DNA of 64,000 nucleotides, taken from contig JAGBFR010000050.1 of NCBI GenBank assembly GCA_017936375.1, forward strand, positions 55,597-119,596, written 5' to 3'. The stretch comes from Clostridia bacterium. Lineage in GTDB: Bacteria; Bacillota; Clostridia; Christensenellales; Aristaeellaceae. Position numbers and translations under genes: made by a program. Below the pieces are notes generated by a model. The model saw only the letters and a list, made by a program, of their open reading frames with translations. It was not told where the DNA came from and did no database searches. Positions 1 through 64,000 of this stretch are shown in pieces; the first letter of the stretch is position 1, and every line of letters begins with the position of its first letter.

Positions 1-149
1 GGGTCGCTGATGGAGGCGATCACGATGAAGTACATCGGATAGAGCGAGACGATGACCATCAGCGCAGCCAGGGTATAGATGACAAAGTCGAAGACCTTGT
101 CGCTCTTCAGATTCTTGACGTGATTACTGTGCAGAGCTTGCTGAGCCAT
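1..149 (-). CDS. carbohydrate ABC transporter permease, N-terminal fragment (gene runs off the window start)
   Basis: ATG at 147-149 on the minus strand, 19 nt after the stop of the upstream permease. The translation MAQQALHSNHVKNLKSDKVFDFVIYTLAALMVIVSLYPMYFIVIASISDP has a basic N-terminus plus a first TM helix, as in LplC/YtcP-type permeases. Confidence 0.55.
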   Translation of the reverse strand, partial: MAQQALHSNHVKNLKSDKVFDFVIYTLAALMVIVSLYPMYFIVIASISD

Positions 150-168
150 TGTGATTCTTCCTCCTTTC

Positions 169-1098
169 TCAGAACAGAGAGGTGTCGCCCATCTTCTTCG
201 CGATCTGGTTGACGCTCAGAAGCAGGATGAAGTTGACGACATTGTTGAACAGGCCGATCGCAGCGGAGTAGCTGTACTGATTGGACTGCAGGCCCATCTT
301 GTACAGATAGGTGGAGATGATCTCGCTGCTGGCGATGTTCAGGTCGTTCTGCAGGAGGTAGACCTTTTCAAAGCCGACGCTCATGACGCTGCCGGTGCGC
401 AGGATGAAGAGCGTGACCATCGTGGGCAGCAGCATCGGGATGTCGATGAAGCGCATCTTCTGCCACTTGTTCGCGCCGTCGACGACCGCCGCCTCATACA
501 GGCACGGATCGACGGAGGAGAGCGCCGCGATGTACATGATGGAATCCCAGCCGACATGCTGCCACGCCTCCGTCCAGACGTAGATGCTGGAGAAGGCCTC
601 GGCCTTGCCCATCAGGTCGCCCGTCTGGATGCCCACCAGCCCACAGAGCTTGGGGATCACGCCGGAGGACGGGGAGAGAAAGAGGATGATCATGCCGCAC
701 ATGACGACGGTGGAGATGAAGTGCGGCAGATAGGTCGACACCTGGAAGAACTTCTTGAAGCGCTTGGCGTACATCTGATTGCACATCAGCGCCAGGAAGA
801 CCGGCAGCGGGAAGGTGACCAGAATCGTGTAGATGCTGATGATCAGCGTATTCTTGATCGTATTGCCGAACATGTAGGAGCTGAAGTACCGCTCAAAGTA
901 CTTGAAGCCCGCCCACGCGCTGCCCATGATGCCCTGAGCAGGCTTGAAATTCTTGAATGCGATGACCACACCATACATCGGCATATAGGTAAAGCAGATG
1001 AAGATGATGATCGCGGGCAGCATCAGCAGATACAGCCCCCAGTTGCGCTTGATTCTTGCCCAGGTGCTGCTCTCGCCCAGGCTGCGTGTCTGTGCCAT
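169..1098 (-). CDS. carbohydrate ABC transporter permease (LplB/YteP-like)
   Basis: 309-aa multi-TM ORF with the N-terminal KRNWGLYLLMLPAIIIF motif typical of polysaccharide-type ABC permeases. AAGGAG RBS upstream. A second permease follows. Confidence 0.85.
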   Translation of the reverse strand: MAQTRSLGESSTWARIKRNWGLYLLMLPAIIIFICFTYMPMYGVVIAFKNFKPAQGIMGSAWAGFKYFERYFSSYMFGNTIKNTLIISIYTILVTFPLPVFLALMCNQMYAKRFKKFFQVSTYLPHFISTVVMCGMIILFLSPSSGVIPKLCGLVGIQTGDLMGKAEAFSSIYVWTEAWQHVGWDSIMYIAALSSVDPCLYEAAVVDGANKWQKMRFIDIPMLLPTMVTLFILRTGSVMSVGFEKVYLLQNDLNIASSEIISTYLYKMGLQSNQYSYSAAIGLFNNVVNFILLLSVNQIAKKMGDTSLF

Positions 1099-1143
1099 GA
1101 CACTCTCTCCTTCTCTTTGTCTTGTCGTATGCCTTTTACAAAA

Positions 1144-1188
1144 GTTTATCGTTAAACTTCATTGTGTATATTAAGTATATCGATAAAC
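1144..1188. promoter_or_regulatory. two copies of a 14-bp CG-centred palindrome (candidate LacI-family operators)
   Basis: GTTTATCGTTAAAC (1144-1157) and GTATATCGATAAAC (1175-1188) are both one or two changes from the perfect palindrome GTTTATCGATAAAC. Their centres are 31 bp apart. Confidence 0.35.
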
Positions 1189-1202
1189 CGTCCGTCTGTC
1201 AA
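1174..1202 (-). promoter_or_regulatory. sigma-A type promoter for the permease operon
   Basis: The minus strand reads TTGACA, a 17-nt spacer, then TATACT. The -10 and spacer overlap the second palindrome. Confidence 0.6.
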
Positions 1203-1355
1203 GTTAATTTAGACATTTTTTGCATATAATTTTGAGCACTTTGCATCATCCGACGTCTGACGTCTGTGTATCGCGCACAATTCTTAAGGCAAAATCACGC
1301 CGCTTATTTGTCGCATATGTCACAAAAAACGTTTTCACAGACGCCTATCTCTCCG

Positions 1356-1383
1356 CAAAAAAGAAAACGGGCCAGAGCCCGTT
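1356..1383 (-). terminator. intrinsic terminator after the LacI-family gene
   Basis: Minus strand AACGGGC-TCTG-GCCCGTT followed by TTCTTTTTTG. Confidence 0.55.
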
Positions 1384-1400
1384 CTCCATCCCTGTATATT

Positions 1401-2423
1401 TCACCCATTCAGCCGGCAGACAGAATCGCGCTCGACGAGCGCAACATCCAGCATCACATGCCGCTGCTTCTTCTCCGGATTTTCAATGGCGTCGATCATC
1501 ATCTCCACCGCGCAGACAGCCTTTCTGTACATGTCCTGCTTGACCGTCGTCAGCGCGGGCGAAATCAGCCTCGAGGGCAGCGTATCGTCAAAGCCCACGA
1601 CGGAGATATCCCCCGGCGTCCGCATCCCCCTCGCCTGATAGGCGCGCAGGATGCCGCAGGCGATCAGATCCTCCGTGCAGACCATGGCCGTCGGCCGGCG
1701 CTGCATCCCTGCAAGCAGGCCGCCGATGATCTCGCCGCCTTCCTGATGGAAATATGCGTCAAACGTCCATGCCCTGTTCGGCGCAATGCCCTGCTCCGCC
1801 AGCGCGTCGCAGTAGCCCAGATAGCGGTCGTGGATGACCGAGGAATCGTCAATCGTCGGGCCGGCAAAGCCGATATCCCTGTGGCCCATGTCCAGCAGAT
1901 GCTTCGTGGAGATATACCCGCCCTTCTGGTCGTTGAGGCAGACGGAGTTCATCTCCATATCCTCATACACGCGGTCGATGACGACCGTGGGGGCCGCGCT
2001 CCTGCGGACGATGCGGCGGGTGATCTCATCCTCGTGCGGAATGACCATGATCGCGCCGTCCGCCTGCCAGGTGCGCATGAGCGTCAGCGCCTGATCCGCC
2101 TCCTTGAAGGAGCAGAGCATGACGTAGTATCCCTTCTCGCGCAGCAGCGTCTCCACAAGGCCGACCAGCTGGCCGACATAAGGATCCAGCAGCAGCGAGT
2201 CCGCCGTCTCATGCCAGAGCGGCAGCAGCAGCGCGATGATGTGCGACGCCTTTGAGATCAGGCTGCGCGCAGCCATATTCGGCTCATAATGATGCTTTTC
2301 AATGATCTCGCGCACGCGCTCGGCCGTCTTTTTGGAGACCTTGGAGGTCTTGTTGTTGATGACGTTGGAGACCGTCATCACGCTGACGCCCGCCTCCGCC
2401 GCAATCTCCTTGATCGTGATCAT
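1401..2423 (-). CDS. LacI family transcriptional regulator
   Basis: N-terminal HTH MITIKEIAAEAGVSVMTVSNVINN followed by a periplasmic-binding-protein-like sugar-binding fold. 340 aa. Confidence 0.9.
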   Translation of the reverse strand: MITIKEIAAEAGVSVMTVSNVINNKTSKVSKKTAERVREIIEKHHYEPNMAARSLISKASHIIALLLPLWHETADSLLLDPYVGQLVGLVETLLREKGYYVMLCSFKEADQALTLMRTWQADGAIMVIPHEDEITRRIVRRSAAPTVVIDRVYEDMEMNSVCLNDQKGGYISTKHLLDMGHRDIGFAGPTIDDSSVIHDRYLGYCDALAEQGIAPNRAWTFDAYFHQEGGEIIGGLLAGMQRRPTAMVCTEDLIACGILRAYQARGMRTPGDISVVGFDDTLPSRLISPALTTVKQDMYRKAVCAVEMMIDAIENPEKKQRHVMLDVALVERDSVCRLNG

Positions 2424-2513
2424 CCGCGCTCACCTGCCCTTCCGGTATATCGTAAAACCCTACAACATAATAACGAATTCCCGGCCTTTTGTCAATCCAA
2501 TCCCATGCCGCGC

Positions 2514-2555
2514 ACAAAGAAAGAGCGCCCGGCGCGGAAAGTCGCCCGGACGCTC
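2514..2555 (-). terminator. intrinsic terminator after the ABC exporter pair
   Basis: 10-bp GC-rich stem (GAGCGTCCGG/CCGGGCGCTC) followed by TTTCTTTG on the minus strand, just downstream of the stop at 2568. Confidence 0.5.
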
Positions 2556-2567
2556 CTTTATTTTTTA

Positions 2568-4382
2568 TCAGCCGGCGGAAAAGAGGCTGCTCGTCGCCTC
2601 GTCCTCGTACTGGCGGGTGTAGAGATTGTAATAATGGCCGCGCGCGGCGATGAGCTCCTCGTGCCTGCCCTGCTCGATGATCTTGCCGTCGCGGACGACG
2701 AGGATCAGATCCGCATGGCGGACGGTACTCAGCCTGTGCGCGATGACCAGCGAGGTGCGGCCCTTGATGATCGTCTCAATCGCAGACTGGATTTTCTGCT
2801 CGGTCAGCGTGTCGACGGAGGCCGTCGCCTCGTCGAGCACGAGAATGCGCGGATCGGCGAGGATCGCGCGGGCAAAGGAGATCAGCTGCTTTTCGCCGGT
2901 GGAGAGCATGTCGCCGCCCTCGCCGACGTCGCTGTCGAGCCCCTTGTCCATGCGGTCGACCACCTCCTGCGCGGAGACAAGCGCCAGCGCGCGGCGGATC
3001 TCCTCCTCCGTGGCGTCAGGATTGCCGTAGAGCAGGTTTTCCCGCACGGTGCCGGAGAAGAGATGCGGCGTCTGCAGGACATAGCCGATCGCCGAATGCA
3101 GCCAGAGCTGCGAGCGCTCGCGCGCGTCCCGCCCGTCGATGAGCACCTGACCGCGCGTGGGCTCAAAGAAGCGGCAGACGAGATTGACCAGCGTGCTCTT
3201 GCCCGCGCCCGTCTCGCCGACGATGGCGATGTTCGAGCCGAAGGGGATCTTCAGGCTGAAGTTTTCCAGCACATACTCGTCCCCGTCCGGGTATTTGAAA
3301 TCGACGTCCCTGAATTCGATGTCGCCGCGGATGGGCTCCCAGTTTTCCCGCTTGGGATGGAAGGCGTCGCCGTACTTTGCAATGACCTCGGGCGTGTCCG
3401 CCACGTCGGAGGTCGTCTCCAGCAGGCGGGAGAAGCGCTCGATATTCACCTGCGTGGTGATCAGCTCCGAGATCGCGTCGATGATCCAGCGGACGGGCTC
3501 CATCATGCCCTGCGCATAGGACATGAACATGGAGAACGTGCCGACCTCGCTCGCGGCGATATACCCGCCCCGCCAGAGAACGACCGCCAGCGCAAGGGAG
3601 GAAGCCATGTTCATCGTCGCGGCGAAGAGACCGCGCAGATGCGCCGCATGGACGGACCTGCGCCGGATCGCGCCGGTATCCTTGAGGAAGTCGCGCGCCA
3701 TCTTGTCCTCGATGACGAGCGCCTTGATCGTCTTCGCGCCGGTGATGCCCTCGTTAAAGTCGCTGGTGATCTGCGAATTGAGCTCGCGCACCTCGCGGTT
3801 GACGCGGATGAGCTTCGTCTGGAAGACGGAAAAGAGGACGACGAGCAGCGGCAGAATCGCGATGACCAGCAGCGCCAGCCTCGCATTGACTGCCAGCATC
3901 ACCAGCACCGCGCCGATGAGATAGGACAGGTGCCACACGCTGTCCATCAGCGACCAGGAGACCAGCGAGCCGATGCGCGAGGTATCGCTGATCACGCGCG
4001 CATGGATGTAGCCCACGCTGTTCTGATTGAAATAGGAGAAGGACAGCGTCTGCAGATGGCGGAAGGCCGCGTTGCGCAGGTCGCGATTCACGCCGACCTC
4101 CACCTTCATCGCATTGTTGCAGGAGATGTAATTGACCACGCCCGTCAGAAAGACGACAACCACGTAAACCGCGATGAACAGCGGCAGCCCGTCTAGCGTG
4201 CCCTTGGCGATAAAGTGATTGAGCGCATAGCGCTGGAACTGGGGGATCAGCAGGTCGATGCCCGTGGAGAGCAGGCCGCAGGCGACCATTGCCGCGACGA
4301 GGCCGCGGAATTTCTTCATAAAGGGCAGCACCTTGCCGATGCCGAAGAAGGGCAGCGAGCGCTTTTCATTGTCTCTCTTCAT
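2568..4382 (-). CDS. ABC transporter permease/ATP-binding protein (type I exporter half-transporter)
   Basis: 604 aa. Six-TM N-terminal domain plus an NBD with Walker A GETGAGKST, signature LSTGEKQ and Walker B ILVLDEA. Confidence 0.9.
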   Translation of the reverse strand: MKRDNEKRSLPFFGIGKVLPFMKKFRGLVAAMVACGLLSTGIDLLIPQFQRYALNHFIAKGTLDGLPLFIAVYVVVVFLTGVVNYISCNNAMKVEVGVNRDLRNAAFRHLQTLSFSYFNQNSVGYIHARVISDTSRIGSLVSWSLMDSVWHLSYLIGAVLVMLAVNARLALLVIAILPLLVVLFSVFQTKLIRVNREVRELNSQITSDFNEGITGAKTIKALVIEDKMARDFLKDTGAIRRRSVHAAHLRGLFAATMNMASSLALAVVLWRGGYIAASEVGTFSMFMSYAQGMMEPVRWIIDAISELITTQVNIERFSRLLETTSDVADTPEVIAKYGDAFHPKRENWEPIRGDIEFRDVDFKYPDGDEYVLENFSLKIPFGSNIAIVGETGAGKSTLVNLVCRFFEPTRGQVLIDGRDARERSQLWLHSAIGYVLQTPHLFSGTVRENLLYGNPDATEEEIRRALALVSAQEVVDRMDKGLDSDVGEGGDMLSTGEKQLISFARAILADPRILVLDEATASVDTLTEQKIQSAIETIIKGRTSLVIAHRLSTVRHADLILVVRDGKIIEQGRHEELIAARGHYYNLYTRQYEDEATSSLFSAG

Positions 4383-6211
4383 GCCTGCGCCTCCTTTCCC
4401 GTCATCGTTTGGATCTCATAGATGCGCTGATAGAGGCCGCCCGCCGTCTGCAGCTGCTGCGGCGCGCCCATCTCCGCGATGCGCCCCTTATCCAGGACGA
4501 TCACCTGATCGGCCTTGGAGAGCGTCGTGATGCGGTGGGAGATCAGGATGATGCTCGCGCTGCCAAAGCGCGCCTCCAGCGCCTTGCGGATCTTCGCGTC
4601 CGTCTCCGCATCGACAGCGGAGAGGGAGTCGTCAAAGATCATGATCGGCGTGTGCTTGGTCAGCATGCGCGCAATCGCCGCGCGCTGCTTCTGCCCGCCG
4701 GAGAGCGTCACGCCGCGCTCGCCGACAAACGTGTCATACCCCTTGGCAAATCCCTCGATCGTCTCATCCAGACAGGCTGCGCGCGCCGCCTCGCGGATGT
4801 CGCTGAGCGTCAGCCCCTCGTCCGTGATGGAGAGATTCTCCTGCAGCGTGCGCGAGAAGAGGAAGGGCTCCTGCAGGACGATGCCGATGTTCTTCCTCAG
4901 GTGCTCGCGGCGGATTCGGGCGATATCCACCCCGCCGACGGTGATGCGCCCGCAGCCCTCGGGCAGGTCATAGAGCCTGTCCAGCAGGAGCATGAGGGTC
5001 GACTTGCCGCTGCCCGTGCCGCCGAGGATGCCCAGCGTCGTGCCGGCCTTCATGGTGAAGGTGATGTCGTGGAGCATCTGCGGGCAGCCGTCATAGGCAA
5101 AGTTCACATGCTCAAAGGCAATATCCCCGCTCATGTCGGGCTCCAGCGCGTCCTCGCAGTCCCGCTCAACCGGCGAATCCATGATGTAGCCGATACGGTC
5201 GAGCGCGACGCCCGCTTTGCTCATGTCCGAGATCATGCGGCCCAGCTGGCGCACCGGCCAGATGAGCATCGAGCTGTAGGAGACGAATGCGATGTACTCG
5301 CCCGCGCTCATCCGCCCCTGCAGGCAGAAGAGTACGCCGAAGACGACCACCAGCATGATCTGCAGGCCGCTGAGGATATCGGAAGTGCTCCAGAACCTGG
5401 CCATCAGCTTCGCCATCTTCACCCACAGGCCGGTGTACATCTCATTGTGCGCCTCGAATCGGTCGCGCTCATAGCGCTCGCGGCCAAAGGCGCGCACCAC
5501 GCGCACACCGGTCAGGTTTTCCTGCACCATGGCGGAGAGCCTGCCCTCCGCCTCGTCGCATGCCTTAAAGCCGCCGCCCAGCTTCCTGTGGAACCAGAGC
5601 GAATAGATCACCGTGAGCGGCATCGGCAGCAGCGCAATCACCGCGAGCAGCGGATTCATGGAGAACATGAATACCATGCTCAGCACGACCAGCAGCAGGA
5701 TGCGGAACAGGCCCGTCATCTGCCCGGCGACGAAATTGCGCGTCGTCTCAATATCCGATGTGCAGCGCTGGATGATGTCGCCCGTGTGATTCTTCATGTG
5801 CCAGCTGAAGGGCAGATGCTCGATGTGCGTATAGAGCGTGTCGCGCATGGTCTTCACCAGCGACTCCGCGCCGCGCGTGTTGAAGACCAGAAAGCCGTAC
5901 TGCGCGATCACCTTGACCGCCGCCACCAGCAGCACCGCCAGCGCCATGATCCACAGATGCTCGCCCAGATACGCAAAGCCGCCGACCGCATTCACCAGAC
6001 GCATGACCGCCGGGCCGAATGTCGGCGCATTGCCGCCGATGGCATTGTCCACCGCCGCGCGGATGATCTGCGGCGAGATCATCTCCGCCAGCGTCGTCAG
6101 CGCCGCCATCAGCATGCCCACAGCAAACAGCCTGCGGCTGCCGCGCAGAAAGCGCCAGACCAGCGCGGCGCGCCCCGTCTTCTGCCCGTTATTGGGCTCG
6201 TTTTTCTGCAT
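4379..6211 (-). CDS. ABC transporter permease/ATP-binding protein (heterodimer partner)
   Basis: 610 aa with the same architecture: Walker A GGTGSGKST, signature LSGGQKQ. ATGA start/stop overlap with the downstream half-transporter. Confidence 0.9.
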   Translation of the reverse strand: MQKNEPNNGQKTGRAALVWRFLRGSRRLFAVGMLMAALTTLAEMISPQIIRAAVDNAIGGNAPTFGPAVMRLVNAVGGFAYLGEHLWIMALAVLLVAAVKVIAQYGFLVFNTRGAESLVKTMRDTLYTHIEHLPFSWHMKNHTGDIIQRCTSDIETTRNFVAGQMTGLFRILLLVVLSMVFMFSMNPLLAVIALLPMPLTVIYSLWFHRKLGGGFKACDEAEGRLSAMVQENLTGVRVVRAFGRERYERDRFEAHNEMYTGLWVKMAKLMARFWSTSDILSGLQIMLVVVFGVLFCLQGRMSAGEYIAFVSYSSMLIWPVRQLGRMISDMSKAGVALDRIGYIMDSPVERDCEDALEPDMSGDIAFEHVNFAYDGCPQMLHDITFTMKAGTTLGILGGTGSGKSTLMLLLDRLYDLPEGCGRITVGGVDIARIRREHLRKNIGIVLQEPFLFSRTLQENLSITDEGLTLSDIREAARAACLDETIEGFAKGYDTFVGERGVTLSGGQKQRAAIARMLTKHTPIMIFDDSLSAVDAETDAKIRKALEARFGSASIILISHRITTLSKADQVIVLDKGRIAEMGAPQQLQTAGGLYQRIYEIQTMTGKEAQA

Positions 6212-6298
6212 GGTATTCCCCTCCTTCCCGCCGCGCAGACGCGCGGGGTCTCATGCATGTGTGTCTCCTTCATCGCAGGGCGCATCCCCTCCGTCCGC

Positions 6299-6347
6299 AA
6301 AAAAGCCGGACAAGCGGCAGGAATCTCACCTGACATCTTATCCGGCT
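6299..6347 (-). terminator. terminator-like hairpin inside the leader of the ABC exporter operon (possible attenuator)
   Basis: On the minus strand, AGCCGGATAAG and CTTGTCCGGCT form an 11-bp stem followed by TTTTTGCGG. It lies about 90 nt upstream of the start codon at 6211. Confidence 0.4.
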
Positions 6348-6390
6348 CATGACTTTCCGCGAAGCTTCCGCCCTCCGATGTATTGCCGAT

Positions 6391-6419
6391 AGTATAGCGC
6401 AGCGGCCGCGCAATGTCAA
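6391..6419 (-). promoter_or_regulatory. sigma-A type promoter of the ABC exporter operon
   Basis: The minus strand reads TTGACA, a 17-nt spacer, then TATACT. Confidence 0.6.
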
Positions 6420-6468
6420 TCGCGCAGCCGCCGCAGGTTTATTTATGAAAGATATCCTTCTTTTGCGC

Positions 6469-7686
6469 TTACAGCCGGAAATCCTCGCCGTAGCCGTAAT
6501 GCTCCACGACGTAGTCGACGTCCTTGTCTCCGCGGCCGCTGAGCGTCGCGAGGATGGAGCCGGTGCCCATCTCCTTCGCCTTGCGCATGGCAAAGGCGAC
6601 GGCGTGCGCGCTCTCCAGCGCCGGGATGATGCCCTCGTAGCGGCTGAGCGCATAGAAGGCCTGCACGGCCTCCTCGTCGGTCGCCGTCTCGTACTTGACG
6701 CGGCCGAGGTCGCGCAGGAAGGCATGCTCCGGGCCGACGGACGGATAGTCAAGGCCGCTGGCGATGGAATACACCGGCGCGGGCTCGCCCTGCTCGTCCT
6801 TGAGCATGATGCTCTTGAAGCCGTGCATCACGCCCGGCGTGCCGTGCTTCATCGACGCGGCATGATCGCCCAGCTTGTCGCCGCGGCCCAGCGGCTCCAC
6901 GCCGTAGAGATCGACGGCGGAATCGAGGAACGGAACGAACGTTCCGATGGAGTTGCTGCCGCCGCCCACGCACGCGCAGACCGCGTCCGGCTCAAGGCCG
7001 GTCATCTCCTTGAACTGATCGCGCATCTCCTGGCCCACAACCATCTGGAAATCACGCACCATCAGCGGGAAGGGATGCGGGCCCAGCACGCTGCCGATGC
7101 AGTAGATCGCGTCCTTGTAATCGCGCGCATATGCCTCAAAGGCGGAGTCGACCGCCTCCTTGAGCGTCTTGAGGCCATGCGTGACGGGCACGACCTTCGC
7201 GCCGAGGATCTTCATGCGGGTGACGTTGGGCGCCTGCTTGGCGATGTCGACCTCGCCCATGTGAATCTCGCACTCCAGGCCAAAGAACGCAGCCGCCGTC
7301 GCCAGCGCCACGCCGTGCTGACCCGCGCCGGTCTCGGCGATGAGCTTCTTCTTGCCCATGTACTTGGCCAGCAGACCCTCGCCCATGCAGTGGTTGAGCT
7401 TGTGCGCGCCGGAGTGGTTGAGGTCCTCGCGCTTGAGGTAGATCTGCGCGCCGCCAACCTTGCGGGAGAGGCGCTCGCAGTGATACACGGGCGTCGGACG
7501 GCCCTGGAAATCCTTGCGGATGCGGCGGAGCTCATTGATGAACTGCGCGCTGTGGCAGATGGTCTGATATGCCTCGGTAATCTCAGCGAAGGCCGCCTTC
7601 AATTCGTCAGAAATCACGGCGCCGCCGTACTCGCCGAAGTAGCCGTTCTTGTCCGGGTAATAGCGCAGATAGGTGCGGTAGTCCAT
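6469..7686 (-). CDS. trpB: tryptophan synthase beta chain-like PLP enzyme (stand-alone)
   Basis: Collinear with TrpB throughout: [20 protein letters not shown] (PLP lysine), [35 protein letters not shown] place the start at MDYRTY (7686) rather than the ORF-track 7755. Confidence 0.85.
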
Positions 7687-7909
7687 GGGGATGTTCCTCC
7701 TTCGGTGCATGGTGTCGAGAAATGCGCGCGGGGCAGCGCCGCCCCGCCGCAGCAATTCCGTATTGTATCTATATGATAACCCGAATTGCGGCGCAATGCA
7801 AGCCGCTGGAGCAGATTTGCTCGCACGCCCTTTCAGCGCCGGAATCCTTATGGTATACTATCCCCATCACCGCGCGCGTTCCCCGCGCCGACGAACAGGA
7901 GAGACCGCC

Positions 7910-8842
7910 ATGAACAACCGCCTGATCCCGCCCTTTGAGGGACCGCTGAGCGAATTCCCCTCCGCGCCCCATACGCCCGAGGGCGTAAAGACCGTCCATC
8001 TCAGGGACAGCTTCGGCCTGTCCGTCCGCTTTGTCCCCGGCGTGGTCTATGTACAGCATGAGAGCGGCCCGCTGCACCTGCATCTGCTCCTTCCCCATGA
8101 CGGGGAGCAGCCGGACGCCCTGCGCCCGTTGATCGTCTATGTGCAGGGCTCCGCATGGCACAGGCAGTCGATCTTTGAGCATCTGCCGCATCTCATCCGC
8201 GTCTGCCAGCAGGGCTATGCCGTCGCCATGACGGAATACCGCCCGAGCGAGGTCGCCCCCTTCCCCGCGCAGATCGAGGACGCGAAGACCGCCGTCCGCT
8301 TCATGCGCATGCACGCCAGGGAGTACGGCATGGATGCGGAGCGCATCGCGCTCTGGGGCGATTCCAGCGGCGGGCACACGGCAGTCATGGCCGGCGTCAC
8401 GGCAGACGGCACGCTCGACCCCGGTCTGTATAACGAATACTCATGCGCCGTGCGCTGCATCGTCGACTGGTACGGCCCGACGGACATCTCGAAGATGAAT
8501 CTCGTCCCCAGCGTGCAGGATCACACCGGGCCGGACAGCCCAGAGGGCTGGCTCATCGGCCGCAAGCCCGTGCTCGAGCACCCCTACCTCGCCGCCATGA
8601 CCGTCCCGATGCATTACCTGAAGTCCGACATCCCCACGCCGCCGATGCTCATCATGCACGGCTCGCGCGATCAGCTGGTGCATTTTGAGCAGAGCTGCCT
8701 GCTCTACAGGCGTCTGCGCGAGCTGGGCAGGGACGTCGAGATGATCCGCCTCGAGGGCGCATACCACGGCTTCGGCGGCTTCAACAGCCCGGAGGCGCTC
8801 GATCTTGTGATCGATTTCCTCGACAGAAAGCTCGGGCGCTGA
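7910..8842 (+). CDS. alpha/beta hydrolase (esterase/lipase family)
   Basis: Nucleophile elbow GDSSGG, with downstream D and H (MHGSRDQLV, AYHGF). Start at MNNRLIPP. Confidence 0.75.
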   Translation: MNNRLIPPFEGPLSEFPSAPHTPEGVKTVHLRDSFGLSVRFVPGVVYVQHESGPLHLHLLLPHDGEQPDALRPLIVYVQGSAWHRQSIFEHLPHLIRVCQQGYAVAMTEYRPSEVAPFPAQIEDAKTAVRFMRMHAREYGMDAERIALWGDSSGGHTAVMAGVTADGTLDPGLYNEYSCAVRCIVDWYGPTDISKMNLVPSVQDHTGPDSPEGWLIGRKPVLEHPYLAAMTVPMHYLKSDIPTPPMLIMHGSRDQLVHFEQSCLLYRRLRELGRDVEMIRLEGAYHGFGGFNSPEALDLVIDFLDRKLGR

Positions 8843-8948
8843 TCCCTCCGCATGCCGTGCGGCAGGATCAATTCTGAATCGTCTATGGGACGCTCGTCCC
8901 CTCAGATTCGTGCTATGATAAAGGAACCAAACGCAAAGGAGTATCGCC

Positions 8949-9455
8949 ATGAAAATCGAAACCAACCGGCTGGTCATCACCGAATTCACCATGGATATGG
9001 CCGAGGCCGTTCATCTCAATTCTCTGGATGAGGACAACCGCCGCTTCGTCCCTGACGAGGTCTTTGAAACCGTGGAAGAGGCGGCGGAGACCGTCTCCTT
9101 CCTGATGAGTGTCTATGAAAGCGGCGACGGCCCGCTGGTGTACCCCGTTCTTCTCAAGGACGGCACGTACGTCGGCTATGTGCAGGCCGTTCCCTTTGGC
9201 GGCGGCGCGTGGGAGATCGGCTACCACATCGGCAGCCCGTACACAAAGAAGGGCTACGCCACCGAGGCGGTCAGCGCGTTTCTGCCCGTGATTCTGCCTA
9301 AACTCGGCGTCGACACGATCGCCGGCGTCTGCCTTGCGGAGAACAAGGCCTCCGTCAAGGTCATGGAGCGCTGCGGCTTCAAAAAGGAGTTTGAGGGCAT
9401 GGGCCCCTATCAGGGCGAAGAGCGGGCAATCTGCAGGTATTCCTATTCGGTCTGA
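8949..9455 (+). CDS. GNAT family N-acetyltransferase (RimJ/RimL-like)
   Basis: 168 aa with an acetyl-CoA binding core YTKKGYATEAVSAF. Confidence 0.8.
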   Translation: MKIETNRLVITEFTMDMAEAVHLNSLDEDNRRFVPDEVFETVEEAAETVSFLMSVYESGDGPLVYPVLLKDGTYVGYVQAVPFGGGAWEIGYHIGSPYTKKGYATEAVSAFLPVILPKLGVDTIAGVCLAENKASVKVMERCGFKKEFEGMGPYQGEERAICRYSYSV

Positions 9456-9580
9456 GGAGCCGTACCATAGCGGACGCTTCCATTCCCTTCCTTTATCGGC
9501 AATTAAAACAAAGAATTACACGATGGATTCCATTGATATTTTGCCGATAAGGGAATATAATATACATGGAGGCTGATCAT

Positions 9581-10471
9581 ATGAAGTATTGTTCTGTAGC
9601 TGAAATCGCGAAAAAATGGAATATCTCCGAGCGAGCCGTTCGGAATTACTGCGCTCAGGGCCGTATCCCAGACGCCTTCCTGACAGGCAAGACATGGAAT
9701 ATACCGGAGAACGCAGAAAAGCCCTCTCGTATTCCCAGAGCAAGGAAAACCCCTGAAACGCTGCTCGAGTATTTGAGAAGAGAACAGGAAAGCAAGCTTT
9801 CCGGCGGTATTTATCATAAAGTCCAGATTGATCTGACATACAACTCCAATCACATCGAAGGCAGCCGCCTGACGCACGACCAGACGCGCTACATCTTTGA
9901 GACGAATACCATCAGCTTCACTGATCATGCCGTAAGCGTGGACGACGTTGTCGAGACAGCGAATCACTTCCGCTGCATTGATATGATCATCGATCACGCA
10001 GATCATCTGCTCAGCGAACGCTTCATCAAGCAGCTGCACGGAACGCTGAAAGCCGGCACAAGCGACAGCCGCAAGGATTGGTTTGCCGTTGGCGATTACA
10101 AGCGCCTGCCTAATGAAGTCGGCGGAAGGGATACCACACTTCCAGAGCATGTTGCCGCAGAAATGCGGGATCTGCTGGCGTGTTACAACGCTGCGCAGAA
10201 AAAAACGCTGGAAGATATCATCGATTTCCATGTGTGCTTTGAGAGCATCCATCCTTTTCAGGACGGAAACGGACGCGTCGGCAGGCTCATTATGTTCAAG
10301 GAATGCCTGAGGCATAACATCGTCCCATTCATCATCAGCGAAGATCTGAAGATGTTTTACTATCGCGGACTGCACGAATGGAAAAATGAAACAGGCTTTC
10401 TGATCGACACGTGCCTGACCGCACAAGATCGTTTTAAGGCAATTCTGGATTATTTCCGGATACCGTATTGA
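9581..10471 (+). CDS. Fic family protein with N-terminal HTH
   Basis: Canonical Fic motif HPFQDGNGRVGR. Upstream SNHIEG matches the (S/T)xxxE(G/N) inhibitory-helix motif. The N-terminus VAEIAKKWNISERAVRNYC is HTH-like. The GGAGG RBS favours the ATG at 9581. Local GC is lower than the flanks. Confidence 0.85.
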   Translation: MKYCSVAEIAKKWNISERAVRNYCAQGRIPDAFLTGKTWNIPENAEKPSRIPRARKTPETLLEYLRREQESKLSGGIYHKVQIDLTYNSNHIEGSRLTHDQTRYIFETNTISFTDHAVSVDDVVETANHFRCIDMIIDHADHLLSERFIKQLHGTLKAGTSDSRKDWFAVGDYKRLPNEVGGRDTTLPEHVAAEMRDLLACYNAAQKKTLEDIIDFHVCFESIHPFQDGNGRVGRLIMFKECLRHNIVPFIISEDLKMFYYRGLHEWKNETGFLIDTCLTAQDRFKAILDYFRIPY

Positions 10472-10506
10472 TTCCTCATCATCTCACTCCCGGGAGGTCA
10501 TCCAAG

Positions 10507-10965
10507 ATGAACCGCATCCTCTTTATCTGCCACGGCAACATCTGCCGCAGCCCGATGGCTGAAATGATCATGAAGGAACTCGTGCGCCGCAGGCACCTCG
10601 AGCGCCTGTTCGATATCGCCTCCTGCGCCACCAGCACGGAGGAAATCGGCAACCCGGTCTATCCCCCCGCCCGCGCGGAGCTGGCGCGGCAGGGCATCCC
10701 CTGCGAGCGGCGCGGCGCGCGCCAGCTGACGCGCAGGGATTACGAGGACTACGACCTGCTCATCTGCATGGACGACTGGAACGTGCGCAACGCCAAGCGC
10801 ATCACCGGCGGCGACCCGGAGGGCAAGATCCACAAGCTGCTCGAATACGCCGGCCGCAGCGGCGACGTCGCCGACCCGTGGTATTCGGATCGATTTGACA
10901 TCGCCTATGATGACATCCTCAGCGGCTGCGAGGGCCTGCTCGCCCTGCTGACGAAAAAGGAGTAA
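10507..10965 (+). CDS. low molecular weight protein-tyrosine-phosphatase
   Basis: P-loop CHGNICRS near the N-terminus (C-X5-R-S) and a DPWY aspartate loop. Confidence 0.85.
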   Translation: MNRILFICHGNICRSPMAEMIMKELVRRRHLERLFDIASCATSTEEIGNPVYPPARAELARQGIPCERRGARQLTRRDYEDYDLLICMDDWNVRNAKRITGGDPEGKIHKLLEYAGRSGDVADPWYSDRFDIAYDDILSGCEGLLALLTKKE

Positions 10966-10969
10966 GCCC

Positions 10970-11542
10970 ATGTGCGGCCGCTTTTTCATCCCGGAAAACG
11001 ACATGCCCGAGGAGCTGCAGGCGATCATCGACACGCTTGAGCGCAGGCAGGGCGAGCCCGTGAAGCGCGGGGAGATCCGCCCGGCGGACAGCGCGCCCGT
11101 CCTTGCCCGCAATCGGAAGAACGAACCTGCGCCGTTCCTGATGCGCTGGGGCTATTCCCTCGGCGGCAGGCTCGTCATCAACGCCCGCAGTGAGACGGCG
11201 GCGCAGAGCCCCCTCTTTGCCGACGGCATGCAGTCCCGCCGCTGCCTCATCCCCGCCGGGCACTACTATGAGTGGGAGCGGCGCGGCAGGGAGCGCATCT
11301 GCTATGCCATCCGCCCCGAGGGGCAGCGCATGCTCTACCTGGCAGGCGTGTACCGCTTTGAGGGCGCGCAGCCCGTCTTCTCCGTGCTCACCCGCGCGCC
11401 GTCGGAGGAGATCGCCTTCATCCATGACCGCATGCCCGTCATCCTCCCCGGCACGCTGGCGGGCGAGTGGCTCTCGCCCGCGGGCAATGCGCGCTCGCTC
11501 CTCTCCATGGCGCAGCTCTCCATGGAATACGGCGCGATGTGA
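10970..11542 (+). CDS. SOS response-associated peptidase (SRAP/YedK family)
   Basis: Starts MCGRF with the catalytic Cys2. 190 aa. Confidence 0.85.
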   Translation: MCGRFFIPENDMPEELQAIIDTLERRQGEPVKRGEIRPADSAPVLARNRKNEPAPFLMRWGYSLGGRLVINARSETAAQSPLFADGMQSRRCLIPAGHYYEWERRGRERICYAIRPEGQRMLYLAGVYRFEGAQPVFSVLTRAPSEEIAFIHDRMPVILPGTLAGEWLSPAGNARSLLSMAQLSMEYGAM

Positions 11543-11574
11543 CCGCTTATCCCTCTCCTCCAAAAAAGCATTTT

Positions 11575-11598
11575 GACGGCCTGTGCCGTCTTTTTTTA
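11575..11598 (+). terminator. intrinsic terminator after the SRAP gene
   Basis: GACGGC-CTGT-GCCGTC followed by TTTTTTTA. Confidence 0.7.
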
Positions 11599-11608
11599 TT
11601 CTGACCCC

Positions 11609-11637
11609 TTGACAGCTATATCGGCCCCCGATATAAT
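11609..11637 (+). promoter_or_regulatory. consensus sigma-A promoter of the padR operon with embedded palindromes
   Basis: TTGACA, a 17-nt spacer, then TATAAT. The spacer carries TATATCGG-CCCC-CGATATA, and ACGATATATCGT lies downstream. Confidence 0.7.
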
Positions 11638-11697
11638 GTTCATACGATATATCGTTGGACGATATACCAGCCCCGATATGACCAAGGAGGAATCCGC

Positions 11698-12018
11698 TTG
11701 AACGAGAGCATCTCCCTCACCGAATCCACCTATTACATCCTGCTTTCGCTGGTCACGCCGCAGCATGGCTACGGCATCATGCAGACGACGGAGCGCCTCT
11801 CCGGCGGCAGGGTCCGCCTCGCGGCGGGCACGCTCTACGGCGCGCTCAGCGCCCTGTGCGAAAAGGGATGGATCGCCCCGCTGCCCGTCTCGCAGGACAG
11901 CAGAAAGAAGGAATATCAGCTCACCGACCACGGCCTCTCCGTCCTCAAGAGCGAGCTCGCGCGCCTGCGCAGTCTCGTGGAGAATGGGGACGCTATCCTG
12001 AAGGAGGAACTCAAATGA
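11698..12018 (+). CDS. PadR family transcriptional regulator
   Basis: Winged-helix signature YYILLSLVTPQHGYGIMQ...GTLYGALSAL. TTG start preceded by AAGGAGG. Confidence 0.85.
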   Translation: MNESISLTESTYYILLSLVTPQHGYGIMQTTERLSGGRVRLAAGTLYGALSALCEKGWIAPLPVSQDSRKKEYQLTDHGLSVLKSELARLRSLVENGDAILKEELK

Positions 12019-12524
12019 ACGAACAAAAGACCATCCGCAAGTGGTTCTGGGTATGGGACTTTGAAAAGGAAGAGCAGTGGCTCAATGAAATGGCCATGAG
12101 CGGCTGGGTGCTCAGCAGCGTGGGCTTCTGCAAATACACCTTCACCGCCTGCGAGCCGGGCGAATACACCATTCGCCTGGAAATGCACGAGCACGACGAA
12201 GCCTATCTCGCCTTCATGAAGGAGGCGGGCGCGGAGTATGTCGGCCGCATTGTACAGTGGATCTACTTCCGCAAGCGCACGGAGGACGGGCCCTTCGATC
12301 TCTTCTCGGATATCGATTCCCGTATTGCCCATCTGGAGAAGATCGGAAAGACACTCTCAGGCGTCGGGCTGGGCAATCTGGCCATCGGCCTGGCGGTGTC
12401 GATGAATTCCTTCGCCCCTCTCGGCTGGATCAATCTCCTCTGCGCGACGCTGCTCATGTACGCCCTCGGGCGCACGCACGGCAGGATCGATGAGATGAAA
12501 AAGGTGCGCCAGCTGCACGAATAA
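12015..12524 (+). CDS. DUF2812 domain-containing membrane protein
   Basis: ATGA overlap with padR. The N-terminus WFWVWDFEKEEQWLNEMAMSGW is typical of DUF2812 partners of PadR. Two C-terminal TM helices. Confidence 0.7.
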   Translation: MNEQKTIRKWFWVWDFEKEEQWLNEMAMSGWVLSSVGFCKYTFTACEPGEYTIRLEMHEHDEAYLAFMKEAGAEYVGRIVQWIYFRKRTEDGPFDLFSDIDSRIAHLEKIGKTLSGVGLGNLAIGLAVSMNSFAPLGWINLLCATLLMYALGRTHGRIDEMKKVRQLHE

Positions 12525-12569
12525 GCAAATCAAAGCAGGACGGTCGCCCGTCCTGTTTTTCTATATGGA

Positions 12570-13091
12570 TCACTTCAGTGCCGTGATCTCCATGCACCGG
12601 CGGAAGACCTTGAAGCCGCACGCATCGTAGAACTGCAGCGCGCAGTCATTAAAAGCCCACATGTCCAGCGTCATCCGCTCATAACCGCGCGAAGCAGCGT
12701 CCCGCTTCATGTACTCCACCAGCGCGCGCCCCGCTCCGCAGCGCCTGTGCGCCTCAGCCACGCAGAGCTCCTCCACATGGTAAAACCGCTGCGCATAGCC
12801 ATAGATCCCCTCCGGGCTGTTGACGAGGCGGATCATCGCATAGCCGACGACCTCCCCATCTAAGACTGCGACGAGGACGTCCGTATCCTCTCCAGCGATA
12901 AAGGCCTGCGTCAGTTCTTCAAGCTCCGGGCGCATCTGCGGTCTGAAGAACTCCGGCCTGCCCTGCGCATGCATCGCATTGAGCTCGCGGCGCATGCCGT
13001 TGACCAGCGCGATCTCCTCCGTGCGCGCAGGCCTGACGGTGATCGGCGTGCCAGTGGTCTGTTCGTTATTCTGCGTGACATTCATAATCAA
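12570..13091 (-). CDS. GNAT family N-acetyltransferase
   Basis: 173 aa with motif A HRRCGAGRALV. Confidence 0.8.
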   Translation of the reverse strand: MIMNVTQNNEQTTGTPITVRPARTEEIALVNGMRRELNAMHAQGRPEFFRPQMRPELEELTQAFIAGEDTDVLVAVLDGEVVGYAMIRLVNSPEGIYGYAQRFYHVEELCVAEAHRRCGAGRALVEYMKRDAASRGYERMTLDMWAFNDCALQFYDACGFKVFRRCMEITALK

Positions 13092-13278
13092 TCACCTCTT
13101 CTGCATTGTTTCACCGCTCAATCTACGCCCACAGGCGAGCCAGCCCCTTTATATGTTCCCATTATATCACGGATCGCTGCAGCTTGTCAGTTTTCCATGG
13201 CATTCATGAAGGAATTGCACCCCGGCATCAAGAAGAATAGCAGCATCACGACCCATGAATCACAAGGAGAAATGCGCT

Positions 13279-14775
13279 ATGGCACAGACGATTCATCTCA
13301 GGACGGAGAATCTGCAAAAGCTCCGCTCCGTCGACCCCAGACTGGTCTCCTACAACATCGAGATGACGGAGGTCACCGGCGGCACCTTCTGGAAGGCGTA
13401 TACCCCGGAGGAAATCGCCGGACGCGGCACATTCCCCATGGTCGGCTTCTCCAAAAAGGGCTCGCTCATGCAGGTCTACCCGCCCATCGACCTTACCCAG
13501 CCCCGCCTGAGAAAGCTGGCGAAGGCGCTGGGGCCCGTGTGGGTCCGCGTGTCCGGCACATGGTCGACCAAGACCTATTACGACTTTGACGGTGCGGCAA
13601 AGGGCGTCGCGCCCGAGGGCTTTCAGAATGTGCTGACCCGCGAGCAGTGGCTCGGCGTCCTCGATTTTGTCAAGGCCGTCGGCGGCAGGCTGCTGGTGTC
13701 CGTCGCCAACTGCGAGGGCATCCATGCCGCCCATGAGCCGTGGCAGCCCGCGCAGGCAAAGCTGCTGTTTGACCTGAGCCGCGAGTACGGCGTGCCGATT
13801 GACGCAGCGGAATTCATGAACGAGCCGAACCTGCTCTCCGGCTCCGGCGCGCCGAAGGGATACACCTTCAAGGATTACATCCGCGATCAGGACGTCTTCA
13901 ACAAGTGGCTCCATGAAAACTACCCGGAGACGCTGGCCGTCGGCCCCTGTTCCGTCGGCGGCGGGCAGATGGGCAAAATGAAGCTGGAAGAGGGCCTGCT
14001 CAAGATCGTCTCCAAGCTGGTCGGCACGGAGAAGCTCCTCAAGGGCGCGAAGGAAAAGATGGATGTCTTCAGCTATCACTACTACAATGGCGTGTCCGAG
14101 CGCATTGCGGCGGGCATGAGCTTCGTCCACTGGCCCGCAGAGAAGGCCCATTCCGAGGCCTATCTCGACGCGGCAGCCTACTGCGCAAGGGCCGCCGCGA
14201 AGCTGCGCGACCAGTACATGCCCGGCGCGCAGCTCTGGGTCACGGAGTCCGGCGACGCGGGCGGCGGCGGCGATACGTGGGCGTCCACCTATCTGGACGT
14301 ATTCAGGACGCTCAACGAGCTGGGCTCCTTCGCCGCGATTTCGGACGGCGTCATCTTCCACAATACGCTGGCCTCCTCCGACTACGGCTGGCTGAAGCAC
14401 GGCACGTTTGAGCCGCGGCCGAATTACTTCGCCGTCCTCTTGTGGAATACCCTGATGGGCACCGAGGTCTACGACTCCGGCGAGCCCATCCGCGAGGGCG
14501 CGCATGTCTACTGCCACTCCCGCAGGGATGGGCAGAAGGGCCTTGCGTATCTCATCATCAACAATTCCGCGACGGAGAGCACCGCCGTGGAGCTGCCCCG
14601 CGAGGCCGTCCGCTACACGCTGGCGGGCCGCGACGGCGTGCGCAGCCCCGTCATGACGCTCAACGGGCGCGAGCTGTTCTTGGGCGCCAATGACGAGCTG
14701 CCCGACCTGTCCGGCGAGACGGTCAGCGGCAGGCTTGTATTGGCGCCGCAGACGTGCACGTTTATTGTGGTGTGA
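13279..14775 (+). CDS. glycoside hydrolase family 79-like (heparanase/beta-glucuronidase-like)
   Basis: Clan GH-A acid/base motif FMNEPN. The nucleophile segment LWVTESGDAGGGGDTWAS parallels the heparanase GETSSAYGGG segment. Start at MAQTIHL. Confidence 0.65.
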   Translation: MAQTIHLRTENLQKLRSVDPRLVSYNIEMTEVTGGTFWKAYTPEEIAGRGTFPMVGFSKKGSLMQVYPPIDLTQPRLRKLAKALGPVWVRVSGTWSTKTYYDFDGAAKGVAPEGFQNVLTREQWLGVLDFVKAVGGRLLVSVANCEGIHAAHEPWQPAQAKLLFDLSREYGVPIDAAEFMNEPNLLSGSGAPKGYTFKDYIRDQDVFNKWLHENYPETLAVGPCSVGGGQMGKMKLEEGLLKIVSKLVGTEKLLKGAKEKMDVFSYHYYNGVSERIAAGMSFVHWPAEKAHSEAYLDAAAYCARAAAKLRDQYMPGAQLWVTESGDAGGGGDTWASTYLDVFRTLNELGSFAAISDGVIFHNTLASSDYGWLKHGTFEPRPNYFAVLLWNTLMGTEVYDSGEPIREGAHVYCHSRRDGQKGLAYLIINNSATESTAVELPREAVRYTLAGRDGVRSPVMTLNGRELFLGANDELPDLSGETVSGRLVLAPQTCTFIVV

Positions 14776-14815
14776 AATACATGACTATGTTACTATTTAT
14801 CGAGAGGTGAAGAAT

Positions 14816-14878
14816 ATGACATACGGTTTCTTCGTACAGGCCTTTGCCGCCCAAGTCTTTGCTCCGCACATGGTCTGA
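14816..14878 (+). CDS. candidate 20-codon leader peptide (MTYGFFVQAFAAQVFAPHMV)
   Basis: GAGGTG RBS 6 nt upstream of the ATG. The stop codon sits in the 5' arm of a 10-bp stem (14877-14930). Upstream of an efflux-type MFS gene. Confidence 0.3.
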   Translation: MTYGFFVQAFAAQVFAPHMV

Positions 14879-14938
14879 TCCGGACGGTACGTGTGCGGAG
14901 CGGAGTATCCAGACCATTCTCCGTCCGATCGGGCTATG

Positions 14939-14971
14939 TGCTGCTTGCATCAAAAATACATGTAAGGAGCA
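14939..14971 (+). promoter_or_regulatory. Shine-Dalgarno-sequestering hairpin upstream of the MFS gene
   Basis: TGCTGCTTGCAT pairs with ATGTAAGGAGCA (11 of 12 positions, 9-nt loop). The 3' arm contains the AAGGAG RBS of the ATG at 14977. Confidence 0.4.
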
Positions 14972-14976
14972 AAGCC

Positions 14977-16269
14977 ATGAAAAAGAATTCTCCCGCCGCC
15001 AGCCTGCGCCCCTTCCTGATGCTATGGGCTTCGCAGGGCGTTTCCTCCATGGGCACCGAAATGACCAATTACGCGCTGGTCATCTGGGTTTACAGTCAGA
15101 ATGGAACCGCGTCCAGCTTATCATTGCTGACACTCTGTTCCTTTCTGCCCACCATTCTGTTCCGCTTTATCGCCGGCGCACTTGCTGATCGATGGAATAA
15201 GAAGCGCATCATGCTGCTCTCAGATCTGCTTGCCGCCTGCGGAACCCTTACGGTCTTCGCGCTTTATTCATCGTCAGCTCTGACAGTTATTCATCTGTAC
15301 GCCATCAATACCCTGCTGAGCCTGATGAACGCATTTCAGGTGCCTGCGGCCTATGTGGCAACGAGTCTACTGGTACCCGAGGAGCACTATATCCGCGCAG
15401 GAGGCCTGCAGACGGTATCAGGCGCGCTCATATCCATCCTTTCGCCGGTATTGGGCGCAGTTGTCCTTGCGTGGGGCGGTATATCTGCGGTGCTGGCAAT
15501 TGATCTGGTCACCTTTGCCGTCGCTTTCCTGACCCTTCTATTCATCCGCATACCCAAGATTGAGAAAAAACAGGAATTGAGGGAATCTTTCCTGCAGACC
15601 AGTCTGTCAGGATTGCGGTATCTCAAGGAGCATCCGCATCTTCTGCATCTGATCGTGTACATTGCCGCTGTGAATTTCCTTGCCAAGCTGGGGCCGGATG
15701 GACTGATGTCCGCCTTCATCCTCAGCAGATCAAGCGGCAATCAGGCTGCACTGAGCGTTGTCCAGTCAGCCGTAGCGCTGGGGCTGCTGACAGGCGGCAC
15801 GCTGACATCCTTTGCAAAGCAATCGCAAAACCCAGTCAGAATGATTCTCATGATGTGCTGCCTCATTTTTACTGCAGGTATAGGCCTTTCGCTCAGCAGG
15901 AATACAATTGGCTGGTGCGTAACAGCATTCCTCCAGTATACCTTTGCAGCCGTCATGAATATTCACTGGGGCGCGCTTATGCGCTCAGAGGTTCCATTAG
16001 AGATGCAGGGACGCGTATTCTCAGCCAGAGATACCCTGCAGAATTGCACGATTCCTTTGGGGCTGTATCTGGGAGGCGTGCTTGCCGACCACGTATTTGA
16101 GCCGCTGATGAGCGGCAAATCCGCAGCGGCAGCATTGCTGGCTTCTGTCTTTGGCAGCGGAAACGGCTCGGGCATTGCTGTGTTGTTTTTTCTTGTTTCA
16201 GCAGCCGGGCTTATCCTCAGCGCAGTCTGCATGAGCACGAAATGCTTTAGCAAGCGTCATTCAGCTTAA
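14977..16269 (+). CDS. MFS transporter (Mef/EntS-like efflux type)
   Basis: About 12 TM helices. The N-terminal region LWASQGVSSMGTEM...ALADRWNKKRIM resembles macrolide/enterobactin exporter-type MFS_3 proteins. Start at MKKNSP after AAGGAG. Confidence 0.85.
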   Translation: MKKNSPAASLRPFLMLWASQGVSSMGTEMTNYALVIWVYSQNGTASSLSLLTLCSFLPTILFRFIAGALADRWNKKRIMLLSDLLAACGTLTVFALYSSSALTVIHLYAINTLLSLMNAFQVPAAYVATSLLVPEEHYIRAGGLQTVSGALISILSPVLGAVVLAWGGISAVLAIDLVTFAVAFLTLLFIRIPKIEKKQELRESFLQTSLSGLRYLKEHPHLLHLIVYIAAVNFLAKLGPDGLMSAFILSRSSGNQAALSVVQSAVALGLLTGGTLTSFAKQSQNPVRMILMMCCLIFTAGIGLSLSRNTIGWCVTAFLQYTFAAVMNIHWGALMRSEVPLEMQGRVFSARDTLQNCTIPLGLYLGGVLADHVFEPLMSGKSAAAALLASVFGSGNGSGIAVLFFLVSAAGLILSAVCMSTKCFSKRHSA

Positions 16270-16320
16270 TATGATCAAGGGCTGCTGCAGTTAATCCTGC
16301 AGCAGCTCTTATTCTATATC

Positions 16321-16522
16321 GGAGCATAGGGGAGTCTCCTCTCGCGCCTCGACGGCGCTCGGTCAGGGCGGCTCTGACGTGCCACTGGCACGTCATTCAC
16401 ATTCCGGGGAGCCTGCATAGTCGCGGTGTTCCACCGCTCCTTGCAGTTCCCCACGCTCCGCCTCGCTATTTCGCCCACTGGGCGCGCTCGGCTTCGGTGC
16501 CGCCCAGGTTCGACTCCCCTAT
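16321..16522 (-). ncRNA. expanded copy (A) of the tRNA-Ala-tail structured element
   Basis: Shares the outer about 45 nt and about 22 nt with the 110-nt copies. The inner helices are rewritten by compensatory changes, and there is an insertion of about 93 nt (16406-16498) that folds on its own. Lacks the terminal ACCA. Strand assignment is tentative. Confidence 0.45.
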
Positions 16523-16532
16523 TTTTCATAAC

Positions 16533-16567
16533 ATAAGAAAAAGCACCCACAAGTGGGTGCTTCTTAT
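16533..16567. terminator. bidirectional hairpin, stronger as a minus-strand terminator
   Basis: GCACCCA-CAAG-TGGGTGC. The minus strand is followed by TTTTTCTTAT. Confidence 0.55.
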
Positions 16568-16570
16568 GGG

Positions 16571-16712
16571 AAACGACTCAAATACTAAAACAATTCCCGG
16601 CTATCGTTTTGCAGTAGAACCTTTCGTTTTGCGAATAGATGTGTTGGGTGCAAACGACTCTGACTGGGTGTAAAACCGGCTCGGTGGGTACAACACCGGA
16701 CTTTCGTTTTGG
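16571..16712. repeat. repeat L1 (GGGTGCA and CTTTCGTTTTG motif array)
   Basis: Aligns directly with 18045-18175 and in inverted orientation with 17608-17700. Confidence 0.55.
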
Positions 16713-16806
16713 TATTTGCTGTTTCGTGTACTTTTACTTTTTTAAACATCAAAGAGTTGCGATATGCAGCAGCCTCTTCGAATGGCAATGAATCCATTTT
16801 TGCTAT

Positions 16807-17442
16807 TTATTCCTCGGTAAAGGGGGAATTTTCTGCTATTACAAGCTCCACACCCTCCATTTCTGATGCCAGGCGTTGTTCCCGCAACCATCGTGAATGG
16901 GCAGAACCGACTTCAGGCCATTCCAATTCTTCCCGTTTGATCTTTGCCAACTGAAACAACTCATCGTCCATAATGGATAAATAAACATCCATTTGTTTTT
17001 CAGGAGAGAGCCAAGCTTCAATCGCAGTAACCGCAATTCGCAGAGCATCGTAAGGTGGATATCCATATATCCCCGAGGAAATCAGAGGAAAGGCAACGGT
17101 ATGCGCATCGCAGTCCCTCGCATCAAACAAAGCAGACCAGTAACAGTTGTACAGCTGGATGGCTTCCTCTATGCTGCCCGTTTTATAGATTGGTCCAACG
17201 GCGTGAATGACGTATTTTGCAGGAAGGGCAAACCCCGGTGTAACAACTGTACTGCCAACCTCGCATCCGCCTATTCTATCGCAGGCTTCTTGCATCTGAT
17301 TTTGACCAGCAGCACGAAAAATTGCACCGCACACACCACCGCCTTTATGTCTTGCGAAATTCTTCAATTTTGCATTTGCTGCATTGACAATCGCATCGAC
17401 TTGCATGGTAGTAATATCTTGTTGAACAAATGTTAGCGGCAA
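16807..17442 (-). CDS. macro domain protein (ADP-ribose/O-acetyl-ADP-ribose hydrolase family) with C-terminal extension
   Basis: VDAIVNAANAKL and GGGVCGAIFRAAG motifs. TTG start 7 nt after AGGAGG. The last roughly 65 aa have no domain I recognise. Confidence 0.85.
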   Translation of the reverse strand: MPLTFVQQDITTMQVDAIVNAANAKLKNFARHKGGGVCGAIFRAAGQNQMQEACDRIGGCEVGSTVVTPGFALPAKYVIHAVGPIYKTGSIEEAIQLYNCYWSALFDARDCDAHTVAFPLISSGIYGYPPYDALRIAVTAIEAWLSPEKQMDVYLSIMDDELFQLAKIKREELEWPEVGSAHSRWLREQRLASEMEGVELVIAENSPFTEE

Positions 17443-17607
17443 ATAGATGCACCTCCTGATACTCGATCCTTGAGAACTTTCATGTCCATCGAATAGAAAA
17501 CCTCTCCGCTAGGCCAACTTATATTGATATTATATAATAACCCATCAATCCCCACAAGTAACAAACATAGTGCGAATAGGAAAACTCGTACTTTCTTAGT
17601 TTTTCAG

Positions 17608-17700
17608 GCATTTGCACCCAATCACAAAATAAAGGGCTATTCACAAAACGAAAGCCCTAATGTCAAAACGAAAGCCTGAGCAATCGTTTTGTTATGCACC
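17608..17700. repeat. repeat R1 (inverted copy of L1/L2)
   Basis: TTTGCACCCA followed by two CAAAACGAAAG units. This is the reverse complement of the motif order in L1 and L2. Confidence 0.55.
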
Positions 17701-17841
17701 CGCCGAGGAGAGTGGGTGCATTGTATCTATGCAGTTTTTCAGCGAAGATTTGTCCCGAGGATGGCAGCGATGGAAGTGGTATGCAAAACTGCAAAAATCC
17801 GGATACATTTGCCGTTTTACATTAGGAATCAGCAAGAGCAT

Positions 17842-17880
17842 AAAGAAAAGGACTGAAACCTTGTATCAAAGCTTCAGTCC
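17842..17880 (-). terminator. intrinsic terminator immediately after element B
   Basis: Minus strand GGACTGAAGC...GGTTTCAGTCC (10-bp stem) followed by TTTTCTTT. Confidence 0.65.
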
Positions 17881-17885
17881 TTTTA

Positions 17886-17995
17886 TGGTGGAGCATAGGG
17901 GAGTCTCCTCTCGCGCCTCGACGGCGCTCGGTCAGCCCGGTTCTGAGGCCCCACTGGGGCCTCATTCATCCCCGGGCCAGGTTCGACTTCCCTAT
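17886..17995 (-). ncRNA. tRNA-Ala-tail structured element, copy B
   Basis: 110 nt. The minus-strand 3' end GACTCCCCTATGCTCCACCA equals the last 20 nt of tRNA-Ala. 11-bp closing helix plus two inner hairpins. Confidence 0.45.
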
Positions 17996-18005
17996 TTTTC
18001 ATACC

Positions 18006-18043
18006 ATAAGAAAAAGCACCCACAAGTGGGTGCTTCTTCTTAT
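18006..18043. terminator. bidirectional hairpin, stronger as a minus-strand terminator
   Basis: Same GCACCCA-CAAG-TGGGTGC hairpin as at 16533-16567. Confidence 0.55.
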
Positions 18044-18044
18044 G

Positions 18045-18175
18045 GGCAATAACTCAAAAACTAATACAATTCCCGGCTATCGTTTTGCAATAGCCCTTTC
18101 ATTTTGCAATGGGTGCATCTGGGTGCAAATTGTAGCTCGGTGGGTGCAACGCCGAGCTTTCGTTTTGTCATTACC
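18045..18175. repeat. repeat L2
   Basis: Direct copy of L1 with three GGGTGCA units and CTTTCGTTTTG. Confidence 0.55.
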
Positions 18176-18257
18176 ATCAATTGTTTTGTATGGTATGAAT
18201 CCTATAACGGAAGGATCGGCAGTACGTCCTTTGATGATACATCATACGCAATACATT

Positions 18258-18310
18258 AAAGCAGCCCCGCATCTAACATGATGTGCTGGATGTGGGGCTG
18301 CTTTTGTTTG
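18258..18310. terminator. bidirectional hairpin downstream of the MFS gene
   Basis: AGCAGCCCCGCATC...GATGTGGGGCTGCT with T-rich flanks. Confidence 0.5.
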
Positions 18311-18346
18311 CAGATAAAAAACAGCCGATGTCCATAAATAAAGTTG

Positions 18347-19543
18347 TCAATCCTTCTGCACCTGATTCTTTTTTGTCATGCGGCGCATGATGATCAAGCC
18401 AATCATCAGCCCAATGGGGAAAATGCAGCCGACCTGTAGCCCAGCGCGGAGATCATCGCCCGCCAACTGGGTCGCATAGCCCACCATGCTGGGGCCGAAT
18501 GCGCCGCCGAGGTCGCCAGCCATGGCCAGCAATGCAAACAGGGCCGTGCCGCCAAGGGGCATCCGGGCGGAGGTGATGCTGAGGGTTCCCGGCCACATGA
18601 TGCCCACGGAAAAACCGCAGGCTATGCAGCCCACCAGTCCCCAGATGGGATTAGCCGTCATGGAGGCCAGCAGATAGCACACAAGACACAGCGCGCCGGA
18701 ACCCAGCATGAAACTGGTCAATTCCACCTTTTCGCCGTATTTTCCATACAGCACACGGCTGATACCCATGGTGATGGCGAACAGGCAGGGCCCCAACAGA
18801 TCGCCCAGCGTTTTGCTCAGCCCCAGCGCAGCCTCTGCATAGGCGGAGGCCCACTGTGCCATTGCCAGTTCGGATGCACCGGAGCACACCATCAGCAGCA
18901 CGGCCAGCCAGAACAGCGGCGCTTTGCATAGCTGCCGGATGGTCATGCCCTGACCGTCCTCCACCAGATGCTCAATGGGGCAGCGCAGGAAATTGACAAT
19001 GTTCCACAGGGGGACAATGGCCCAGAGGCAGGCAAGGATCTTCCAGCACGCCACGCCGAACACGGAAAAAAACACCGTGGATAAAAGCACCACAGCCACC
19101 GAGCCCCAGCAGTAGAAGGAATGAAGCAGGCTCATCACGGCGTCCTTGTTATCAAAGGGACAGGCCTCCACAATGGGACTGCCCAGCACTTCCATCAGGC
19201 CGCTGCCAATGGCATACAGAATGACGCACAGGATCACACCGATGAACGGATCACCCAGCATCTCCGGCAGAAAAGCCAATCCGGCCAGTCCCAGCGCAGA
19301 GGTGACCTGCGACCCGACAATCGCCCGACGATAGCCGATCTTGTCCACGTACTGGGCACAGAGAGCGTCCACGATCAGCTGCGTCAGAAAGAATGCGGTG
19401 GGGATCAGCGCGATATGCCCCAGGCTGATCTGGTAGTCCTTGTGGAAGGTCAGGAACAGCAGGGGCGCAAAGTTTGCGCAGATCGCCTGGGTGATAAAGC
19501 CCAGATAGCAGGCCATGAGTGTCTTGCGGTAGTTCTTCTGCAT
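18347..19543 (-). CDS. MFS transporter
   Basis: 398 aa, about 12 TM helices. Divergent from an AraC-family gene. Confidence 0.85.
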   Translation of the reverse strand: MQKNYRKTLMACYLGFITQAICANFAPLLFLTFHKDYQISLGHIALIPTAFFLTQLIVDALCAQYVDKIGYRRAIVGSQVTSALGLAGLAFLPEMLGDPFIGVILCVILYAIGSGLMEVLGSPIVEACPFDNKDAVMSLLHSFYCWGSVAVVLLSTVFFSVFGVACWKILACLWAIVPLWNIVNFLRCPIEHLVEDGQGMTIRQLCKAPLFWLAVLLMVCSGASELAMAQWASAYAEAALGLSKTLGDLLGPCLFAITMGISRVLYGKYGEKVELTSFMLGSGALCLVCYLLASMTANPIWGLVGCIACGFSVGIMWPGTLSITSARMPLGGTALFALLAMAGDLGGAFGPSMVGYATQLAGDDLRAGLQVGCIFPIGLMIGLIIMRRMTKKNQVQKD

Positions 19544-19661
19544 CAGGAGTCACTCCTTGTTGTTGTTGATGATATTATATCCCAATACGGCGGCGAAGTC
19601 ATTGAAAAGAATCCCTGAAATATGATACAATATCACAAACAATGCAAATGGAGAAGAAGCT

Positions 19662-20549
19662 GTGAAGCCTGTACACACCTTTCCCCGCATCGCAACGGAT
19701 CAAACGCTCCGCGAGACAGTCAGCCACGGAAGCCTGGATTATCCCTTTCAGTATTATCTTGAAAACGTGTGGGAGTTTGATCTTCACTGCATCGACTGGC
19801 ACTGGCATCCCGAATTGGAGATGATCTATGTGAACAGCGGTGAAACCCTGGTGTCCATCGGCGGCGAACAGGTGCCCGTGCCGGAGGGCTGCGGGATGCT
19901 GATTAATGGGCGCATGGTGCATCGCTTCCAGTCAGAACGCAGCACCTGGATGCCCAACATCGTTTTTTCGCCAGCACTTCTTGCGCCGGAGGGCAGCCTC
20001 ATTTACCGCAGGTACGTCCAGCCGCTGCTGGAGGGCGGCTTTTCCTACTGCCTATTCGATCCACAGATCACCTGGCACGGAGAAGTGCTGCGGCTCTTGC
20101 GGATGATCTTCTCCGATCACGAAAAAGGCGATGTCAGCCAGCTGCGCACGCTGCGGCTGCTGCTGGAGATGTGGGAGATCATCGTGAGTCATGTGGAAAT
20201 ATCCCCTGCCTCCGGCAGCAGCCGACGCACCGGGGAGCAGGCCAGACTGCAGATGATGCTGCAATTCATCCAGGACCATTACCGCGAGCCGATCACCCTG
20301 CAGCGCATTGCGGATTCTATCTACATCAGCAAAAGCAGCGCCCTGCAGATCTTTCACGAGGGGATCCACCAATCCCCTGTGGCCTATCTGATCAATTACC
20401 GGTTGAACTGCGCCGCGCAGCAGCTGCGCACCACCGAGCGGACAGTCGCCGCCATTGCGGCGGATACCGGTTTTTCCAGCGCAGGCTATTTCTGCCGCAG
20501 GTTCCGGGAGCTGTATGGCGTTACTCCGCAGCAATACCGTTCGCGCTGA
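19662..20549 (+). CDS. AraC family transcriptional regulator
   Basis: N-terminal cupin-like sensor and C-terminal double HTH (QRIADSIYISKSSALQIFHE...AADTGFSSAGYFCRRFRELYGVTP). GTG start. Confidence 0.85.
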   Translation: MKPVHTFPRIATDQTLRETVSHGSLDYPFQYYLENVWEFDLHCIDWHWHPELEMIYVNSGETLVSIGGEQVPVPEGCGMLINGRMVHRFQSERSTWMPNIVFSPALLAPEGSLIYRRYVQPLLEGGFSYCLFDPQITWHGEVLRLLRMIFSDHEKGDVSQLRTLRLLLEMWEIIVSHVEISPASGSSRRTGEQARLQMMLQFIQDHYREPITLQRIADSIYISKSSALQIFHEGIHQSPVAYLINYRLNCAAQQLRTTERTVAAIAADTGFSSAGYFCRRFRELYGVTPQQYRSR

Positions 20550-20746
20550 TGGGAGTTACTTGCATTCGCAAAACGCAAGCCCGAGTAATCGATTTGTTAA
20601 GCATCCACCGGGGAGAGTGGGGACATTTTATCTATGCAGTTTTTCAGCGGAAATTTGTCCCGAGGATGGCGGAGAAGGAAACTTACCACAATCACTCATA
20701 TTCCCGGGTGCATTTGCCGTTTTACATTAGGAATCAGCAAGAGCAT

Positions 20747-20785
20747 AAAGAAAAGGACTGAAACCTTGTATCAAAGCTTCAGTCC
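20747..20785 (-). terminator. intrinsic terminator immediately after element C
   Basis: Identical to the hairpin at 17842-17880. Confidence 0.65.
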
Positions 20786-20790
20786 TTTTA

Positions 20791-20900
20791 TGGTGGAGCA
20801 TAGGGGAGTCTCCTCTCACGCCTCGACGGCGCTCGGTCAGCCCGGTTCTGAGGCCCCACTGGGGCCTCATTCATCCCCGGGCCAGGTTCGACTCCCCTAT
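20791..20900 (-). ncRNA. tRNA-Ala-tail structured element, copy C
   Basis: 110 nt with one private substitution relative to B and D. Confidence 0.45.
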
Positions 20901-20910
20901 TTTTTATACC

Positions 20911-20938
20911 ATAACAAAAACCACCCTTCCGGGTGGTT
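20911..20938 (-). terminator. terminator hairpin between elements D and C
   Basis: Minus strand AACCACCC-GGAA-GGGTGGTT followed by TTTGTTAT. Confidence 0.5.
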
Positions 20939-20946
20939 CTTTGTTA

Positions 20947-21056
20947 TGGTGGAGCATAGGGGAGTCTCCTCTCGCGCCTCGACGGCGCTCGGTCAGCCCG
21001 GTTCTGAGGCCCCACTGGGGCCTCATTCATTCCCGGGCCAGGTTCGACTCCCCCAT
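20947..21056 (-). ncRNA. tRNA-Ala-tail structured element, copy D
   Basis: 110 nt with two private substitutions. Confidence 0.45.
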
Positions 21057-21066
21057 TTTTTGTACC

Positions 21067-21094
21067 ATAACAAAAACCACCCTTCCGGGTGGTT
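21067..21094 (-). terminator. terminator hairpin after tRNA-Ala
   Basis: Same hairpin as at 20911-20938. Confidence 0.5.
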
Positions 21095-21102
21095 CTTTGT
21101 TA

Positions 21103-21178
21103 TGGTGGAGCATAGGGGAGTCGAACCCCTGACCTTTTGAATGCCATTCAAACGCGCTACCAACTGCGCTAATGCCCC
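21103..21178 (-). tRNA. tRNA-Ala (anticodon GGC), CCA encoded
   Basis: Hand-folded 76-nt cloverleaf: acceptor GGGGCAT/ATGCTCC with G3:U70, D arm GCGC/GCGC, anticodon stem TTTGA/TCAAA with loop ATGGCAT, T arm AGGGG-TTCGACT-CCCCT, then ACCA. Confidence 0.9.
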
Positions 21179-21191
21179 GTCAACATTACAT

Positions 21192-21220
21192 ATTATAGCG
21201 TAGACGGGGTTGGAAGTCAA
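21192..21220 (-). promoter_or_regulatory. sigma-A promoter of tRNA-Ala
   Basis: The minus strand reads TTGACT, a 17-nt spacer, then TATAAT, about 14 nt upstream of the mature 5' end. Confidence 0.65.
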
Positions 21221-21254
21221 TACTGAATTTTCTCTTTTTCGCAAATTCTCGCGC

Positions 21255-22289
21255 TTATTCCCATGCCCGGCTGAGCGTCACCCCGCGGAAGTAGTGCAGC
21301 ACGATCTCCTGCGCAGTCCTCCCCTGCCTCGCCATGGCGTTTGCGCCCCACTGGCTCATGCCCACACCGTGACCATAGCCCTTGCCGCGCATGACGACTT
21401 TCCCATCCTCCACGCGGATGCTCTCAAGCAGGCAGGAGCGCATTTTCGTCGACCCGATCGCAATGCGGAAGGCCGGGGCGGAGACCTCCTTCCCGGAGAT
21501 CAGCAGCGTCATCGCGCGGCCCGATTCGCCCCGCTGTCCGATGGAAATCCCTGTCAGCTCGCCGGCCGATGCGCCTGCGTCCTTCGCGGCGGCGAGCACC
21601 TCTTCCGCCGTAAAGACCGCCTCCCAATTCGCAGCCTCCGGCGGCGCTTCGTCATCCTCCATGCCCCGGACGCACTGCGTGTAGCCCGGCTCCGCCTTCT
21701 CGTAATCAAGGCCCTCCTTCGCCCGCGCGGTCAAGCCGCCCGAATGCGCATGGAACCACGCATACGGCAATTCGCCGCCGGCATTGAGCACGAGGCCGCG
21801 CGTCTCCTGCACCGCCCGGCGAATTCTGTCGTTAACAGCGTCCGGGTTATAGGCCTGCGCCTCACGGATATCCGTGGAGATGTCCGCGCCGTCGTACATC
21901 GATTCCTTCTGCGAGACAAACTGCAAAACGAATGTGCGCGCGAGGATCGCCTGCGCCTTGAGCGCCTCCAGCGGCCAGTCGCCCGCCATCTCCCCGGCGA
22001 GCACCGCCGGCAGGTAATCCTCCACGGACAGCTCCTCCATCGTTTCCCTGTCCACGTCATAGACCTTCAGCATCGGAACGCCGTCCGCCCCCGCCGCAAG
22101 GCGCTCGGGCACCAGCTCCGCCGCCATGCCCGGCTCTGCGGAGGGCTGCGCCGTCGCCTGCGGCGTATTCTCCGGCTCGGGCAGCGCGGGCTGATCCGCC
22201 CCGCCGGAGCGCCTTGCGCAGCCGCTCATGAGCATCAGCGCCATGATCATCAGCGCCGCCAGCATGTTCCTCATCTTCATACCCTTCAC
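21255..22289 (-). CDS. spoIID: SpoIID/LytB domain protein (stage II sporulation protein D-like)
   Basis: Lipoprotein-like signal, AQAILARTF, WFHAHSGGLT and GHGVGMSQWGA motifs. Confidence 0.85.
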   Translation of the reverse strand: MKGMKMRNMLAALMIMALMLMSGCARRSGGADQPALPEPENTPQATAQPSAEPGMAAELVPERLAAGADGVPMLKVYDVDRETMEELSVEDYLPAVLAGEMAGDWPLEALKAQAILARTFVLQFVSQKESMYDGADISTDIREAQAYNPDAVNDRIRRAVQETRGLVLNAGGELPYAWFHAHSGGLTARAKEGLDYEKAEPGYTQCVRGMEDDEAPPEAANWEAVFTAEEVLAAAKDAGASAGELTGISIGQRGESGRAMTLLISGKEVSAPAFRIAIGSTKMRSCLLESIRVEDGKVVMRGKGYGHGVGMSQWGANAMARQGRTAQEIVLHYFRGVTLSRAWE

Positions 22290-22427
22290 ATCCTTCTGCG
22301 CTCATCATGCCCATATTCGCAGCAGATATGCAAAAAGCGGCCAATGGCCGCTCCCGCTTCTTCGCGCATTTCCTTTGATGCAAAAAAGACGGGCACACCG
22401 CAGCGTGCCCGCCCTGTATGCAGGGGA

Positions 22428-23714
22428 TCAGTAGTTGACGTTGAGCGTGGAGACATAGGCCACGCCGCCGTCGATGAGAATCATGCAGACGCTCGTGCCA
22501 TACTGCAGCATGGTCGCCTGCTTGCCCGGCTGGACGATCGTCTTGAGCGAAGCCAGCGCGGAGTCGTTGAAGATGTGGATATTCTGGCTGCTGCTGCCGT
22601 AGGCGACAGCCAGCGTGATCTGCGTGCCGGCCTTCGGCGTGTTTTCCACGCCCGGATACTGCGGCTTCGGGGTGATGTACTGCACCAGCGGCGTCGGCGT
22701 CGTCACCGGATAATACGGCTTCGGGGTGATATACTGCACCAGCGGCGTCGGCGTTGCCGCCGGGTAATAGCCGCTCGGCGGCAGATAATTGCCGTCAAAG
22801 CTCAGGTAGCGCGTCATCATATAGCCGTGCTTCGTGCCGACATAGACCTCGCACCACGTTGCGCCATAGCCCACGACCTTGACCTGCGTGCCGTTGCGGT
22901 ACTGGCCGATGGAGCGCGCGGACTGGGACGGCGTCTCGCGCAGGTTGAGCACCTGCGTACTGATCGGATTGTTGACAAAGGCGATACGGACGGCGGTCTG
23001 CGTGCCGGAGGACGAGCCTGTATTGCTGCCCACCGTGCTGCCGGAGCCGGAGATATACTGCGTGGACATAAAGCCCGTCATGCCGTTTGCAGAAATTCTG
23101 TACCAGCCGTTGCCCTTGAGCAGAATCGTAACCTGCGTGCCGGAGGCCAGCGTGCCGATGCTCGAATACCCGGAGCCCGGGCCGGAGCGGACGTTGACCC
23201 TGCCGCCATTGCGGGTGGTCACGGTCGCTGTGCTCACGCCGCGCTCAATCAGGGAATCGTGCATGTAGCCGGTATAGGTATATCCATTCTGCACGACGGA
23301 CACATAATTCCACTCATAGGAATCATTGAGAATCGTCACCGCAGAGCCAGACGTCGCGCGCACGACCACACCGTAGGACAGCGACGGGCCGCTGCGCAGA
23401 TTGACATAGCCGCCGTTGGCGTACTTGACCGTCGCGCTGCCGGCGTTCGCGCCCAGATTCAGATAATTGGCGGACATGTAGCCGCTCTTCCCATCCAGCG
23501 TCCTCACCTGCCACCAGCCGTTGCCGGCATTCTGCTGCAGGATGACCCACGAACCTGTATTATACTTGCCAAGGCTGCGGCTCGACATGCTGGCATACTC
23601 GCGCAGATTCAGCCTGCCTCCCTTGACCACAGCGTAATCCGCCGCCAGCGCGAGCGCAGGCAGCAGGAGCAGCAGCACAAGCGCTGCCAGAATCCGCCTT
23701 GAATTCTTCCTCAT
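22428..23714 (-). CDS. secreted protein with multiple bacterial SH3 (SH3b) repeats
   Basis: Signal peptide, then at least five repeats of the pattern G..VNLRSGPS..Y..IG....G..V. Tandem proline-rich repeat PTPLVQYITPKP x2. Confidence 0.7.
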   Translation of the reverse strand: MRKNSRRILAALVLLLLLPALALAADYAVVKGGRLNLREYASMSSRSLGKYNTGSWVILQQNAGNGWWQVRTLDGKSGYMSANYLNLGANAGSATVKYANGGYVNLRSGPSLSYGVVVRATSGSAVTILNDSYEWNYVSVVQNGYTYTGYMHDSLIERGVSTATVTTRNGGRVNVRSGPGSGYSSIGTLASGTQVTILLKGNGWYRISANGMTGFMSTQYISGSGSTVGSNTGSSSGTQTAVRIAFVNNPISTQVLNLRETPSQSARSIGQYRNGTQVKVVGYGATWCEVYVGTKHGYMMTRYLSFDGNYLPPSGYYPAATPTPLVQYITPKPYYPVTTPTPLVQYITPKPQYPGVENTPKAGTQITLAVAYGSSSQNIHIFNDSALASLKTIVQPGKQATMLQYGTSVCMILIDGGVAYVSTLNVNY

Positions 23715-23799
23715 TGATCTCACCAACCCTCTTGTCCTGTGTATACTAGACGAATGAGCATTCCGCTTTCATCCCGGTATTTTCCAATCATGTTCCTGA

Positions 23800-24009
23800 T
23801 CAGTTGGGCTTCTTCTTCTCCAGCGGCTTGTAGGTGCCGTCCGCCTGCTCCACGCGCACGGCGCGAAGCGTGGCCTCCATGTTCTCGCGGAATTCCTTGA
23901 GATACTGCGCGCGCAGCGCCGCCTGCTCGGCGAGCTCCGCCTCATTGAGGCCCTCGCTCTTCTTCTTGCGCGCCAGCTCGTTGATGCGCTCAATCTGTGC
24001 CTTATCCAT
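23800..24009 (-). CDS. DUF896 (YnzC/UPF0291) family protein
   Basis: 69 aa. IERINELARKKKSEGLNEAELAEQAALRAQYL is characteristic of the family. Own promoter TTGACT-17-TATCAT. Confidence 0.75.
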   Translation of the reverse strand: MDKAQIERINELARKKKSEGLNEAELAEQAALRAQYLKEFRENMEATLRAVRVEQADGTYKPLEKKKPN

Positions 24010-24104
24010 AATTTCCCTCCGTCCGCTCCCCGAAGGAAGCGTGATGAATGATTCTTTTCAACAAATGGTATCAAATAGTATGATACCCGCTTTTGGCTGC
24101 ATAG

Positions 24105-26009
24105 TCAAGCGCAGATGGACATCTCCGCGCCCCGCGCCATGCGCTCCATCTGCTCGCCGAGCGTGGCGGCGAGGCTCTCGCACAGCTTGCCGGCAAAGCC
24201 GCTGCGCGGATCGGCGAGCGACTCGATGATCGAGCGCTCCATCTTCTCCTGCTGGCGGTCAAGCCCGCTCACCACGGTGAAATCGAGCACCAGCTGGCGC
24301 ATGAGGATGGGCGTCTTCATCGTGCGCAGCATCTTTTCCATGCCGTCCTTGCCAAGGAAGGTCAGCATCAGGCCGCCCACCGCGCCGACAATCACGCCCA
24401 CCGGGCCGGAGCCCAGCAGCGCCACGCCGCCGCCGCCGCAGATATTCGCGCCGACGACCGCCAGCACCACGCCCAGCAGGCTGGACAGCATGTCCATGCC
24501 CATCGCGTCCATCACGGAGACGCGCACCTTGCCAAGACCCGCATGGACTGGCGCGCCCCGCAGGGACATGCGCTCGGGCGGCACGCCGCAGCGCTGGCAG
24601 AGGGCCGTCAGTTCGCCCTCCATCCTGCCCATCAGCCTGTCCGTCCATTCCTGCAGCTGCGCGGCGATCTGCGTCTTGACCTCATCGCTCTCCACGGACG
24701 CCTCGACCCGCTCCGCCAGCACGCGCTCAAGCTCCTCGATGGTGTCGATGCCCCCGCGCTTCCACAGGGCGATCGTCTCCATCGCCTCCTGCCGCGCGGC
24801 GCCCACCATGATGCGCGCCAGCGGGGTGTAAAGCTCATGGATGCTGCCGGAGACCAGCGCGCTCAGGCGGTCTCCCTTGGCGATGGAGGCGACCTCCTCG
24901 CGGAAGACCTTCAGCCGCTCGTCCACCCGGCCCGCATAGGCAAGGCCGCGGGCAATCGAGCACTCCGGCTCCGGGCAGAGGACCATCAGGCTGCCGCCGA
25001 ACGCCGCCCTGCACGCCTCAGCAAAGAACGTCATGCGCGATGCGCCGCCGGTCAGGATGACCACCTGCGGCGGGCATGCGCTGCTGATCTCCTTCGCCGC
25101 GCGAAGGGACTGCTCCATCGCATCGACAAAGCTGCGCCCGCCCAGCGCCGCAACCGGCGTATGGATGATCTCCTCCACCGCCTGCGCGTCGAGCTCGAGG
25201 CGGAGCATCAGCGTCTGATCATAGCAGACGACCAGCTGCGTCGCAAGGCCCTGCGCCTGCCATTTCGCCTCGTCAAGGAAATAGCGCTCCTTGAGCCTGC
25301 GGGCCTCCAATTCGCAGTAGCTGCGCCACGCGGGGCTCTCCTCCATCACGCGCAGAAGCTCATCCCTGTCGGGAGAGAGCTCCACGCTCCTTCTGAGGAT
25401 CAGCTCGTCAAGCAGGCCGCCGCCCAGATTCGTATCGCCAAAGAGCGCCTGATCCTGCTGATGACCGTCCACGATATAGGCAAAGTCCGTCGTCGAGGAG
25501 CCGATGTCGATCACCATCGCGCTGTGCTGCATGAGCTCCGGGCTCACGCGCAGGCCGCGCGCATGGCGCGCATAGAGGAATGCCGCGCGCGATTCCGGCA
25601 CGACATGCACATTCGGGAATCCGGCCGACTCCATCAGCGCAGCATACTGCTGCCGCCTGCCCTCGCCCCAGCCCGCCGGGCAGCCGATGACCGTGCGCGA
25701 GACCTGCGCCATCAGCGCGGGCTCCTGCGTGCGCAGCTGCGCCATCACGCCCTGCGCAAACGCGCGCACGTCGCCCGGGGCCGACGCATCCGTCAGATAC
25801 CGGGACTTGAAGCGCACCTTCACATCCTGCGCGCCGGCGAGGACATTCGCCTCCTCGCCCACGACGATGCGCCCCTCGCGCATGCCGACGGCGGAGAGGA
25901 TGCTCGCGCGGCCAAAGAGCAGCATCATGCGCGGCTCGACGGTCGATTCCCCATCCAGCAGCGCGACTGCGCTCTCGCCGTCGCCAAGGTCAAAGCCTAG
26001 GATTTTCAT
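24105..26009 (-). CDS. Hsp70/actin-fold (ASKHA) ATPase with C-terminal glycine-rich hydrophobic segment
   Basis: Phosphate-1 KILGFDLGDGES, phosphate-2 VIDIGSSTTDFAY, adenosine motif VVILTGGASRM. No DnaK-type substrate-binding domain. Hydrophobic LLGVVLAVVGANICGGGGVALLGSGPVGVIVGAVGGLMLTFLG. The start at 26009 has an AAGGGAG RBS. The alternative start at 26033 makes an ATGA overlap with the upstream gene. Confidence 0.7.
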   Translation of the reverse strand: MKILGFDLGDGESAVALLDGESTVEPRMMLLFGRASILSAVGMREGRIVVGEEANVLAGAQDVKVRFKSRYLTDASAPGDVRAFAQGVMAQLRTQEPALMAQVSRTVIGCPAGWGEGRRQQYAALMESAGFPNVHVVPESRAAFLYARHARGLRVSPELMQHSAMVIDIGSSTTDFAYIVDGHQQDQALFGDTNLGGGLLDELILRRSVELSPDRDELLRVMEESPAWRSYCELEARRLKERYFLDEAKWQAQGLATQLVVCYDQTLMLRLELDAQAVEEIIHTPVAALGGRSFVDAMEQSLRAAKEISSACPPQVVILTGGASRMTFFAEACRAAFGGSLMVLCPEPECSIARGLAYAGRVDERLKVFREEVASIAKGDRLSALVSGSIHELYTPLARIMVGAARQEAMETIALWKRGGIDTIEELERVLAERVEASVESDEVKTQIAAQLQEWTDRLMGRMEGELTALCQRCGVPPERMSLRGAPVHAGLGKVRVSVMDAMGMDMLSSLLGVVLAVVGANICGGGGVALLGSGPVGVIVGAVGGLMLTFLGKDGMEKMLRTMKTPILMRQLVLDFTVVSGLDRQQEKMERSIIESLADPRSGFAGKLCESLAATLGEQMERMARGAEMSICA

Positions 26010-26029
26010 CGCTGTATCTCCCTTCGCCG

Positions 26030-26878
26030 TCATTTCGCCGCACCCTGCGCAGCCGCGCAGGCCGCGACGCCGCGGCGGATCACCTTTCCATCCTTCATCA
26101 GCGCAGGGCGGATCGTCCGCTCTCCGCTGAGCGTGGGCAGCACATCGAACATGTGCGCCGTCTCCCTACTGAAGGCCGCCGTCTCGATGCCCAGCATGCG
26201 CAGGTACGTCTCCGCCTGGTCAAGGCTGCGCAGCGCGACCTCGGGCCTGCCCGTCGCCTTCGCCTCCATGAGCGAGACCAGCAGGTCGATCATCGCCTCG
26301 TCAGCCGTGCCGCTCAGGCGCGCCGATGTATGCTCCTGCTCGAGCAGCTGCAGGTCGCTCACGCAGATATCCGCCGCACGGCACAATTCGCCCAGCAGCC
26401 GGACCATCTCCTGCGCGTCCGCCCGGGCAAGGCCGCGCGCGGTGCAGCGCGTCTCCTGCGGCGCAGCCGCCTGCCTCATGGCATCCACATACACAAGCCC
26501 CGCGCCCGCCGCCTGCAGCACGGCAAAGATCACCTTGCCATCCACGACCATCGCCACAGCCAACGCCGCCAGCAGCAGCGCCCCGGCCTCGCGCAGGCCG
26601 AATTTCCGCCCGCCCTTCGCCGATTTCTCCGGCTGCGCGATGACAAGCTCGCCCTCCGCCCGTGCGGCGCGAAGGATCGCGGGCGCGCGGCGCGCCAGCG
26701 CCATCACCGCCTGCTGCCTCTGGCGGGCGGTCTCGTCCTGCTCATCCTGCGCCAGATCGCAGGCGATCATTTCCAGCGCCATCACGGCGGCCTCCGCCGC
26801 CTGCTCCGGGCCGGCCGCCCGCTCAAGCTGGGCGAGCAGCTCATCCTTCCTTCTATTAAACGCAGTCGATGCGTCCAT
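26030..26878 (-). CDS. hypothetical protein, partner of the Hsp70-like ATPase
   Basis: 282-aa Ala/Arg-rich helical protein with one central hydrophobic segment (GALLLAALAVAMVVDGKVIFAVLQAAGAGLVYV). Coding call rests on its position directly upstream of the ATPase gene (start ambiguous; the 26033 alternative would overlap by 4 nt) and its length. No recognisable domain. Confidence 0.5.
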   Translation of the reverse strand: MDASTAFNRRKDELLAQLERAAGPEQAAEAAVMALEMIACDLAQDEQDETARQRQQAVMALARRAPAILRAARAEGELVIAQPEKSAKGGRKFGLREAGALLLAALAVAMVVDGKVIFAVLQAAGAGLVYVDAMRQAAAPQETRCTARGLARADAQEMVRLLGELCRAADICVSDLQLLEQEHTSARLSGTADEAMIDLLVSLMEAKATGRPEVALRSLDQAETYLRMLGIETAAFSRETAHMFDVLPTLSGERTIRPALMKDGKVIRRGVAACAAAQGAAK

Positions 26879-27051
26879 GCGCTTCTCTCCATTTCCGCGC
26901 CGTCCGGCGCGCCGTAATCATCCCGCCGCGGATTGCCCCGCACAGGACCTATATGATACCATTTTTATTGTACTATCCGCACTCGCCTTTGTCAATCGAC
27001 CATATCCTGTGGTATAATGCGCTCACACCATTCGCATCGGGGAGGAGACAT

Positions 27052-27960
27052 ATGCGCATCCTGACATACACCGTCACGCGCGAGGACGACGGGCGCGCCG
27101 TGCGCAGCGTCGTGCCGCGCCGCTTTCACCTCGGCGAGCATGCCTTCCGCCGGCTCAAGGTGCAGGAGGGCATCCGCATCGGCGATCGCCCCGTCCGCGC
27201 CGACTACAGGCTCCGTGAGGGTGAGATCATCACGATTCTCCTTCCGGACGACGGCGCAGACGCCGCCTCCATCACACCGGCGCAGGACGGCTGCCTTCCG
27301 CATCTGCCGCCGTCGCAGATCCGATACATCGACGAGGATCTGATCATCGCCGCCAAGGGCGCGCCGCTGGCCACGCTCCCCTGCACCCATATCAAAACCG
27401 GCACGCTGCGCGAGCAGCTGTGCGCCATGCTCGGCGCGGATGAATCCTCCTTCGTCTATCACCCGGTCAACAGGCTGGACAAGGGTACCAGCGGCCTCCT
27501 CTGCGTCGCCCGGCATGCACACGCCCAGCGCCTTCTGACCGCCCAGCTGCATACCGGCGGCTTTATCCGCGAGTATCTCGCCGTCACCGAGGGCGTGCCC
27601 AAAGCGTCGTCCGGCTTGATCGACGCGCCCATCGCCCGCCTCGGCGCGGGAGCAAAGCGCGCCGTGCGCGAGGACGGCCAGCGCGCCGTCACGCATTTCC
27701 GCATTGAGGCCGTCTGCGGCCGCCGCGCGCTTCTGCGCCTTCGCCTTGAGACGGGGCGCACGCATCAGATCCGCGTGCATCTGTCCTCCATCGGCTGCCC
27801 GATTGCAGGCGATTATCTCTACGGCAGCGAGCTGCCCGCCCTCGGCGGCCGGTTTGCGCTGCACTCCGCCAGCCTCTCCCTTGCCCATCCGATCACAGGA
27901 GCGCGCATCGACCTCGCACAGCCGCTGCCGCCGGAGCTCTCTGCCCTGCTCCGCCCGTAA
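27052..27960 (+). CDS. RluA family pseudouridine synthase
   Basis: S4-like N-terminus, catalytic HPVNRLDKGTSGLL motif, and GRTHQIR. GGAGGAG RBS before the ATG at 27052. Confidence 0.85.
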   Translation: MRILTYTVTREDDGRAVRSVVPRRFHLGEHAFRRLKVQEGIRIGDRPVRADYRLREGEIITILLPDDGADAASITPAQDGCLPHLPPSQIRYIDEDLIIAAKGAPLATLPCTHIKTGTLREQLCAMLGADESSFVYHPVNRLDKGTSGLLCVARHAHAQRLLTAQLHTGGFIREYLAVTEGVPKASSGLIDAPIARLGAGAKRAVREDGQRAVTHFRIEAVCGRRALLRLRLETGRTHQIRVHLSSIGCPIAGDYLYGSELPALGGRFALHSASLSLAHPITGARIDLAQPLPPELSALLRP

Positions 27961-28033
27961 TTTACCTGTGTCAAACGCCGCCTCCCCGTCATCCTATAAT
28001 AGCAGGATCACACAGACGCGAGGAGGCAGCATC

Positions 28034-28300
28034 ATGACCGAAAACACGCAAAAACGCCCGCACGCCGCATGGCAGTGGAATCCGCCTGCGCGCCGCAGTA
28101 CATCGCCCGCCATGGACGCCAAGGAGATTCAGAGCTCCACCGAATGCACGGGGCTGATGCAGCACGTGCCGGAGGACGAGGGCGAGGCCCATGCCCTCTG
28201 CGATCTCTACGGCATCCACGCCGTCAAGCCCAAGGGCAACATCGGTAAGGGCAACCCGAGAAACAACCCGGAGGAAATCGCCTTCCATCGGGAATCATAA
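28034..28300 (+). CDS. hypothetical small protein (88 aa)
   Basis: GAGGAGG RBS and a downstream hairpin terminator. No recognisable domain. Confidence 0.4.
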   Translation: MTENTQKRPHAAWQWNPPARRSTSPAMDAKEIQSSTECTGLMQHVPEDEGEAHALCDLYGIHAVKPKGNIGKGNPRNNPEEIAFHRES

Positions 28301-28414
28301 CGCGCCAAAGAAACAGCGGCTCTCCGTCTCAAGCGGAGAGCCGCTGTTCATCTGTTTCTTCATTGTGCTTTCATTGCGCCTTTATCGCGCCTTTATTGCA
28401 CCTTTATTGCGCCT

Positions 28415-30250
28415 TCACAGCGCCATCTCAGGCCAGTCAAGCGCAAAGAGCACCACATTCTCCCGCCCATGGCGGATCGATGTGCCCGCCGCGAGCAGCC
28501 GGCCGTCCCCGCTGCGCAGGAGATACGCGTCCTTTGTCTGCAGGTCGATGGGCGTGCGCGTCCATCTGCCCCATTCGATCTCATGCAGGCGGGCGGCAAC
28601 CACGGCCTCCGCCTCCAGCCATTCATTGAGCGCCGCCAGCACGACGGTATCCTTCGGCGTATCGCCCGGGAGGATTGCGCAGACGCAGGTCAATTCACCG
28701 GGCAGGAAGATCTCCTGCAGCACGCCCTGTGCGCTCAATTCCGCCATCACGCCCGTCTGACGCGCCTCGTCGCCGCTGCCGATGATGTAGCAGCCGCCCA
28801 GCAGATACCCGCCGTCCGCCGTTCTCGCGCCGCAGCGCCAGATCAGCCTGTCCGCCGCGGTGTGAATCAGCGTCCTCGTCTGCCAGCAGGGATTGCCCTG
28901 CGCGTCCATGAGCGAAACCAGCGCACCGCCCGGCGTCTCCTCAAAGAGCAGGCAGCCGCCCTCCACGGCATAGCCATGGGGCCGCTGCGCCTCCGCAAGC
29001 GCCTGCGCATTCCCCTGCGCATCCACCAGCGTGCGCATCGCCCGTCCATCGTATTCGCAGAGGATCTCCGTTTCATCGCCCATATTCCGCGCGCTCAGCA
29101 GCGCAGCCATCGACTGCAGCCAAATCGCCTCGTCGTAGGTCTCGTCCCTCGCGGGCTCCATCTGCGTCACCGCCGTGATCTGGATCGTCTTACCGCCGCC
29201 CGACGACTCCTGCAGGAGCGCCGCGCCGCCGTCAAAGGCCGCCATATCCTGCACAAAGCCATCCTCGCCGTCCACGCGCGGCAGGGGCGCAAGGCCGATA
29301 AGCGCGCCGTCCTCATCATAGAAGCAGACGCTCGAGGAGCTGCACCCGGCAAAGCCCGACTGCGTCGCCGTCAGGGGATAGATATTGTCCCCGGCGTCCA
29401 CGGTATAGAGCAGCTCGCCCGCCTCCGTCACGCGGGCAATGATATCGCCCATGCCCTCCAGCTGCGCGCTGACAATCGCCGAGCCGTCCTCATAGGCCAG
29501 CGCGTCGAGCAGCACGTCGATGCGCCCGCCCGCCGCTGCAAGGGCGTGCTCCTGCGGCAGCTGCGCGCCGCCCGGGATGATCCAGCGGACGCGGAGGCCT
29601 TCCTCCGTCTTGCCAATCTGCAGAAGCCTGTCCTGCGCGCCGGCGGCGATCACGTCCTGCGCATCATAGGCAAAGGATGCGCCGCGCCCTATGCCGCCCT
29701 GCTCGTCCAGCGCCGCGCAGCAGAGGCTGCCGTCCTCATGGGCGCAGACGACGGCCAATAGCCGCTCTCCGTCCCGCTCGGTCGGAATGCCGGGCCAGAC
29801 ATCGCGCACGCCGCCGTGCGCGCAGAGCGCCTGCGCGCCGGGAACCTCCACGCGCGAGAGTACCTTGCCGCCCTCGCTGAGGATGACCCACTCCTGCCCC
29901 TGTCCGTCTGCCCCGCGCAGCACGGCGGATATCGTGCCGTCGCCGTGCACATAGGGATTGAAGAACTCGTCCCGACCCACATGCGCGCTGGTGTACGACC
30001 AGAGGACGTCGCCCTGCGCGTCAAGGCGCAGCAGCCAGCCGGCCTTGCCCGTGCGCGTGCGGTGTGCGAGGTCGCCGTCCGTCGAGTAGGTGTAGCCCGC
30101 AGCCAGCAGGCCGTCCTGCGCGGCGACGAGCTGATACAGCCTGTCCTCCCCGCGCCCGCCATAGCGGCGCGACCAGCCCTGCGCATGGGCCGTTTGCATT
30201 GTTGTGATGATGATCAGAAAAGCCAGCAGGAACAGCCTGCACGCCCTCAT
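28415..30250 (-). CDS. secreted repeat protein of unknown function
   Basis: Signal peptide MRACRLFLLAFLIIITTMQTAHA. Recurrent DG..L.AG / G..LW segments suggest beta-propeller-like repeats. Confidence 0.55.
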   Translation of the reverse strand: MRACRLFLLAFLIIITTMQTAHAQGWSRRYGGRGEDRLYQLVAAQDGLLAAGYTYSTDGDLAHRTRTGKAGWLLRLDAQGDVLWSYTSAHVGRDEFFNPYVHGDGTISAVLRGADGQGQEWVILSEGGKVLSRVEVPGAQALCAHGGVRDVWPGIPTERDGERLLAVVCAHEDGSLCCAALDEQGGIGRGASFAYDAQDVIAAGAQDRLLQIGKTEEGLRVRWIIPGGAQLPQEHALAAAGGRIDVLLDALAYEDGSAIVSAQLEGMGDIIARVTEAGELLYTVDAGDNIYPLTATQSGFAGCSSSSVCFYDEDGALIGLAPLPRVDGEDGFVQDMAAFDGGAALLQESSGGGKTIQITAVTQMEPARDETYDEAIWLQSMAALLSARNMGDETEILCEYDGRAMRTLVDAQGNAQALAEAQRPHGYAVEGGCLLFEETPGGALVSLMDAQGNPCWQTRTLIHTAADRLIWRCGARTADGGYLLGGCYIIGSGDEARQTGVMAELSAQGVLQEIFLPGELTCVCAILPGDTPKDTVVLAALNEWLEAEAVVAARLHEIEWGRWTRTPIDLQTKDAYLLRSGDGRLLAAGTSIRHGRENVVLFALDWPEMAL

Positions 30251-30251
30251 A

Positions 30252-32399
30252 TCAATCTCTTCCCTTCACCATGGAAAGCGCAATGCGCTTTTTCTTCATA
30301 TCCACGTCGACGACCCACACCGTCACCACGTCGCCCACGCTCACCGCCTCGCTCGGATGGCGGATAAAGCGGTCGGCCATGCGGGAGATGTGCACGAGGC
30401 CGTCCTGATGCACGCCGATATCCACAAACGCACCGAAATCGATGACATTGCGCACCGTGCCGGTCAGTTCCATGCCCGGCTTCAGGTCGCTCATGTCCAG
30501 CACGTCCGTGCGCAGCACGGGCGGCGGCATATCCTCGCGCGGGTCGCGCCCGGGCTTTTCCAGCTCCGCCGCGATGTCGCGCAGGGTCATCGCGCCCACG
30601 CCCAGCTCGTCCGCCAGCGTATTCGCGCCGATTTCATCGACCTTCGCCGCGATGCCGGCAATGCCGCCCTTTTTCAGGTCCTTCGCCTCATAGCCAAGGC
30701 GGGCGAGCAGCGCCTTCGCCGCCGGATAGCTCTCCGGGTGCACGGCCGTCGCGTCCAGCGGGTTCGCGCCGCGCACGCGCAGGAAGCCGGCGCACTGCTC
30801 AAAGGCCTTCGGCCCCAGCTTGGGCACCTTCTTGAGCTGCGCGCGGGAGGCGATGCCGTTCTCATCGCGGTAGGCGACGATATTTGCCGCCAGCGCCGGG
30901 CCGATGCCGGCCACATGCTCCAGCAGCTGCGCGGAGGCCGTCTCCACATCCACGCCCACGCCGGAGACGCAGCTCTCCACCACGCCGGCCAGCGTGTTTT
31001 CCAGCTCCGCCTGCTTGAGATCGTGCTGATACTGGCCCACGCCGATGGCCTTGGGGTCGATCTTCACCAGCTCCGCTAGCGGGTCCTGCATGCGCCTTGC
31101 GATGGAGACCGCGCTGCGCAGGGAGACGTCGTAGTCCGGGAATTCCTTCGCCGCGAGCTTCGACGCGGAGTAGACGCTCGCGCCGGCCTCGCTGACGATC
31201 ACATACTGCACGCCCGGCACCTCCGGCAGCAGCGCTGCGATGAACTGCTCGCTCTCGCGGGAGGCCGTGCCGTTGCCGATGGCGATCGCCGTGACCTTAT
31301 GGCGGCGGATCATCGAGAGGATCTGCGCCTTCGCCGCGGCCTTCTGCCGCTCCATGCCCGGCAGGGTGAAGTGGCCCACGCCCGTCTCCAGCACGCGGCC
31401 GCCCTCGTCGACGACCGCCAGCTTGCAGCCCGTGCGGAAGCCCGGGTCCACGCCCAGCGTCACGCGCCCGCGGATCGGCGGCTGCATGAGCAGCTGGCGC
31501 AGATTCTGGCCGAAGACACGGATCGCGCCCTCATTTGCCCTGTCGGTCAGGTCGCTGCGCGTCTCGCGCTCCAGCGACGGGCCGATGAGGCGGCTCCATG
31601 CGTCCTTCGCCGCCGTGCGCACGACCTCGCAGCAGGCGCTCGGCGGATTGATGACCGCGCGGCAGATCGTCTGGCAGGCCAGCTGCTCGTCGATCTCCAC
31701 GCTCACCTTCAGCCATTCCTCGCGCTCGCCGCGGTTGAGCGCCAGAATCCTGTGATCCGCCGCGCGCATCACGGGCTCCTTGTAGTCATAATACTGGCTG
31801 TATACGCTGTCCTCTTCCTTCGCCGCGACGCTGCGCAGCACGCCGATGCGGCGCACCAGCGCGCGCAGATTCGCGCGGATGGAGGCGTCGTCACTGATCT
31901 GCTCGGCGATGATGTCCTGCGCCAGCTGCAGCGCCGTCTCCACGTCGGGCACGCCCTTTTCCTCGTCGATATAGTCCTTCGCCAATTCGAGCGGGTCGTC
32001 CTTACGCCGCTGCTCCATGATGCGCTCAGCCAACGGCGCGACGCCCTTCTCCCTCGCGATCATCGCGCGGGTGCGCCGCTTCTGCTTATAGGGGCGGTAG
32101 AGGTCCTCCAGCTCCGCCAGCGTCGCCGCAGCGGCGAGGGCGGCGCGCAGCTCATCCGTGAGCTTGCCCTGCTCCTCGATGGCGCTCTCAATCGCCTCGC
32201 GGCGCTTGCACAGGCCGCGCAGGTAATCAAGCCGCTCGCTGATCTCGCGCAGCTTCTGGTCGTCCATCGCGCCGGTCTTCTCCTTGCGGTAGCGGGCGAT
32301 GAAGGGGATGGTATTGCCCTCGTCGATCATGGCGACGATGTTGTCGATAATCCCCGCCTCGACAGAGAACTCGGCGGAGAGCATGGTGTTTATATTCAT
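30252..32399 (-). CDS. tex: Tex-like transcription accessory protein (S1 RNA-binding domain protein)
   Basis: N-terminus IPFIARYRKEKTG, YqgF and HhH domains, C-terminal S1 domain (GTVRNVIDFGAFVDIG). Start at MNINTML. Confidence 0.9.
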   Translation of the reverse strand: MNINTMLSAEFSVEAGIIDNIVAMIDEGNTIPFIARYRKEKTGAMDDQKLREISERLDYLRGLCKRREAIESAIEEQGKLTDELRAALAAAATLAELEDLYRPYKQKRRTRAMIAREKGVAPLAERIMEQRRKDDPLELAKDYIDEEKGVPDVETALQLAQDIIAEQISDDASIRANLRALVRRIGVLRSVAAKEEDSVYSQYYDYKEPVMRAADHRILALNRGEREEWLKVSVEIDEQLACQTICRAVINPPSACCEVVRTAAKDAWSRLIGPSLERETRSDLTDRANEGAIRVFGQNLRQLLMQPPIRGRVTLGVDPGFRTGCKLAVVDEGGRVLETGVGHFTLPGMERQKAAAKAQILSMIRRHKVTAIAIGNGTASRESEQFIAALLPEVPGVQYVIVSEAGASVYSASKLAAKEFPDYDVSLRSAVSIARRMQDPLAELVKIDPKAIGVGQYQHDLKQAELENTLAGVVESCVSGVGVDVETASAQLLEHVAGIGPALAANIVAYRDENGIASRAQLKKVPKLGPKAFEQCAGFLRVRGANPLDATAVHPESYPAAKALLARLGYEAKDLKKGGIAGIAAKVDEIGANTLADELGVGAMTLRDIAAELEKPGRDPREDMPPPVLRTDVLDMSDLKPGMELTGTVRNVIDFGAFVDIGVHQDGLVHISRMADRFIRHPSEAVSVGDVVTVWVVDVDMKKKRIALSMVKGRD

Positions 32400-32528
32400 G
32401 GAAATCCTTCCCTTCACATCGGAATCAAAAATCATTCCTATTATAGCTTTCCCCGCCGCATCCGTCAACCAAGCCGTCTGCGCAGAAAAAAGGCCGCAGG
32501 TTATCCTGCGGCCCTGATGGGTAAATAC

Positions 32529-33332
32529 TTACGGACGCTGGCCCATGCCGCCCTCGAGGGTGAGGGTCTCGCCGGACATGTACTTGAAGTCCGGGGACGC
32601 CAGCTGCACGCAGACGCGGCCGATTTCCAGCTCGGTATGGCCATAGTGGCCCATCGGCGGCATGTGAACGTTGGCCTTGAAGGCCTCCGGATACGCCTGC
32701 TGGAACTGCTCGAGCTGCGCGGTCCACGCCAGCGGGCAGACGACGTTGCAGTTGATGCCGTCCGGACCCCACTCAGTCGCGGCGACGCGGGTCAGGCCGC
32801 GGATGCCTTCCTTCGCGGCGGCGTAGGAGCACTGGCCCTTGTTGCCAAAGAGGCCCGCGCCGGAGGCGAAGTTGATGACGGAGCCCTTGGTCTCCTTGAG
32901 GTACGGGTAGCACGCCTTCATATAGTAGAAGGTGGAGTACAGGCCGGAGTACATCGCCAGATCGAAGTTGGCGGTGGTATGCGTCGCCAGCGGCACGCCG
33001 GAGGCGGAGGCCTGCGCGTTATTGATCAGCACATCGATGCGGCCAAAGGCCTCGATCGCCTTATCGATGACGTTCTGCACGGTCGCCTCATTGTCCGCGC
33101 CGGCATTGACGTCAGCCTGAACAGCCAGCACCTTGATGCCGTAGAGGCGCTCAAGCTCTTCCTTCGCGTCTTCCAGCTTCTTCACATTGCGGCCGGTGAT
33201 GACGAGGTTCGCGCCCTCCTTCGCATAGGCGATGGCGATGCCGTAGCCGATAGAGCCCGCAGAACCGTCAGCCAGCGGCGTAGGACGGCCGGCGCCGGTG
33301 ATGATCGCAGTCTTGCCAGTCAAAAATCCCAT
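32529..33332 (-). CDS. SDR family oxidoreductase
   Basis: ITGAG...G Rossmann motif, NNAQ, and catalytic YAAAK. Confidence 0.85.
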   Translation of the reverse strand: MGFLTGKTAIITGAGRPTPLADGSAGSIGYGIAIAYAKEGANLVITGRNVKKLEDAKEELERLYGIKVLAVQADVNAGADNEATVQNVIDKAIEAFGRIDVLINNAQASASGVPLATHTTANFDLAMYSGLYSTFYYMKACYPYLKETKGSVINFASGAGLFGNKGQCSYAAAKEGIRGLTRVAATEWGPDGINCNVVCPLAWTAQLEQFQQAYPEAFKANVHMPPMGHYGHTELEIGRVCVQLASPDFKYMSGETLTLEGGMGQRP

Positions 33333-33386
33333 AATCCAACACTCCTTGTCGTTATGTTGCGCAATTCCGATTGCGCCAATAGAGAG

Positions 33387-33415
33387 ATTCTAACATAACA
33401 AACAACATTCGTCAA
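33387..33415 (-). promoter_or_regulatory. sigma-A promoter of the SDR gene
   Basis: The minus strand reads TTGACG, a 17-nt spacer, then TAGAAT. Flanked by the direct repeat GAATGTTGTTT x2 and the palindrome GCGCAAT-CGGA-ATTGCGC in the 5' UTR. Confidence 0.5.
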
Positions 33416-33464
33416 TACAGGATTAAATCTTCTTCATCTATTGAAACAACATTCACAAATGTGC

Positions 33465-34283
33465 TCAGAGCGTCCCTCTGTCGAGGCAGATCACCTCAAG
33501 ATCATCCGGAATATGGAGATCTCCGTCATAGTACACATGCGCCTCCGCGCCATAGAGCGCCTTGCGCCGGGCATAGCTCTTATCCTCCGTATGCCAGAGC
33601 ACGAGGTGGGGAATCTCCAGCTGCGCGGCAAGCTTCGCCGCATCGGCGACGGTGGAATGGTGCTTTTCATAGGGCTTAAAGACGTCCGCCTGGGACAGCA
33701 GGCAGAATGCCTCGCAGAGCAGCCAGCTGCTCCCCCGCACATAGGCCTCGCAGGCCGGGTTATACGGCTCGTCGCCCAGGCAGGTCAGCCGCTCCCCGCT
33801 CCCAAGCAGGGTCGTGAAGCCATACTGCAGGAGCTTCGTCGAGCCGATATCAAAGAAAGCCATGTCATAGCCGCAAAGGCGCGCCTGCATGCCGTCCTCC
33901 ACATCGCAAAAGCGCACGCGCGTGCCGATGTGCCGGGTCATCTTCTTCTGCAGCATCAGATCCGCCATCATCAGCAGCCCCTCGCGGATGCTGCTGTGGC
34001 AGTAGATATGCAGATCGCCGTCGTACTTCCCGGCGTTCATCATCGTCATGATCTTGCGCAGCACCCAAATTGCGCCGCCCAGATGATCCGGGTGCGCATG
34101 GGTGATAAAGAAATCATGCACGCGGGCAAAGCTCAGCCCCGCATCCTCCATCTGCCGCAGGATGCCGTTGCCGCCGCCCGCATCGACGAGCAGCAGACCG
34201 TTTTCATTTTCCAGCGCAAAGCAGGTATTGTAGCAGCGGGTCGCCAGCGCATAGCCCGTGCCCAGCACATGAAGCTTTTCCAT
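33465..34283 (-). CDS. MBL fold metallo-hydrolase
   Basis: HAHPDH motif. Confidence 0.8.
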   Translation of the reverse strand: MEKLHVLGTGYALATRCYNTCFALENENGLLLVDAGGGNGILRQMEDAGLSFARVHDFFITHAHPDHLGGAIWVLRKIMTMMNAGKYDGDLHIYCHSSIREGLLMMADLMLQKKMTRHIGTRVRFCDVEDGMQARLCGYDMAFFDIGSTKLLQYGFTTLLGSGERLTCLGDEPYNPACEAYVRGSSWLLCEAFCLLSQADVFKPYEKHHSTVADAAKLAAQLEIPHLVLWHTEDKSYARRKALYGAEAHVYYDGDLHIPDDLEVICLDRGTL

Positions 34284-34351
34284 GGGATGGTTCTCCTATT
34301 CAAAAAGGAGGACGAAGCCGCACTCCGTCCTCCTTGTGTCCTTATTCCGGA

Positions 34352-35590
34352 TTACTGCACCTCGTGCAGCGTGATTTCCTCGCCCTTCGCGCCGGTGATG
34401 CGCACGTCGGTCAGATGCAGGCCGCGGACATACTCGGCGGTCAGGCCGGCGCAGGTCACGGCCTCGGCCACGGCGTTCATCACCGGGACGGTCGGCTCGG
34501 ACTCAACCAGCTGGATCTGGGTGTTGACGATGCTGATGTCCTCCAGCGGCGCCTCGGGCAGGCCGCACAGGCAGGCAGCCGCGCTCTTCGCATTGGTGAC
34601 GACAATGTCCGCCATGCGGATGCGGCGCACATGCGGGGTCGCCTCGGTCACGGGCTGCGCCGTGCGGTCGGAGACGATCGGGTCCTTGCCGCCCTTGCCG
34701 CAGAAGTACATGAGGTTGACGACCAGCGGGCAGAGCACGTCGTTCATGACGATGCCGGTCACGGAGACGTCCTCCACGCTGCCGCCGCGGCCGCGGCGGG
34801 TCTTGATGCGGATGCCGCGGTCCGTGCCGTCAAAGACGCAGCCGGTGATGGAGACGCGGCGGATGCTGCCGCTCATCTCGCTGCCCAGCACAACGCCGCC
34901 ATGGCCATGCACCATCGTACAGCCGGTGACGGTGATGTTCTCGCACGGAACCTGATTCACGGCGTCCTCGGTGCCGGCCTTGATGGCGATGCAGTCGTCG
35001 CCCACGTCGATGTGGCAGTCGCTGATGCGCACATTGCGGCAGCTCTCCGGGTTGATGCCGTCGGTGTTGGGGGAATCCGCCGGGTTGATGACCGTCAGGC
35101 CATGCACCGTCACATTCTCGCAGCGCAGCGGGTGGATCGTCCACGCCGGGCTGTTCATCACGCGGAAGCCCTCCATGCGCACGCGGTTGCAGTCCTCAAA
35201 GCAGACGAAGCACGGGCGCGCGATGGTCATGCGCTTGGCGCGGAATTCCGTCCACCACTTCTTGCCCTGGCCCTCGAGCGTGCCAAAGCCGGTCAGCGCG
35301 ATATTCTCGCAGTCCTTCGCGTAGACGAGCGGGCGGTAGCTGTCCTGCTCATAGCCCTCCCAGCGGGTGTTGATCACAGGATAGGCGTCAAAGTCGTCGG
35401 TAAAGCGCAGGGTAGAGCCCGCCTCCAGATGCAGTTCAACATTGCTGCGCAGCACAATGCCCGCCGTCAGGTATTCGCCCGCCGGCACGACGACGCGCCC
35501 GCCGCCCTGCGCATGGGCGGTATCGATTGCCTTCTGGATCGCCTCGGTGCTCATTTCGCCGCGCACCGCGCCAAATTCGAGGATATTCAT
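34352..35590 (-). CDS. glycoside hydrolase family 28 (polygalacturonase-like)
   Basis: NTDG, GDDCIAIK, GHG and RIK motifs in the canonical order. Confidence 0.8.
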   Translation of the reverse strand: MNILEFGAVRGEMSTEAIQKAIDTAHAQGGGRVVVPAGEYLTAGIVLRSNVELHLEAGSTLRFTDDFDAYPVINTRWEGYEQDSYRPLVYAKDCENIALTGFGTLEGQGKKWWTEFRAKRMTIARPCFVCFEDCNRVRMEGFRVMNSPAWTIHPLRCENVTVHGLTVINPADSPNTDGINPESCRNVRISDCHIDVGDDCIAIKAGTEDAVNQVPCENITVTGCTMVHGHGGVVLGSEMSGSIRRVSITGCVFDGTDRGIRIKTRRGRGGSVEDVSVTGIVMNDVLCPLVVNLMYFCGKGGKDPIVSDRTAQPVTEATPHVRRIRMADIVVTNAKSAAACLCGLPEAPLEDISIVNTQIQLVESEPTVPVMNAVAEAVTCAGLTAEYVRGLHLTDVRITGAKGEEITLHEVQ

Positions 35591-35650
35591 ATGCTTTCTT
35601 CTCCTATCTGCCCCGGCGTCTCTGCCGCGGGCGGTCGTGTGTGCGCTGAA

Positions 35651-36100
35651 TCAGCCGAGGATTTCGCCGTTCTCAATCGCCATGATCTGGTCGATGCGGC
35701 GCTGATGGCGGCCGCCCTCAAATTCCGTGGTCAGGAAGGTTTCGGCGATCATACGGCCAAGGTCGCCGCCGACGACGCGCGCGCCCATGGCGAGCATGTT
35801 GGCGTCGTTGTGCTTGCGGGTCATGCGCGCGGAATAGCAGTCCGAGCAGATCGCGCAGCGGATGCCCTTGATCTTGTTGGCGGCAATGCCGATGCCGATG
35901 CCCGTGCCGCAGCAGAGGATGCCGCGCTCGCACTCGCCGGAAAGAACGGCCTCCGCCGTGCGCACGGCAAAGACGGCGTAGTCGCAGCTGTCGGTCGTAT
36001 AGGTGCCGCAGTCCTTATACGGCATGTTCATGCTGTCCAGCAGCTCCATGATCTCCCGCTTCAGCGGCAGACCGGCATGATCGGAACCCAATGCAATCAT
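35651..36100 (-). CDS. rpiB: ribose-5-phosphate isomerase B / sugar-phosphate isomerase RpiB/LacA/LacB family
   Basis: MIALGSDHAG start, CGTGIG motif, 149 aa. Confidence 0.85.
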   Translation of the reverse strand: MIALGSDHAGLPLKREIMELLDSMNMPYKDCGTYTTDSCDYAVFAVRTAEAVLSGECERGILCCGTGIGIGIAANKIKGIRCAICSDCYSARMTRKHNDANMLAMGARVVGGDLGRMIAETFLTTEFEGGRHQRRIDQIMAIENGEILG

Positions 36101-36158
36101 CGCTCAATGCTCCTTTGTTCTGGTCGTTATGATGTATACGGACACGGGCGCAACCCCG

Positions 36159-36398
36159 TCAATCGATAAAATCCTCCGGGCGCAGCGGCTCGCGGCCTGC
36201 GCCGCCCGCCTCCTCCTGCGCCTCATGCTCCGCCGTGTGATCAACGAAGACGATCTTGGACAGGTTCTCACGGCTGACCACCGTGTTGGTGCCCATGCAG
36301 GCGCGGCAGCGGTAGAGGCATTCCGGGCAGACGCAGCCCAGATCCATGCTCTCCGACTGGATCATATACACGCCGCAGGACGGACATCCGCATCGCAT
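36159..36398 (-). CDS. small cysteine-rich (zinc-ribbon-like) protein
   Basis: The ATG at 36398 is 7 nt after GGGAGGAAAG, so the TTG at 36413 in the ORF track is really inside the RBS. Eight Cys within the first 34 aa (CGCPSC...CVCPEC..C..C). Confidence 0.5.
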   Translation of the reverse strand: MRCGCPSCGVYMIQSESMDLGCVCPECLYRCRACMGTNTVVSRENLSKIVFVDHTAEHEAQEEAGGAGREPLRPEDFID

Positions 36399-36421
36399 AG
36401 TCTTTCCTCCCAATCGCTCAT

Positions 36422-37165
36422 TTACAGTTCGCGGCCCAATTCCTCGTCGCCGGGGAATACAATCTTCGCCGGGCAGCGCGCAAGGATCTCCCTCTCCTCC
36501 TCCGAGGCGGAGAGCTTGCGGAATTCATAGCCCCGCTCCCTGTAATACGCCACGAGATCCGGCAGCATCGCGCGCGTTTTGGCCTTCGCCTCGTGCATCA
36601 GCACGATAATCACGTCCGCATCCCTGCCGGATTTGATCGCATTTTCGTAAATATCCTCCGCCTTCACGCCCTGATGGGTATCGCCGCTCAGGCTGTTCCA
36701 GTCCATGTAGGCAAGCCCCTTGCCAAGCACGATGCGCTTGAGCTTTTTCTTGTAGCTCGGGCTGCCGCCGGGGAAGCGGTAGATGTCGGTGGCAAAGTCC
36801 GGGTCGACCTTCTCGCGCATCTCCCGCATGAAGCGGTCGATATCCCTGCCGATGTAGTCCCCCTCCTTGAGCATCGAGGGGGAGTGCACCATCGCATGGC
36901 AGCCCACGGCGTGCCCCGCATCGAGGACGAGCTTGGCATGCTCCGGGAAGGCGCGCACCGCCAGCCCGACGAAGAAGAACGTCGCCGGGACGTCAAGCTC
37001 CTCAAGCAGCGCCAGCAGCTCGGGCGTGTCCGCCTTTGGCCCATCGTCAAAGGTGAGATAGACGACCTTGCGCCCGCCCTGCTCCGCCTGCGCGTCCTGC
37101 GCCATGCACGGCAGCGCCGCAGCGAGCAGGCACAGCGCCAGCAGAAGGGAAATCAGCTTTTTCAT
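36422..37165 (-). CDS. polysaccharide deacetylase family protein (NodB homology domain)
   Basis: Signal peptide. LTFDDGP, FFFVG and HAMVH motifs. Confidence 0.8.
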   Translation of the reverse strand: MKKLISLLLALCLLAAALPCMAQDAQAEQGGRKVVYLTFDDGPKADTPELLALLEELDVPATFFFVGLAVRAFPEHAKLVLDAGHAVGCHAMVHSPSMLKEGDYIGRDIDRFMREMREKVDPDFATDIYRFPGGSPSYKKKLKRIVLGKGLAYMDWNSLSGDTHQGVKAEDIYENAIKSGRDADVIIVLMHEAKAKTRAMLPDLVAYYRERGYEFRKLSASEEEREILARCPAKIVFPGDEELGREL

Positions 37166-37209
37166 CGATACTCTCCTGTTTTGATGCCTTCGCCGCATCG
37201 CGGCGGGGA

Positions 37210-38505
37210 TCAGAGCAGCTTCTTGTGCGTGAAAGAACGTCTGCCCTGCGCAAAGTCCGCGACGATGTCGCCGCTGCCGCGCAGGATGTACTTATACGAG
37301 CACAGGCCCTCCAGCCCCATCGGGCCGCGGGCATGGATCTTGCCGGTGGAAATGCCGACCTCCGCGCCGAAGCCGTAGCGGAAGCCGTCGGCAAAGCGCG
37401 TGGAGCAGTTGTGATACACGCCGGCGGAGTCGACGAGCGCGAAGAAGGTCTTCGCCGCCTGCTCGTTCTCCGTGATGATGCCGTCGGTGTGGTGGGAGCC
37501 GTAGCGGTTGATGTGCGCGATGGCCTCCTGCAGGGAGTCGACCACGTGAATCGCAATCACGTCGTCCAGATACTCCGCCGCCCAGTCCGCCTCCGTCGCC
37601 GCCTCGCAGGCGATCACCTGCGCCGCGCGCGCATCGCCGATCAGGCGCACGCCCGCCTCGGCAAGCGCCTTTGCCACGACGGGCAGCGTCTCCTTCACCT
37701 CCGCGCTGTGGACGAGCAGCGTCTCCACCGCATTGCAGGCGGCGGGGTACTGCGTCTTCGCGTCGACCGCCACGCGGGCGGCCATCTGCGCGTCGCAGCC
37801 CTCGTCCAGATACAGATGGCACACGCCGTCGCTGTGCCCGAGGACGGGGATGCGGCTGTTGTCCATGATGTAGCGGACGAACGCATTGGAGCCGCGCGGG
37901 ATGATCAGATCGATCGCGCCGTCCATCTTGAGCATGACGTTCACATCCTCGCGCGTGGTCAGCAGGCCCGCCCATCCCTCGGGCATGCCCGCCGCCTCGC
38001 TCGCCTCGCGCAGCACATCATAGAGGATCGCATTGGAGCGCATCGCCTCGCGCCCGCCCTTGAGGAGGACGGCGTTGCCGCTCTTGAGGCACAGGGCCGC
38101 GATCTGCACCAGCGCGTCCGGGCGGGATTCAAAGATCACGCCGACCACGCCGATCGGGCAGGAAATGCGCGAGAGCACGAGGCCCTCCGCCAGCTCGGTG
38201 CGCAGCTGCTCATGGCCGATGGGATCCTCCATCGCCGCCAGATCGCGCAGACCGAGGCAGACGTCGCGCAGCTTGCCCTCGTCGAATTTGAGGCGCTTGA
38301 GGACGGGCGCGGCGATGCCATCGGCCTTCGCCTGCTCCATGTCCAGCGCATTCGCGGCAAAAATCTCCGCCCGGCGCGCCTCCAGCGCCCCGGCGATGGC
38401 CTCAAGCGCCGCGCTGCGCGCCTGCGCAGAGGAGGCCGCCAGCGCAAAGCTCGCCTGCTTCGCCGCGAGGGCCAGCTCCGCCGCGTTCATCTCAATCTTA
38501 CTCAT
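37210..38505 (-). CDS. proA: glutamate-5-semialdehyde dehydrogenase
   Basis: Full-length collinearity with ProA (VIFESRPDA, NAVLLKGG, CNAVETLLVH, HHTDGIIT). Confidence 0.9.
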   Translation of the reverse strand: MSKIEMNAAELALAAKQASFALAASSAQARSAALEAIAGALEARRAEIFAANALDMEQAKADGIAAPVLKRLKFDEGKLRDVCLGLRDLAAMEDPIGHEQLRTELAEGLVLSRISCPIGVVGVIFESRPDALVQIAALCLKSGNAVLLKGGREAMRSNAILYDVLREASEAAGMPEGWAGLLTTREDVNVMLKMDGAIDLIIPRGSNAFVRYIMDNSRIPVLGHSDGVCHLYLDEGCDAQMAARVAVDAKTQYPAACNAVETLLVHSAEVKETLPVVAKALAEAGVRLIGDARAAQVIACEAATEADWAAEYLDDVIAIHVVDSLQEAIAHINRYGSHHTDGIITENEQAAKTFFALVDSAGVYHNCSTRFADGFRYGFGAEVGISTGKIHARGPMGLEGLCSYKYILRGSGDIVADFAQGRRSFTHKKLL

Positions 38506-39319
38506 AAATCTCCTTGTGGAGCAGCGCCTTCATGGCCTGCTGGTCGGCGGTCAGCGGCTGCTCGGTGAGGGTGTGCTCCGCCATCGGCAGGGCCACCTCG
38601 CGCCTGTCCGTGCCGCCCTGCACGGCGGAGACCATCGTCACCGCCGCCATCGCGTTGAGGTTGGTATCCATGGACTCAAGCAGCTTGCCGCCCAGGCCCA
38701 CCATACCCATGATGTCGCCGCTGTGCAGCGCCTGATAGAGCATCTGCATCAGCGCGTCATAGCTGCGGCTGCGCGTCGGGGCGTCGCTCTCCAGCTTCAG
38801 GCGGACATAGTCAAGGACCTTCTCGCCCTCCAGCTCGTTGATGCCCTCCCATGTGCCCATGGCCGCGGCTTCCTCCGCATCGTAGCTCATGTTCAGCACG
38901 CCGATCTTCTCGACCAGCTCCGGCAGCATCGCCATATCCAGCGCGATGTAGGTGGAGATATTCAGCCCGAGGAGCTGATTGACCGTGCGCGCGGCGAGGA
39001 AGCCCTTGCTGCGCTTGTCGCCCAGCTCATAGACCTCGCCCAGCGGCACCTCGCCGACCTCGGGGACACTGACAATCAGGTCGCAGTCGATGCGGGTCAT
39101 GACCGAGCGGCCCGTCCTGCTGTTGATGGAGGCGAGCATCATCGTGTCGGTCACGCCGCCGTCCTGCATGAGGAAGAGGACGTTGGTCACGTTCTTGTCA
39201 AGCTCCGTATTCGCGTCGACGCCGCGCTTGCTCACGGCGATGCCGGCGGCAGACGCGCAGGAACAGACGAGGACGAGCGCCAGCACGGCGGCAAAGAGGG
39301 CGATGTACTTTTTCATCAT
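38498..39319 (-). CDS. LCP (LytR-CpsA-Psr) family protein
   Basis: Signal anchor plus TNVLFLMQDGGVTDTMMLASIN...RD core. Confidence 0.8.
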   Translation of the reverse strand: MMKKYIALFAAVLALVLVCSCASAAGIAVSKRGVDANTELDKNVTNVLFLMQDGGVTDTMMLASINSRTGRSVMTRIDCDLIVSVPEVGEVPLGEVYELGDKRSKGFLAARTVNQLLGLNISTYIALDMAMLPELVEKIGVLNMSYDAEEAAAMGTWEGINELEGEKVLDYVRLKLESDAPTRSRSYDALMQMLYQALHSGDIMGMVGLGGKLLESMDTNLNAMAAVTMVSAVQGGTDRREVALPMAEHTLTEQPLTADQQAMKALLHKEIYE

Positions 39320-39350
39320 GATGGTCTCCTTTGATATGGATATGCGCCGG

Positions 39351-39869
39351 TCACTTCTTCCTGAAGATGAACAGCTTGGAAAAGATGTAATTCGCGATGA
39401 TGACGAGGATATTGATGACCAGCTTCATCACCAGATCGTTGAGGCCGAGGAGATCGACCGTCAGGAACATGAGCACCAGCTCCATGCCGAAGGAGACAAG
39501 GCGCATGGTCACAAAGCTCGCAAACTCGCGCAGCAGCTCCGCGCGCGTCTCGCTGTGGGTATGGAAGACGAAGACCTTATTGACCACATAGCCAAAGGCC
39601 ACGGCGATCGCCCACGCGATGCAGGTGCCCACCGTCGTCAGCAGCGCATCCGGGATCAGCCAGCCAAACGGCCTTGTGACGATGTAGTAGACGACGTAAT
39701 TGACCACCGTTGTCGCCACGCCGGCAAAGAGATAGCTGACCAGCTCCGTGTTATTCCACAGGCGCTCGCACAGGCCGCCCAGCTTCGGTGAGATCTTCTT
39801 GACAAGGCCGATCACCGCGCGCGCCAGCGCGTCGATGAGGCCCCAGAGGGTATTAAGAACTGCCTTCAT
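39351..39869 (-). CDS. GtrA family membrane protein
   Basis: Four TM helices. The F.GVATTVVNY.VY motif is typical of GtrA. Confidence 0.75.
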   Translation of the reverse strand: MKAVLNTLWGLIDALARAVIGLVKKISPKLGGLCERLWNNTELVSYLFAGVATTVVNYVVYYIVTRPFGWLIPDALLTTVGTCIAWAIAVAFGYVVNKVFVFHTHSETRAELLREFASFVTMRLVSFGMELVLMFLTVDLLGLNDLVMKLVINILVIIANYIFSKLFIFRKK

Positions 39870-40075
39870 ATGTTTGCCTCGATTTTCTTTCTCAGGGTGA
39901 TGGGCGTGCGCGCACAGTCGCGTACCCCCAGTATGCAGATATTATACCATCAAGCGCGGACGGGGTCAATTCATCCCCCGGCACGAGGCAGAAAAAACGC
40001 ACGCCCACTTTTCTTTTCAGCTCAAATGCCGTATAATATGGGATTGAAGAAAAAAAACAAATGGAGGGCCTTCCC

Positions 40076-40945
40076 ATGGAAAATCCGATCATCTCCTGGC
40101 TGTTTGAAACCGACGCCGTCCGCGTCTGCCCCGAAGACCAGCCGTTCTGGTATACCTCCGGCAAGCTCGGCCCGTTCTACATCAATACGCAGTTCCTCTT
40201 TGGCAGCGAGGCTGCGGCCAATGCGCTGCTCAAGGTCATCGAAGAAGCCTGCGCCGGCGAAAAGCTCGCCTTCTACGACAAGGTCTGGGCCGAGATCGAC
40301 AAGCAGCTCGCCTCCTGCCCGATCTTCTCCCAGCTGATCGACCTGCTATCCGACGCCGCGAAGAAGCTGGACGTTGACTTCGTCTCCGGCGGCGAGCGCC
40401 GCGACTTCTTCTTCTCCATGCCCGTCGCGCGCAAGCTGGGCATGGGCCACCTGTCCATCTTCAAGGACCTTACCTCCGTCTACACCGACGTGAATGGCGT
40501 GAGCATGGATTCCGCCGAGGCGGGCCTCGCCGGCAAGCGCTCCGTGCACATCGCTGACCTGATCACCGTCGCCTCCTCCTATGTGCGCGCGTGGATCCCG
40601 GCCGTCGAGTCCCTCGGCGCGAAGATCGCCTACTCCCTCGCCGTGGTCGACCGCGATCAGGGCGGCGCCAAGATCCTCGAGGACGCCGGCTGCCCGCTGA
40701 CCACGCTGGTCGTCATCAAGCCGGAGCTCTTTGAGACTGCGAAGGCCATGGGCCGCATCACCGCGGAGCAGGTCGCGCTGGTCAATTCCTTCATCGCCGA
40801 TCCGGACAAGTTCATGCAGGACTTCCTGACCGCGCATCCCGACTTCCTCGCCGGCGAGATCGCCAAGGGCGGCAAGAGCGCCCAGCGCGCCGAGCTGTGC
40901 ATCGCCAGCGGCTTCGCCCCGGAATGCGCCCTGCCGAAGAAGTAA
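40076..40945 (+). CDS. phosphoribosyltransferase family protein (type I PRTase-like)
   Basis: PRPP-loop-like VHIADLITVASS. SGKLGPFYIN resembles OPRTase-like proteins. GGAGGG RBS before the ATG at 40076. Confidence 0.5.
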   Translation: MENPIISWLFETDAVRVCPEDQPFWYTSGKLGPFYINTQFLFGSEAAANALLKVIEEACAGEKLAFYDKVWAEIDKQLASCPIFSQLIDLLSDAAKKLDVDFVSGGERRDFFFSMPVARKLGMGHLSIFKDLTSVYTDVNGVSMDSAEAGLAGKRSVHIADLITVASSYVRAWIPAVESLGAKIAYSLAVVDRDQGGAKILEDAGCPLTTLVVIKPELFETAKAMGRITAEQVALVNSFIADPDKFMQDFLTAHPDFLAGEIAKGGKSAQRAELCIASGFAPECALPKK

Positions 40946-41274
40946 TGATTTCCATCCAACACATCGGAAAAAGCGCAGACGACCTGCGCTTTTTCATCTA
41001 TGAGGACGGGGCCCACGCCGGCGGCATCTCGCTGCACAGCGTGGATTTCCCCTCCTTCTCCTACGGCGTCGCCGTCACGGAGACCAAGCGCCGCCGCGGC
41101 GTGGCAAAGGCCGCGCTCCTTCTCCTCTATGAGCAGATGAAGCAGCAAGGCTTCACCCGCGCCGTCGTGCAGGTCGCCCCGCGCAATGCGGCCTCCCTCG
41201 CGCTGCACGCCTCGCTCGGTTTTACTGAAACATCGCGCCATGCGCAGGCCGTCACGCTGGAAAAAACGCTCTGA
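40945..41274 (+). CDS. small GNAT family acetyltransferase
   Basis: TAATG overlap with the upstream gene. RRRGVAKAALLLL motif A. Confidence 0.6.
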   Translation: MISIQHIGKSADDLRFFIYEDGAHAGGISLHSVDFPSFSYGVAVTETKRRRGVAKAALLLLYEQMKQQGFTRAVVQVAPRNAASLALHASLGFTETSRHAQAVTLEKTL

Positions 41275-41278
41275 ATAC

Positions 41279-41316
41279 AAAAACCGCTTCGGTTCGGACA
41301 GAAGCGGTTTTTATTT
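41279..41316. terminator. bidirectional intrinsic terminator
   Basis: AAAAACCGCTTC...GAAGCGGTTTTT between convergent genes. Confidence 0.7.
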
Positions 41317-41325
41317 ATATTCAGC

Positions 41326-42105
41326 TTACCACGTCGCGCCGAAGCCCGTGATGTACCAGTCCTTCTTCTGCAGGGTATACTGGCAGTTCTCGCGCGTGAT
41401 CTCCTCCTCGGGGATCACGGACATGTTGTAGAACTTCTTCTTCGGGGTCGCGTCATAGCGGTAGTTCATGCGCTTGATGGTGGAGTTGACGTTGCCCTCG
41501 ATGGTCGTCAGCTCGTACATGCCGTCGCCCAGCTCGGTGACGGTCTCCACGATCGCCACATGCGTATACGGCGTGGAGCCGCGAACGCCATAGATGACGA
41601 TGTAGCCCGGCTTGGGGATCGCCTCCATCTTATCCGCCTGCTGCCAGCGGTCGTGCGCCTCAAAGACGTAGTACACATTGCCCACACGGCCCTCCATGGC
41701 GGAGATGCAGTCCTCCGGCGCGACCGTCACATCCTGCTTGTGCTTGATGAGCTGCAGGCCGCTGTGGTAGCTGCACCAGATCTGGAAGACCGAGCACCAG
41801 CCGATCTCGCGGTCGTCGCGGTAGTACCACTCGGTGTATTCATTCGCCTTGGGCAGCTTGACGAAGGGATACTTTTCAAACTGCGCGCGCGCCAGCAGCA
41901 CGAAATTGCGCGCCTCCAGCGGCATATCCTCCGGGAAGGTGATGTCGTACATCTCCAGTTCGCCCTCCGCCTGCGTGGGGATCGCCTGCGGCGGGATCTC
42001 CATCTTCACAGGGGCCATGGGCAGTTCCTCCGCCTGCGACTCCGCCGCCGTCATCAGCAGCAGGCAGCACAGCAGCGCAAGCGCGATCAGAATACTCTTT
42101 TTCAT
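41326..42105 (-). CDS. secreted CHAP/NlpC-P60-like amidase domain protein
   Basis: Signal peptide. Cys in GWCSVFQIW and His in YTHVAIV with CHAP-like spacing. Confidence 0.55.
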   Translation of the reverse strand: MKKSILIALALLCCLLLMTAAESQAEELPMAPVKMEIPPQAIPTQAEGELEMYDITFPEDMPLEARNFVLLARAQFEKYPFVKLPKANEYTEWYYRDDREIGWCSVFQIWCSYHSGLQLIKHKQDVTVAPEDCISAMEGRVGNVYYVFEAHDRWQQADKMEAIPKPGYIVIYGVRGSTPYTHVAIVETVTELGDGMYELTTIEGNVNSTIKRMNYRYDATPKKKFYNMSVIPEEEITRENCQYTLQKKDWYITGFGATW

Positions 42106-42129
42106 ATGACTTCTCCTCAGATGCAATCA

Positions 42130-43959
42130 TCAATCGCCCATGACCAGCGAAATGCTGCCGTCCACAGGCAGGGTCTTTTCCTCCCCACTCACACAGGCGC
42201 GCACGCTCCAGCCCGGCTCGCTGGCCGCGAGGGTATAGCGCACGGAGCTGGGGGACAGGCGCTCCGCCTTCACGTCGACGTCCGCGCCGCCGATGCGCAC
42301 GCGGCTGATGCTCCAGCCGTCCCAGCCGATGGGCGTGTGCGGCGCAAAGGCGATCTCCTTCTTCCCCGCGTCCGGGCGCAGGCCGAAGAGATCCTCGGTC
42401 ATCGGCCAGATGAAGCCGGCCGCCGCGCGGGAAGCCAGCAGCACGCCGGGCTCGACGTCGCGGGCGCGCAGCGCACCCGGAAGACCCGGAAGGCCCGCCT
42501 TCGCCATCTTCTGCAGGCAGCCGATCATCTGCTCGACATGCCCGTGCCTGCCGTGGTAGGCCGCCGCCTTCTCCTGCGGCGCGTCGGCGGCGAGCACCGG
42601 CTGCGGCGCAGGACCGAGCTTCTCAAGCGCTAAGAGGCATTCGCTGCCGTCCGCGCCCGTCATCTCCAGCACATACGCCTGACCCGCCAGCGCGAGGCGA
42701 ACCTCGTCGATGATGTCCTGGCGGACGTCGTCAAAGGAGCGGGTCGCGCGGCGCAGATAGCTCATGCACAGGCCGGTCATCGGCAGCATATCCGCGGCGA
42801 ACTGCGCATCGCCGCTCCAGAGCAGCGTCTTATGCACCAGCGCGACAAAGAGCGCGCTCTCCTTCGGCCCGCCGACCTGCAGCACGCGCCCGCTCAGGGA
42901 CACGCTGCGCGCCAGCCTGCCGGGGGCGAGCTGCGCCTCCTCGCTGATCTTCACCAGCGTGCGCAGCATCTCCTGCACCTTCTTTGCGCCGCCAAGGGGC
43001 AGCAGGCTGCCCATCGCGCGCGCCCAGCCCTCGCCGTAGAGCGCGGGATGCTCGGGCAGATCGGTGCACAGCGCGCAGCCCCCGCCCGGGAGGGAACGGG
43101 TCAGCCAGTCGCTGTAAATCTTCGTCCAGTTGTAGCAGCGGCCAAGCAGCTCGTCCGGCATGACGGCGGCGCTCATCTCCATCGCCTTTTCAAGGCGCTC
43201 CTGCTTGCCGGCCGTCATCTCCGCGCTGCCGCTGCGCAGCGCCGCGAGCATATCCTCCGCCTTCGAGCGGGAGGAGAAGCCGCCGGCGATAAACAGGCGC
43301 ATCGTCGTCTGCCCGCCGCCCGCCACGCGCAGGCGGTAGAAGAGGCGGCCGTTGACGCCCTTGCCCAGCGTATTGCCAAAGCCGTAGACCTCCGCCGGCA
43401 GGTCCGCCTGCAGCGCGCGGTTGTCCGCGTCCGCGCCCCATACGGCATGCCACGGATTGCGGCTGTCGCGGGCGTAGAAGGCCTGGGTCTTTTCGTCATA
43501 TTCGCCGACGTCGCGGCCGAGCTCCAGCCCGTCCTCGCCATGCGCGGCGGCGACGGAGAGAATATCCGTGCGCACGGTGAAGGAGACCTCGACCATGCGT
43601 GCGCGGGCGCGCAGGTTTTCCACCGTCAGCTCGATCACGCAGCCGGGCACGCCGTCCGGGATGAACTGGCGGCGCACGATGTGCAGCTGCTCCTCCTGCA
43701 TGCGGTAATGGAAGGCCGTCGCCGCAGGGCTCTGCTCGCAGGCGTCCGCCGTGACGAGCGGCACGTCGTCAATGGCAAAGAAGAAGCCGTCCGCGACCTT
43801 CTTCTCCCCCGCCCACAGGCCGCCCATCTCGCCCGCAACGGCATAGCCCATATCCGGGAAAAGACCGTTCTGCGCGCCGATGAGCACGGCGCCGCTGCCG
43901 GCAGTGATGGCCGCGCTGTCAAGCTGATCGTAGCAGTAAACCCTGTATTTGCTGAGCAT
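42130..43959 (-). CDS. putative (alpha/alpha)6-barrel glycoside hydrolase-like protein (glycogen-debranching/GH-like)
   Basis: Assigned by length and general resemblance only. No catalytic motif verified. Confidence 0.35.
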   Translation of the reverse strand: MLSKYRVYCYDQLDSAAITAGSGAVLIGAQNGLFPDMGYAVAGEMGGLWAGEKKVADGFFFAIDDVPLVTADACEQSPAATAFHYRMQEEQLHIVRRQFIPDGVPGCVIELTVENLRARARMVEVSFTVRTDILSVAAAHGEDGLELGRDVGEYDEKTQAFYARDSRNPWHAVWGADADNRALQADLPAEVYGFGNTLGKGVNGRLFYRLRVAGGGQTTMRLFIAGGFSSRSKAEDMLAALRSGSAEMTAGKQERLEKAMEMSAAVMPDELLGRCYNWTKIYSDWLTRSLPGGGCALCTDLPEHPALYGEGWARAMGSLLPLGGAKKVQEMLRTLVKISEEAQLAPGRLARSVSLSGRVLQVGGPKESALFVALVHKTLLWSGDAQFAADMLPMTGLCMSYLRRATRSFDDVRQDIIDEVRLALAGQAYVLEMTGADGSECLLALEKLGPAPQPVLAADAPQEKAAAYHGRHGHVEQMIGCLQKMAKAGLPGLPGALRARDVEPGVLLASRAAAGFIWPMTEDLFGLRPDAGKKEIAFAPHTPIGWDGWSISRVRIGGADVDVKAERLSPSSVRYTLAASEPGWSVRACVSGEEKTLPVDGSISLVMGD

Positions 43960-43989
43960 ATGTATGTCCTCCTTCGTCGCGCAGCGCCG

Positions 43990-44643
43990 TCAGTCTTTGA
44001 CGACCACCGCGATGGTGGAAAGAATCAACCGGATATCCGCCAGCGGGGAAATCTCCCGCAGGTATTTCATATTCAGCTCGATCTTGGCCGGCATGATCTC
44101 CTCGATGTACATCTTCTCGGGGTCGTCCGTTCCGGCCAGCAGATCATTTTCATTGCGGTAGGCGATGGACGCGTAGTCCGTGATGCCCGGGCGCACGAGG
44201 AGCACCTGCCGCTGATAGGGCGTGTAGAGGTCGACGTACTTCTGCACCTCCGGCCTCGGGCCGACGAAGCTCATCTCACCGCAGAATACGTTGATCAGCT
44301 GCGCCAGCTCGTCGAGCTTCGTCCTGCGCAGGAAGGCGCCCACGCGGGTGATGCGGCTGTCGCGCCCGACGGTGATGGCCAGCCCCTTCTTGTCCGCATC
44401 GACGATCATCGTGCGGAATTTGAAGATGCGGAAGGTCTTTCCGTTCCGTCCCACGCGCACCTGCCTGTAGAACACAGGACCCGGGTCGTCGATCACGATC
44501 GCCGCAGCGATCAGCACAAGCACAGGCCAGATCACAAGCAGCGCACAGCCGGAGATGGCGATATCCATCAGCCGCTTTGCCGCCAGCTGCGGCTTTCTCT
44601 TTTCAAGCAGGGCGGCTATCTCGAGCTTTTCCGTATTTATCAT
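43990..44643 (-). CDS. undecaprenyl-phosphate sugar phosphotransferase (small PglC/EpsL-type priming transferase)
   Basis: DPGPVFYRQVRVGRNGKTFRIFKFRTM and PGITD motifs. Confidence 0.85.
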   Translation of the reverse strand: MINTEKLEIAALLEKRKPQLAAKRLMDIAISGCALLVIWPVLVLIAAAIVIDDPGPVFYRQVRVGRNGKTFRIFKFRTMIVDADKKGLAITVGRDSRITRVGAFLRRTKLDELAQLINVFCGEMSFVGPRPEVQKYVDLYTPYQRQVLLVRPGITDYASIAYRNENDLLAGTDDPEKMYIEEIMPAKIELNMKYLREISPLADIRLILSTIAVVVKD

Positions 44644-44656
44644 CCGTAACAACCTC

Positions 44657-45697
44657 TCACACGCGGTCAAACACATAGGTAAAGAGCAGGCACATGATAA
44701 GCGCCATGCGGTGCTTCATCAAAAACAGGCGGACCGCCAGCTTCGGCGGGAAATCAAACGGACGCACCGGCGCAAACCATGCGCGCACATCCTCCCGGCG
44801 CATGTAGGCGCGCACCTGCCGCACGCGCTCCATAAAGCCATACGGCGAGCCGGGGAAGCAGTAATTGCGCACAGCCGTCACCGCCATCTTGCGCCGGCGG
44901 ACGGTCATGCGCGCGCGGCACGAGGGCAGATCGCCAAAGAGCGCGTCGAGCGCATCGTTGGACTTATCGTGAGAATCCGGCACGTGCGGGCTGTAGCGCT
45001 TGGTGACGCTGCCGCCGTGGAATCGGTAGTGGTAATACGCCACGTCCAGCGCCGCCGCCGCGTCGGCGTCCAGCATGCACTCGACGATGTAGAGCAGATC
45101 CTCCGCATAGCGGATATCCGGGCGGAAGGCGTGCGCCTTCGCCAGCGGCGCGGCAAAGAGATTGCGCGGGGTATAACCAGAGAGCGGCAGCTCGTCCGAG
45201 TCTTTTTCCTTTGAGAGCATCGCCGGGACGAGCGTATCGCGGATGGCCGCGTGGTCAAACCGCATGCCCGTCTCAAAGCCCAGCGGCACGTCGTCGCGCC
45301 TCACGCTGCCGTCCGCGCGCTCATAGTCCTTATACACACGGCAGAAGGTGATCTGCGCGTCCTTTTCCTTCGCCAGATCGTAGAGCGCGCCGTACATCTG
45401 CGGCTCCACCCAGTCGTCGCTGTCGCAGAAGCCGATATACTCGCCCTGCGCGGCCTCGACGCCCGCGTTGCGCGCGGCGGAGACGCCCCGGTTCTCCGGG
45501 AAGGCGATCACTCGGATGCGCGCGTCGCGCCGCTCATTCTCCCGCAGGATGGCGAGCGAATTGTCCGGACTCGCGTCGCAGACGAAGAGGAACTCCATGT
45601 CATGGAGCGTCTGCCCCAGCAGCGAATCGATGCAGGCCTGCAGGTACTTTTCGCAGTTGTACACCGGGATGACGACGGATACCTTCGGCGCGCTCAT
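44657..45697 (-). CDS. glycosyltransferase family 2
   Basis: VSVVIPVYNCEKYL, DASPD and DSDD motifs. Confidence 0.85.
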   Translation of the reverse strand: MSAPKVSVVIPVYNCEKYLQACIDSLLGQTLHDMEFLFVCDASPDNSLAILRENERRDARIRVIAFPENRGVSAARNAGVEAAQGEYIGFCDSDDWVEPQMYGALYDLAKEKDAQITFCRVYKDYERADGSVRRDDVPLGFETGMRFDHAAIRDTLVPAMLSKEKDSDELPLSGYTPRNLFAAPLAKAHAFRPDIRYAEDLLYIVECMLDADAAAALDVAYYHYRFHGGSVTKRYSPHVPDSHDKSNDALDALFGDLPSCRARMTVRRRKMAVTAVRNYCFPGSPYGFMERVRQVRAYMRREDVRAWFAPVRPFDFPPKLAVRLFLMKHRMALIMCLLFTYVFDRV

Positions 45698-47037
45698 CCT
45701 TCAATCGCCTCCGCGCTGCTGCGGGAGAGATCCGCGCGCCAGAGCGGCGCCTGCACGAGCAGATACGCGCAGCCGATCACGGAGAACGGCGCATACACCG
45801 ACTCAAACATGCCCACGAGGATGAACACCGCGCAGAAGGCCAGCGGCGTCGCCGCATAGGGGCTCGTATGCCTGTGGATGCGGTAATACTGCACCGCACG
45901 CCAGAGCGCCAGCAGCGTATAGGCGGCCAGCAGCAGGCCGGCGATAAAGCCATTGTTATACGTCACGCCGAAAAAGGCGTTGTGCGCGTTGAAGCGGCGC
46001 TCGCCCGCGCCGTCCATGGCGACCCACTCCTCCACGACGCTGGTCTCATGGCCATTCCACGTGAGGTTATTGAGGATCGCCATCCAGATGCCCCAGCGGT
46101 CGCTGGTCAGATCGTCCATGGTGAGCTTGCGATCCTCCGGCTTGGGAACGGTGATGGGATTGCCGTAGGTCTCATGGTTATAGACCGCCAGCTCATAGTC
46201 CTCCACGGCGGCCTCGTAGACCTTGTCCGCCGTGATCTTCACGCCAGCGGCGCCCACGAGCACCAGCACGACGGCGAGGATCGCCAGCAGCCTGCCCGGG
46301 CGCTTCGCCGTGCCCGCGATGATCGCAATGGCGAGAATCGCCATCACGCCCGCAAACGCCAGCAGGCCGGAGCGCGAGAGCGTCAAAAGCAGCGTCACCG
46401 CGCCGACGACAGCGCAGAGCGCATACGCGATCATGGACTTCATGTGCCGCTGCGTAAAGCTCGCATACGCCAGCAGCGCAGCCGCCGTGGTCATCACAAT
46501 GCAGCACATGGACAGGCAGTTCGCGTCGTAGAAGACGCCCATATAGCCCGGATAGCCGATCGTGACCGGCACGGTCAGATACGACCAGATCAAAAACGGC
46601 ATCACCGCAAAGACCGCGCCGCGCAGGATCGAGCGGAAGGTCTTTTCATCATCGCGCGAGGCGAAGACGGAGTAGATCACAGGATAGCACAAAAGCAGCG
46701 GCACGCTCTCGGGCAGCCAGTCCACATGGAATACGCCCGAGACGACCATCATCCCGTGCAGCGCGAACCACAGCCCCGCCATGCCCTTGTGAAAGCGCAC
46801 GCGCGCCTTGCCCGGCTCGCGCGCCGTCAGCGTCACAAAGCCCAGCAGGATCATGCCAAAGAGCACGAAGACCATCCAGCGCATCGGGAACTTGCGCTGG
46901 GTGAAGAGCGTGCAGTACCCCAGCAGCGCGAAGAGCGACACCGTCAGCAGCCTCGCGTCGAAGATCTCATTGAACACGCCGGTTACGCGGTCATACAGGT
47001 TGAGCATGCCCGTTCCGTCGATGCCTTTTTTACGCAT
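45694..47037 (-). CDS. O-antigen ligase/polymerase-like (Wzy_C) membrane protein
   Basis: About 11 TM helices. LSRSGLLA and AHNAFFGVTYNNGFIAG motifs. Start at MRKKGID. Confidence 0.7.
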   Translation of the reverse strand: MRKKGIDGTGMLNLYDRVTGVFNEIFDARLLTVSLFALLGYCTLFTQRKFPMRWMVFVLFGMILLGFVTLTAREPGKARVRFHKGMAGLWFALHGMMVVSGVFHVDWLPESVPLLLCYPVIYSVFASRDDEKTFRSILRGAVFAVMPFLIWSYLTVPVTIGYPGYMGVFYDANCLSMCCIVMTTAAALLAYASFTQRHMKSMIAYALCAVVGAVTLLLTLSRSGLLAFAGVMAILAIAIIAGTAKRPGRLLAILAVVLVLVGAAGVKITADKVYEAAVEDYELAVYNHETYGNPITVPKPEDRKLTMDDLTSDRWGIWMAILNNLTWNGHETSVVEEWVAMDGAGERRFNAHNAFFGVTYNNGFIAGLLLAAYTLLALWRAVQYYRIHRHTSPYAATPLAFCAVFILVGMFESVYAPFSVIGCAYLLVQAPLWRADLSRSSAEAIEG

Positions 47038-47110
47038 GTTGCGCCTCCATCCGCCCGCCGCCCCGAAGGGTGCAGGCTCTTTATCGCATCCCGCCACCGT
47101 CGCGGCAGGG

Positions 47111-48298
47111 TCATTTCTTTTTGAGAATCTGGCGGTAGACGCCCTCGACCGTCTGGGCGTTGCGCACCCATGTGAGGGCCATCGCGTCCCGCCTGCCGCG
47201 CTCGCGCAGCGCCGCATAGCGCTCCGGCTCGGCAAAGACCGCGCGCATCACGCGCTCCGTCTCGTCGATGTCGCCCGCGGGGACGAGGAATCCATTCTCC
47301 CCGTCGGTGATCGTGTCGCCGATGCCCTCGTCCTTCGCGCCTACGGCGATGCAGCCCGCCGCCATCGCCTCGATGTAGACGATGCCGTAGCCCTCGCCCC
47401 AGCTGGGCAAAACGAACAGATCCGACTGCGCCATCCGCTCCATCACCTGCGCGTGCGAGAGCCAGCCGGTGAGCGTCACGCGGCCGCCGAGCCCCAGCTC
47501 GGCGATGCGCTCGCGCAGCTGCTGCTCCATCTCGCCCATGCCCACGATGGTGAGCGTCGCGTCGGGGTACTCATCCGCCAGCCGCGCAAAGGCCTCCAGC
47601 GTTCTGTCCATGCACTTCCTCGCCTTGAGCGTGCCGACGGAGATGACCGCGCGCGGGGTATTGGCCGTCTTCTGCGGGACGAGCGAGAGATCCACGCCGT
47701 TGGGCACGACGAGAGAAAGCTTTTTCTTTCCCCTGTATGGGGCGACGCGGGACAGGAGCAGGCTTGACACCGCCATCAGCGCGTCGACCTTCCTTGCCAC
47801 GCGGATATTCCTGCGCCACGGCTTCTCGCCGGGCTTAAAGTAACCGAAGACGTCCGTGCCATGCACCGTCAGCGCCACGGGGACGCCCAGCGCGCGGGCG
47901 ATGAGCAGGCCCGCATGGCCGTCGCGCGGCAGCATATGCGCATGCACGAGGTCAAAGGGCTTTTCCGCGTGCAGCTTCTTCGCCAGCCCGACGGCCGCCA
48001 TGTAGATCAGCCGCCCGCCGAAGAGGCGCTCGCCCGCATTGCCCAGCGTGAGCGCGCGGGGATAATACACCTCGATGCCGTCCACCACCGCCGCGCCGGG
48101 CGTGGCCTCCGCGACGGCAGCCTGCTCCGGGCGCAGGCGCTTCATCATCGGCGTCACGCCCACACAGGCGATGACCACCACGTCATGCCCTCTGTCGCGC
48201 AGCGCCTTCGCCTGCTCATGGACATACTGGCAGTAGGCAGACTTATCCGCCTGACGATGGATCATCATCAGAATCCGAAGCAGTCTGTTATCCTGCAT
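47111..48298 (-). CDS. glycosyltransferase family 4 (GT-B)
   Basis: C-terminal EGYGIVYIEAMAAG motif. Confidence 0.85.
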   Translation of the reverse strand: MQDNRLLRILMMIHRQADKSAYCQYVHEQAKALRDRGHDVVVIACVGVTPMMKRLRPEQAAVAEATPGAAVVDGIEVYYPRALTLGNAGERLFGGRLIYMAAVGLAKKLHAEKPFDLVHAHMLPRDGHAGLLIARALGVPVALTVHGTDVFGYFKPGEKPWRRNIRVARKVDALMAVSSLLLSRVAPYRGKKKLSLVVPNGVDLSLVPQKTANTPRAVISVGTLKARKCMDRTLEAFARLADEYPDATLTIVGMGEMEQQLRERIAELGLGGRVTLTGWLSHAQVMERMAQSDLFVLPSWGEGYGIVYIEAMAAGCIAVGAKDEGIGDTITDGENGFLVPAGDIDETERVMRAVFAEPERYAALRERGRRDAMALTWVRNAQTVEGVYRQILKKK

Positions 48299-48374
48299 GC
48301 GGACAGCCCTCCCTCTCACACATTCATATACTCATTGTGCACAGGGTCAATTCTCACAAGGAATAACTACTCCT

Positions 48375-48539
48375 GCGCCCGCTTTCTCCCTCAGTCTGCC
48401 TCCGGCAGACAGCTCCCTCCCGGAGGGAGCCTGTTCCTCTAAGCCGCTCTGCATATCAGGCGCGCTGATCCGCAAGCCATCGCCGCCTCAAGCCTCCCTC
48501 CGGGAGGGAGGTGGCACGGCATAGCCGTGACGGAGGGAG
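48375..48539. repeat. 165-bp palindrome-rich direct repeat, copy 1
   Basis: 163/165 identical to 48990-49154. Contains five hairpins (for example CCTCCCTC-CGG-GAGGGAGG and CACGGC-ATA-GCCGTG). Confidence 0.85.
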
Positions 48540-48563
48540 AATACATCACTACGGGCTCTGCTC

Positions 48564-48965
48564 TTATTCTCTCCTCCATTGAATCCTCGGCAGCGTTTCA
48601 GCGGCAGCATCTGCACGTTTCTTCACTTGCGCTTCAATCATTGAGCAAACGCCCTCAAAATCATATCGAATACTTGCATTGGGAATCCGAATGACCTGTA
48701 TCCCGGCAGATTCGAGAAACTCCGTCCGAACCCTGTCATATCCAATGCCATGCTGATCATAATGCTGTGATCCATCCAATTCGACAACAAGCAGAGCCTG
48801 ATGGCAAAAGAAATCAACAATATAGCTTCCAACGGTTTTTTGTCGTTGAAAGTGAACCGGATATTCTCGCAGAAAATCATACCAGAGCTTGCGCTCCTCC
48901 CGGGTCATCTCCTTGCGCAAGTTCTGCGCCCGGGGAATCATCTTCCGATTATACTCAAGGGACAT
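48564..48965 (-). CDS. DUF559 (Vsr-like endonuclease fold) protein
   Basis: RAQNLRKEMTREERKLWYDFLR...FQRQKTVGSYIVDFFC...LVVELDG is the typical DUF559 signature. Low GC. Confidence 0.85.
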   Translation of the reverse strand: MSLEYNRKMIPRAQNLRKEMTREERKLWYDFLREYPVHFQRQKTVGSYIVDFFCHQALLVVELDGSQHYDQHGIGYDRVRTEFLESAGIQVIRIPNASIRYDFEGVCSMIEAQVKKRADAAAETLPRIQWRRE

Positions 48966-48989
48966 CGAATCCCTCCATCCCGCAATTGC

Positions 48990-49154
48990 GCGCCCGCTTT
49001 CTCCCTCAGTCTGCCTCCGGCAGACAGCTCCCTCCCGGAGGGAGCCTGTTCCTCTAAGCCGCTCTGCATATCAGGCGCGCTGATCTGCAAGCCATCGCCG
49101 CCTCAAGCCTCCCTCCGGGAGGGAGGTGGCACGGCGTAGCCGTGACGGAGGGAG
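48990..49154. repeat. 165-bp palindrome-rich direct repeat, copy 2
   Basis: Abuts the stop codon of the GT4 gene at 49155. Confidence 0.85.
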
Positions 49155-50249
49155 TCACGCCTGATACAGCGCCATCCATTTTGCCGCCACCAGCGGCCAT
49201 GCGTAGCCCTTCGCCAGCTGCGCGCAGCGCGCGCTCCTGTCGGCGTAGCCCTCGCAGATATCGGCAATGCGCCTTGCCTGATCGGCGATATCCCCGCAGG
49301 TCACGGCGTAGCCCGCCTCCCCCTCGGGGAACTGCCCGTCAAAGCCCTGCCCCTTCGTATAGAGCACCGGCACGCCCTGGCTCATGGCCTCAAGATAGAC
49401 CATGCCGAACGTCTCCGCGCTCGAGGGCACGAGCAGCAGATCGCAGTCCTTGTAGAATGCCTTCATCGCGTCCATGCCGTCCACGCGCCCGACAAAGGTA
49501 TCCCCCTCGCCCAGCTGCGCGCGCAGCTGCTCCTCCAGCGGGCCTCTGCCGCAGGCATGGAGCACATACCGCCGCCCGCCGGCCTCGTTCGCCTTGTGGA
49601 TGGCGGCGATCACGTCGAGCGGACGCTTGCGGTTGCTCAGCACGCCGGCAAAGCCCACGCGCACGGGATCGCGCAGCGCCTGCCTCGGCGCGCAGTCCAG
49701 CCACTCAGGCCTGATGCCGTTGGGAATGACGACCGCCTTCCTTGCGATCTCATCGCGCAGCGCGCCGGAAAGCAGGCTGAGCATCTGATCCCGCGCCGCC
49801 GTGCTCAGGAAGACCACATGCTTCGCGTCGCGCAGAATCTTCCTGCCCATCGGGCGAAGGTGCGGCTCATAGCGCCAGATGACCTCGATGTCGCTGAAGC
49901 GCAGCGTCAGCATATACGGCACGCCCGTCTTTTTGGACAGCCTCCTTGCGATGGAGCCGTCGGTAAAGAGGGTATGCGCGTGGATGAGATCGACGCGCTT
50001 CATGTCGACCTTCTCCATCACCGCCGGGACGCTCCTTTGCGCCTTGCGGAAGAAGAAGAGCGCGTCGCTCTTTTTCACGGACAGCACCGTATGGGTGGTC
50101 ACGCCTTTCGGCTGATTTTTGCCGATATCGGCGCTGTTCTTCTCCGGGACGAAGACCTCCTGGTCAAGCCCCGCGGCTGCCAGCGCCTCAAAAAGCTGCG
50201 GAAAAACGGTCGAGCCCGCCAGATTGCAGCAGATATGCAGAAGCTTCAT
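49155..50249 (-). CDS. glycosyltransferase family 4 (GT-B)
   Basis: ETFGMVYLEAMSQG motif. Confidence 0.85.
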   Translation of the reverse strand: MKLLHICCNLAGSTVFPQLFEALAAAGLDQEVFVPEKNSADIGKNQPKGVTTHTVLSVKKSDALFFFRKAQRSVPAVMEKVDMKRVDLIHAHTLFTDGSIARRLSKKTGVPYMLTLRFSDIEVIWRYEPHLRPMGRKILRDAKHVVFLSTAARDQMLSLLSGALRDEIARKAVVIPNGIRPEWLDCAPRQALRDPVRVGFAGVLSNRKRPLDVIAAIHKANEAGGRRYVLHACGRGPLEEQLRAQLGEGDTFVGRVDGMDAMKAFYKDCDLLLVPSSAETFGMVYLEAMSQGVPVLYTKGQGFDGQFPEGEAGYAVTCGDIADQARRIADICEGYADRSARCAQLAKGYAWPLVAAKWMALYQA

Positions 50250-51301
50250 GCCTTATGCTCCTTTTCCCCGTCCTGCTGTGCGGCTTTCTCCGCCTTTGCC
50301 TTCTCTTCCTTGAGGAACTTGGGCAGCAGCGTGATGCCGCGCAGCGAGCCAAAGCCATAGGCAAAGTGGAAGAGCGGATAGAGGATGACCTCAATGGGGA
50401 AATACCGCCAGTCCTTTTCCTTGGCGATCGTATAGGCGTAGAAGACGTCCAGCAGCAGATACGCGCCCCACTCCAGCAGCAGAAGGCCGCCGAAGAGCCA
50501 GCTGCGGGTGATCAGCGTGAGCAGCGCGAGCAGGATGGTCGACAGCACAAACGCCAGCGGCACAAAGTGGCGAACGCCCATCGAGCCGGGCACGAGCGTC
50601 ATCGTGATGACGTTCCACGTGCCGTTCTGAAAGCCCATCTTCATGATTCCGGGGATCGTATCGCGGCAGTAGTAGATGACCTTGATATTGTGGTTCATGT
50701 AGATCTTGCCGCCGTTTTTGCGGATGCGGTGGTTGAGCTCATTGTCCTGATTGCGGGTCATGCGCTCGTCAAAGCCGCCGATGCGGTCAAAGAGCTCCTT
50801 CCTCCAGCAGCCAAAGGGCACGGTATCCACGTATTTATCCTCGTTGGCGATGCGGAAGGAGGAATTGCCCACGCCCAGCGGCGTCGCCAGCATCGCGGCG
50901 ATCGCGTCGCCCATAAAGCCCTTGCCCCGCGTCTCGCACACGCCGCCGGCATTGTCGCAGTCCACCGTGAGCAGCGTCTCCACCGACAGGCGGATATAGT
51001 CGCTGGGGTACTCCGCATGCGCATCGAGGCGGACGATGATATCCGCCGTGCTCGCGCGGATGCCGATGTTCATCGCGTAGGGCACGGTGCGCTTGGGGTT
51101 ATCGAGCACGACGATCTGCGGGTGCGCCTCGCGCATCTCGTGCAGCATCGCCACCGTGCGGTCCTCGGAGCAGCCATCCACAAAGATGACCTCCATCTTC
51201 TCCGCAGGATAATCCTGCGCAAAGATGGACTCCACGCATGCGGTGATGTACTTTTCCTCGTTGCGCACGGGCAGGATGACAGAGATATTCGGCAGCAGCA
51301 T
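50246..51301 (-). CDS. glycosyltransferase family 2 with C-terminal TM helices
   Basis: ISVILPVRNEEKYI, VDGCSED and RLDAH motifs. Three or four C-terminal TM helices. Confidence 0.85.
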   Translation of the reverse strand: MLLPNISVILPVRNEEKYITACVESIFAQDYPAEKMEVIFVDGCSEDRTVAMLHEMREAHPQIVVLDNPKRTVPYAMNIGIRASTADIIVRLDAHAEYPSDYIRLSVETLLTVDCDNAGGVCETRGKGFMGDAIAAMLATPLGVGNSSFRIANEDKYVDTVPFGCWRKELFDRIGGFDERMTRNQDNELNHRIRKNGGKIYMNHNIKVIYYCRDTIPGIMKMGFQNGTWNVITMTLVPGSMGVRHFVPLAFVLSTILLALLTLITRSWLFGGLLLLEWGAYLLLDVFYAYTIAKEKDWRYFPIEVILYPLFHFAYGFGSLRGITLLPKFLKEEKAKAEKAAQQDGEKEHKA

Positions 51302-51382
51302 GCTCTTTCTCCCAACTTCCTCTAACGAAATGCGGCCTCGCGCCCCAAAAGACGCAGCCTTTTATCGACAATGAATCAGTTT

Positions 51383-51410
51383 ATTATAGCACAAAGCAGG
51401 GGGCAATGAA
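51383..51410 (-). promoter_or_regulatory. possible extended -10 promoter for the downstream GT genes
   Basis: The minus strand reads TTCATT, a 16-nt spacer, then TGCTATAAT. Confidence 0.3.
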
Positions 51411-51422
51411 AGTAGATGAATA

Positions 51423-51460
51423 CAAAAAGGCTGCCCGGCCAGCTTTCCGGTCGGGCAGCC
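51423..51460 (-). terminator. intrinsic terminator after the dehydrogenase gene
   Basis: Minus strand GGGCTGCCCG...CGGGCAGCC followed by TTTTTGTATT. Confidence 0.7.
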
Positions 51461-51471
51461 CGATATTCTCT

Positions 51472-52791
<1,320 letters not shown>

Positions 52792-52836
52792 GGAGATTCC
52801 TCCCTTGTATGGCATGATGCGTCCTGTCCATTATAC

Positions 52837-55800
52837 TCAGTACCACATCCAGTTGTCAAACCAGCTGACCGCATCGCACCACGCTCGCGGCACCTCAAGG
52901 CCCGAGGCCAGCGGATAGAACGCGACGAACAGCGCGACGGCGGCAGCCCCGAGAACAATGCCGAGGATGTATGCCGTGCGCCTCTCCCTGCGCTCCATAT
53001 AGCGCAGCGCCTGCGCCGTGGCCAGGATGATAAAGGGCACGCTGGCAAAGTAGTGATAGATGAACGTCAGGCGCGAAACGAGCACCCACGGCAGATACGC
53101 CGAGAGGAAGCCCACGGCGATGACCGGCATCGCGCGGTCGTACTCGTCCTCCCTGCCCCGGAGCAGGCCCATCGCCGGCATCGCATTGCGGTAGAGGCTG
53201 TAGCCCAGCACGAAGAGAATGCCCGCAAGGCCCGTCCACCACACGGCAGGATTGCCGAAGGCGAGAATCGAGGAGGCCATGCCCGCGCCCTTGAAGTCCG
53301 CCGCGTAATACCACATGGGCTTGACGATCAGCGGCCACTCATACCACGGAGAGGCAAAGTAGTGCTCGGCGACCAGATCCCAGTGATAGTCAAACATCAG
53401 CACCTGCGCATCCCACACGCGCCTGAAGAGCGCCGCATTGAGCTTCACCTCGCCGTAGTAGCGCAGATACGGGATGTAACTGGCGATATAGATCGCCACG
53501 GGGATCAGCACGAAGAACACGCAGCAGGCCGCAATCGTCTTGACCGCATGGGGCATCATCAGATTCGCCGCGCGCTCAAAGGCCGGGTCCTCGTCCCTGT
53601 GCGCCCGTGCGTAGAGGCCCTGACGGCAGAGATTATAGAATCGGGCAAAGAACAGCGCCGCAAGGCCGACCGCGCCATAGCAGCCGATCCACTTGCTCGC
53701 AATCGCAAGGCCCATGCACGCGCCGGAGAGCGCGAGCGGCACAAACGTATCCCGCAGGCGGCAGTGATAATAATTCATCTTCATCCAGCGCGCCATGAAC
53801 ATGAACATCAGCATCATGAACAGCACTGGGAAGGAGTCGATCGTCGCGATGCGCGTCTGCGTGTAATGCATGCAGTCCGCCGCGAGCAGCAGGGTGGAAA
53901 GCGCCGCCCACTTTGTGCTCGAGAGCAGCGTCATCGCCAGCAGGTACATCGCCGGGATCATCAGCACGCCGCAGAGCGCGCCGGCAAAGCGCCAGGCGAA
54001 CGGGGTCATGCCCATCAGCCGGATGCACCAGCTCATGAAGACCTTGCCCAGCGGCGGGTGCGTCGTCTCATAGGTGGACAGCGCATTCGCGTGCTCATAG
54101 CCCGTTCGGCCGTGGTAGATCTCGTCAAAGTACATGCTGTTGTGCCAGGACGGGACGTCCGGCACGGTATTCTGCTCGTCGATGAGCAGCAGCGGGTCTG
54201 CGCCGCGGCCCTCGCGCGCGCCGGAGGCAGCCGCACCCACGACGGGCAGCACCTCGCCCTCCTTCGTCACGGCGGCGATCTCCCAGAGATTCGCGCCGGC
54301 GTTCTTGAAGGTCACGCGCAGGTAACGGCCCGAGAAAGAGAGCATGCCGCCGCTTGCGCCCTTGACCCGGCCGTCCTCGTCGTAGGAGGGGTTGCGCACC
54401 GCCATCCACTTGAAGCACTCGCCCCGGTCAAAGAAGGCGTCCGTCTCCTCGGAGAAGGTCACGCCGTCATCCGATGCGGCGAAGGAGAACTGCGTATCCG
54501 AAATGCCGCCGTAATAATAGATGCGGAAATCCTCGCGCAGCTCGCCCAGATCGAGGGTCACCGTCTCCCCCGGGGCGGAGGAGGCATAGCCCGTCTGCGG
54601 GGCGTCTGTCGCGCCGAGATTCCAAAAGCCCACCACGGCATAGACCGCCGTGATCGCCAGCATGATCGCATAATCCCTGCGGCGAAGATGCAGCCTGTGG
54701 TCCCGCGGGGCGAGCAGCTCCTCGCGCATGCGGCGCTCCGGCGCGGTGTACACGCCGTCGCTGGAGGGATCGTCCCCGCCCGGCTCATCGTCGTCCGTAT
54801 CGTCCTCACGGATGGGCAGGCGCATGGGCGCGCGCCCCAGCGCAAGGGAGGCCGCCGTCCAGAGCGTCAGCGCCGCGGCGATCAGCTGCACGGCAGAGAT
54901 GATGTATCCCAGCCACATATTCGGCGCGATCAGGTACTCAAAGGCGAGCACCGCGCCGATATTGACCGCCGAGGCCGCGGAGGCCAGCACGCAGGAGAGC
55001 AGGATGCGCACATCGCCCGTCTCCATATACGCAAAGACCAGCAGCGCCAGCGCCGGCAGAATATAGCGCTCGTGCATCTTCGTGCCCAGCGCAAAGACCA
55101 GCTGCATCGTCAGCGCGGCGCTCGTAAAGAGCCTGCCGCGTCCTCTGCTGCGCAGATAGACCCATACGCCCAGCGCAAAGGCCAGCGCCATCATCGCAAA
55201 GCCGAACTCGCCGTAGGTCAGGAAGCCAAAGAGCTTCTCGCTGTTGGCCACCCAGTTGCCGCCGAGCAGGAACATCAGATTGCCGGTGGACAGGGTCGCA
55301 TAGTCATAGCTGGAGAGCGTGTTGATATAGTCCTCCACCAGCCAGAAGGCGGGCTGATTCCCCCGGAAGAGCTGGCTGATAAGCACCGTCAGCAGCAGGC
55401 CGCCCGCGATGCCGATGAGCGTCTGCCTGCGGGCAAGGCGCTTATCCTGCGCATCGCGCGCGCGGCCAAAGAGATCCTTGCACAGCGCCGCAATGCCCAG
55501 CGGAACGAGCAGACCGGCCTGCGGCTTGGTCAGCACGGCAAGGGCAAAGGCCGGGATCGCCAGATGCCACCTGCCCCGGCGGGCCGGCAGCAGCATGAGC
55601 ACCAGCAGAATGGCCAGCACGGAATCCACCTGCCCCCAGCAGCTGCCGGTGACGATGAAGGCCGGGTTAAACGCCGTCAGCGCGGCGAGGCCGAGCGCGG
55701 CGCGCGCGGTCATGGACCTCCTGCCCACGCCGTAGACCGCCCCCGCCAGCGCCAGATCGCACAGGATCGGCGTAAGCTTGAGCAGGAACTGCCCGTCCAT

Positions 55801-56820
55801 GGAGCCAAGATTCACGCCGAGCGCATTGGCCAGCCAGCCCACGACGCCCAGCACCAGCATATAGACCGGCGGATAATCGCAGAAATAATTGTCGGAATAG
55901 AAGTTCATCGGGCCGCCGGAGGCCATCTTCCCCGCCCATGCGCCGTAGCAGCCCATGTCCACGCCATAGCCGGGGATCATCGCCGCAAGCACCACGCGCA
56001 CAAGCGCGGCCGCCACCAGCACGCCGGCCAGCGCCATGGGGCTGCCCTTATGCCTCAGGTCGTCGCCCTCGCGCGGGCGCAGCAGCAGCGCCGCGCACGC
56101 CGCGGCAAAGGCCGCATACAGCGCCGCCACGCCGGCCAGCAGGGCGATCATCGCCCGCCTGCTCAGGCCTTCCTTATCTTCGGGGGCGCCGCTCTGCGCG
56201 CTCGGCTCCGGCGGGGCGATATCCAGCACCGTCACGCCGAGGGGCGCCTCCTCCACCTGCACAAGCTCCGCATCGCGGAACCACGCCTTGCCCGTATTCT
56301 CCGAGCCGTAGCCGCCAAGGCGCAGGCAAACGGTCGCCTCGGTCTGCCCCCTGCCTGTGCGGGCATAGAGCGTCACCGTCTCAAATTCGCCGTCCGTATC
56401 GTACACGCAGTCGCTCGTTCCGTAGATGCCAAGGAAGGAAACGTTCGCGCCGATGCGCGTCGTATCGCAGCCCTCCGCGCGCACGCGGGCGGTCAGGCGA
56501 TAGGTCGCCTCCGGGCGGACGGACACCGCCTGCTCAAAGCGGGCGTCGTTGAGCGCGGCATTCTCCACCAGCAGCGCGGGCGCGCCGTCCTCCAGCGTCA
56601 CCGCCTCCAGATAGGACGCGCCGGCACTGGTCACCCACATGCCCGTGCGCCATCCGTCCGGCATGCCGCCGCTGACGGCGGAGAAATCGCCGTTTTCGAT
56701 CAGATTGCCCTCCTGCAGGGGCAGCTCATCCCGCCCGGGCAGGAGGAACGCAGCGCACGCCGCCAGCGCGATCACAATCAGCGCCGCAGCGAGGAGCACG
56801 CGTCTGTTCATCTGCTTCAT
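52837..56820 (-). CDS. 1327-aa multidomain membrane glycosyltransferase: CBM-like domain, GT-C module 1, discoidin-like domain, PMT/ArnT-like GT-C module 2
   Basis: Signal anchor. Jelly-roll-like N-terminal domain. First polytopic block (GYGVDMGCYGAWAGKM..FCDYPPVY). Soluble block (aa ~760-900). Second polytopic block with DEIYHGRTGYE...THPPLGK, typical of GT39/PMT-type enzymes. Confidence 0.75.
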   Translation of the reverse strand: MKQMNRRVLLAAALIVIALAACAAFLLPGRDELPLQEGNLIENGDFSAVSGGMPDGWRTGMWVTSAGASYLEAVTLEDGAPALLVENAALNDARFEQAVSVRPEATYRLTARVRAEGCDTTRIGANVSFLGIYGTSDCVYDTDGEFETVTLYARTGRGQTEATVCLRLGGYGSENTGKAWFRDAELVQVEEAPLGVTVLDIAPPEPSAQSGAPEDKEGLSRRAMIALLAGVAALYAAFAAACAALLLRPREGDDLRHKGSPMALAGVLVAAALVRVVLAAMIPGYGVDMGCYGAWAGKMASGGPMNFYSDNYFCDYPPVYMLVLGVVGWLANALGVNLGSMDGQFLLKLTPILCDLALAGAVYGVGRRSMTARAALGLAALTAFNPAFIVTGSCWGQVDSVLAILLVLMLLPARRGRWHLAIPAFALAVLTKPQAGLLVPLGIAALCKDLFGRARDAQDKRLARRQTLIGIAGGLLLTVLISQLFRGNQPAFWLVEDYINTLSSYDYATLSTGNLMFLLGGNWVANSEKLFGFLTYGEFGFAMMALAFALGVWVYLRSRGRGRLFTSAALTMQLVFALGTKMHERYILPALALLVFAYMETGDVRILLSCVLASAASAVNIGAVLAFEYLIAPNMWLGYIISAVQLIAAALTLWTAASLALGRAPMRLPIREDDTDDDEPGGDDPSSDGVYTAPERRMREELLAPRDHRLHLRRRDYAIMLAITAVYAVVGFWNLGATDAPQTGYASSAPGETVTLDLGELREDFRIYYYGGISDTQFSFAASDDGVTFSEETDAFFDRGECFKWMAVRNPSYDEDGRVKGASGGMLSFSGRYLRVTFKNAGANLWEIAAVTKEGEVLPVVGAAASGAREGRGADPLLLIDEQNTVPDVPSWHNSMYFDEIYHGRTGYEHANALSTYETTHPPLGKVFMSWCIRLMGMTPFAWRFAGALCGVLMIPAMYLLAMTLLSSTKWAALSTLLLAADCMHYTQTRIATIDSFPVLFMMLMFMFMARWMKMNYYHCRLRDTFVPLALSGACMGLAIASKWIGCYGAVGLAALFFARFYNLCRQGLYARAHRDEDPAFERAANLMMPHAVKTIAACCVFFVLIPVAIYIASYIPYLRYYGEVKLNAALFRRVWDAQVLMFDYHWDLVAEHYFASPWYEWPLIVKPMWYYAADFKGAGMASSILAFGNPAVWWTGLAGILFVLGYSLYRNAMPAMGLLRGREDEYDRAMPVIAVGFLSAYLPWVLVSRLTFIYHYFASVPFIILATAQALRYMERRERRTAYILGIVLGAAAVALFVAFYPLASGLEVPRAWCDAVSWFDNWMWY

Positions 56821-56874
56821 GTCAAGCCTCCGATTCGGGCTGCCAAAGCATGGCCCGAAGGTCCCATTCCGGCG

Positions 56875-57261
56875 TCAGAACGCCGGCCCCTGATAGGGAA
56901 ACGCATTGCGGATATGCGTCACGCGCTCCCCCTGAATCTCCAGCACATCAAACCGCGCCTGCCGATTCATCAGGCCGTTTTTCATCATAAAGTACAGCGC
57001 GCCCTTACAGATGCGCCGCTGCTTCGCCGGGGTCACCGCCTCGCGGCCAAGGCCCGTGCGCGCATTGCGCCGCAGCTTCACCTCGACAAAGGCGATCACA
57101 TTCCCGTCGAGCACGACGAGATCGATCTCCGACCCGTAGGCCTGCACATTGCGCGCAAGCACGCGGCAGCCCTGCGCCTGCAGGTACTGCTCCGCCCGGA
57201 TCTCGCCGAGCTTCCCCTCCGCCCGCGCGTCCATGCCGGGCACATCGTTCATGTCCCGCAT
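56875..57261 (-). CDS. yraN: YraN family endonuclease (UPF0102)
   Basis: LGEIRAEQYLQAQGCRVLARN...EIDLV...FVEVK signature. I place the start at the ATG 6 nt after the rnhB stop. Confidence 0.75.
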   Translation of the reverse strand: MRDMNDVPGMDARAEGKLGEIRAEQYLQAQGCRVLARNVQAYGSEIDLVVLDGNVIAFVEVKLRRNARTGLGREAVTPAKQRRICKGALYFMMKNGLMNRQARFDVLEIQGERVTHIRNAFPYQGPAF

Positions 57262-57266
57262 GGCGC

Positions 57267-57896
57267 TCACACTTTTACGAAATTGCCGATGAAGGAGCGC
57301 CTGTGCACCGGGCACGGGCCGTACTGCTTCAGCGCGGCGATGTGCTCCGCCGTGCCGTAGCCCTTGTTCTTGGCAAATCCATACTGCGGGTACATCGCGT
57401 CCAGCTCGCGCATGATGCGGTCACGTGTCACCTTCGCCAGGATCGACGCCGCCGCGATCGAGTAGCACAGCGCGTCGCCGTGCACAATGCCGCGCACCTC
57501 GCCCCGGACGTCCAGCGTGCTGATGGCGTCCACGAGGAAGAGATCGCAGGGCGCGTCCTTCGCCGCATCGGCCATGGCGCGCTTCGTCGCGCGCAGGATG
57601 TTGTCGCGGTCGATCTCCTCCGGCTGCGCCAGCTCCACGCGCGCATAGACCGCCGTCTCGAGGATCTTCTCATACATCTCCTCGCGGCGCTTTTCGCTGA
57701 GCTTCTTGCTGTCGTCCACGTAGAGCAGCAGCGGCTCGGGCGGCATGACCACGCACGCCGTCGCCACCGGGCCGCAGAGCGGGCCCCGGCCCGCCTCGTC
57801 GATGCCGGCAAAGGCGCGGCCCGTCTGCCAGATCTCGCGGTCGATCGCGCTGATCTCGATCAGCCTCGCGTTCCAGTCCTTCTTCATTCGCTTCAC
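57267..57896 (-). CDS. rnhB: ribonuclease HII
   Basis: GIDEAGRGPL, DSKKLS and AASILAK motifs. GTG start overlapping the ylqF stop. Confidence 0.9.
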   Translation of the reverse strand: MKRMKKDWNARLIEISAIDREIWQTGRAFAGIDEAGRGPLCGPVATACVVMPPEPLLLYVDDSKKLSEKRREEMYEKILETAVYARVELAQPEEIDRDNILRATKRAMADAAKDAPCDLFLVDAISTLDVRGEVRGIVHGDALCYSIAAASILAKVTRDRIMRELDAMYPQYGFAKNKGYGTAEHIAALKQYGPCPVHRRSFIGNFVKV

Positions 57897-58843
57897 TCGC
57901 CCTTCTGTTCAGGCATGTTCTCCGGCTTATTCTCCGGCTGCTTTTCCGGCTTTTTGATCTCCGGCGCGCGCTGAAGCGTCAGTCGGCCCAGCTTTCCCGC
58001 GCGGAATTCATCCAGAATCACCGCCGCGCCGCGGTCGGTATCCGCCACGCCGCCGGGCATCAGCCAGCCGCGGCCGCGGCATGCGCTCTCCAGCAGGGCG
58101 ACGCCGCGCTCCTCGGCGGTCTTGAGCTTGAAGCGGGTCATCGCCGCATCCGGCTTGAGCTCCATGAGCATCTCCAGCAGGCGGATGGCCAGCATCTGCT
58201 GATCCATGATCTGATCGTTGATCGTGCCGACAAAGGCGAGGGCGCGCGCGTCCTGCTGGTCGTCGATCTTCGGCCAGAGCAGGCCGGGCGTGTCCAGAAG
58301 CTCGAGATAGGGCGTGATGCGCACCCACTGATTGCTGCGGGTGACGCCGGGGCGGTCGCCGGTTTTGGCGATAGCCGCGCCGTTGATGCGGTTGGTGAAG
58401 GTGGACTTGCCCACGTTGGGCACGCCGACGATCATCGCGCGGACGGTCTTCTTCACCCCGCGCGCCGCCATCTTCGCCACAGCCTCGCTCGCCGCGCGCT
58501 CAATGCGGGCGACGACGTCCTTGGGCCTGCCGCGCACGCTGTCAAAGCTCATCGCGTCGATCCCCTGCTGCCTGTAATAGGCGAGCCATGCGCGGGTTGC
58601 GCTCTCCTCGGCGAGATCCGCCTTGCCCAGGATGAGCAGGCGCTTCTTCCCCTTGACCAGCGCGTCAAGGTCGGGATTGCGGCTGGCGCGCGGGATGCGC
58701 GCGTCGCACAGCTCCACCACCACATCCACGCGGGAGAGCTGATCGGTCAGAAGGCGCTTGGCGCGCGCCATATGGCCGGGATACCAGTTGATCTTTTTTT
58801 CCTCCGCGCGGAGGATCATATCATCGTTCATCATATGCTCCAT
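57893..58843 (-). CDS. rbgA: ribosome biogenesis GTPase A (YlqF/RbgA)
   Basis: INWYPGHMAKA-like N-terminus. Circularly permuted GTPase motifs (NKADL-like GKADL, then GVPNVGKST). Confidence 0.9.
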   Translation of the reverse strand: MEHMMNDDMILRAEEKKINWYPGHMARAKRLLTDQLSRVDVVVELCDARIPRASRNPDLDALVKGKKRLLILGKADLAEESATRAWLAYYRQQGIDAMSFDSVRGRPKDVVARIERAASEAVAKMAARGVKKTVRAMIVGVPNVGKSTFTNRINGAAIAKTGDRPGVTRSNQWVRITPYLELLDTPGLLWPKIDDQQDARALAFVGTINDQIMDQQMLAIRLLEMLMELKPDAAMTRFKLKTAEERGVALLESACRGRGWLMPGGVADTDRGAAVILDEFRAGKLGRLTLQRAPEIKKPEKQPENKPENMPEQKGE

Positions 58844-58958
58844 TTCATGCGCCCGCTATACAGACGAAGCAGGGCGCGCGTTCGTTTCACCGGCGCGCAT
58901 GCGCGGCGAAATTCCAACTCTATATGTCATCGGGCGCACGGCCCGCAGCGCAATTCTG

Positions 58959-58994
58959 AAAGAAAAAGGACCGCCGGAAAATCCGGCGGTCCTA
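58959..58994 (-). terminator. intrinsic terminator after rplS
   Basis: Minus strand AGGACCGCCGG-ATTT-TCCGGCGGTCCT followed by TTTTCTTTC. Confidence 0.8.
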
Positions 58995-59003
58995 AAAGCA
59001 CAA

Positions 59004-59345
59004 TTACCTCTCCTTAATCTTGGCGGCCTTGCCGGACAGATTACGCAGGTAGTACAGCTTCGCACGGCGAACCTTGCCGCGGCGGAGCACCGTAATCTTA
59101 TCAAGACGCGGGGAATGCAGCGGGAATGTACGCTCCACACCGATGCCGTAGGAAACACGGCGGAGGGTGAAGGTCTCACGGACGCTGCCGTTGCGCTTAG
59201 CGATGCAGACGCCCTCAAAGGCCTGCAGACGCTCGCGACCATTCTCAACAACCTTCACCATCACACGCAGGGTGTCGCCCACGTTGAACTTGGGAAGATC
59301 CTTCTTGAGCTGCTCGCTTTCGATCGCACGAATGATCTCGCTCAT
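59004..59345 (-). CDS. rplS: 50S ribosomal protein L19
   Basis: 114 aa. FNVGDTLRV...[11 protein letters not shown]...RKLYYLR is unmistakable L19. Confidence 0.95.
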
Positions 59346-59426
59346 TGTCGATTTCTCCTTTCCACATAGACGTTCATGTCCGGCGCGACTTTGCCGACAG
59401 CGGAACGTCCGTTTCATACGGGGTCA

Positions 59427-59456
59427 ATTATAGCACGCCGCCCATATGTTTTGCAA
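59427..59456 (-). promoter_or_regulatory. sigma-A promoter of rplS
   Basis: The minus strand reads TTGCAA, an 18-nt spacer ending in TGC, then TATAAT (extended -10). The leader is about 80 nt. Confidence 0.6.
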
Positions 59457-59539
59457 GAGAAATTTTTACGGAATGTTCAAGAATTTTCTGTTTTCTGTCA
59501 CCTTTTTTCGCTTTTCGCCGTCCGCAGCGCCTCCCTCGC

Positions 59540-60784
59540 TCAGGGCAGCACGGCAAGGAGCGATTCCAGCGAGCGGACAGCGCCCTCCGCCGTCTCCTCT
59601 CCCTCCAACACACTGCGCAGCGCCCGGGCAAAGCGCGCCCGCAGCGTCGCGCCCCGGCTGTCCGACGACAGGCTGCGCAGCCAGATCGCCCCATCCTGCC
59701 ACAGGCCGCGCGCGCCCAGCACGGCAAGCGCCCGCTCGTCCCCCGCGAGGAAGGCCGCCGCCTCCATGGAGAGCGCCGTCTGCCGCGCATCCGCACCGAC
59801 GAACGCCGATACGCCCGTCAATTCCCACGAGCGGACAGGCACGCCCGTGGAGGAAGGGTAATCCATCACATACAGCTCCACGCCGTTTTCCCGCAGGCGC
59901 TCGCCAAAGCGGCGCTCGTCCGCCTGCGTCCATCCGATGAAGAGCGCAGTCTCCCCGGCTATAAAGCGCCCAAGCGCCTCCTGCCGCCCATCGCAGAGGG
60001 AGACAAGGGCGCAGTCCGCCATTTCCTCAAGCCACGCCACGGCGGAGGGCAGGCCCGTCGCCCCGCCATGCCATGCCTCGCCCTGCGGCGGGAGGAGCTC
60101 GCCGCCGTAGAGCGCCTGAAGAAACGCCTCCACGTCCGCCGCCTCATCGCCCTGCTGCGCGCAGTCCGCCAGCCAGAAGTCGACGGACGGAATCTGCGCC
60201 AGCTGCAATTCCTCCAGGAGGAGATTGAGCTGCGAGGGCATCCACACCGGGCAGGCATAAGGATCCAGCAGCGCGCCCAGCCCCGCGGCATGCACCAGCC
60301 GCGCATTGACCGCCATGCGCCTGTGCCGTGCCGCAAGCGGGGCCATGTACAGCGTCTCCCCCCGCACGCAGGCCTCGACGACCTCCTCCTGCATCCGCGA
60401 GAGACCCTCAACGCGCCCGTCAAGCGGGGCCAGCAGCCCTTCCTCCGCCCACGGCATCGCCTCCGCGGGGGAACAGATCGCCACCTGCGGCGCGCGCCCG
60501 GCCATCACCAGCGCCCGCAGGCTGCCCGCATCCTCCTCATGGATCATCTCAAATGCGCCCTGCTCAAAGGTCTCCCCCAGCAGCCGGGCAAGGTGCCGCG
60601 CATCCTCCCTATCAAGCGCATCCTGCGCCACATAGACAGCCACAGGCGTCCTGCGCTGCGCCTCGCCGTCCGTCTGGATCATCCCCTCTGCCCGCGCCGC
60701 GCCGGCAAGCTGCAGCGCCGCAAGCAGCGCAAGCGCCGTCCTTCTGATGTTCACGCCCGTCCCCTCCTTCTGCTCATGATCCAT
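59540..60784 (-). CDS. secreted protein, distantly solute-binding-protein-like
   Basis: Signal peptide RRTALALLAALQLAGAARA. Weak resemblance to family-1 ABC substrate-binding proteins. Start uncertain. Confidence 0.4.
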   Translation of the reverse strand: MDHEQKEGTGVNIRRTALALLAALQLAGAARAEGMIQTDGEAQRRTPVAVYVAQDALDREDARHLARLLGETFEQGAFEMIHEEDAGSLRALVMAGRAPQVAICSPAEAMPWAEEGLLAPLDGRVEGLSRMQEEVVEACVRGETLYMAPLAARHRRMAVNARLVHAAGLGALLDPYACPVWMPSQLNLLLEELQLAQIPSVDFWLADCAQQGDEAADVEAFLQALYGGELLPPQGEAWHGGATGLPSAVAWLEEMADCALVSLCDGRQEALGRFIAGETALFIGWTQADERRFGERLRENGVELYVMDYPSSTGVPVRSWELTGVSAFVGADARQTALSMEAAAFLAGDERALAVLGARGLWQDGAIWLRSLSSDSRGATLRARFARALRSVLEGEETAEGAVRSLESLLAVLP

Positions 60785-60902
60785 GTATACACGCCCGGAG
60801 GCAAAAGCATGCCTGTTTTTTTGATCCGCGCACGGGGCTTGCCCAAAACGCCGGGGCGGCGTATAATGGAAGCAGTCATCAAACATACAGGAGGATACAC
60901 CC

Positions 60903-62078
60903 ATGAGCGCTCTGCTTCTTCGCGGCGGCCTCGTTCACGACGCCGTGACCGCCGCCCCCTATACCGCCGACATCCTCTGCGAGGACGGCAAAATCGCCGC
61001 CATCGGCGAGAACCTGACCGCGCCTGAGGGCTGCGAAATCATCGACGCCGCCGGCATGAACGTCTACCCCGGCTTTGTCGAGGCGCACGGCCATCTCGGC
61101 CTTGACGGCTACGGCATCGGCTACGAGGGTCAGGATTACAACGAGTACGGCGACCCTGTGACCCCGCATCTGCGCGCCATCGACGGCATCAAGCCCAGCG
61201 ACTATGCCCTTGCGGAGGCCGCTGCCGCCGGCGTCACCACCATCTGCACCGGCCCCGGCTCCTCCAACGTGCTGGGCGGCACCTTCGCCGCGATCAAAAC
61301 CGTCGGCCGCCGCGTCGAGGACATGGTCGTCAAGGCGGAAATCGCCATGAAGTGCGCCTTCGGCGAGAATCCGAAGCGCTGCTACCGCGACAAGGCCAAT
61401 TCCTCCCGCATGACCACCGCCTCCCGCCTGCGCGAGATGCTCTTCAAGGCCCGCGAGTATGACCGCAAGATCAAGGCCGCCGGCGACGACGAGAGCAAGC
61501 TGCCCGCCTTTGACATGAAGCTCAACGCGCTGCTGCCGGTCATCCGCGGCGAAATGCCGCTCAAGGCGCACGCCCATCAGGCGGATGACATGTTCACCGC
61601 CATCCGCATCGCCAAGGAATTCGGCGTGAAGCTGACCCTTGAGCACTGCACCGAGGGCCATCTCGTCGCCGATCTGCTCGCCGCCGAGGGCCTGCCCATG
61701 GCCGTCGGCCCGACGCTCGGCCACGCCAGCAAGTACGAGCTGCGCAAGAAGAGCTGGGAGACCCCGGCCGCGCTCGACAAGGCCGGCTGCCAGGTGTCCA
61801 TCATCACCGACGCCCCGGTCATCCCGCTCAAGTACCTGCCCATCTGCGCGGGCCTGGCCATCAAGGCCGGCATGGATCCCTTCCACGCGCTCAAGGCCAT
61901 CACCATCAACCCGGCGAAGCATGCCGGCATTGAGGACCGCGTCGGCTCCATCGAGGTCGGCAAGGACGCCGATATCGTCGTCATGGACGGCAGCTGCTTC
62001 GAGGTTTCCTCCGTCGTCAAGCATGTCTTTATCAACGGCGCCGCTCAAGCCACGCAGGTGAAGTTCAGCGAGATGTAA
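60903..62078 (+). CDS. amidohydrolase family protein (metal-dependent hydrolase)
   Basis: N-terminal beta-sandwich (LLRGGLVHD...IDAAGMNVYPGFVEAHGHLG) with an HxH metal motif, and a C-terminal GSIEVGKDADIVV segment. Confidence 0.8.
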   Translation: MSALLLRGGLVHDAVTAAPYTADILCEDGKIAAIGENLTAPEGCEIIDAAGMNVYPGFVEAHGHLGLDGYGIGYEGQDYNEYGDPVTPHLRAIDGIKPSDYALAEAAAAGVTTICTGPGSSNVLGGTFAAIKTVGRRVEDMVVKAEIAMKCAFGENPKRCYRDKANSSRMTTASRLREMLFKAREYDRKIKAAGDDESKLPAFDMKLNALLPVIRGEMPLKAHAHQADDMFTAIRIAKEFGVKLTLEHCTEGHLVADLLAAEGLPMAVGPTLGHASKYELRKKSWETPAALDKAGCQVSIITDAPVIPLKYLPICAGLAIKAGMDPFHALKAITINPAKHAGIEDRVGSIEVGKDADIVVMDGSCFEVSSVVKHVFINGAAQATQVKFSEM

Positions 62079-62103
62079 GTCTCGTCTTTCCCTCAACACA
62101 TAT

Positions 62104-62143
62104 AAAGCCGCCGCTCCCCTCGATCGGGAAGCGGCGGTTTTTT
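62104..62143. terminator. bidirectional intrinsic terminator between convergent genes
   Basis: AAAGCCGCCGCTCCCC-TCGAT-CGGGAAGCGGCGGTTTTTT. Confidence 0.75.
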
Positions 62144-62156
62144 CATCATTCAGTTC

Positions 62157-63806
62157 TTACTCGTCCAGCACGCGGACATTCTCCCGCCCGAAGGCGTCAA
62201 AGACCTTGTCAAGGCTCTTCTGCGCCTGCTCCTGCGCGGCGCGCTGAGCGGCGAGGATGCTCTGATCCGACTCCGCGACGGAGCCCTCCAGCGCCGCACG
62301 GAAGGTACAGGGATACCCCGCGGCCGCCGTGAGCAGCTGCGCGATCTGGTCGTTCTTGTCCTGCATGGAGAGCATCTTGACGGACATCGCGCCCGTCCCC
62401 TTGGGATAGACCACGGTGAAGCAGCCATTTTCCGCCGAGGCGAGCCTGCCGCCCTTGGCGAGGCCGAAAATCATGGGCTTCTGCTTGAGCTGGCGCATGG
62501 CCTCCTGCCAGATGCGCTCCGCCTCGGGCGCGGCGCCCTTGGGCGTCTCCTGCATCACGGTCGCCTCCTGCTGCGGCGCGGCGGCAGCTCCCTCCGGCGC
62601 GGCCTTGGCGCGCCTTGCCGCAGGCGCGGCGGCGACGACGCCCTCGCGCACCTTGCGCTCCAATTCGCCCACGCGCTCCATCAGAGCCTCCAGCTGCAGC
62701 GTCTCCTCCGGCGCGCAGGCGCGCAGCGCGGCGGCCTCCAGCGCAAAGCGGGGCTGCGCCGCCCACTTCATATCCGTCTCGCTCTCAAGGAAGAGGTCGA
62801 GCATCCGCAGAAGGCGCGTGTCGCTCACGCGCTGCGCCTGCTCGATGTAGGCCTGCGCCTCCTCCTGCGTGGTCTCCAGCAGCTGCGCGGCATGCTCCGC
62901 GCCGCAGACCTTCGCCAGCATCAGTGCGCGGATATGCGCGCTCACATCTCGCACAAAGACCTGCACCTCGCGGCCCATGCGCATCATCCGGTCGATCGTC
63001 CCCAGCGCGCCGGCGGCGTCCGTCGAGATGAGCTGATCCGCAAAGTCGAAGAGGACGCTCTTATCCGCTGCGCCAAGCACGCGCAGAACCAGCGCCTCCG
63101 TCAGGCCCTCGCCGTCCTCCTGCGCAAAGCCTATGCACATGTCCATGATCGACCATGCGTCGCGCATGCCGCCTTCGGCCGCGCGGGCAATGCGGGCAAG
63201 CGCCGCATCCTGCGCGGCGATGCCGCCCTCCTCCAGCGCCACGCGCAGGCGCTCGATGATCTGATGCGAAGGGATGCGCCCAAAGTCAAAGCGCTGGCAT
63301 CGGGAGAGGATCGTCGCCGGGAGCTTCTGCGGCTCCGTCGTGGCGAGGATGAAGACGACGTAGGAGGGCGGCTCTTCCAGCGTCTTGAGGAGCGCGTTGA
63401 ACGCGCCCGCCGAGAGCATATGCACCTCGTCGATGATATACACGCGGTAGCGGCCCGTCTGCGGGGGATACTTCACCTTCTCGCGCAGATCGCGGATCTC
63501 GTCCACGCCGTTGTTGCTCGCCGCGTCAATCTCAAGGATGTCCAGGCTGCTCTCCGCCGATAGCGCGCGGCAGACCTCGCATGCCCCGCAGGGCTCGCCC
63601 CGGTCGGGCTGCAGGCAGTTGACCGCGCGGGCAAAGACCTTTGCCGTGGAGGTCTTGCCAGTGCCGCGCGTGCCGCAGAAGAGATACGCATGCGCGATCC
63701 GTCCGGACATGATCTGGCTGCGCAGCGTCCTGATGACGGCCTCCTGCCCCACAAAATCGTCAAACCGCGCCGGACGATACCGGCGGTACAGCGCCTGATA
63801 ACCCAT
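62157..63806 (-). CDS. dnaX: DNA polymerase III subunit gamma/tau
   Basis: YRPARFDDFVGQE, GTRGTGKTS Walker A, DEVHMLS and SRCQRF motifs. Start at MGYQALY. Confidence 0.9.
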   Translation of the reverse strand: MGYQALYRRYRPARFDDFVGQEAVIRTLRSQIMSGRIAHAYLFCGTRGTGKTSTAKVFARAVNCLQPDRGEPCGACEVCRALSAESSLDILEIDAASNNGVDEIRDLREKVKYPPQTGRYRVYIIDEVHMLSAGAFNALLKTLEEPPSYVVFILATTEPQKLPATILSRCQRFDFGRIPSHQIIERLRVALEEGGIAAQDAALARIARAAEGGMRDAWSIMDMCIGFAQEDGEGLTEALVLRVLGAADKSVLFDFADQLISTDAAGALGTIDRMMRMGREVQVFVRDVSAHIRALMLAKVCGAEHAAQLLETTQEEAQAYIEQAQRVSDTRLLRMLDLFLESETDMKWAAQPRFALEAAALRACAPEETLQLEALMERVGELERKVREGVVAAAPAARRAKAAPEGAAAAPQQEATVMQETPKGAAPEAERIWQEAMRQLKQKPMIFGLAKGGRLASAENGCFTVVYPKGTGAMSVKMLSMQDKNDQIAQLLTAAAGYPCTFRAALEGSVAESDQSILAAQRAAQEQAQKSLDKVFDAFGRENVRVLDE

Positions 63807-63973
63807 ATGAACACCCTCTGTTTTCTGCAAAGGGACGAGACTCCCGCCCCCGATTTTCATTATATCGTTTAGGATAGCACAAAAACGGAAACTTTACAAC
63901 TGCGCCCCTTCGGGTGTACAATAATCGAAGTGCCGTTTACGGCTATCGAATTCAAGCCTAATGGAGGAAAACC

Positions 63974-64000
63974 ATGAATCTTTCCGCTGTCATTTCGCAG
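63974..64000 (+). CDS. start of an unidentified gene (truncated by the window end)
   Basis: ATG 6 nt after GGAGG. Only 9 codons (MNLSAVISQ) are visible. Confidence 0.3.

Follow-up and report, generated by a model that had tools for sequence, protein, structure and literature searches.

A repeat behind a clostridial tRNA-Ala gene belongs to a new structured nucleic-acid family of Clostridia and their phages

A repeat that ends like the neighbouring tRNA gene may be a tRNA-like RNA, a scar left by integrating islands or a structured element in its own right, and the DNA behind a tRNA-Ala(GGC) gene of a Clostridia bacterium raises this question. In the window, which is the whole stretch of 64,000 nucleotides analysed, a sequence-only reading had described four copies of such a repeat (A to D) and proposed a new structured RNA family carrying the CCA tail of the tRNA. 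Alignment confirmed the four copies on the tRNA-sense (minus) strand, with exactly 4 variable alignment positions between B, C and D. Copy A adds to the shared core a structured segment of about 92 nt, which also occurs in the long copy of locus L016, and its tail, GACTCCCCTATGCTCC, stops at ...GCTCC without ACCA. Identity of the tails with the 3' end of tRNA-Ala(GGC) was likewise recovered, as the 16-mer GACTCCCCTATGCTCC has five minus-strand matches (16321, 17890, 20795, 20951 and 21107) where about 0.06 would be expected by chance. Energy minimisation of the minus strand returned the fold proposed earlier, in which an 11-bp helix closes the element around a 7-bp stem, a purine-rich asymmetric internal loop, a 9-bp hairpin whose loop is AGU and a second hairpin, GCGCC-GUCGA-GGCGC, leaving GCUCCACCA as a free tail. 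Its z-scores range from -4.2 to -6.0 across the copies, and the same fold was obtained with DNA energy parameters. The right end of the copies (GGTTCGACTCCCCTAT, plus strand) matches the tRNA T-loop, T-stem and acceptor perfectly over 16 nt, in inverted orientation. On the minus strand, terminator-like hairpins lie 3' of B and C, and the bidirectional hairpin T1 lies 3' of both D and the tRNA.

Our analysis showed that the array consists of four units of terminator, module and tRNA 3' end behind tRNA-Ala. Its anchor is the tRNA-Ala(GGC) gene with encoded CCA (21103-21178, minus strand; ARAGORN, Rfam tRNA 68 bits), for which the promoter scan reported TTGACT-17-TATAAT at 21220-21192. T1, a bidirectional terminator hairpin plus A-rich spacer, abuts the CCA of the tRNA (21057-21102, minus; terminator scan 21075-21094) and is followed by module D (20947-21056, minus; covariance model 139 bits, fold z = -5.7) with its 5' arm, inner core (P2-P3-P4) and 20-nt tRNA-Ala tail. 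A second copy of T1 fills the gap between D and C (20901-20946, minus; repeat families D1 and D3, terminator scan 20919-20938, alignment of T1 with T1b) and precedes module C (20791-20900, minus; 135.5 bits, z = -5.0), the tRNA, D and C having a period of 156 nt. By alignment, the terminators T2, before A and B, and T1, before C and D, are homologous. The T2 hairpin 5' of module B (17996-18045, minus; pairwise alignment with T1, terminator scan 18014-18035) is preceded by CCCATAA, and module B itself lies at 17886-17995 (minus; 133.9 bits, z = -4.2). Another T2 hairpin (16523-16569, minus; terminator scan 16565-16538, alignment) stands 5' of module A, the distal long form (16321-16522, minus; alignment, z = -6.0, 65.7 bits on 16317-16420). 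The bidirectional terminator (16277-16310, plus; terminator scan) of the upstream MFS gene (14893-16269; Pfam MFS_1) forms the chromosomal boundary of the array.

The junctions show two small cargo islands with L1/R1 ends that appear, from their sequence, to have been inserted later, exactly at CCA|TAA of units C and B, so that each separates the CCA from the terminator. In tRNA-strand order, island 2 (18046-20787; Pfam, repeats, junction sequences and T1/T2 homology) comprises a T3 hairpin (20751-20789), an L1 end (about 20560-20750), an AraC-family gene (19662-20549, plus; Pfam), an MFS transporter gene (18347-19543, minus; Pfam) and an R1 end with CTTTCGTTTTG repeats (about 18046-18175). 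Island 1 (16570-17882; Pfam, repeats, sequence) comprises a T3 hairpin (17846-17884) followed by an L1 end, a macro-domain gene (16807-17442, minus; Pfam Macro E = 1e-36) and an R1 end (16570-16730). TTATGG, the reverse complement of CCATAA, flanks island 2 at 20788-20793 and 18040-18045 and island 1 at 17883-17888 and 16564-16569, and these CCATAA ends are outside the module. The sequence-only reading had overlooked both that the DNA between the copies represents separate islands at CCA|TAA and that the terminators of A and B are homologous to those of C and D. Gene-less units, 140-156 nt long and in 1-4 copies, stand behind tRNA-Ala in at least 10 independent loci. Distal copies have decayed tails (A of the window, L024 and the long copy of L016), chimeric or long copies occur, and prophages with large serine integrases adjoin terminator and module in L030 and L036.

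Comparison with homologues shows the repeat to be a subtype of a structured nucleic-acid module that is widespread and had not been described before. This module of about 110 nt is present in gut and rumen Clostridia and their phages as real, strongly structured copies, and on the tRNA-sense strand it folds, with strong support from covariation, into a three-way junction of the closing helix P1, an arm of P2, internal loop and P3, and the hairpin P4. In a 13-sequence alignment 92.8% of the cells are paired and both partners change in 11 pairs, values equalled by none of 500 shuffles. With 29 sequences (27 distinct), the homologues being from metagenomes and viral contigs, 92% pair and 29 of the 36 pairs change on both sides, which again 0/500 shuffles reach; slid controls of this alignment are 36-47% paired. 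Compensatory changes are found in P2, P3 and P4. About 30 unpaired nucleotides are nearly invariant despite very different hosts and contexts, and the unpaired segments RUGAAUGA, UCAGARC, UGACCGAG and CGAGA hardly vary; the P4 loop is a GGAA tetraloop in some members, and tandem G.A pairs are present. The same core is found away from tRNAs and in phages, and, judged from these sequences, the conserved portion is the inner core rather than the tRNA tail. The module is a new structured family, as the earlier claim of a family unlike any named one had it: an Rfam 15 search (score at or above the family gathering threshold, also relaxed to E<=10) found only the tRNA itself in the whole window, gave nothing for the repeats in 16200-21300 that was better than E = 0.1 and about half the threshold, and had zero matches in 10 viral loci and in 4300-4700 of L031.

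The origin of the arms explains the resemblance to a tRNA. Members anchored at a tRNA have a P1 whose 3' strand, together with the tail, duplicates the adjacent tRNA gene from T-loop to CCA; the tRNA's own terminator comes next. The same tRNA segment, inverted, makes up the 5' strand of P1, and the 16-nt inverted and 20-nt direct copies pair as P1, as in a folded attP of the CTX-phage type. The tRNA-Ala arms occur in three registers, and in type-2 copies the 5' arm, GCAU-AGGGG, fuses acceptor positions 4-7 to the T-stem. Beside a tRNA-Ser gene, the copy at 4246-4351 of L021 has tRNA-Ser sequence in both P1 arms, and tRNA-Ser arms are also implied by peptides P0110 and P0111. Other tRNA-like arms are found in L028, L030 and L036, and non-tRNA arms in phages and in L040, a stand-alone chromosomal member. 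The CCA tail, which the sequence-only reading had made the defining feature, follows the adjacent tRNA and is absent or interrupted in the tRNA-Ser copy of L021 and in phage and stand-alone members. By sequence, this tail is the duplicated 3' end of the neighbouring tRNA, changing with that tRNA, and is no proof of a tRNA-like RNA. A tRNA, tmRNA or tRNA-like structure, for which a cloverleaf or at least a 7-bp acceptor stem and a T-arm with its T-loop would be needed, was rejected: ARAGORN called only the true tRNA, the tmRNA_permuted and Tymo_tRNA-like matches in Rfam were at chance level, and the T-loop is replaced by the 80-nt core. Since acceptor pairs 1-3 and the T-loop are missing, the module would be no tRNA-like substrate.

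Mismatches in the alignment (29 G.A/A.G versus 9 C.U/U.C) and wobble pairs (33 G.U versus 14 A.C) are biased in a way that points to one folded strand. Nearly all pairing is Watson-Crick; among the 243 cells of P3, 240 are Watson-Crick pairs and none is G.U, as expected if G.T were penalised. Close to the units, the promoter scan reported on their strand only the promoter of the tRNA itself. It did not report the weak plus-strand promoter suggested earlier, and a conserved -10 element was not seen in the upstream sequences of other loci. Every unit is directly behind a terminator, and in the window lineage TGGTATAAA, an extended -10-like sequence, lies 5-7 nt before copy C. In bacterial loci the module always points the same way as the tRNA or the upstream gene, and therefore read-through transcripts would include it. 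In phages it runs antisense to the genes for capsid, portal and terminase (L031 and L035) and to flanking structural genes in L034, and is in sense orientation in L029, L030 and L032.

We tentatively favour a cis-acting folded DNA site, because a conserved promoter was not found, terminators bracket the units, orientation in phages is mixed and pairing is nearly pure Watson-Crick. The first three of these features also tell against the RNA nature assumed in the sequence-only reading. A small non-coding RNA or cis-acting RNA domain of the tRNA-sense strand is possible but somewhat less probable; it would be made by terminator read-through or from weak lineage-specific promoters, its conserved three-way junction might bind a protein or be catalytic, and the tail of tRNA-anchored members would make use of the 3'-end processing and terminator of the tRNA, with P1 mimicking the stacked acceptor/T-stem helix. 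Covarying stems and near-invariant junction and loop nucleotides, together with the GGAA P4 loops of some members and the tandem G.A pairs, form a classic functional-RNA signature that counts against a DNA site. The asymmetry of purine mismatches towards a single folded strand, the intrinsic terminator at the end of each unit, the constant orientation in bacterial loci, the -10-like TGGTATAAA ahead of copy C and the joining of acceptor positions 4-7 to the T-stem in the type-2 arm fit such an RNA as well. The strong terminator immediately upstream of every unit does not, nor do the antisense copies in phages, the rarity of G.U pairs, the missing or interrupted CCA tails, the incomplete acceptor and T-loop and the lack of an Rfam match.

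Several copies per genome or phage in both orientations, frequent contig breaks at the element (in L007, L036 and the second copy of L029), the chimeric and long copies, the recurrent position behind terminators in tRNA loci and L040, and outer inverted repeats of up to 16 bp on phage copies could instead reflect a selfish palindromic repeat of the MITE/REPIN type. Such a repeat would be spread in trans by a HUH/RAYT-like single-strand transposase or another enzyme and prefer safe sites just 3' of terminators. Functional selection would have no part in the match between the P1 arms and the flanking tRNA, which would stem from homology at the insertion site and from template switching that 'corrects' an imperfect palindrome. 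We consider this unlikely, as neither a target-site duplication nor a HUH or RAYT gene was seen, about 30 near-invariant unpaired nucleotides exceed the usual needs of transposase end recognition, the copy number is apparently low (1-4 per genome) and simple transposition does not yield the exact tRNA tail and terminator of the tRNA-locus units. Ordinary att scars, in which serial integration of islands has left neutral direct repeats of the tRNA 3' terminus and the other 90 nt are unselected element-end sequence, would account for the 20-nt block and, as in att repeats, for the five occurrences of 16-20 nt of tRNA identity with copies flanking cargo. Tandem accretion with partial tRNAs at tRNA anchors is well known, e.g. 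in tycheposons (bioRxiv 10.1101/2020.12.28.424599). This explanation is highly improbable, being contradicted by covariation and by members without a tRNA, and the cargo islands terminate at CCATAA, outside the module. The earlier statement that the element is more than an att duplication was borne out by strong covariation once homologues were added, and the homologues, rather than keeping only the tRNA block, keep the inner structure and change or lose that block.

As a folded DNA site, the module would work in cis as single-stranded DNA and not as a tRNA-like RNA. P1 would re-form the target tRNA-gene duplex within one strand, the unit would be a gene-less recombination or insertion site defined by structure, and a trans-acting recombinase would insert or duplicate it at a matching tRNA 3' end, following the logic of recombination at an integron attC site or at the attP hairpin of the CTX phage. 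Incidentally, each unit would also give islands an extra 'tRNA end + terminator' landing site. No recombinase was found among the best 25 Pfam families listed for the window or in the roughly 5 kb around the L019 and L021 arrays, and none is common to the phage contigs. By Pfam, the window cargo encodes only macro, MFS and AraC proteins and no island integrase; serine integrases were seen only in other loci (L009, L027, L030 and L036). Insertion is what we infer, because neither an empty/occupied site pair nor a circular junction was found. Large serine recombinases use double-stranded sites as substrate and a hairpin would be unnecessary for them, which counts against a DNA site, as does the possibility that unequal crossing-over alone could grow the arrays.

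Among known systems, integron attC sites and CALINs share with the module same-orientation arrays, units that end in an imperfect palindrome of 60-140 nt folding on one strand, a site end shared with the next partner, gene-less cassettes and a recombinase that may be encoded elsewhere. In contrast to attC, the module lacks R''/R' boxes (RYYYAAC/GTTRRRY), its ends being ATAGGGGAGTC...GACTCCCCTAT or other arms without the GTTRRRY core; IntI was not seen, the anchor is a tRNA 3' end instead of attI, and the sequence of the inner core is highly conserved, where attC sites conserve only structure. The forked hairpin of CTX-phage attP(+) also has two inverted target copies about 80-90 nt apart whose single-strand pairing rebuilds the target duplex, and elements that enter dif by means of the host Xer recombinases pile up in tandem at one chromosomal site without a recombinase of their own. 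However, the target of the module is the tRNA T-loop and acceptor and not dif, filamentous-phage genes are absent, the spacer is a conserved three-way junction and the single-stranded stage is putative. Islands also accrete at tRNA anchors as tycheposons and, in Firmicutes, as tandem islands and the decayed, gene-poor remnants called CIMEs. These duplicate the tRNA 3' end at each junction and include tandem, integrase-less, cargo-only elements, but with plain partial tRNAs, whereas the module fuses a partial tRNA to a covarying core with an inverted arm, in gene-less units that can be as small as 140 nt. Known targets of such accretion include tRNA-Ala(GGC) (bioRxiv 10.1101/2020.12.28.424599).

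REP, REPIN and MITE elements are similarly short, gene-less, structured, multi-copy and intergenic, often behind terminators and in either orientation. The module differs in its branched three-way junction, invariant loops and arms matching the neighbouring tRNA; inverted arms are present, but no RAYT or transposase gene or target-site duplication was recognised, and copy number is low (1-4 per contig). tRNA minihelices, the tRNA-like domain of tmRNA and tRNA-like 3' ends of viruses resemble it in the tail ending ...GCUCCACCA and in a P1 of T-stem pairs plus up to four acceptor pairs. Unlike them, however, it has neither T-loop nor acceptor pairs 1-3, and its tail is dispensable in other family members. 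The order of stem, (C)UGACCGA, hairpin, GAG and A-U-closed stem recalls the CUGANGA-stem II-GAA-stem III order of the hammerhead. A hammerhead was rejected on account of an extra base at position 7, GAG for GAA, no unpaired H17 and GUGA in phage members, and Rfam gave no hammerhead match even at E<=10.

Integrons are essentially unknown in Clostridia. As a speculation that we hold to be rather a long shot, the module could be part of their tRNA-anchored counterpart, in which gene-less and cargo units are inserted as folded single strands, the arms choose the target and the junction is the recombinase handle. Since the closing helix copies the target tRNA duplex, base-pairing arms would set the choice of target. 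If this is true, changing the arms alone would switch the target (Ala, Ser or others), and a putative trans-acting recombinase would hold the module by its conserved three-way junction.

The only tRNA gene in the window, tRNA-Ala(GGC) (21103-21178, minus strand), has its last 16 nt before ACCA repeated at four further minus-strand places, against a chance expectation of about 0.06 matches. The four copies of the module lie on the minus strand, D (20947-21056) nearest the tRNA gene, then C (20791-20900), B (17886-17995) and the distal copy A (16321-16522), a long form that contains some 92 additional nt and whose tail stops at ...GCTCC. Alignment bore out the sequence-only reading on these positions and on the four differences among B, C and D, and the minus-strand minimum-energy fold of the copies was identical to the structure it had predicted, with z-scores of -4.2 to -6.0. 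This fold is a three-way junction of a closing helix (P1), a P2-P3 arm and a P4 hairpin. At its far end, every copy repeats the tRNA T-loop, T-stem and acceptor in inverted form, perfectly over 16 nt, and it is this inverted repeat that closes the 11-bp P1. The extra segment of copy A (16360-16455) is homologous to that of a distal long copy on another contig (L016, ~930-1030), where it occupies another position in the core. The segment contains a separate CC-AGU-GG hairpin as well as a CGAAGC motif, and may represent a second element that is nested or chimeric. Elsewhere in the window, a 54-nt tandem duplication with 89% identity (22652-22759) is a coding repeat inside an SH3-repeat protein gene (22428-23726, minus strand).

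The Rfam search proposed in the sequence-only reading gave no match to the module even at E<=10, and full-text literature searches gave no description of such an element. The degenerate pattern CTGACCGAG-N15-GAGAGGAGAC, scanned over a genome collection with one genome per species, yielded only five chance-level matches (Streptomyces, Caulobacteraceae, Acidimicrobiales) of at most 21 bits with our covariance model R1. The same pattern had no match in the viral collection, where a core-only pattern found 10 contigs, and neither phage-type nor window units had a blastn match in GenBank phages. Relatives were reached through a spurious 168-aa ORF (20634-21137, plus strand) running through copies C and D, whose homologues in a set of 5.8 billion proteins, together with one metagenome scan, led to the loci L007 and L015-L024. 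In loci with a visible tRNA, the element immediately follows tRNA-Ala(GGC) and its terminator, on the strand of the tRNA, as one to four tandem units that are usually gene-free between them. Two independent assemblies of the same species (L007, contig end 11357, and L008) stop just past the first unit behind tRNA-Ala; these breaks fit an array that is a repeat beyond short-read assembly, so the abundance of the element is probably underestimated.

In an independent MAFFT/RNAalifold alignment of 13 distinct Ala-type sequences, 92.8% of the cells were paired and 11 pairs changed on both sides, a result reached by none of 500 shuffles. The set was then enlarged to 29 hits (27 distinct) with the covariance model and the core-only viral scan, giving 92% of cells paired and 29 of 36 pairs changed on both sides (0/500 shuffles; slid controls 36-47%); this alignment was fitted to the model and is biased towards the structure, the effect being already present in the independent alignment. 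Covariation, another check suggested from the sequence, was thus strong once homologues were added. Furthermore, hardly any variation is seen in the unpaired segments RUGAAUGA, UCAGARC, UGACCGAG and CGAGA. It is the folded core that constitutes the family, with P1 needing only to close. The module is a well-supported, unnamed structured element found in Clostridia of the gut and rumen and in their phages.

The two P1 strands, or arms, follow the neighbouring tRNA. In L021 the core follows tRNA-Ser(GCU) and its terminator, and both P1 strands carry tRNA-Ser sequence (5' GTAGGGATTTGAAC, 3' CAAATCCCTCCTTC). Two peptides (P0110 and P0111, one of them from an NCBI 'Clostridia bacterium' MAG) can be read back as a putative Ser-type unit in tandem, its tRNA-Ser tail complete. 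Other tRNA-like arms occur in L028, L030 and L036, and the Ala-type 5' arm itself is found in three registers, ATAGGGGAGTC, GCATAGGGGAG-GA and GCGGGAGTC. Phage members (L029, L031 with three copies, L032-L035) and a stand-alone chromosomal member conserved on 14 contigs (L040-L045; 57.8 bits, no tRNA nearby) have non-tRNA outer helices without CCA. The CCA tail, prominent in the sequence-only reading, is therefore not what defines the element, and the pattern named there as a refutation, homologues keeping the 20-nt tRNA block alone, is reversed: the core is kept and the arms are changed or lost.

Several individual copies show further features. In the Ser-type copy of L021 (4170-4260, minus strand), the duplicated tRNA-Ser tail is interrupted after its T-stem strand by three short G+C-rich hairpins (~72 nt), which separate that strand from the terminal GCCA. 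At the 5' junction, phage-type copies (L029, L031-L035; e.g. L031 4418-4428) have GCGAAGC, a heptamer that forms an unusually stable DNA mini-hairpin, and tRNA-type members have TCGAAC, the complement of the universal T-loop GTTCGA. The array of L015 (10391-10470) ends at TGGTGGAGCCCGCGCGACGGTACTCGAACCCC with no recognisable tRNA, none being called there by ARAGORN, and its tRNA likeness is limited to GCTCCACCA and a T-loop-like block; a similar ...GGCTCCACCA adjoins an L1 island end in L027. In L018 (~13860-13905, minus strand) a full copy is followed by a truncated unit, GCGGGAGTCGAACCGAGCAAGGGGATGCGCCACCA, whose 5' arm is almost directly joined to a different CCA-ending tail.

The terminators before B and A (T2) are homologous to the hairpin behind tRNA-Ala that precedes D and C (T1), and both start CCATAA or CCCATAA. 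Island 1 (16570-17882), with a macro-domain gene, and island 2 (18046-20787), with MFS and AraC genes, have CCATAA at both junctions. From this homology and these boundaries follows the underlying order tRNA-T1-D-T1-C-T2-B-T2-A; in units C and B, an island landed at the exact boundary of CCA and terminator. The same two observations led us to reject the idea that the module forms the right end of each cargo island, which is also opposed by a prophage end in L028 with units beyond it and no module of its own. The lone cargo protein of island 1 (211 aa, 16807-17442; Pfam Macro, E = 1e-36) may be an ADP-ribose-removing counter-defence or antitoxin-type product.

Both islands have conserved ends, L1 (17600-17885 and 20560-20790) and R1 (16570-16730 and 18046-18175), which carry GGGTGCA motifs and inverted CTTTCGTTTTG repeats (3+3). 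L1 is widespread (also in L009-L014, L025-L027, L038 and L039) and common to about 100 homologues of the spurious ORF. It adjoins the CCA of several tRNAs (ARAGORN identifies Cys, Ser and Pro; others are judged from peptide reading frames) as well as non-tRNA sites, and large serine recombinase genes adjoin it in L009 and L027. The L1/R1 islands look like a widespread family targeting the tRNA-end/terminator junction. At the far end of the L1-type islands at tRNA-Cys, -Ser and -Pro (L012, L013, L038, L039), no module with matching arms was found within reach. Directly next to the CCA of several different tRNAs stands a hairpin whose apex, UUG-AUA-CAA, is conserved, and cargo with L1 ends includes defence-type genes (ABC-3C, LlaJI-type restriction, reverse transcriptase, SbcCD-like). 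In addition, serine-integrase prophages adjoin terminator and module in L030 and L036. Together the island and prophage insertions indicate that module units, in effect at least, offer additional landing sites of the 'tRNA end + terminator' kind.

Mismatches of the G.A/A.G type outnumber C.U/U.C (29 vs 9) and G.U pairs outnumber A.C (33 vs 14), an asymmetry favouring a single folded strand of tRNA sense. DNA energy parameters give the same fold, and energy therefore does not decide between RNA and DNA. We tentatively place first, at somewhat less than an even chance, a cis-acting folded-DNA recombination or insertion site, which would follow the logic of attC or CTX attP. At a length of only 140-156 bp, gene-less units do not readily circularise as duplex DNA, which points to single-stranded or slippage-type events and speaks against a small RNA. 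No recombinase was linked in cis among the Pfam matches listed for the window or in ~5 kb around the L019 and L021 arrays, none was common to the phage contigs, and no pair of empty and occupied sites was found.

That the module is a small RNA we consider possible with a lower probability. Its conserved junctions and covarying stems are typical of functional RNAs, some P4 loops carry GGAA, each unit has its own terminator, and in bacterial loci the module is always co-directional with the upstream gene. However, each unit also lies right behind a terminator, the module strand of the window has a single promoter-like site close to the units, which belongs to the tRNA itself, and no conserved -10 element was seen upstream in other loci. 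Moreover, podovirus-like contigs have the module antisense to their capsid, portal and terminase genes and other contigs have it in sense orientation, P3 comprises 240 Watson-Crick pairs and zero G.U, and chimeric or long copies exist. A selfish REPIN/MITE-like palindrome ranks third and is unlikely, and plain att scars are effectively excluded.

Among known systems, the module shares the design principle of folded attP sites and the defining feature of tRNA att repeats, but falls outside the sequence definitions of integron attC sites and tRNA-like structures. A hammerhead-like reading of the junction was rejected on core differences and lack of Rfam support. Among published systems, the array comes closest to the tycheposons, with tRNA-anchored island accretion and partial tRNAs (bioRxiv 10.1101/2020.12.28.424599). 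The module joins tRNA att repeats to a structured family that is new; the chance that it represents a truly novel cassette system addressed by its arms is modest.

Its architecture is unusual in that a constant folded core is combined with a closing helix rewritten to match the neighbouring tRNA. Under either reading the CCA tail here is a duplicated gene end and not a tRNA-like RNA, which corrects a tempting misreading. As an RNA, the module would be a conserved three-way-junction type that is new and has members in phages and chromosomes. As a recombination site, it would amount to a system of insertion at tRNA genes that is defined by structure and addressed by its arms, and would explain the multiplication of 'landing pads' for defence and cargo islands.

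Follow-up and report, generated by a model that had tools for sequence, protein, structure and literature searches.

The locus examined here lies at 16.3-21.2 kb of the window, by which we mean the whole 64-kb stretch of Clostridia DNA that was analysed, and consists of a tRNA-Ala(GGC) gene with four units (D, C, B and A) arrayed behind it. The initial annotation had drawn attention to copy A, proposing that it rewrites both inner helices of copies B-D by compensatory changes and holds an extra self-folding segment. The questions raised are what kind of element these units are, in which strand and nucleic acid they fold, and how copy A is related to its neighbours.

Organization of the array behind tRNA-Ala(GGC)

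The array and the two islands lying between its units are listed below in the direction of the tRNA gene.

21220-21192, minus strand: promoter-like site TTGACT-17-TATAAT of tRNA-Ala(GGC) (promoter scan)
21103..21178, minus strand: tRNA-Ala(GGC) with encoded CCA, heading the array (ARAGORN; Rfam 68 bits)
21076..21093, minus strand: T1 terminator-like hairpin ACCACCC-GGAA-GGGTGGT with U-run, between the tRNA and unit D
20947..21056, minus strand: unit D, consisting of 5' arm AUGGGGGAGUC, core and 3' arm GACUCCCCUAUGCUCCACCA (covariance model, 138 bits)
20920..20937, minus strand: second T1 hairpin, within the 156-nt tandem period common to D and C
20791..20900, minus strand: unit C (alignment, fold, covariance model 135 bits)
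20569..20790, minus strand: left end of island 1, comprising the T3 terminator (20755-20785) and a conserved stretch up to CTTGCGTTTTG
19662-20549, plus strand: island 1 cargo, AraC-type regulator
18347-19543, minus strand: island 1 cargo, MFS transporter
18040..18167, minus strand: right end of island 1, where three CAAAAYGAWAG sites and TGCACCCA motifs precede a degenerate terminal CCCAUAA
18016..18033, minus strand: T2 terminator-like hairpin GCACCCAC-UUGU-GUGGGUGC with U-run, upstream of unit B
17886..17995, minus strand: unit B (alignment, fold, covariance model 133 bits)
17644..17885, minus strand: left end of island 2, with T3 (17850-17880) and inverted CAAAACGAAAG sites
16807..17442, minus strand: island 2 cargo, macro-domain protein
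16566..16711, minus strand: right end of island 2, a homologue of the island 1 right end that bears three CAAAACGAWAG sites
16543..16560, minus strand: T2 hairpin upstream of unit A
16277..16310, plus strand: apparent terminator hairpin for the convergent MFS gene at 14893-16269 (terminator scan)

The last hairpin is the distal edge of the array. The 3' arm of unit D, GACUCCCCUAUGCUCCACCA, is identical to the 3' end of tRNA-Ala, and the 3' arms of the window units are literal tRNA copies from T-loop to CCA. ARAGORN recognized the genuine tRNA-Ala alone in the window and genuine tRNAs and tmRNAs at the other loci, and did not call the units, whose overlap with tRNA or tmRNA genes is confined to the 3' 10-20 nt and forms no cloverleaf. 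Exact-protein look-ups for strain variants of the locus gave the same architecture only. The tRNA-copied outer stem, the array itself, the islands between copies and a widespread, phage-borne family were absent from the initial annotation.

Copy A is a divergent member of the array

Of the four units, copy A lies farthest from the tRNA gene and has diverged most. Its parts on the minus strand are as follows.

16314-16522, minus strand: unit A as a whole (minus-strand reading, alignment, fold)
16512..16522, minus strand: 5' strand of P1, AUAGGGGAGUC (sequence, fold, arm comparison)
16506-16511, minus strand: GAACCU junction after the P1 5' strand
16499..16505, minus strand: 5' strand of P2a, GGGCGGC (alignment, fold)
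16406..16498, minus strand: insertion peculiar to copy A, with two self-folded hairpin domains (folds, copy screen)
16373..16405, minus strand: conserved internal loop GGAAUGUGAAUGA, hairpin P2b GACGUGCC-AGU-GGCACGUC and AGA loop strand
16366..16372, minus strand: 3' strand of P2a, GCCGCCC (alignment, fold)
16337..16365, minus strand: UGACCGAG, hairpin P3 (CGCC-GUCGA-GGCG), then CGAGAGGA (alignment)
16314..16336, minus strand: 3' strand of P1, GACUCCCCUAU, plus GCUCC, matching the tRNA 3' end

In reverse complement, the P1 5' strand AUAGGGGAGUC corresponds to the 3' part of the tRNA T-loop, the 3' strand of the T-stem and the first two bases of the acceptor strand. After GCUCC, unit A departs from the tRNA sequence (GAUAUAG...), and the array joins its distal flank there. 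When the copies were aligned in minus-strand reading, the basal stem P2a was GGCCCGG/CCGGGCU in B-D and GGGCGGC/GCCGCCC in A, a difference of three C-G/G-C double swaps plus one G.U that becomes G-C. Hairpin P2b (16376-16394) differs by three further double changes, from GAGGCCCC-AGU-GGGGCCUC in B-D to GACGUGCC-AGU-GGCACGUC in A. UGAAUGA and UCAGA are identical in copy A and copies B-D, and the stretch 16337..16365 (UGACCGAG, P3 and CGAGAGGA) is invariant among all four.

The compensatory changes claimed for copy A were therefore confirmed, but not the notion that a B-D-like copy had been rewritten in place. The hairpin allele GACGUGCC/GGCACGUC is also present in units of other genomes (L026, L033), which indicates that copy A comes from a different lineage of the family. 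The extra segment, previously put at about 93 nt, is exactly 16406-16498, and the helices described for it (GGGGA/UCCCC, CUGCA/UGCAG, GCGGUG-GAA-CACCGC and CGCCC-AGU-GGGCG) were all recovered in the minimum-free-energy fold. Folded alone, the insertion gave z = -3.5, with 0 of 200 shuffles as stable; for whole elements, z lay between -5.5 and -6.1. Nothing corresponding to the insertion was present in about 60 distinct copies (86 pattern matches when repeat copies of the same strain are counted) or in viral contigs, and the fold of the insertion is without comparative support. As a candidate for a nested second unit it was rejected, its local alignment score of 32 not differing significantly from the shuffle mean (25.8, sd 4.6). 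Copy A combines stem alleles known from other genomes with a private 93-nt insertion, which, we propose, the fold may tolerate because it is placed at the boundary of P2a and the internal loop. Copy A is a divergent, insertion-bearing member of a family of folded elements of about 110 bases.

Covariation and the strand of the fold

Units of this family possess a conserved three-way-junction core, in the order GAA, P2a, UGAAUGA, P2b, UCAGAG, UGACCGAG, P3 and CGAGAG. In an alignment of 48 distinct copies, 94.1% of cells were paired (37-47% with the partners slid), 22 of 33 pairs changed on both sides, and the observed covariation score was reached by none of 500 shuffles. The pairs that differ between A and B-D covary in these copies from other genomes as well. 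These results uphold the earlier proposal of selection on a single-strand secondary structure, of RNA or of single-stranded DNA.

G.U combinations outnumbered A.C (62 against 19) and the conserved unpaired residues were purine-rich, which places the fold on the tRNA-sense (minus) strand, in agreement with the strand assumed at the outset. This strand signal has a narrow base, for a single conserved pair supplies half of the G.U combinations in excess (32 of 62). As far as comparison of aligned copies goes, the fold is shown to be under selection on the tRNA-sense strand. Integron attC sites also display strand-specific covariation, so a folded single-stranded DNA would give the same pattern as an RNA.

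An explanation by palindromic DNA repeats, or by the scars of decayed attachment sites, with an unconstrained single-strand fold would fit the position of units at island borders and arms that are simple tRNA copies. It is disfavoured and barely credible, given 22 covarying pairs in three internal helices unrelated to tRNA sequence, loops conserved across several Clostridia MAG lineages and phages, and the asymmetry of G.U against A.C. The units do resemble REP/REPIN, ERIC, BOX and Correia-type elements in being short, non-coding, multicopy and intergenic with stable folds, in occurring in either orientation (in phages), and in varying in presence between relatives. Unlike them, they have arms tailored to the neighbouring tRNA or tmRNA and a branched core with invariant purine-rich loops, and the 127 ORFs flanking units included no recurrent transposase family, whereas REP/REPIN elements go with a RAYT (TnpA-REP) transposase and a high copy number in the genome.

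The junction sequences invite comparison with self-cleaving RNA. Small (theta) ribozymes process tRNA trailers in gut phages, and a variant ribozyme might divide transcripts that read through the tRNA into single units. The tandem arrangement and the phage copies would suit such a role, (C)UGACCGAG-stem-CGAGAG is similar to the hammerhead core CUGAUGAG-stem-CGAAAC, and the three-way junction, with its (C)UGA..GAG-stem-CGA.A order of sequences and stems and an outer stem closed by U-A, is like that of a type III hammerhead. The invariant core C3 U4 G5 A6 N7 G8 A9 ... G12 A13 A14 is nevertheless not reproduced, and the hammerhead was rejected. The nucleotide before UGA is variable (C, U, G or A), an extra nucleotide stands at position 7, G replaces the invariant A14, and cleavage position 17, where an unpaired non-G is required, is a paired G (32 copies) or A (6 copies). 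In Rfam, neither the hammerhead nor any other ribozyme matched the window stretch at E <= 10 or the phage locus L046 at E <= 1, and we consider a ribozyme highly improbable. Tandem G.A pairs could arise from CGAG/CGAG flanking P3 and from UGAA/GAG within the P2 loop; as these residues are invariant and show no covariation, the candidates remain tentative, and their registers do not fit a canonical kink-turn, in which a 3-nt bulge comes immediately before G.A and A.G pairs beside a Watson-Crick helix.

Arms copied from the neighbouring gene

Outside the window, units lie behind tRNA-Ala, -Leu, -Glu, -Trp and -Ser genes and tmRNA genes, and their arms always match their own neighbour. The 5' arm is complementary to a segment that runs from the 3' part of the T-loop through the T-stem 3' strand into the acceptor strand. 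With the cognate gene, identity runs of the 3' arm reach 20 nt and complementarity of the 5' arm spans 8-13 nt, with shorter 3' arm identity (5-8 nt) in L015, L023, L035 and the L025 unit, which is truncated. Against non-cognate genes, most runs are of 4-8 nt; the exceptions are a chimeric unit (L023), with 14 nt to tRNA-Ala, and tmRNA against tRNA-Glu (9-12 nt), the latter because their T-loop is shared. In the best-preserved units, identity of 10-20 nt begins at about T-loop position 55-57 (tRNA-Ala, -Leu, -Glu, -Ser and tmRNA); in L015, L023 and L035 it is down to 6-8 nt, and the Trp 3' arm was represented in the arm test by a single unit cut by a contig end. The extra GAACC of the 5' arm was discarded as proof of tRNA pairing; only GAA is universal, and it is kept in tRNA-less phage copies too.

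Displaced 3' fragments of tRNA or tmRNA genes at the ends of genomic islands are known as Islander-type attachment sites (PMC4383910). Our units likewise copy the 3' part of the gene from T-loop to CCA as an identity block of the kind that starts in the anticodon loop or T-loop, stand in tandem behind one tRNA with islands between the copies, and in one case (L011) have a recombinase gene adjoining the unit junction. They differ in their 90-nt conserved, covarying core with an inverted copy of the target, in the many cargo-free units, and in phage copies free of tRNA sequence. No integrase-bearing island lies between gene and fragment in the window, where the cargo is AraC, MFS and macro-domain genes only, and cargo is absent between D and C and from many arrays of other genomes. 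Glu-type units are truncated, with 10 nt of tRNA identity and neither acceptor strand nor CCA; a tRNA split there could not be restored, and simple serial integration therefore fails for some arrays.

The tRNA-like ends also suggest processing. Phage T4 RNAC and RNAD are encoded beside the T4 tRNA cluster, cut by tRNA enzymes, and offer a precedent for a small RNA that benefits host or phage. In such a case the closing helix would mimic the stacked acceptor/T-stem of the neighbouring tRNA, RNase P, 3' trimming and CCA maintenance would excise the unit from the transcript reading through the tRNA, and the conserved junction would then bind protein or RNA. All tRNA-linked units lie on the same strand as, and directly behind, a tRNA or tmRNA, and many end in ...NCCA followed by a terminator, as a tRNA-like 3' end would. 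In some (L013, L014) the 5' arm extends the closing helix to 4-6 bp of acceptor-like pairing, including G3.U70. The purine-rich unpaired residues with possible tandem G.A pairs, and retention of the family across Oscillospiraceae-labelled, Christensenellales-labelled and other Clostridia MAGs, point the same way. Against this, the T-loop is replaced, which removes the main RNase P and elbow recognition element; acceptor-like pairing in the window units is 2 bp only; and neither Glu-type nor phage-type units end like a tRNA. Every unit is separated from the promoter by terminator-like hairpins (in a survey of 35 units, such a hairpin lay upstream of 31 and downstream of 23), and variable copy number with chimeric or truncated units is more repeat-like than expected of a housekeeping gene. 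We regard a beneficial small RNA as possible, though not probable. T4 RNAC and RNAD are themselves RNAs of still unknown function (PMC9697503). The units share with them and with mascRNA-type tRNA-like ends a place beside tRNA genes and, in many cases, an acceptor-like 3' end with CCA; they have no T-loop or elbow and no known sequence similarity to these RNAs.

Islands, cargo and the search for a recombinase

Two islands that lack an integrase adjoin the 3' arms of copies C and B without a gap, island 1 beginning directly after CCACCAUAA of unit C, and the island junctions in the window are at CCACCAUAA|. The cargo of island 1 has a GC3 of 0.74-0.77, compared with 0.85-0.90 in surrounding genes. 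The left ends of the two islands are 97% identical over 223 nt, a span that is partly unit sequence, and 86% identical over a further 112 nt. Ten clustered CAAAAYGAWAG sites occur at the island ends, where about 1.5 would be expected by chance. The CAAAACGAAAG end repeats were dismissed as a family feature, being confined to the islands of this window. At other loci, a large-serine-recombinase gene adjoins the GCUCCACCA junction (L011, the only such case) and a prophage end adjoins the array (L021).

Pfam searches revealed no recurrent recombinase, transposase or reverse transcriptase among 127 flanking ORFs, and none of these among the families listed for the 52 window ORFs (25 of 47 and 25 of 38 matched families) or in 94 phage ORFs. 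With the same scope, an intI integrase was absent among the window families listed (25 of 47; 25 of 38) and not recurrent in the 127 flanking ORFs.

These observations bear on a folded single-stranded DNA recombination site comparable to integron attC or the CTX-phage attP hairpin. On one strand, annealed arms would rebuild the T-arm/acceptor duplex, and a recombinase recognizing this segment would place the unit, alone or carrying cargo, into tRNA or tmRNA genes, yielding cassette-like arrays. The units are like such sites in being imperfect inverted repeats of about 60-150 nt whose shape is kept by compensatory change, in their strand-specific fold, and in arrays with cassettes between sites. 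Their inverted arms lie about 90 nt apart and form a duplex equal to the target gene sequence, tRNA identity starts near T-loop 55-57 in all six gene types, 0 to 2.7 kb of cargo separates units, units of different alleles share one array, and phage copies are independent of orientation. GCGAAGC and GNA-type triloops, which are stable DNA mini-hairpins, recur in the phage copies. However, integrase is absent beside the arrays and none is recurrent near units among the families listed. Whereas attC conserves mainly shape, the units are three-way junctions with strongly conserved junction and loop sequences and tRNA-copied arms, in which neither R-box motifs nor an IntI or Xer association was seen; by eye, no GTTRRRY-type box was found in the aligned ends (AUAGGGGAGUC / GACUCCCCUAU or equivalents) when the R''/R' boxes of attC (RYYYAAC / GTTRRRY) were sought. 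Phage-type arms are unrelated to any tRNA, Glu-type units cannot restore one, and in L041 and L031 identity continues about 50 nt past the tRNA end, which points to local tandem duplication. A DNA site of this kind is accordingly unlikely.

A guide RNA for a trans-acting recombinase, following the logic of the IS110 bridge RNA with the core as protein scaffold and the arms, one identical and the other complementary to the T-arm segment of the tRNA, specifying the DNA target, would account for arms reprogrammed for six target genes around a constant core, for non-coding units with no enzyme in cis, and for a strand-specific fold with RNA-like conserved loops. The likeness to IS110 is in logic only. 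Both unit arms cover the same target segment and pair mutually, whereas bridge guides are open internal loops addressing adjacent target segments; no DEDD or other candidate recombinase was found in the flanks or window among the families listed; and phage-type arms match no obvious target. We think this very unlikely. A broader version, in which the units are miniature programmable integrative elements whose core scaffold (RNA or folded DNA) and arms direct a trans-acting recombinase to the T-arm, would explain the six retargeted genes, the T-loop boundary and the arrays with cargo cassettes, and we hold it to be doubtful.

Distribution of the family and its proposed nature

Genome, metagenome and viral scans together with covariance model R1 brought the family to more than 60 copies, the core being found in Oscillospiraceae-labelled, Christensenellales-labelled and other Clostridia MAGs and in metagenomes. 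Arrays comprise 1-3 units (four in this window) with mixed alleles and one chimeric unit (L023), and units free of cargo recur at periods of about 135-165 nt. In phages, copies carry arms unrelated to any tRNA and stand in either orientation relative to late genes, and a related phage is without the copy. Either orientation argues against a role inside mRNA, an independent RNA gene or a DNA-level element fitting equally well.

Assignment to a known RNA family was rejected, as tRNA alone passed the Rfam 15 gathering threshold in the 64-kb window. At E <= 10 over 16200-21300, the core was overlapped only by spurious low scores (RNAI 25 bits, threshold 47), and phage locus L046 gave no match at E <= 1. 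The tRNA-type unit had no blastn match in plasmid and phage collections, a first viral scan with an 18-mer pattern produced chance matches in GC-rich genes only and was set aside, and a full-text literature search returned no description of such an element. The folded elements of about 110 bases behind tRNA and tmRNA genes of gut Clostridia apparently constitute an undescribed family.

Considering the above results, we tentatively favour, at a little short of an even chance, a repeat module under structural constraint, most likely at the level of RNA, that is linked to integration sites at tRNA 3' ends. The fold may act in RNA arising by read-through from the tRNA promoter, with the core binding a putative partner. 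The module would be a non-autonomous, semi-selfish repeat that multiplies the tRNA 3'-end sequence used as attachment site by site-specific recombinases, and it may spread locally through unequal recombination and also along with elements that integrate. The junctions of islands and prophages with the units fall at or within the 3' arms. The spacers between units held no convincing promoter, read by eye and in the window promoter scan, and with a hairpin before each unit, transcription would need leaky termination. This repeat-module reading gives no account of how the 5' arm at a new locus comes to fit a new tRNA.

Provided that the family is real, a widespread structured element of gut Clostridia and their phages has been missed by RNA catalogues, with a closing stem re-templated on whichever tRNA or tmRNA gene precedes it, a property that joins the separate fields of structured non-coding RNA and tRNA-targeted genome integration. 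Should the arms be a targeting device, they would represent a new, very small, reprogrammable site-selection module; should the units prove to be no more than selfish repeats or processed small RNAs, they would still form a new and clear-cut family whose covariation is strong and whose predictions can be tested. The family would also explain assembly breaks behind these tRNAs and the piled-up copies of tRNA ends, potential landing sites for islands and prophages, and could benefit genome annotators and island-finding tools.

Array structure and relation to the tRNA-Ala gene

The four units of the window form an array that begins directly behind a tRNA-Ala(GGC) gene, as follows:

21103-21178, minus strand, tRNA-Ala(GGC) gene
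20947-21056, minus strand, unit D
20791-20900, minus strand, unit C
17886-17995, minus strand, unit B
16314-16522, minus strand, unit A

In each unit, an outer stem (P1) encloses a core with a basal stem (P2a) and two hairpins (P2b and P3). The 3' arm of P1, GACUCCCCUAUGCUCCACCA, repeats the tRNA-Ala sequence exactly, starting in mid-T-loop and ending with the encoded CCA; reverse complementing the 3' half of the tRNA-Ala T-arm gives the 5' arm, AUAGGGGAGUCGAACC. Because the arms are identical or complementary to the tRNA, P1 represents a copy plus an inverted copy of the tRNA end. The initial annotation had given its sequence details correctly and had missed this link to tRNA-Ala. Every unit is preceded by a terminator-like hairpin (T1 ahead of units D and C, and T2 ahead of the other two), units D and C together make a 156-nt tandem period, and a good promoter-like site belongs to the tRNA-Ala(GGC) gene.

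Selection on the fold

Among 48 distinct copies of the element, 94.1% of cells were paired, compared with 37-47% when the partners were slid, and both sides changed in 22 of the 33 pairs; none of 500 shuffles reached the observed covariation score. Covariation was present in all four helices, including the internal P2a, P2b and P3, which are unrelated to tRNA sequence. These figures bear out the earlier proposal of selection on secondary structure, and leave it hardly credible that the units are meaningless palindromes. The whole units of the window also folded far more stably than shuffles (z -5.5 to -6.1).

Cells with G.U outnumbered those with A.C by 62 to 19, one G.U at the base of P2a was kept in 32 of the 41 copies with letters at both positions, and the invariant unpaired residues were purine-rich on the tRNA-sense strand (GAA, UGAAUGA, GAG, UGACCGAG and CGAGAG), which together place the fold on that strand and give it an RNA-like look. 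Judged by sequence, tandem G.A pairs could form in CGAG/CGAG and UGAA/GAG. We consider it firmly shown that selection acts on the fold in the tRNA-sense strand. A DNA strand that folds into a recombination site, as in attC or CTX, is an alternative that we rate as unlikely. A variant self-cleaving ribozyme is highly improbable, since the hammerhead-like motifs fail at defining positions.

Divergence of unit A

Unit A lies farthest from the tRNA and has diverged most within the array, and the changes ascribed to it were reproduced. The basal stem reads GGCCCGG/CCGGGCU in B-D and GGGCGGC/GCCGCCC in A (three double swaps and a G.U that becomes G-C), and the hairpin reads GAGGCCCC-AGU-GGGGCCUC in B-D and GACGUGCC-AGU-GGCACGUC in A (three double swaps), with UGAAUGA and UCAGA unchanged. 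The insertion of A is 93 nt, exactly 16406-16498, and folding gave the nested helices that had been named; folded alone, it had z = -3.5, and none of 200 shuffles was as stable. It is unique in position and size among about 60 distinct copies, which derive from 86 pattern matches that include same-strain repeat copies. The hairpin allele of A was also found in units of two other loci (L026 and L033), and A is therefore another lineage of the element family. Only A has tRNA identity ending at GCUCC, and no further tRNA-end copy was found beyond it.

Distribution of the element family

No Rfam family matches the element, and blastn against plasmid and phage collections returned no match to it. 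The family came to light through pattern scans together with R1, a covariance model derived from 13 copies. There were 10 loci in the genome collection, in MAGs labelled Clostridiales, Clostridia, Oscillospiraceae or Christensenellales, and 19 in the metagenome collection; across both sets R1 found about 47 copies. At tRNA-linked loci the unit lies directly behind the gene and on its strand, the neighbours being tRNA-Ala(GGC), tRNA-Leu(GAG), tRNA-Trp, tRNA-Glu(CUC), tRNA-Ser(GCU) and tmRNA. In each case the arms fit their own neighbour, with identical runs of as many as 20 nt and complementary runs of 8-13 nt to the cognate gene; 3'-arm identity was just 5-8 nt in a few decayed, chimeric or truncated units. 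Against non-cognate genes the values were mostly 4-8 nt, with the exceptions of a chimeric unit (L023) and of tmRNA against tRNA-Glu, which have a common T-loop. Core and tRNA-derived sequence invariably meet near T-loop positions 55-57. A short variant in L015 (7914-7985; R1 score 16 bits) has the 5' arm, a GAGAG junction and a P3-like hairpin, without the entire P2 domain.

Searches of Rfam 15 and the full-text literature found no description of the element. It is firmly shown to be a real, widespread and apparently undescribed structured element, whose closing stem takes its sequence from the tRNA or tmRNA beside it. It has single traits of island attachment sites, of attC sites, of structured repeats and of stable RNAs linked to tRNAs, but does not qualify as any of the four by the defining tests applied, and we have filed it among tRNA-end-linked repeat or attachment-site elements. 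That it is categorically new, a programmable targeting module, appears doubtful.

Islands and probable integration junctions

Island 1, between C and B, carries genes for an AraC-type regulator and an MFS transporter; island 2, between B and A, carries a macro-domain gene. The GC3 of the AraC and MFS genes is 0.74-0.77, against 0.85-0.90 in surrounding genes. Both inserts begin right after CCACCAUAA of a unit. At their left ends the two agree at 97% over 223 nt, a stretch that takes in part of the unit, and at 86% over 112 nt more; the right ends are homologous too, though less similar. The island ends also contain clusters of inverted CAAAAYGAWAG sites, ten against a chance expectation of about 1.5, accompanied by TGCACCCA motifs:

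16601-16711, CAAAAYGAWAG sites
17644-17691, CAAAAYGAWAG sites
18077-18167, CAAAAYGAWAG sites
20569-20579, CAAAAYGAWAG site

The innermost site is the exact stop of homology between island ends. These sites resemble either terminal inverted repeats or the arm-type sites of recombinases; among the other loci the motif turned up once, as a lone match in an unrelated contig. The layout looks like the attL - island - attP - island - attR arrangement of non-autonomous integrative elements, and no integrase was among the Pfam families listed for the window ORFs.

In another locus, L011, an ORF (2415-3460, minus strand) whose recombinase zinc beta-ribbon domain is of the large-serine-recombinase type runs straight into a GCUCCACCA-terminator-unit junction, so that an island appears to be integrated in a tRNA-end copy, and in L021 a prophage end adjoins an array. 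Taken with the islands at the 3' arms, these cases indicate that the 3' arms behave as extra tRNA-end attachment-site copies. We tentatively prefer to read the element as a non-autonomous repeat module that acts at the RNA level and is associated with integration sites at tRNA 3' ends; it would multiply these sites and would travel with, or be duplicated around, integrating elements. A genuine small RNA, cut free by tRNA-processing enzymes, would accord with the RNA-like fold behind tRNA genes, and we regard it as possible, on balance unlikely. A guide RNA for a trans-acting recombinase is very unlikely, and the 127 ORFs flanking units held no recurring recombinase, transposase or reverse-transcriptase family.

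Just past A lies an MFS_3-type transporter gene (14893-16269, with a terminator-like hairpin at 16277-16310) of low GC3 (0.60), and foreign DNA may therefore extend past the array.

Growth of the arrays

Of 35 units, 31 had a terminator-like hairpin upstream and 23 had one downstream. In L016, L020 and at unit A, the terminator after the last unit differs from the one behind the tRNA, as expected if insertion of units at the T-loop pushed the original end outward. Identity continues about 50 nt past the tRNA end in L031 and L041, and the acceptor strand is wholly absent from Glu-type units (L026 and L033), which points to local tandem duplication. Both processes probably occur. The array of L026 mixes alleles, and the unit behind tmRNA in L023 (120-232, minus strand) has a 5' arm complementary to the tmRNA T-arm and a 3' arm of tRNA-Ala type, CCUAUGCUCCACCA, a chimera whose sequence suggests recombination between units at different loci.

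Copies in phage contigs

A looser viral scan with R1 added 16 copies in 12 phage contigs, none adjoining a tRNA. Most of these copies are of the GGUAGCGAAG type, with P1 arms of arbitrary sequence and, in several, an extra hairpin; this junction shows that GAA is kept even without a T-loop partner. A few contigs (L045 and L058) have tRNA-type units at their ends instead. The phage copies cluster around the genes for terminase, portal and capsid, occur in both orientations with respect to them, and include:

L046 4409-4518, phage-type copy
L046 9049-9150, phage-type copy
L046 12667-12787, phage-type copy
L022 2960-3064, phage-type copy
L049 7279-7374, phage-type copy

The L022 and L049 copies share the strand of these genes; two L046 copies and the L055 copy face the other way. 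In a related phage the copy is missing from between the terminase and portal genes. In L045, a 190-nt unit (48-237, minus strand) contains the UGAAUGAC-hairpin-GUCAGA module twice and the UGACCGAG motif twice, and is one core duplicated within, or nested in, another; by minimum free energy it folds no better than shuffles (z = -0.9). The mixed strand, the absence in a relative and the L045 duplication argue against a role inside mRNA, and the phage copies are in keeping with an independent RNA gene, a mobile element or a repeat.

The three L046 copies have a common conserved downstream stretch, GUGCCAAUGGGGAAAAGA. GCGAAGC recurs in L044, L053 and L055, in the junction GGUAGCGAAGCG and in extra-hairpin loops CAGCGAAGCUG; as DNA, this heptamer forms an unusually stable mini-hairpin.

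Other features of the window

Two 165-nt direct repeats, 99% identical (48375-48539 and 48990-49154), lie on either side of a small ORF of low GC3 (48564-48965, GC3 0.48), and the region may be a small insertion; a DUF559 match is among the ORFs of that half of the window. Within an SH3-domain protein gene (22428-23726), a 54-nt tandem repeat (22652-22759, 89% identical) encodes a repeated PTPLVQYITPKP segment. Three ORFs (9566-10471, 11856-12524 and 58758-59369) have GC3 of 0.59-0.70, markedly below their neighbours, and may be other acquired genes or miscalled frames.
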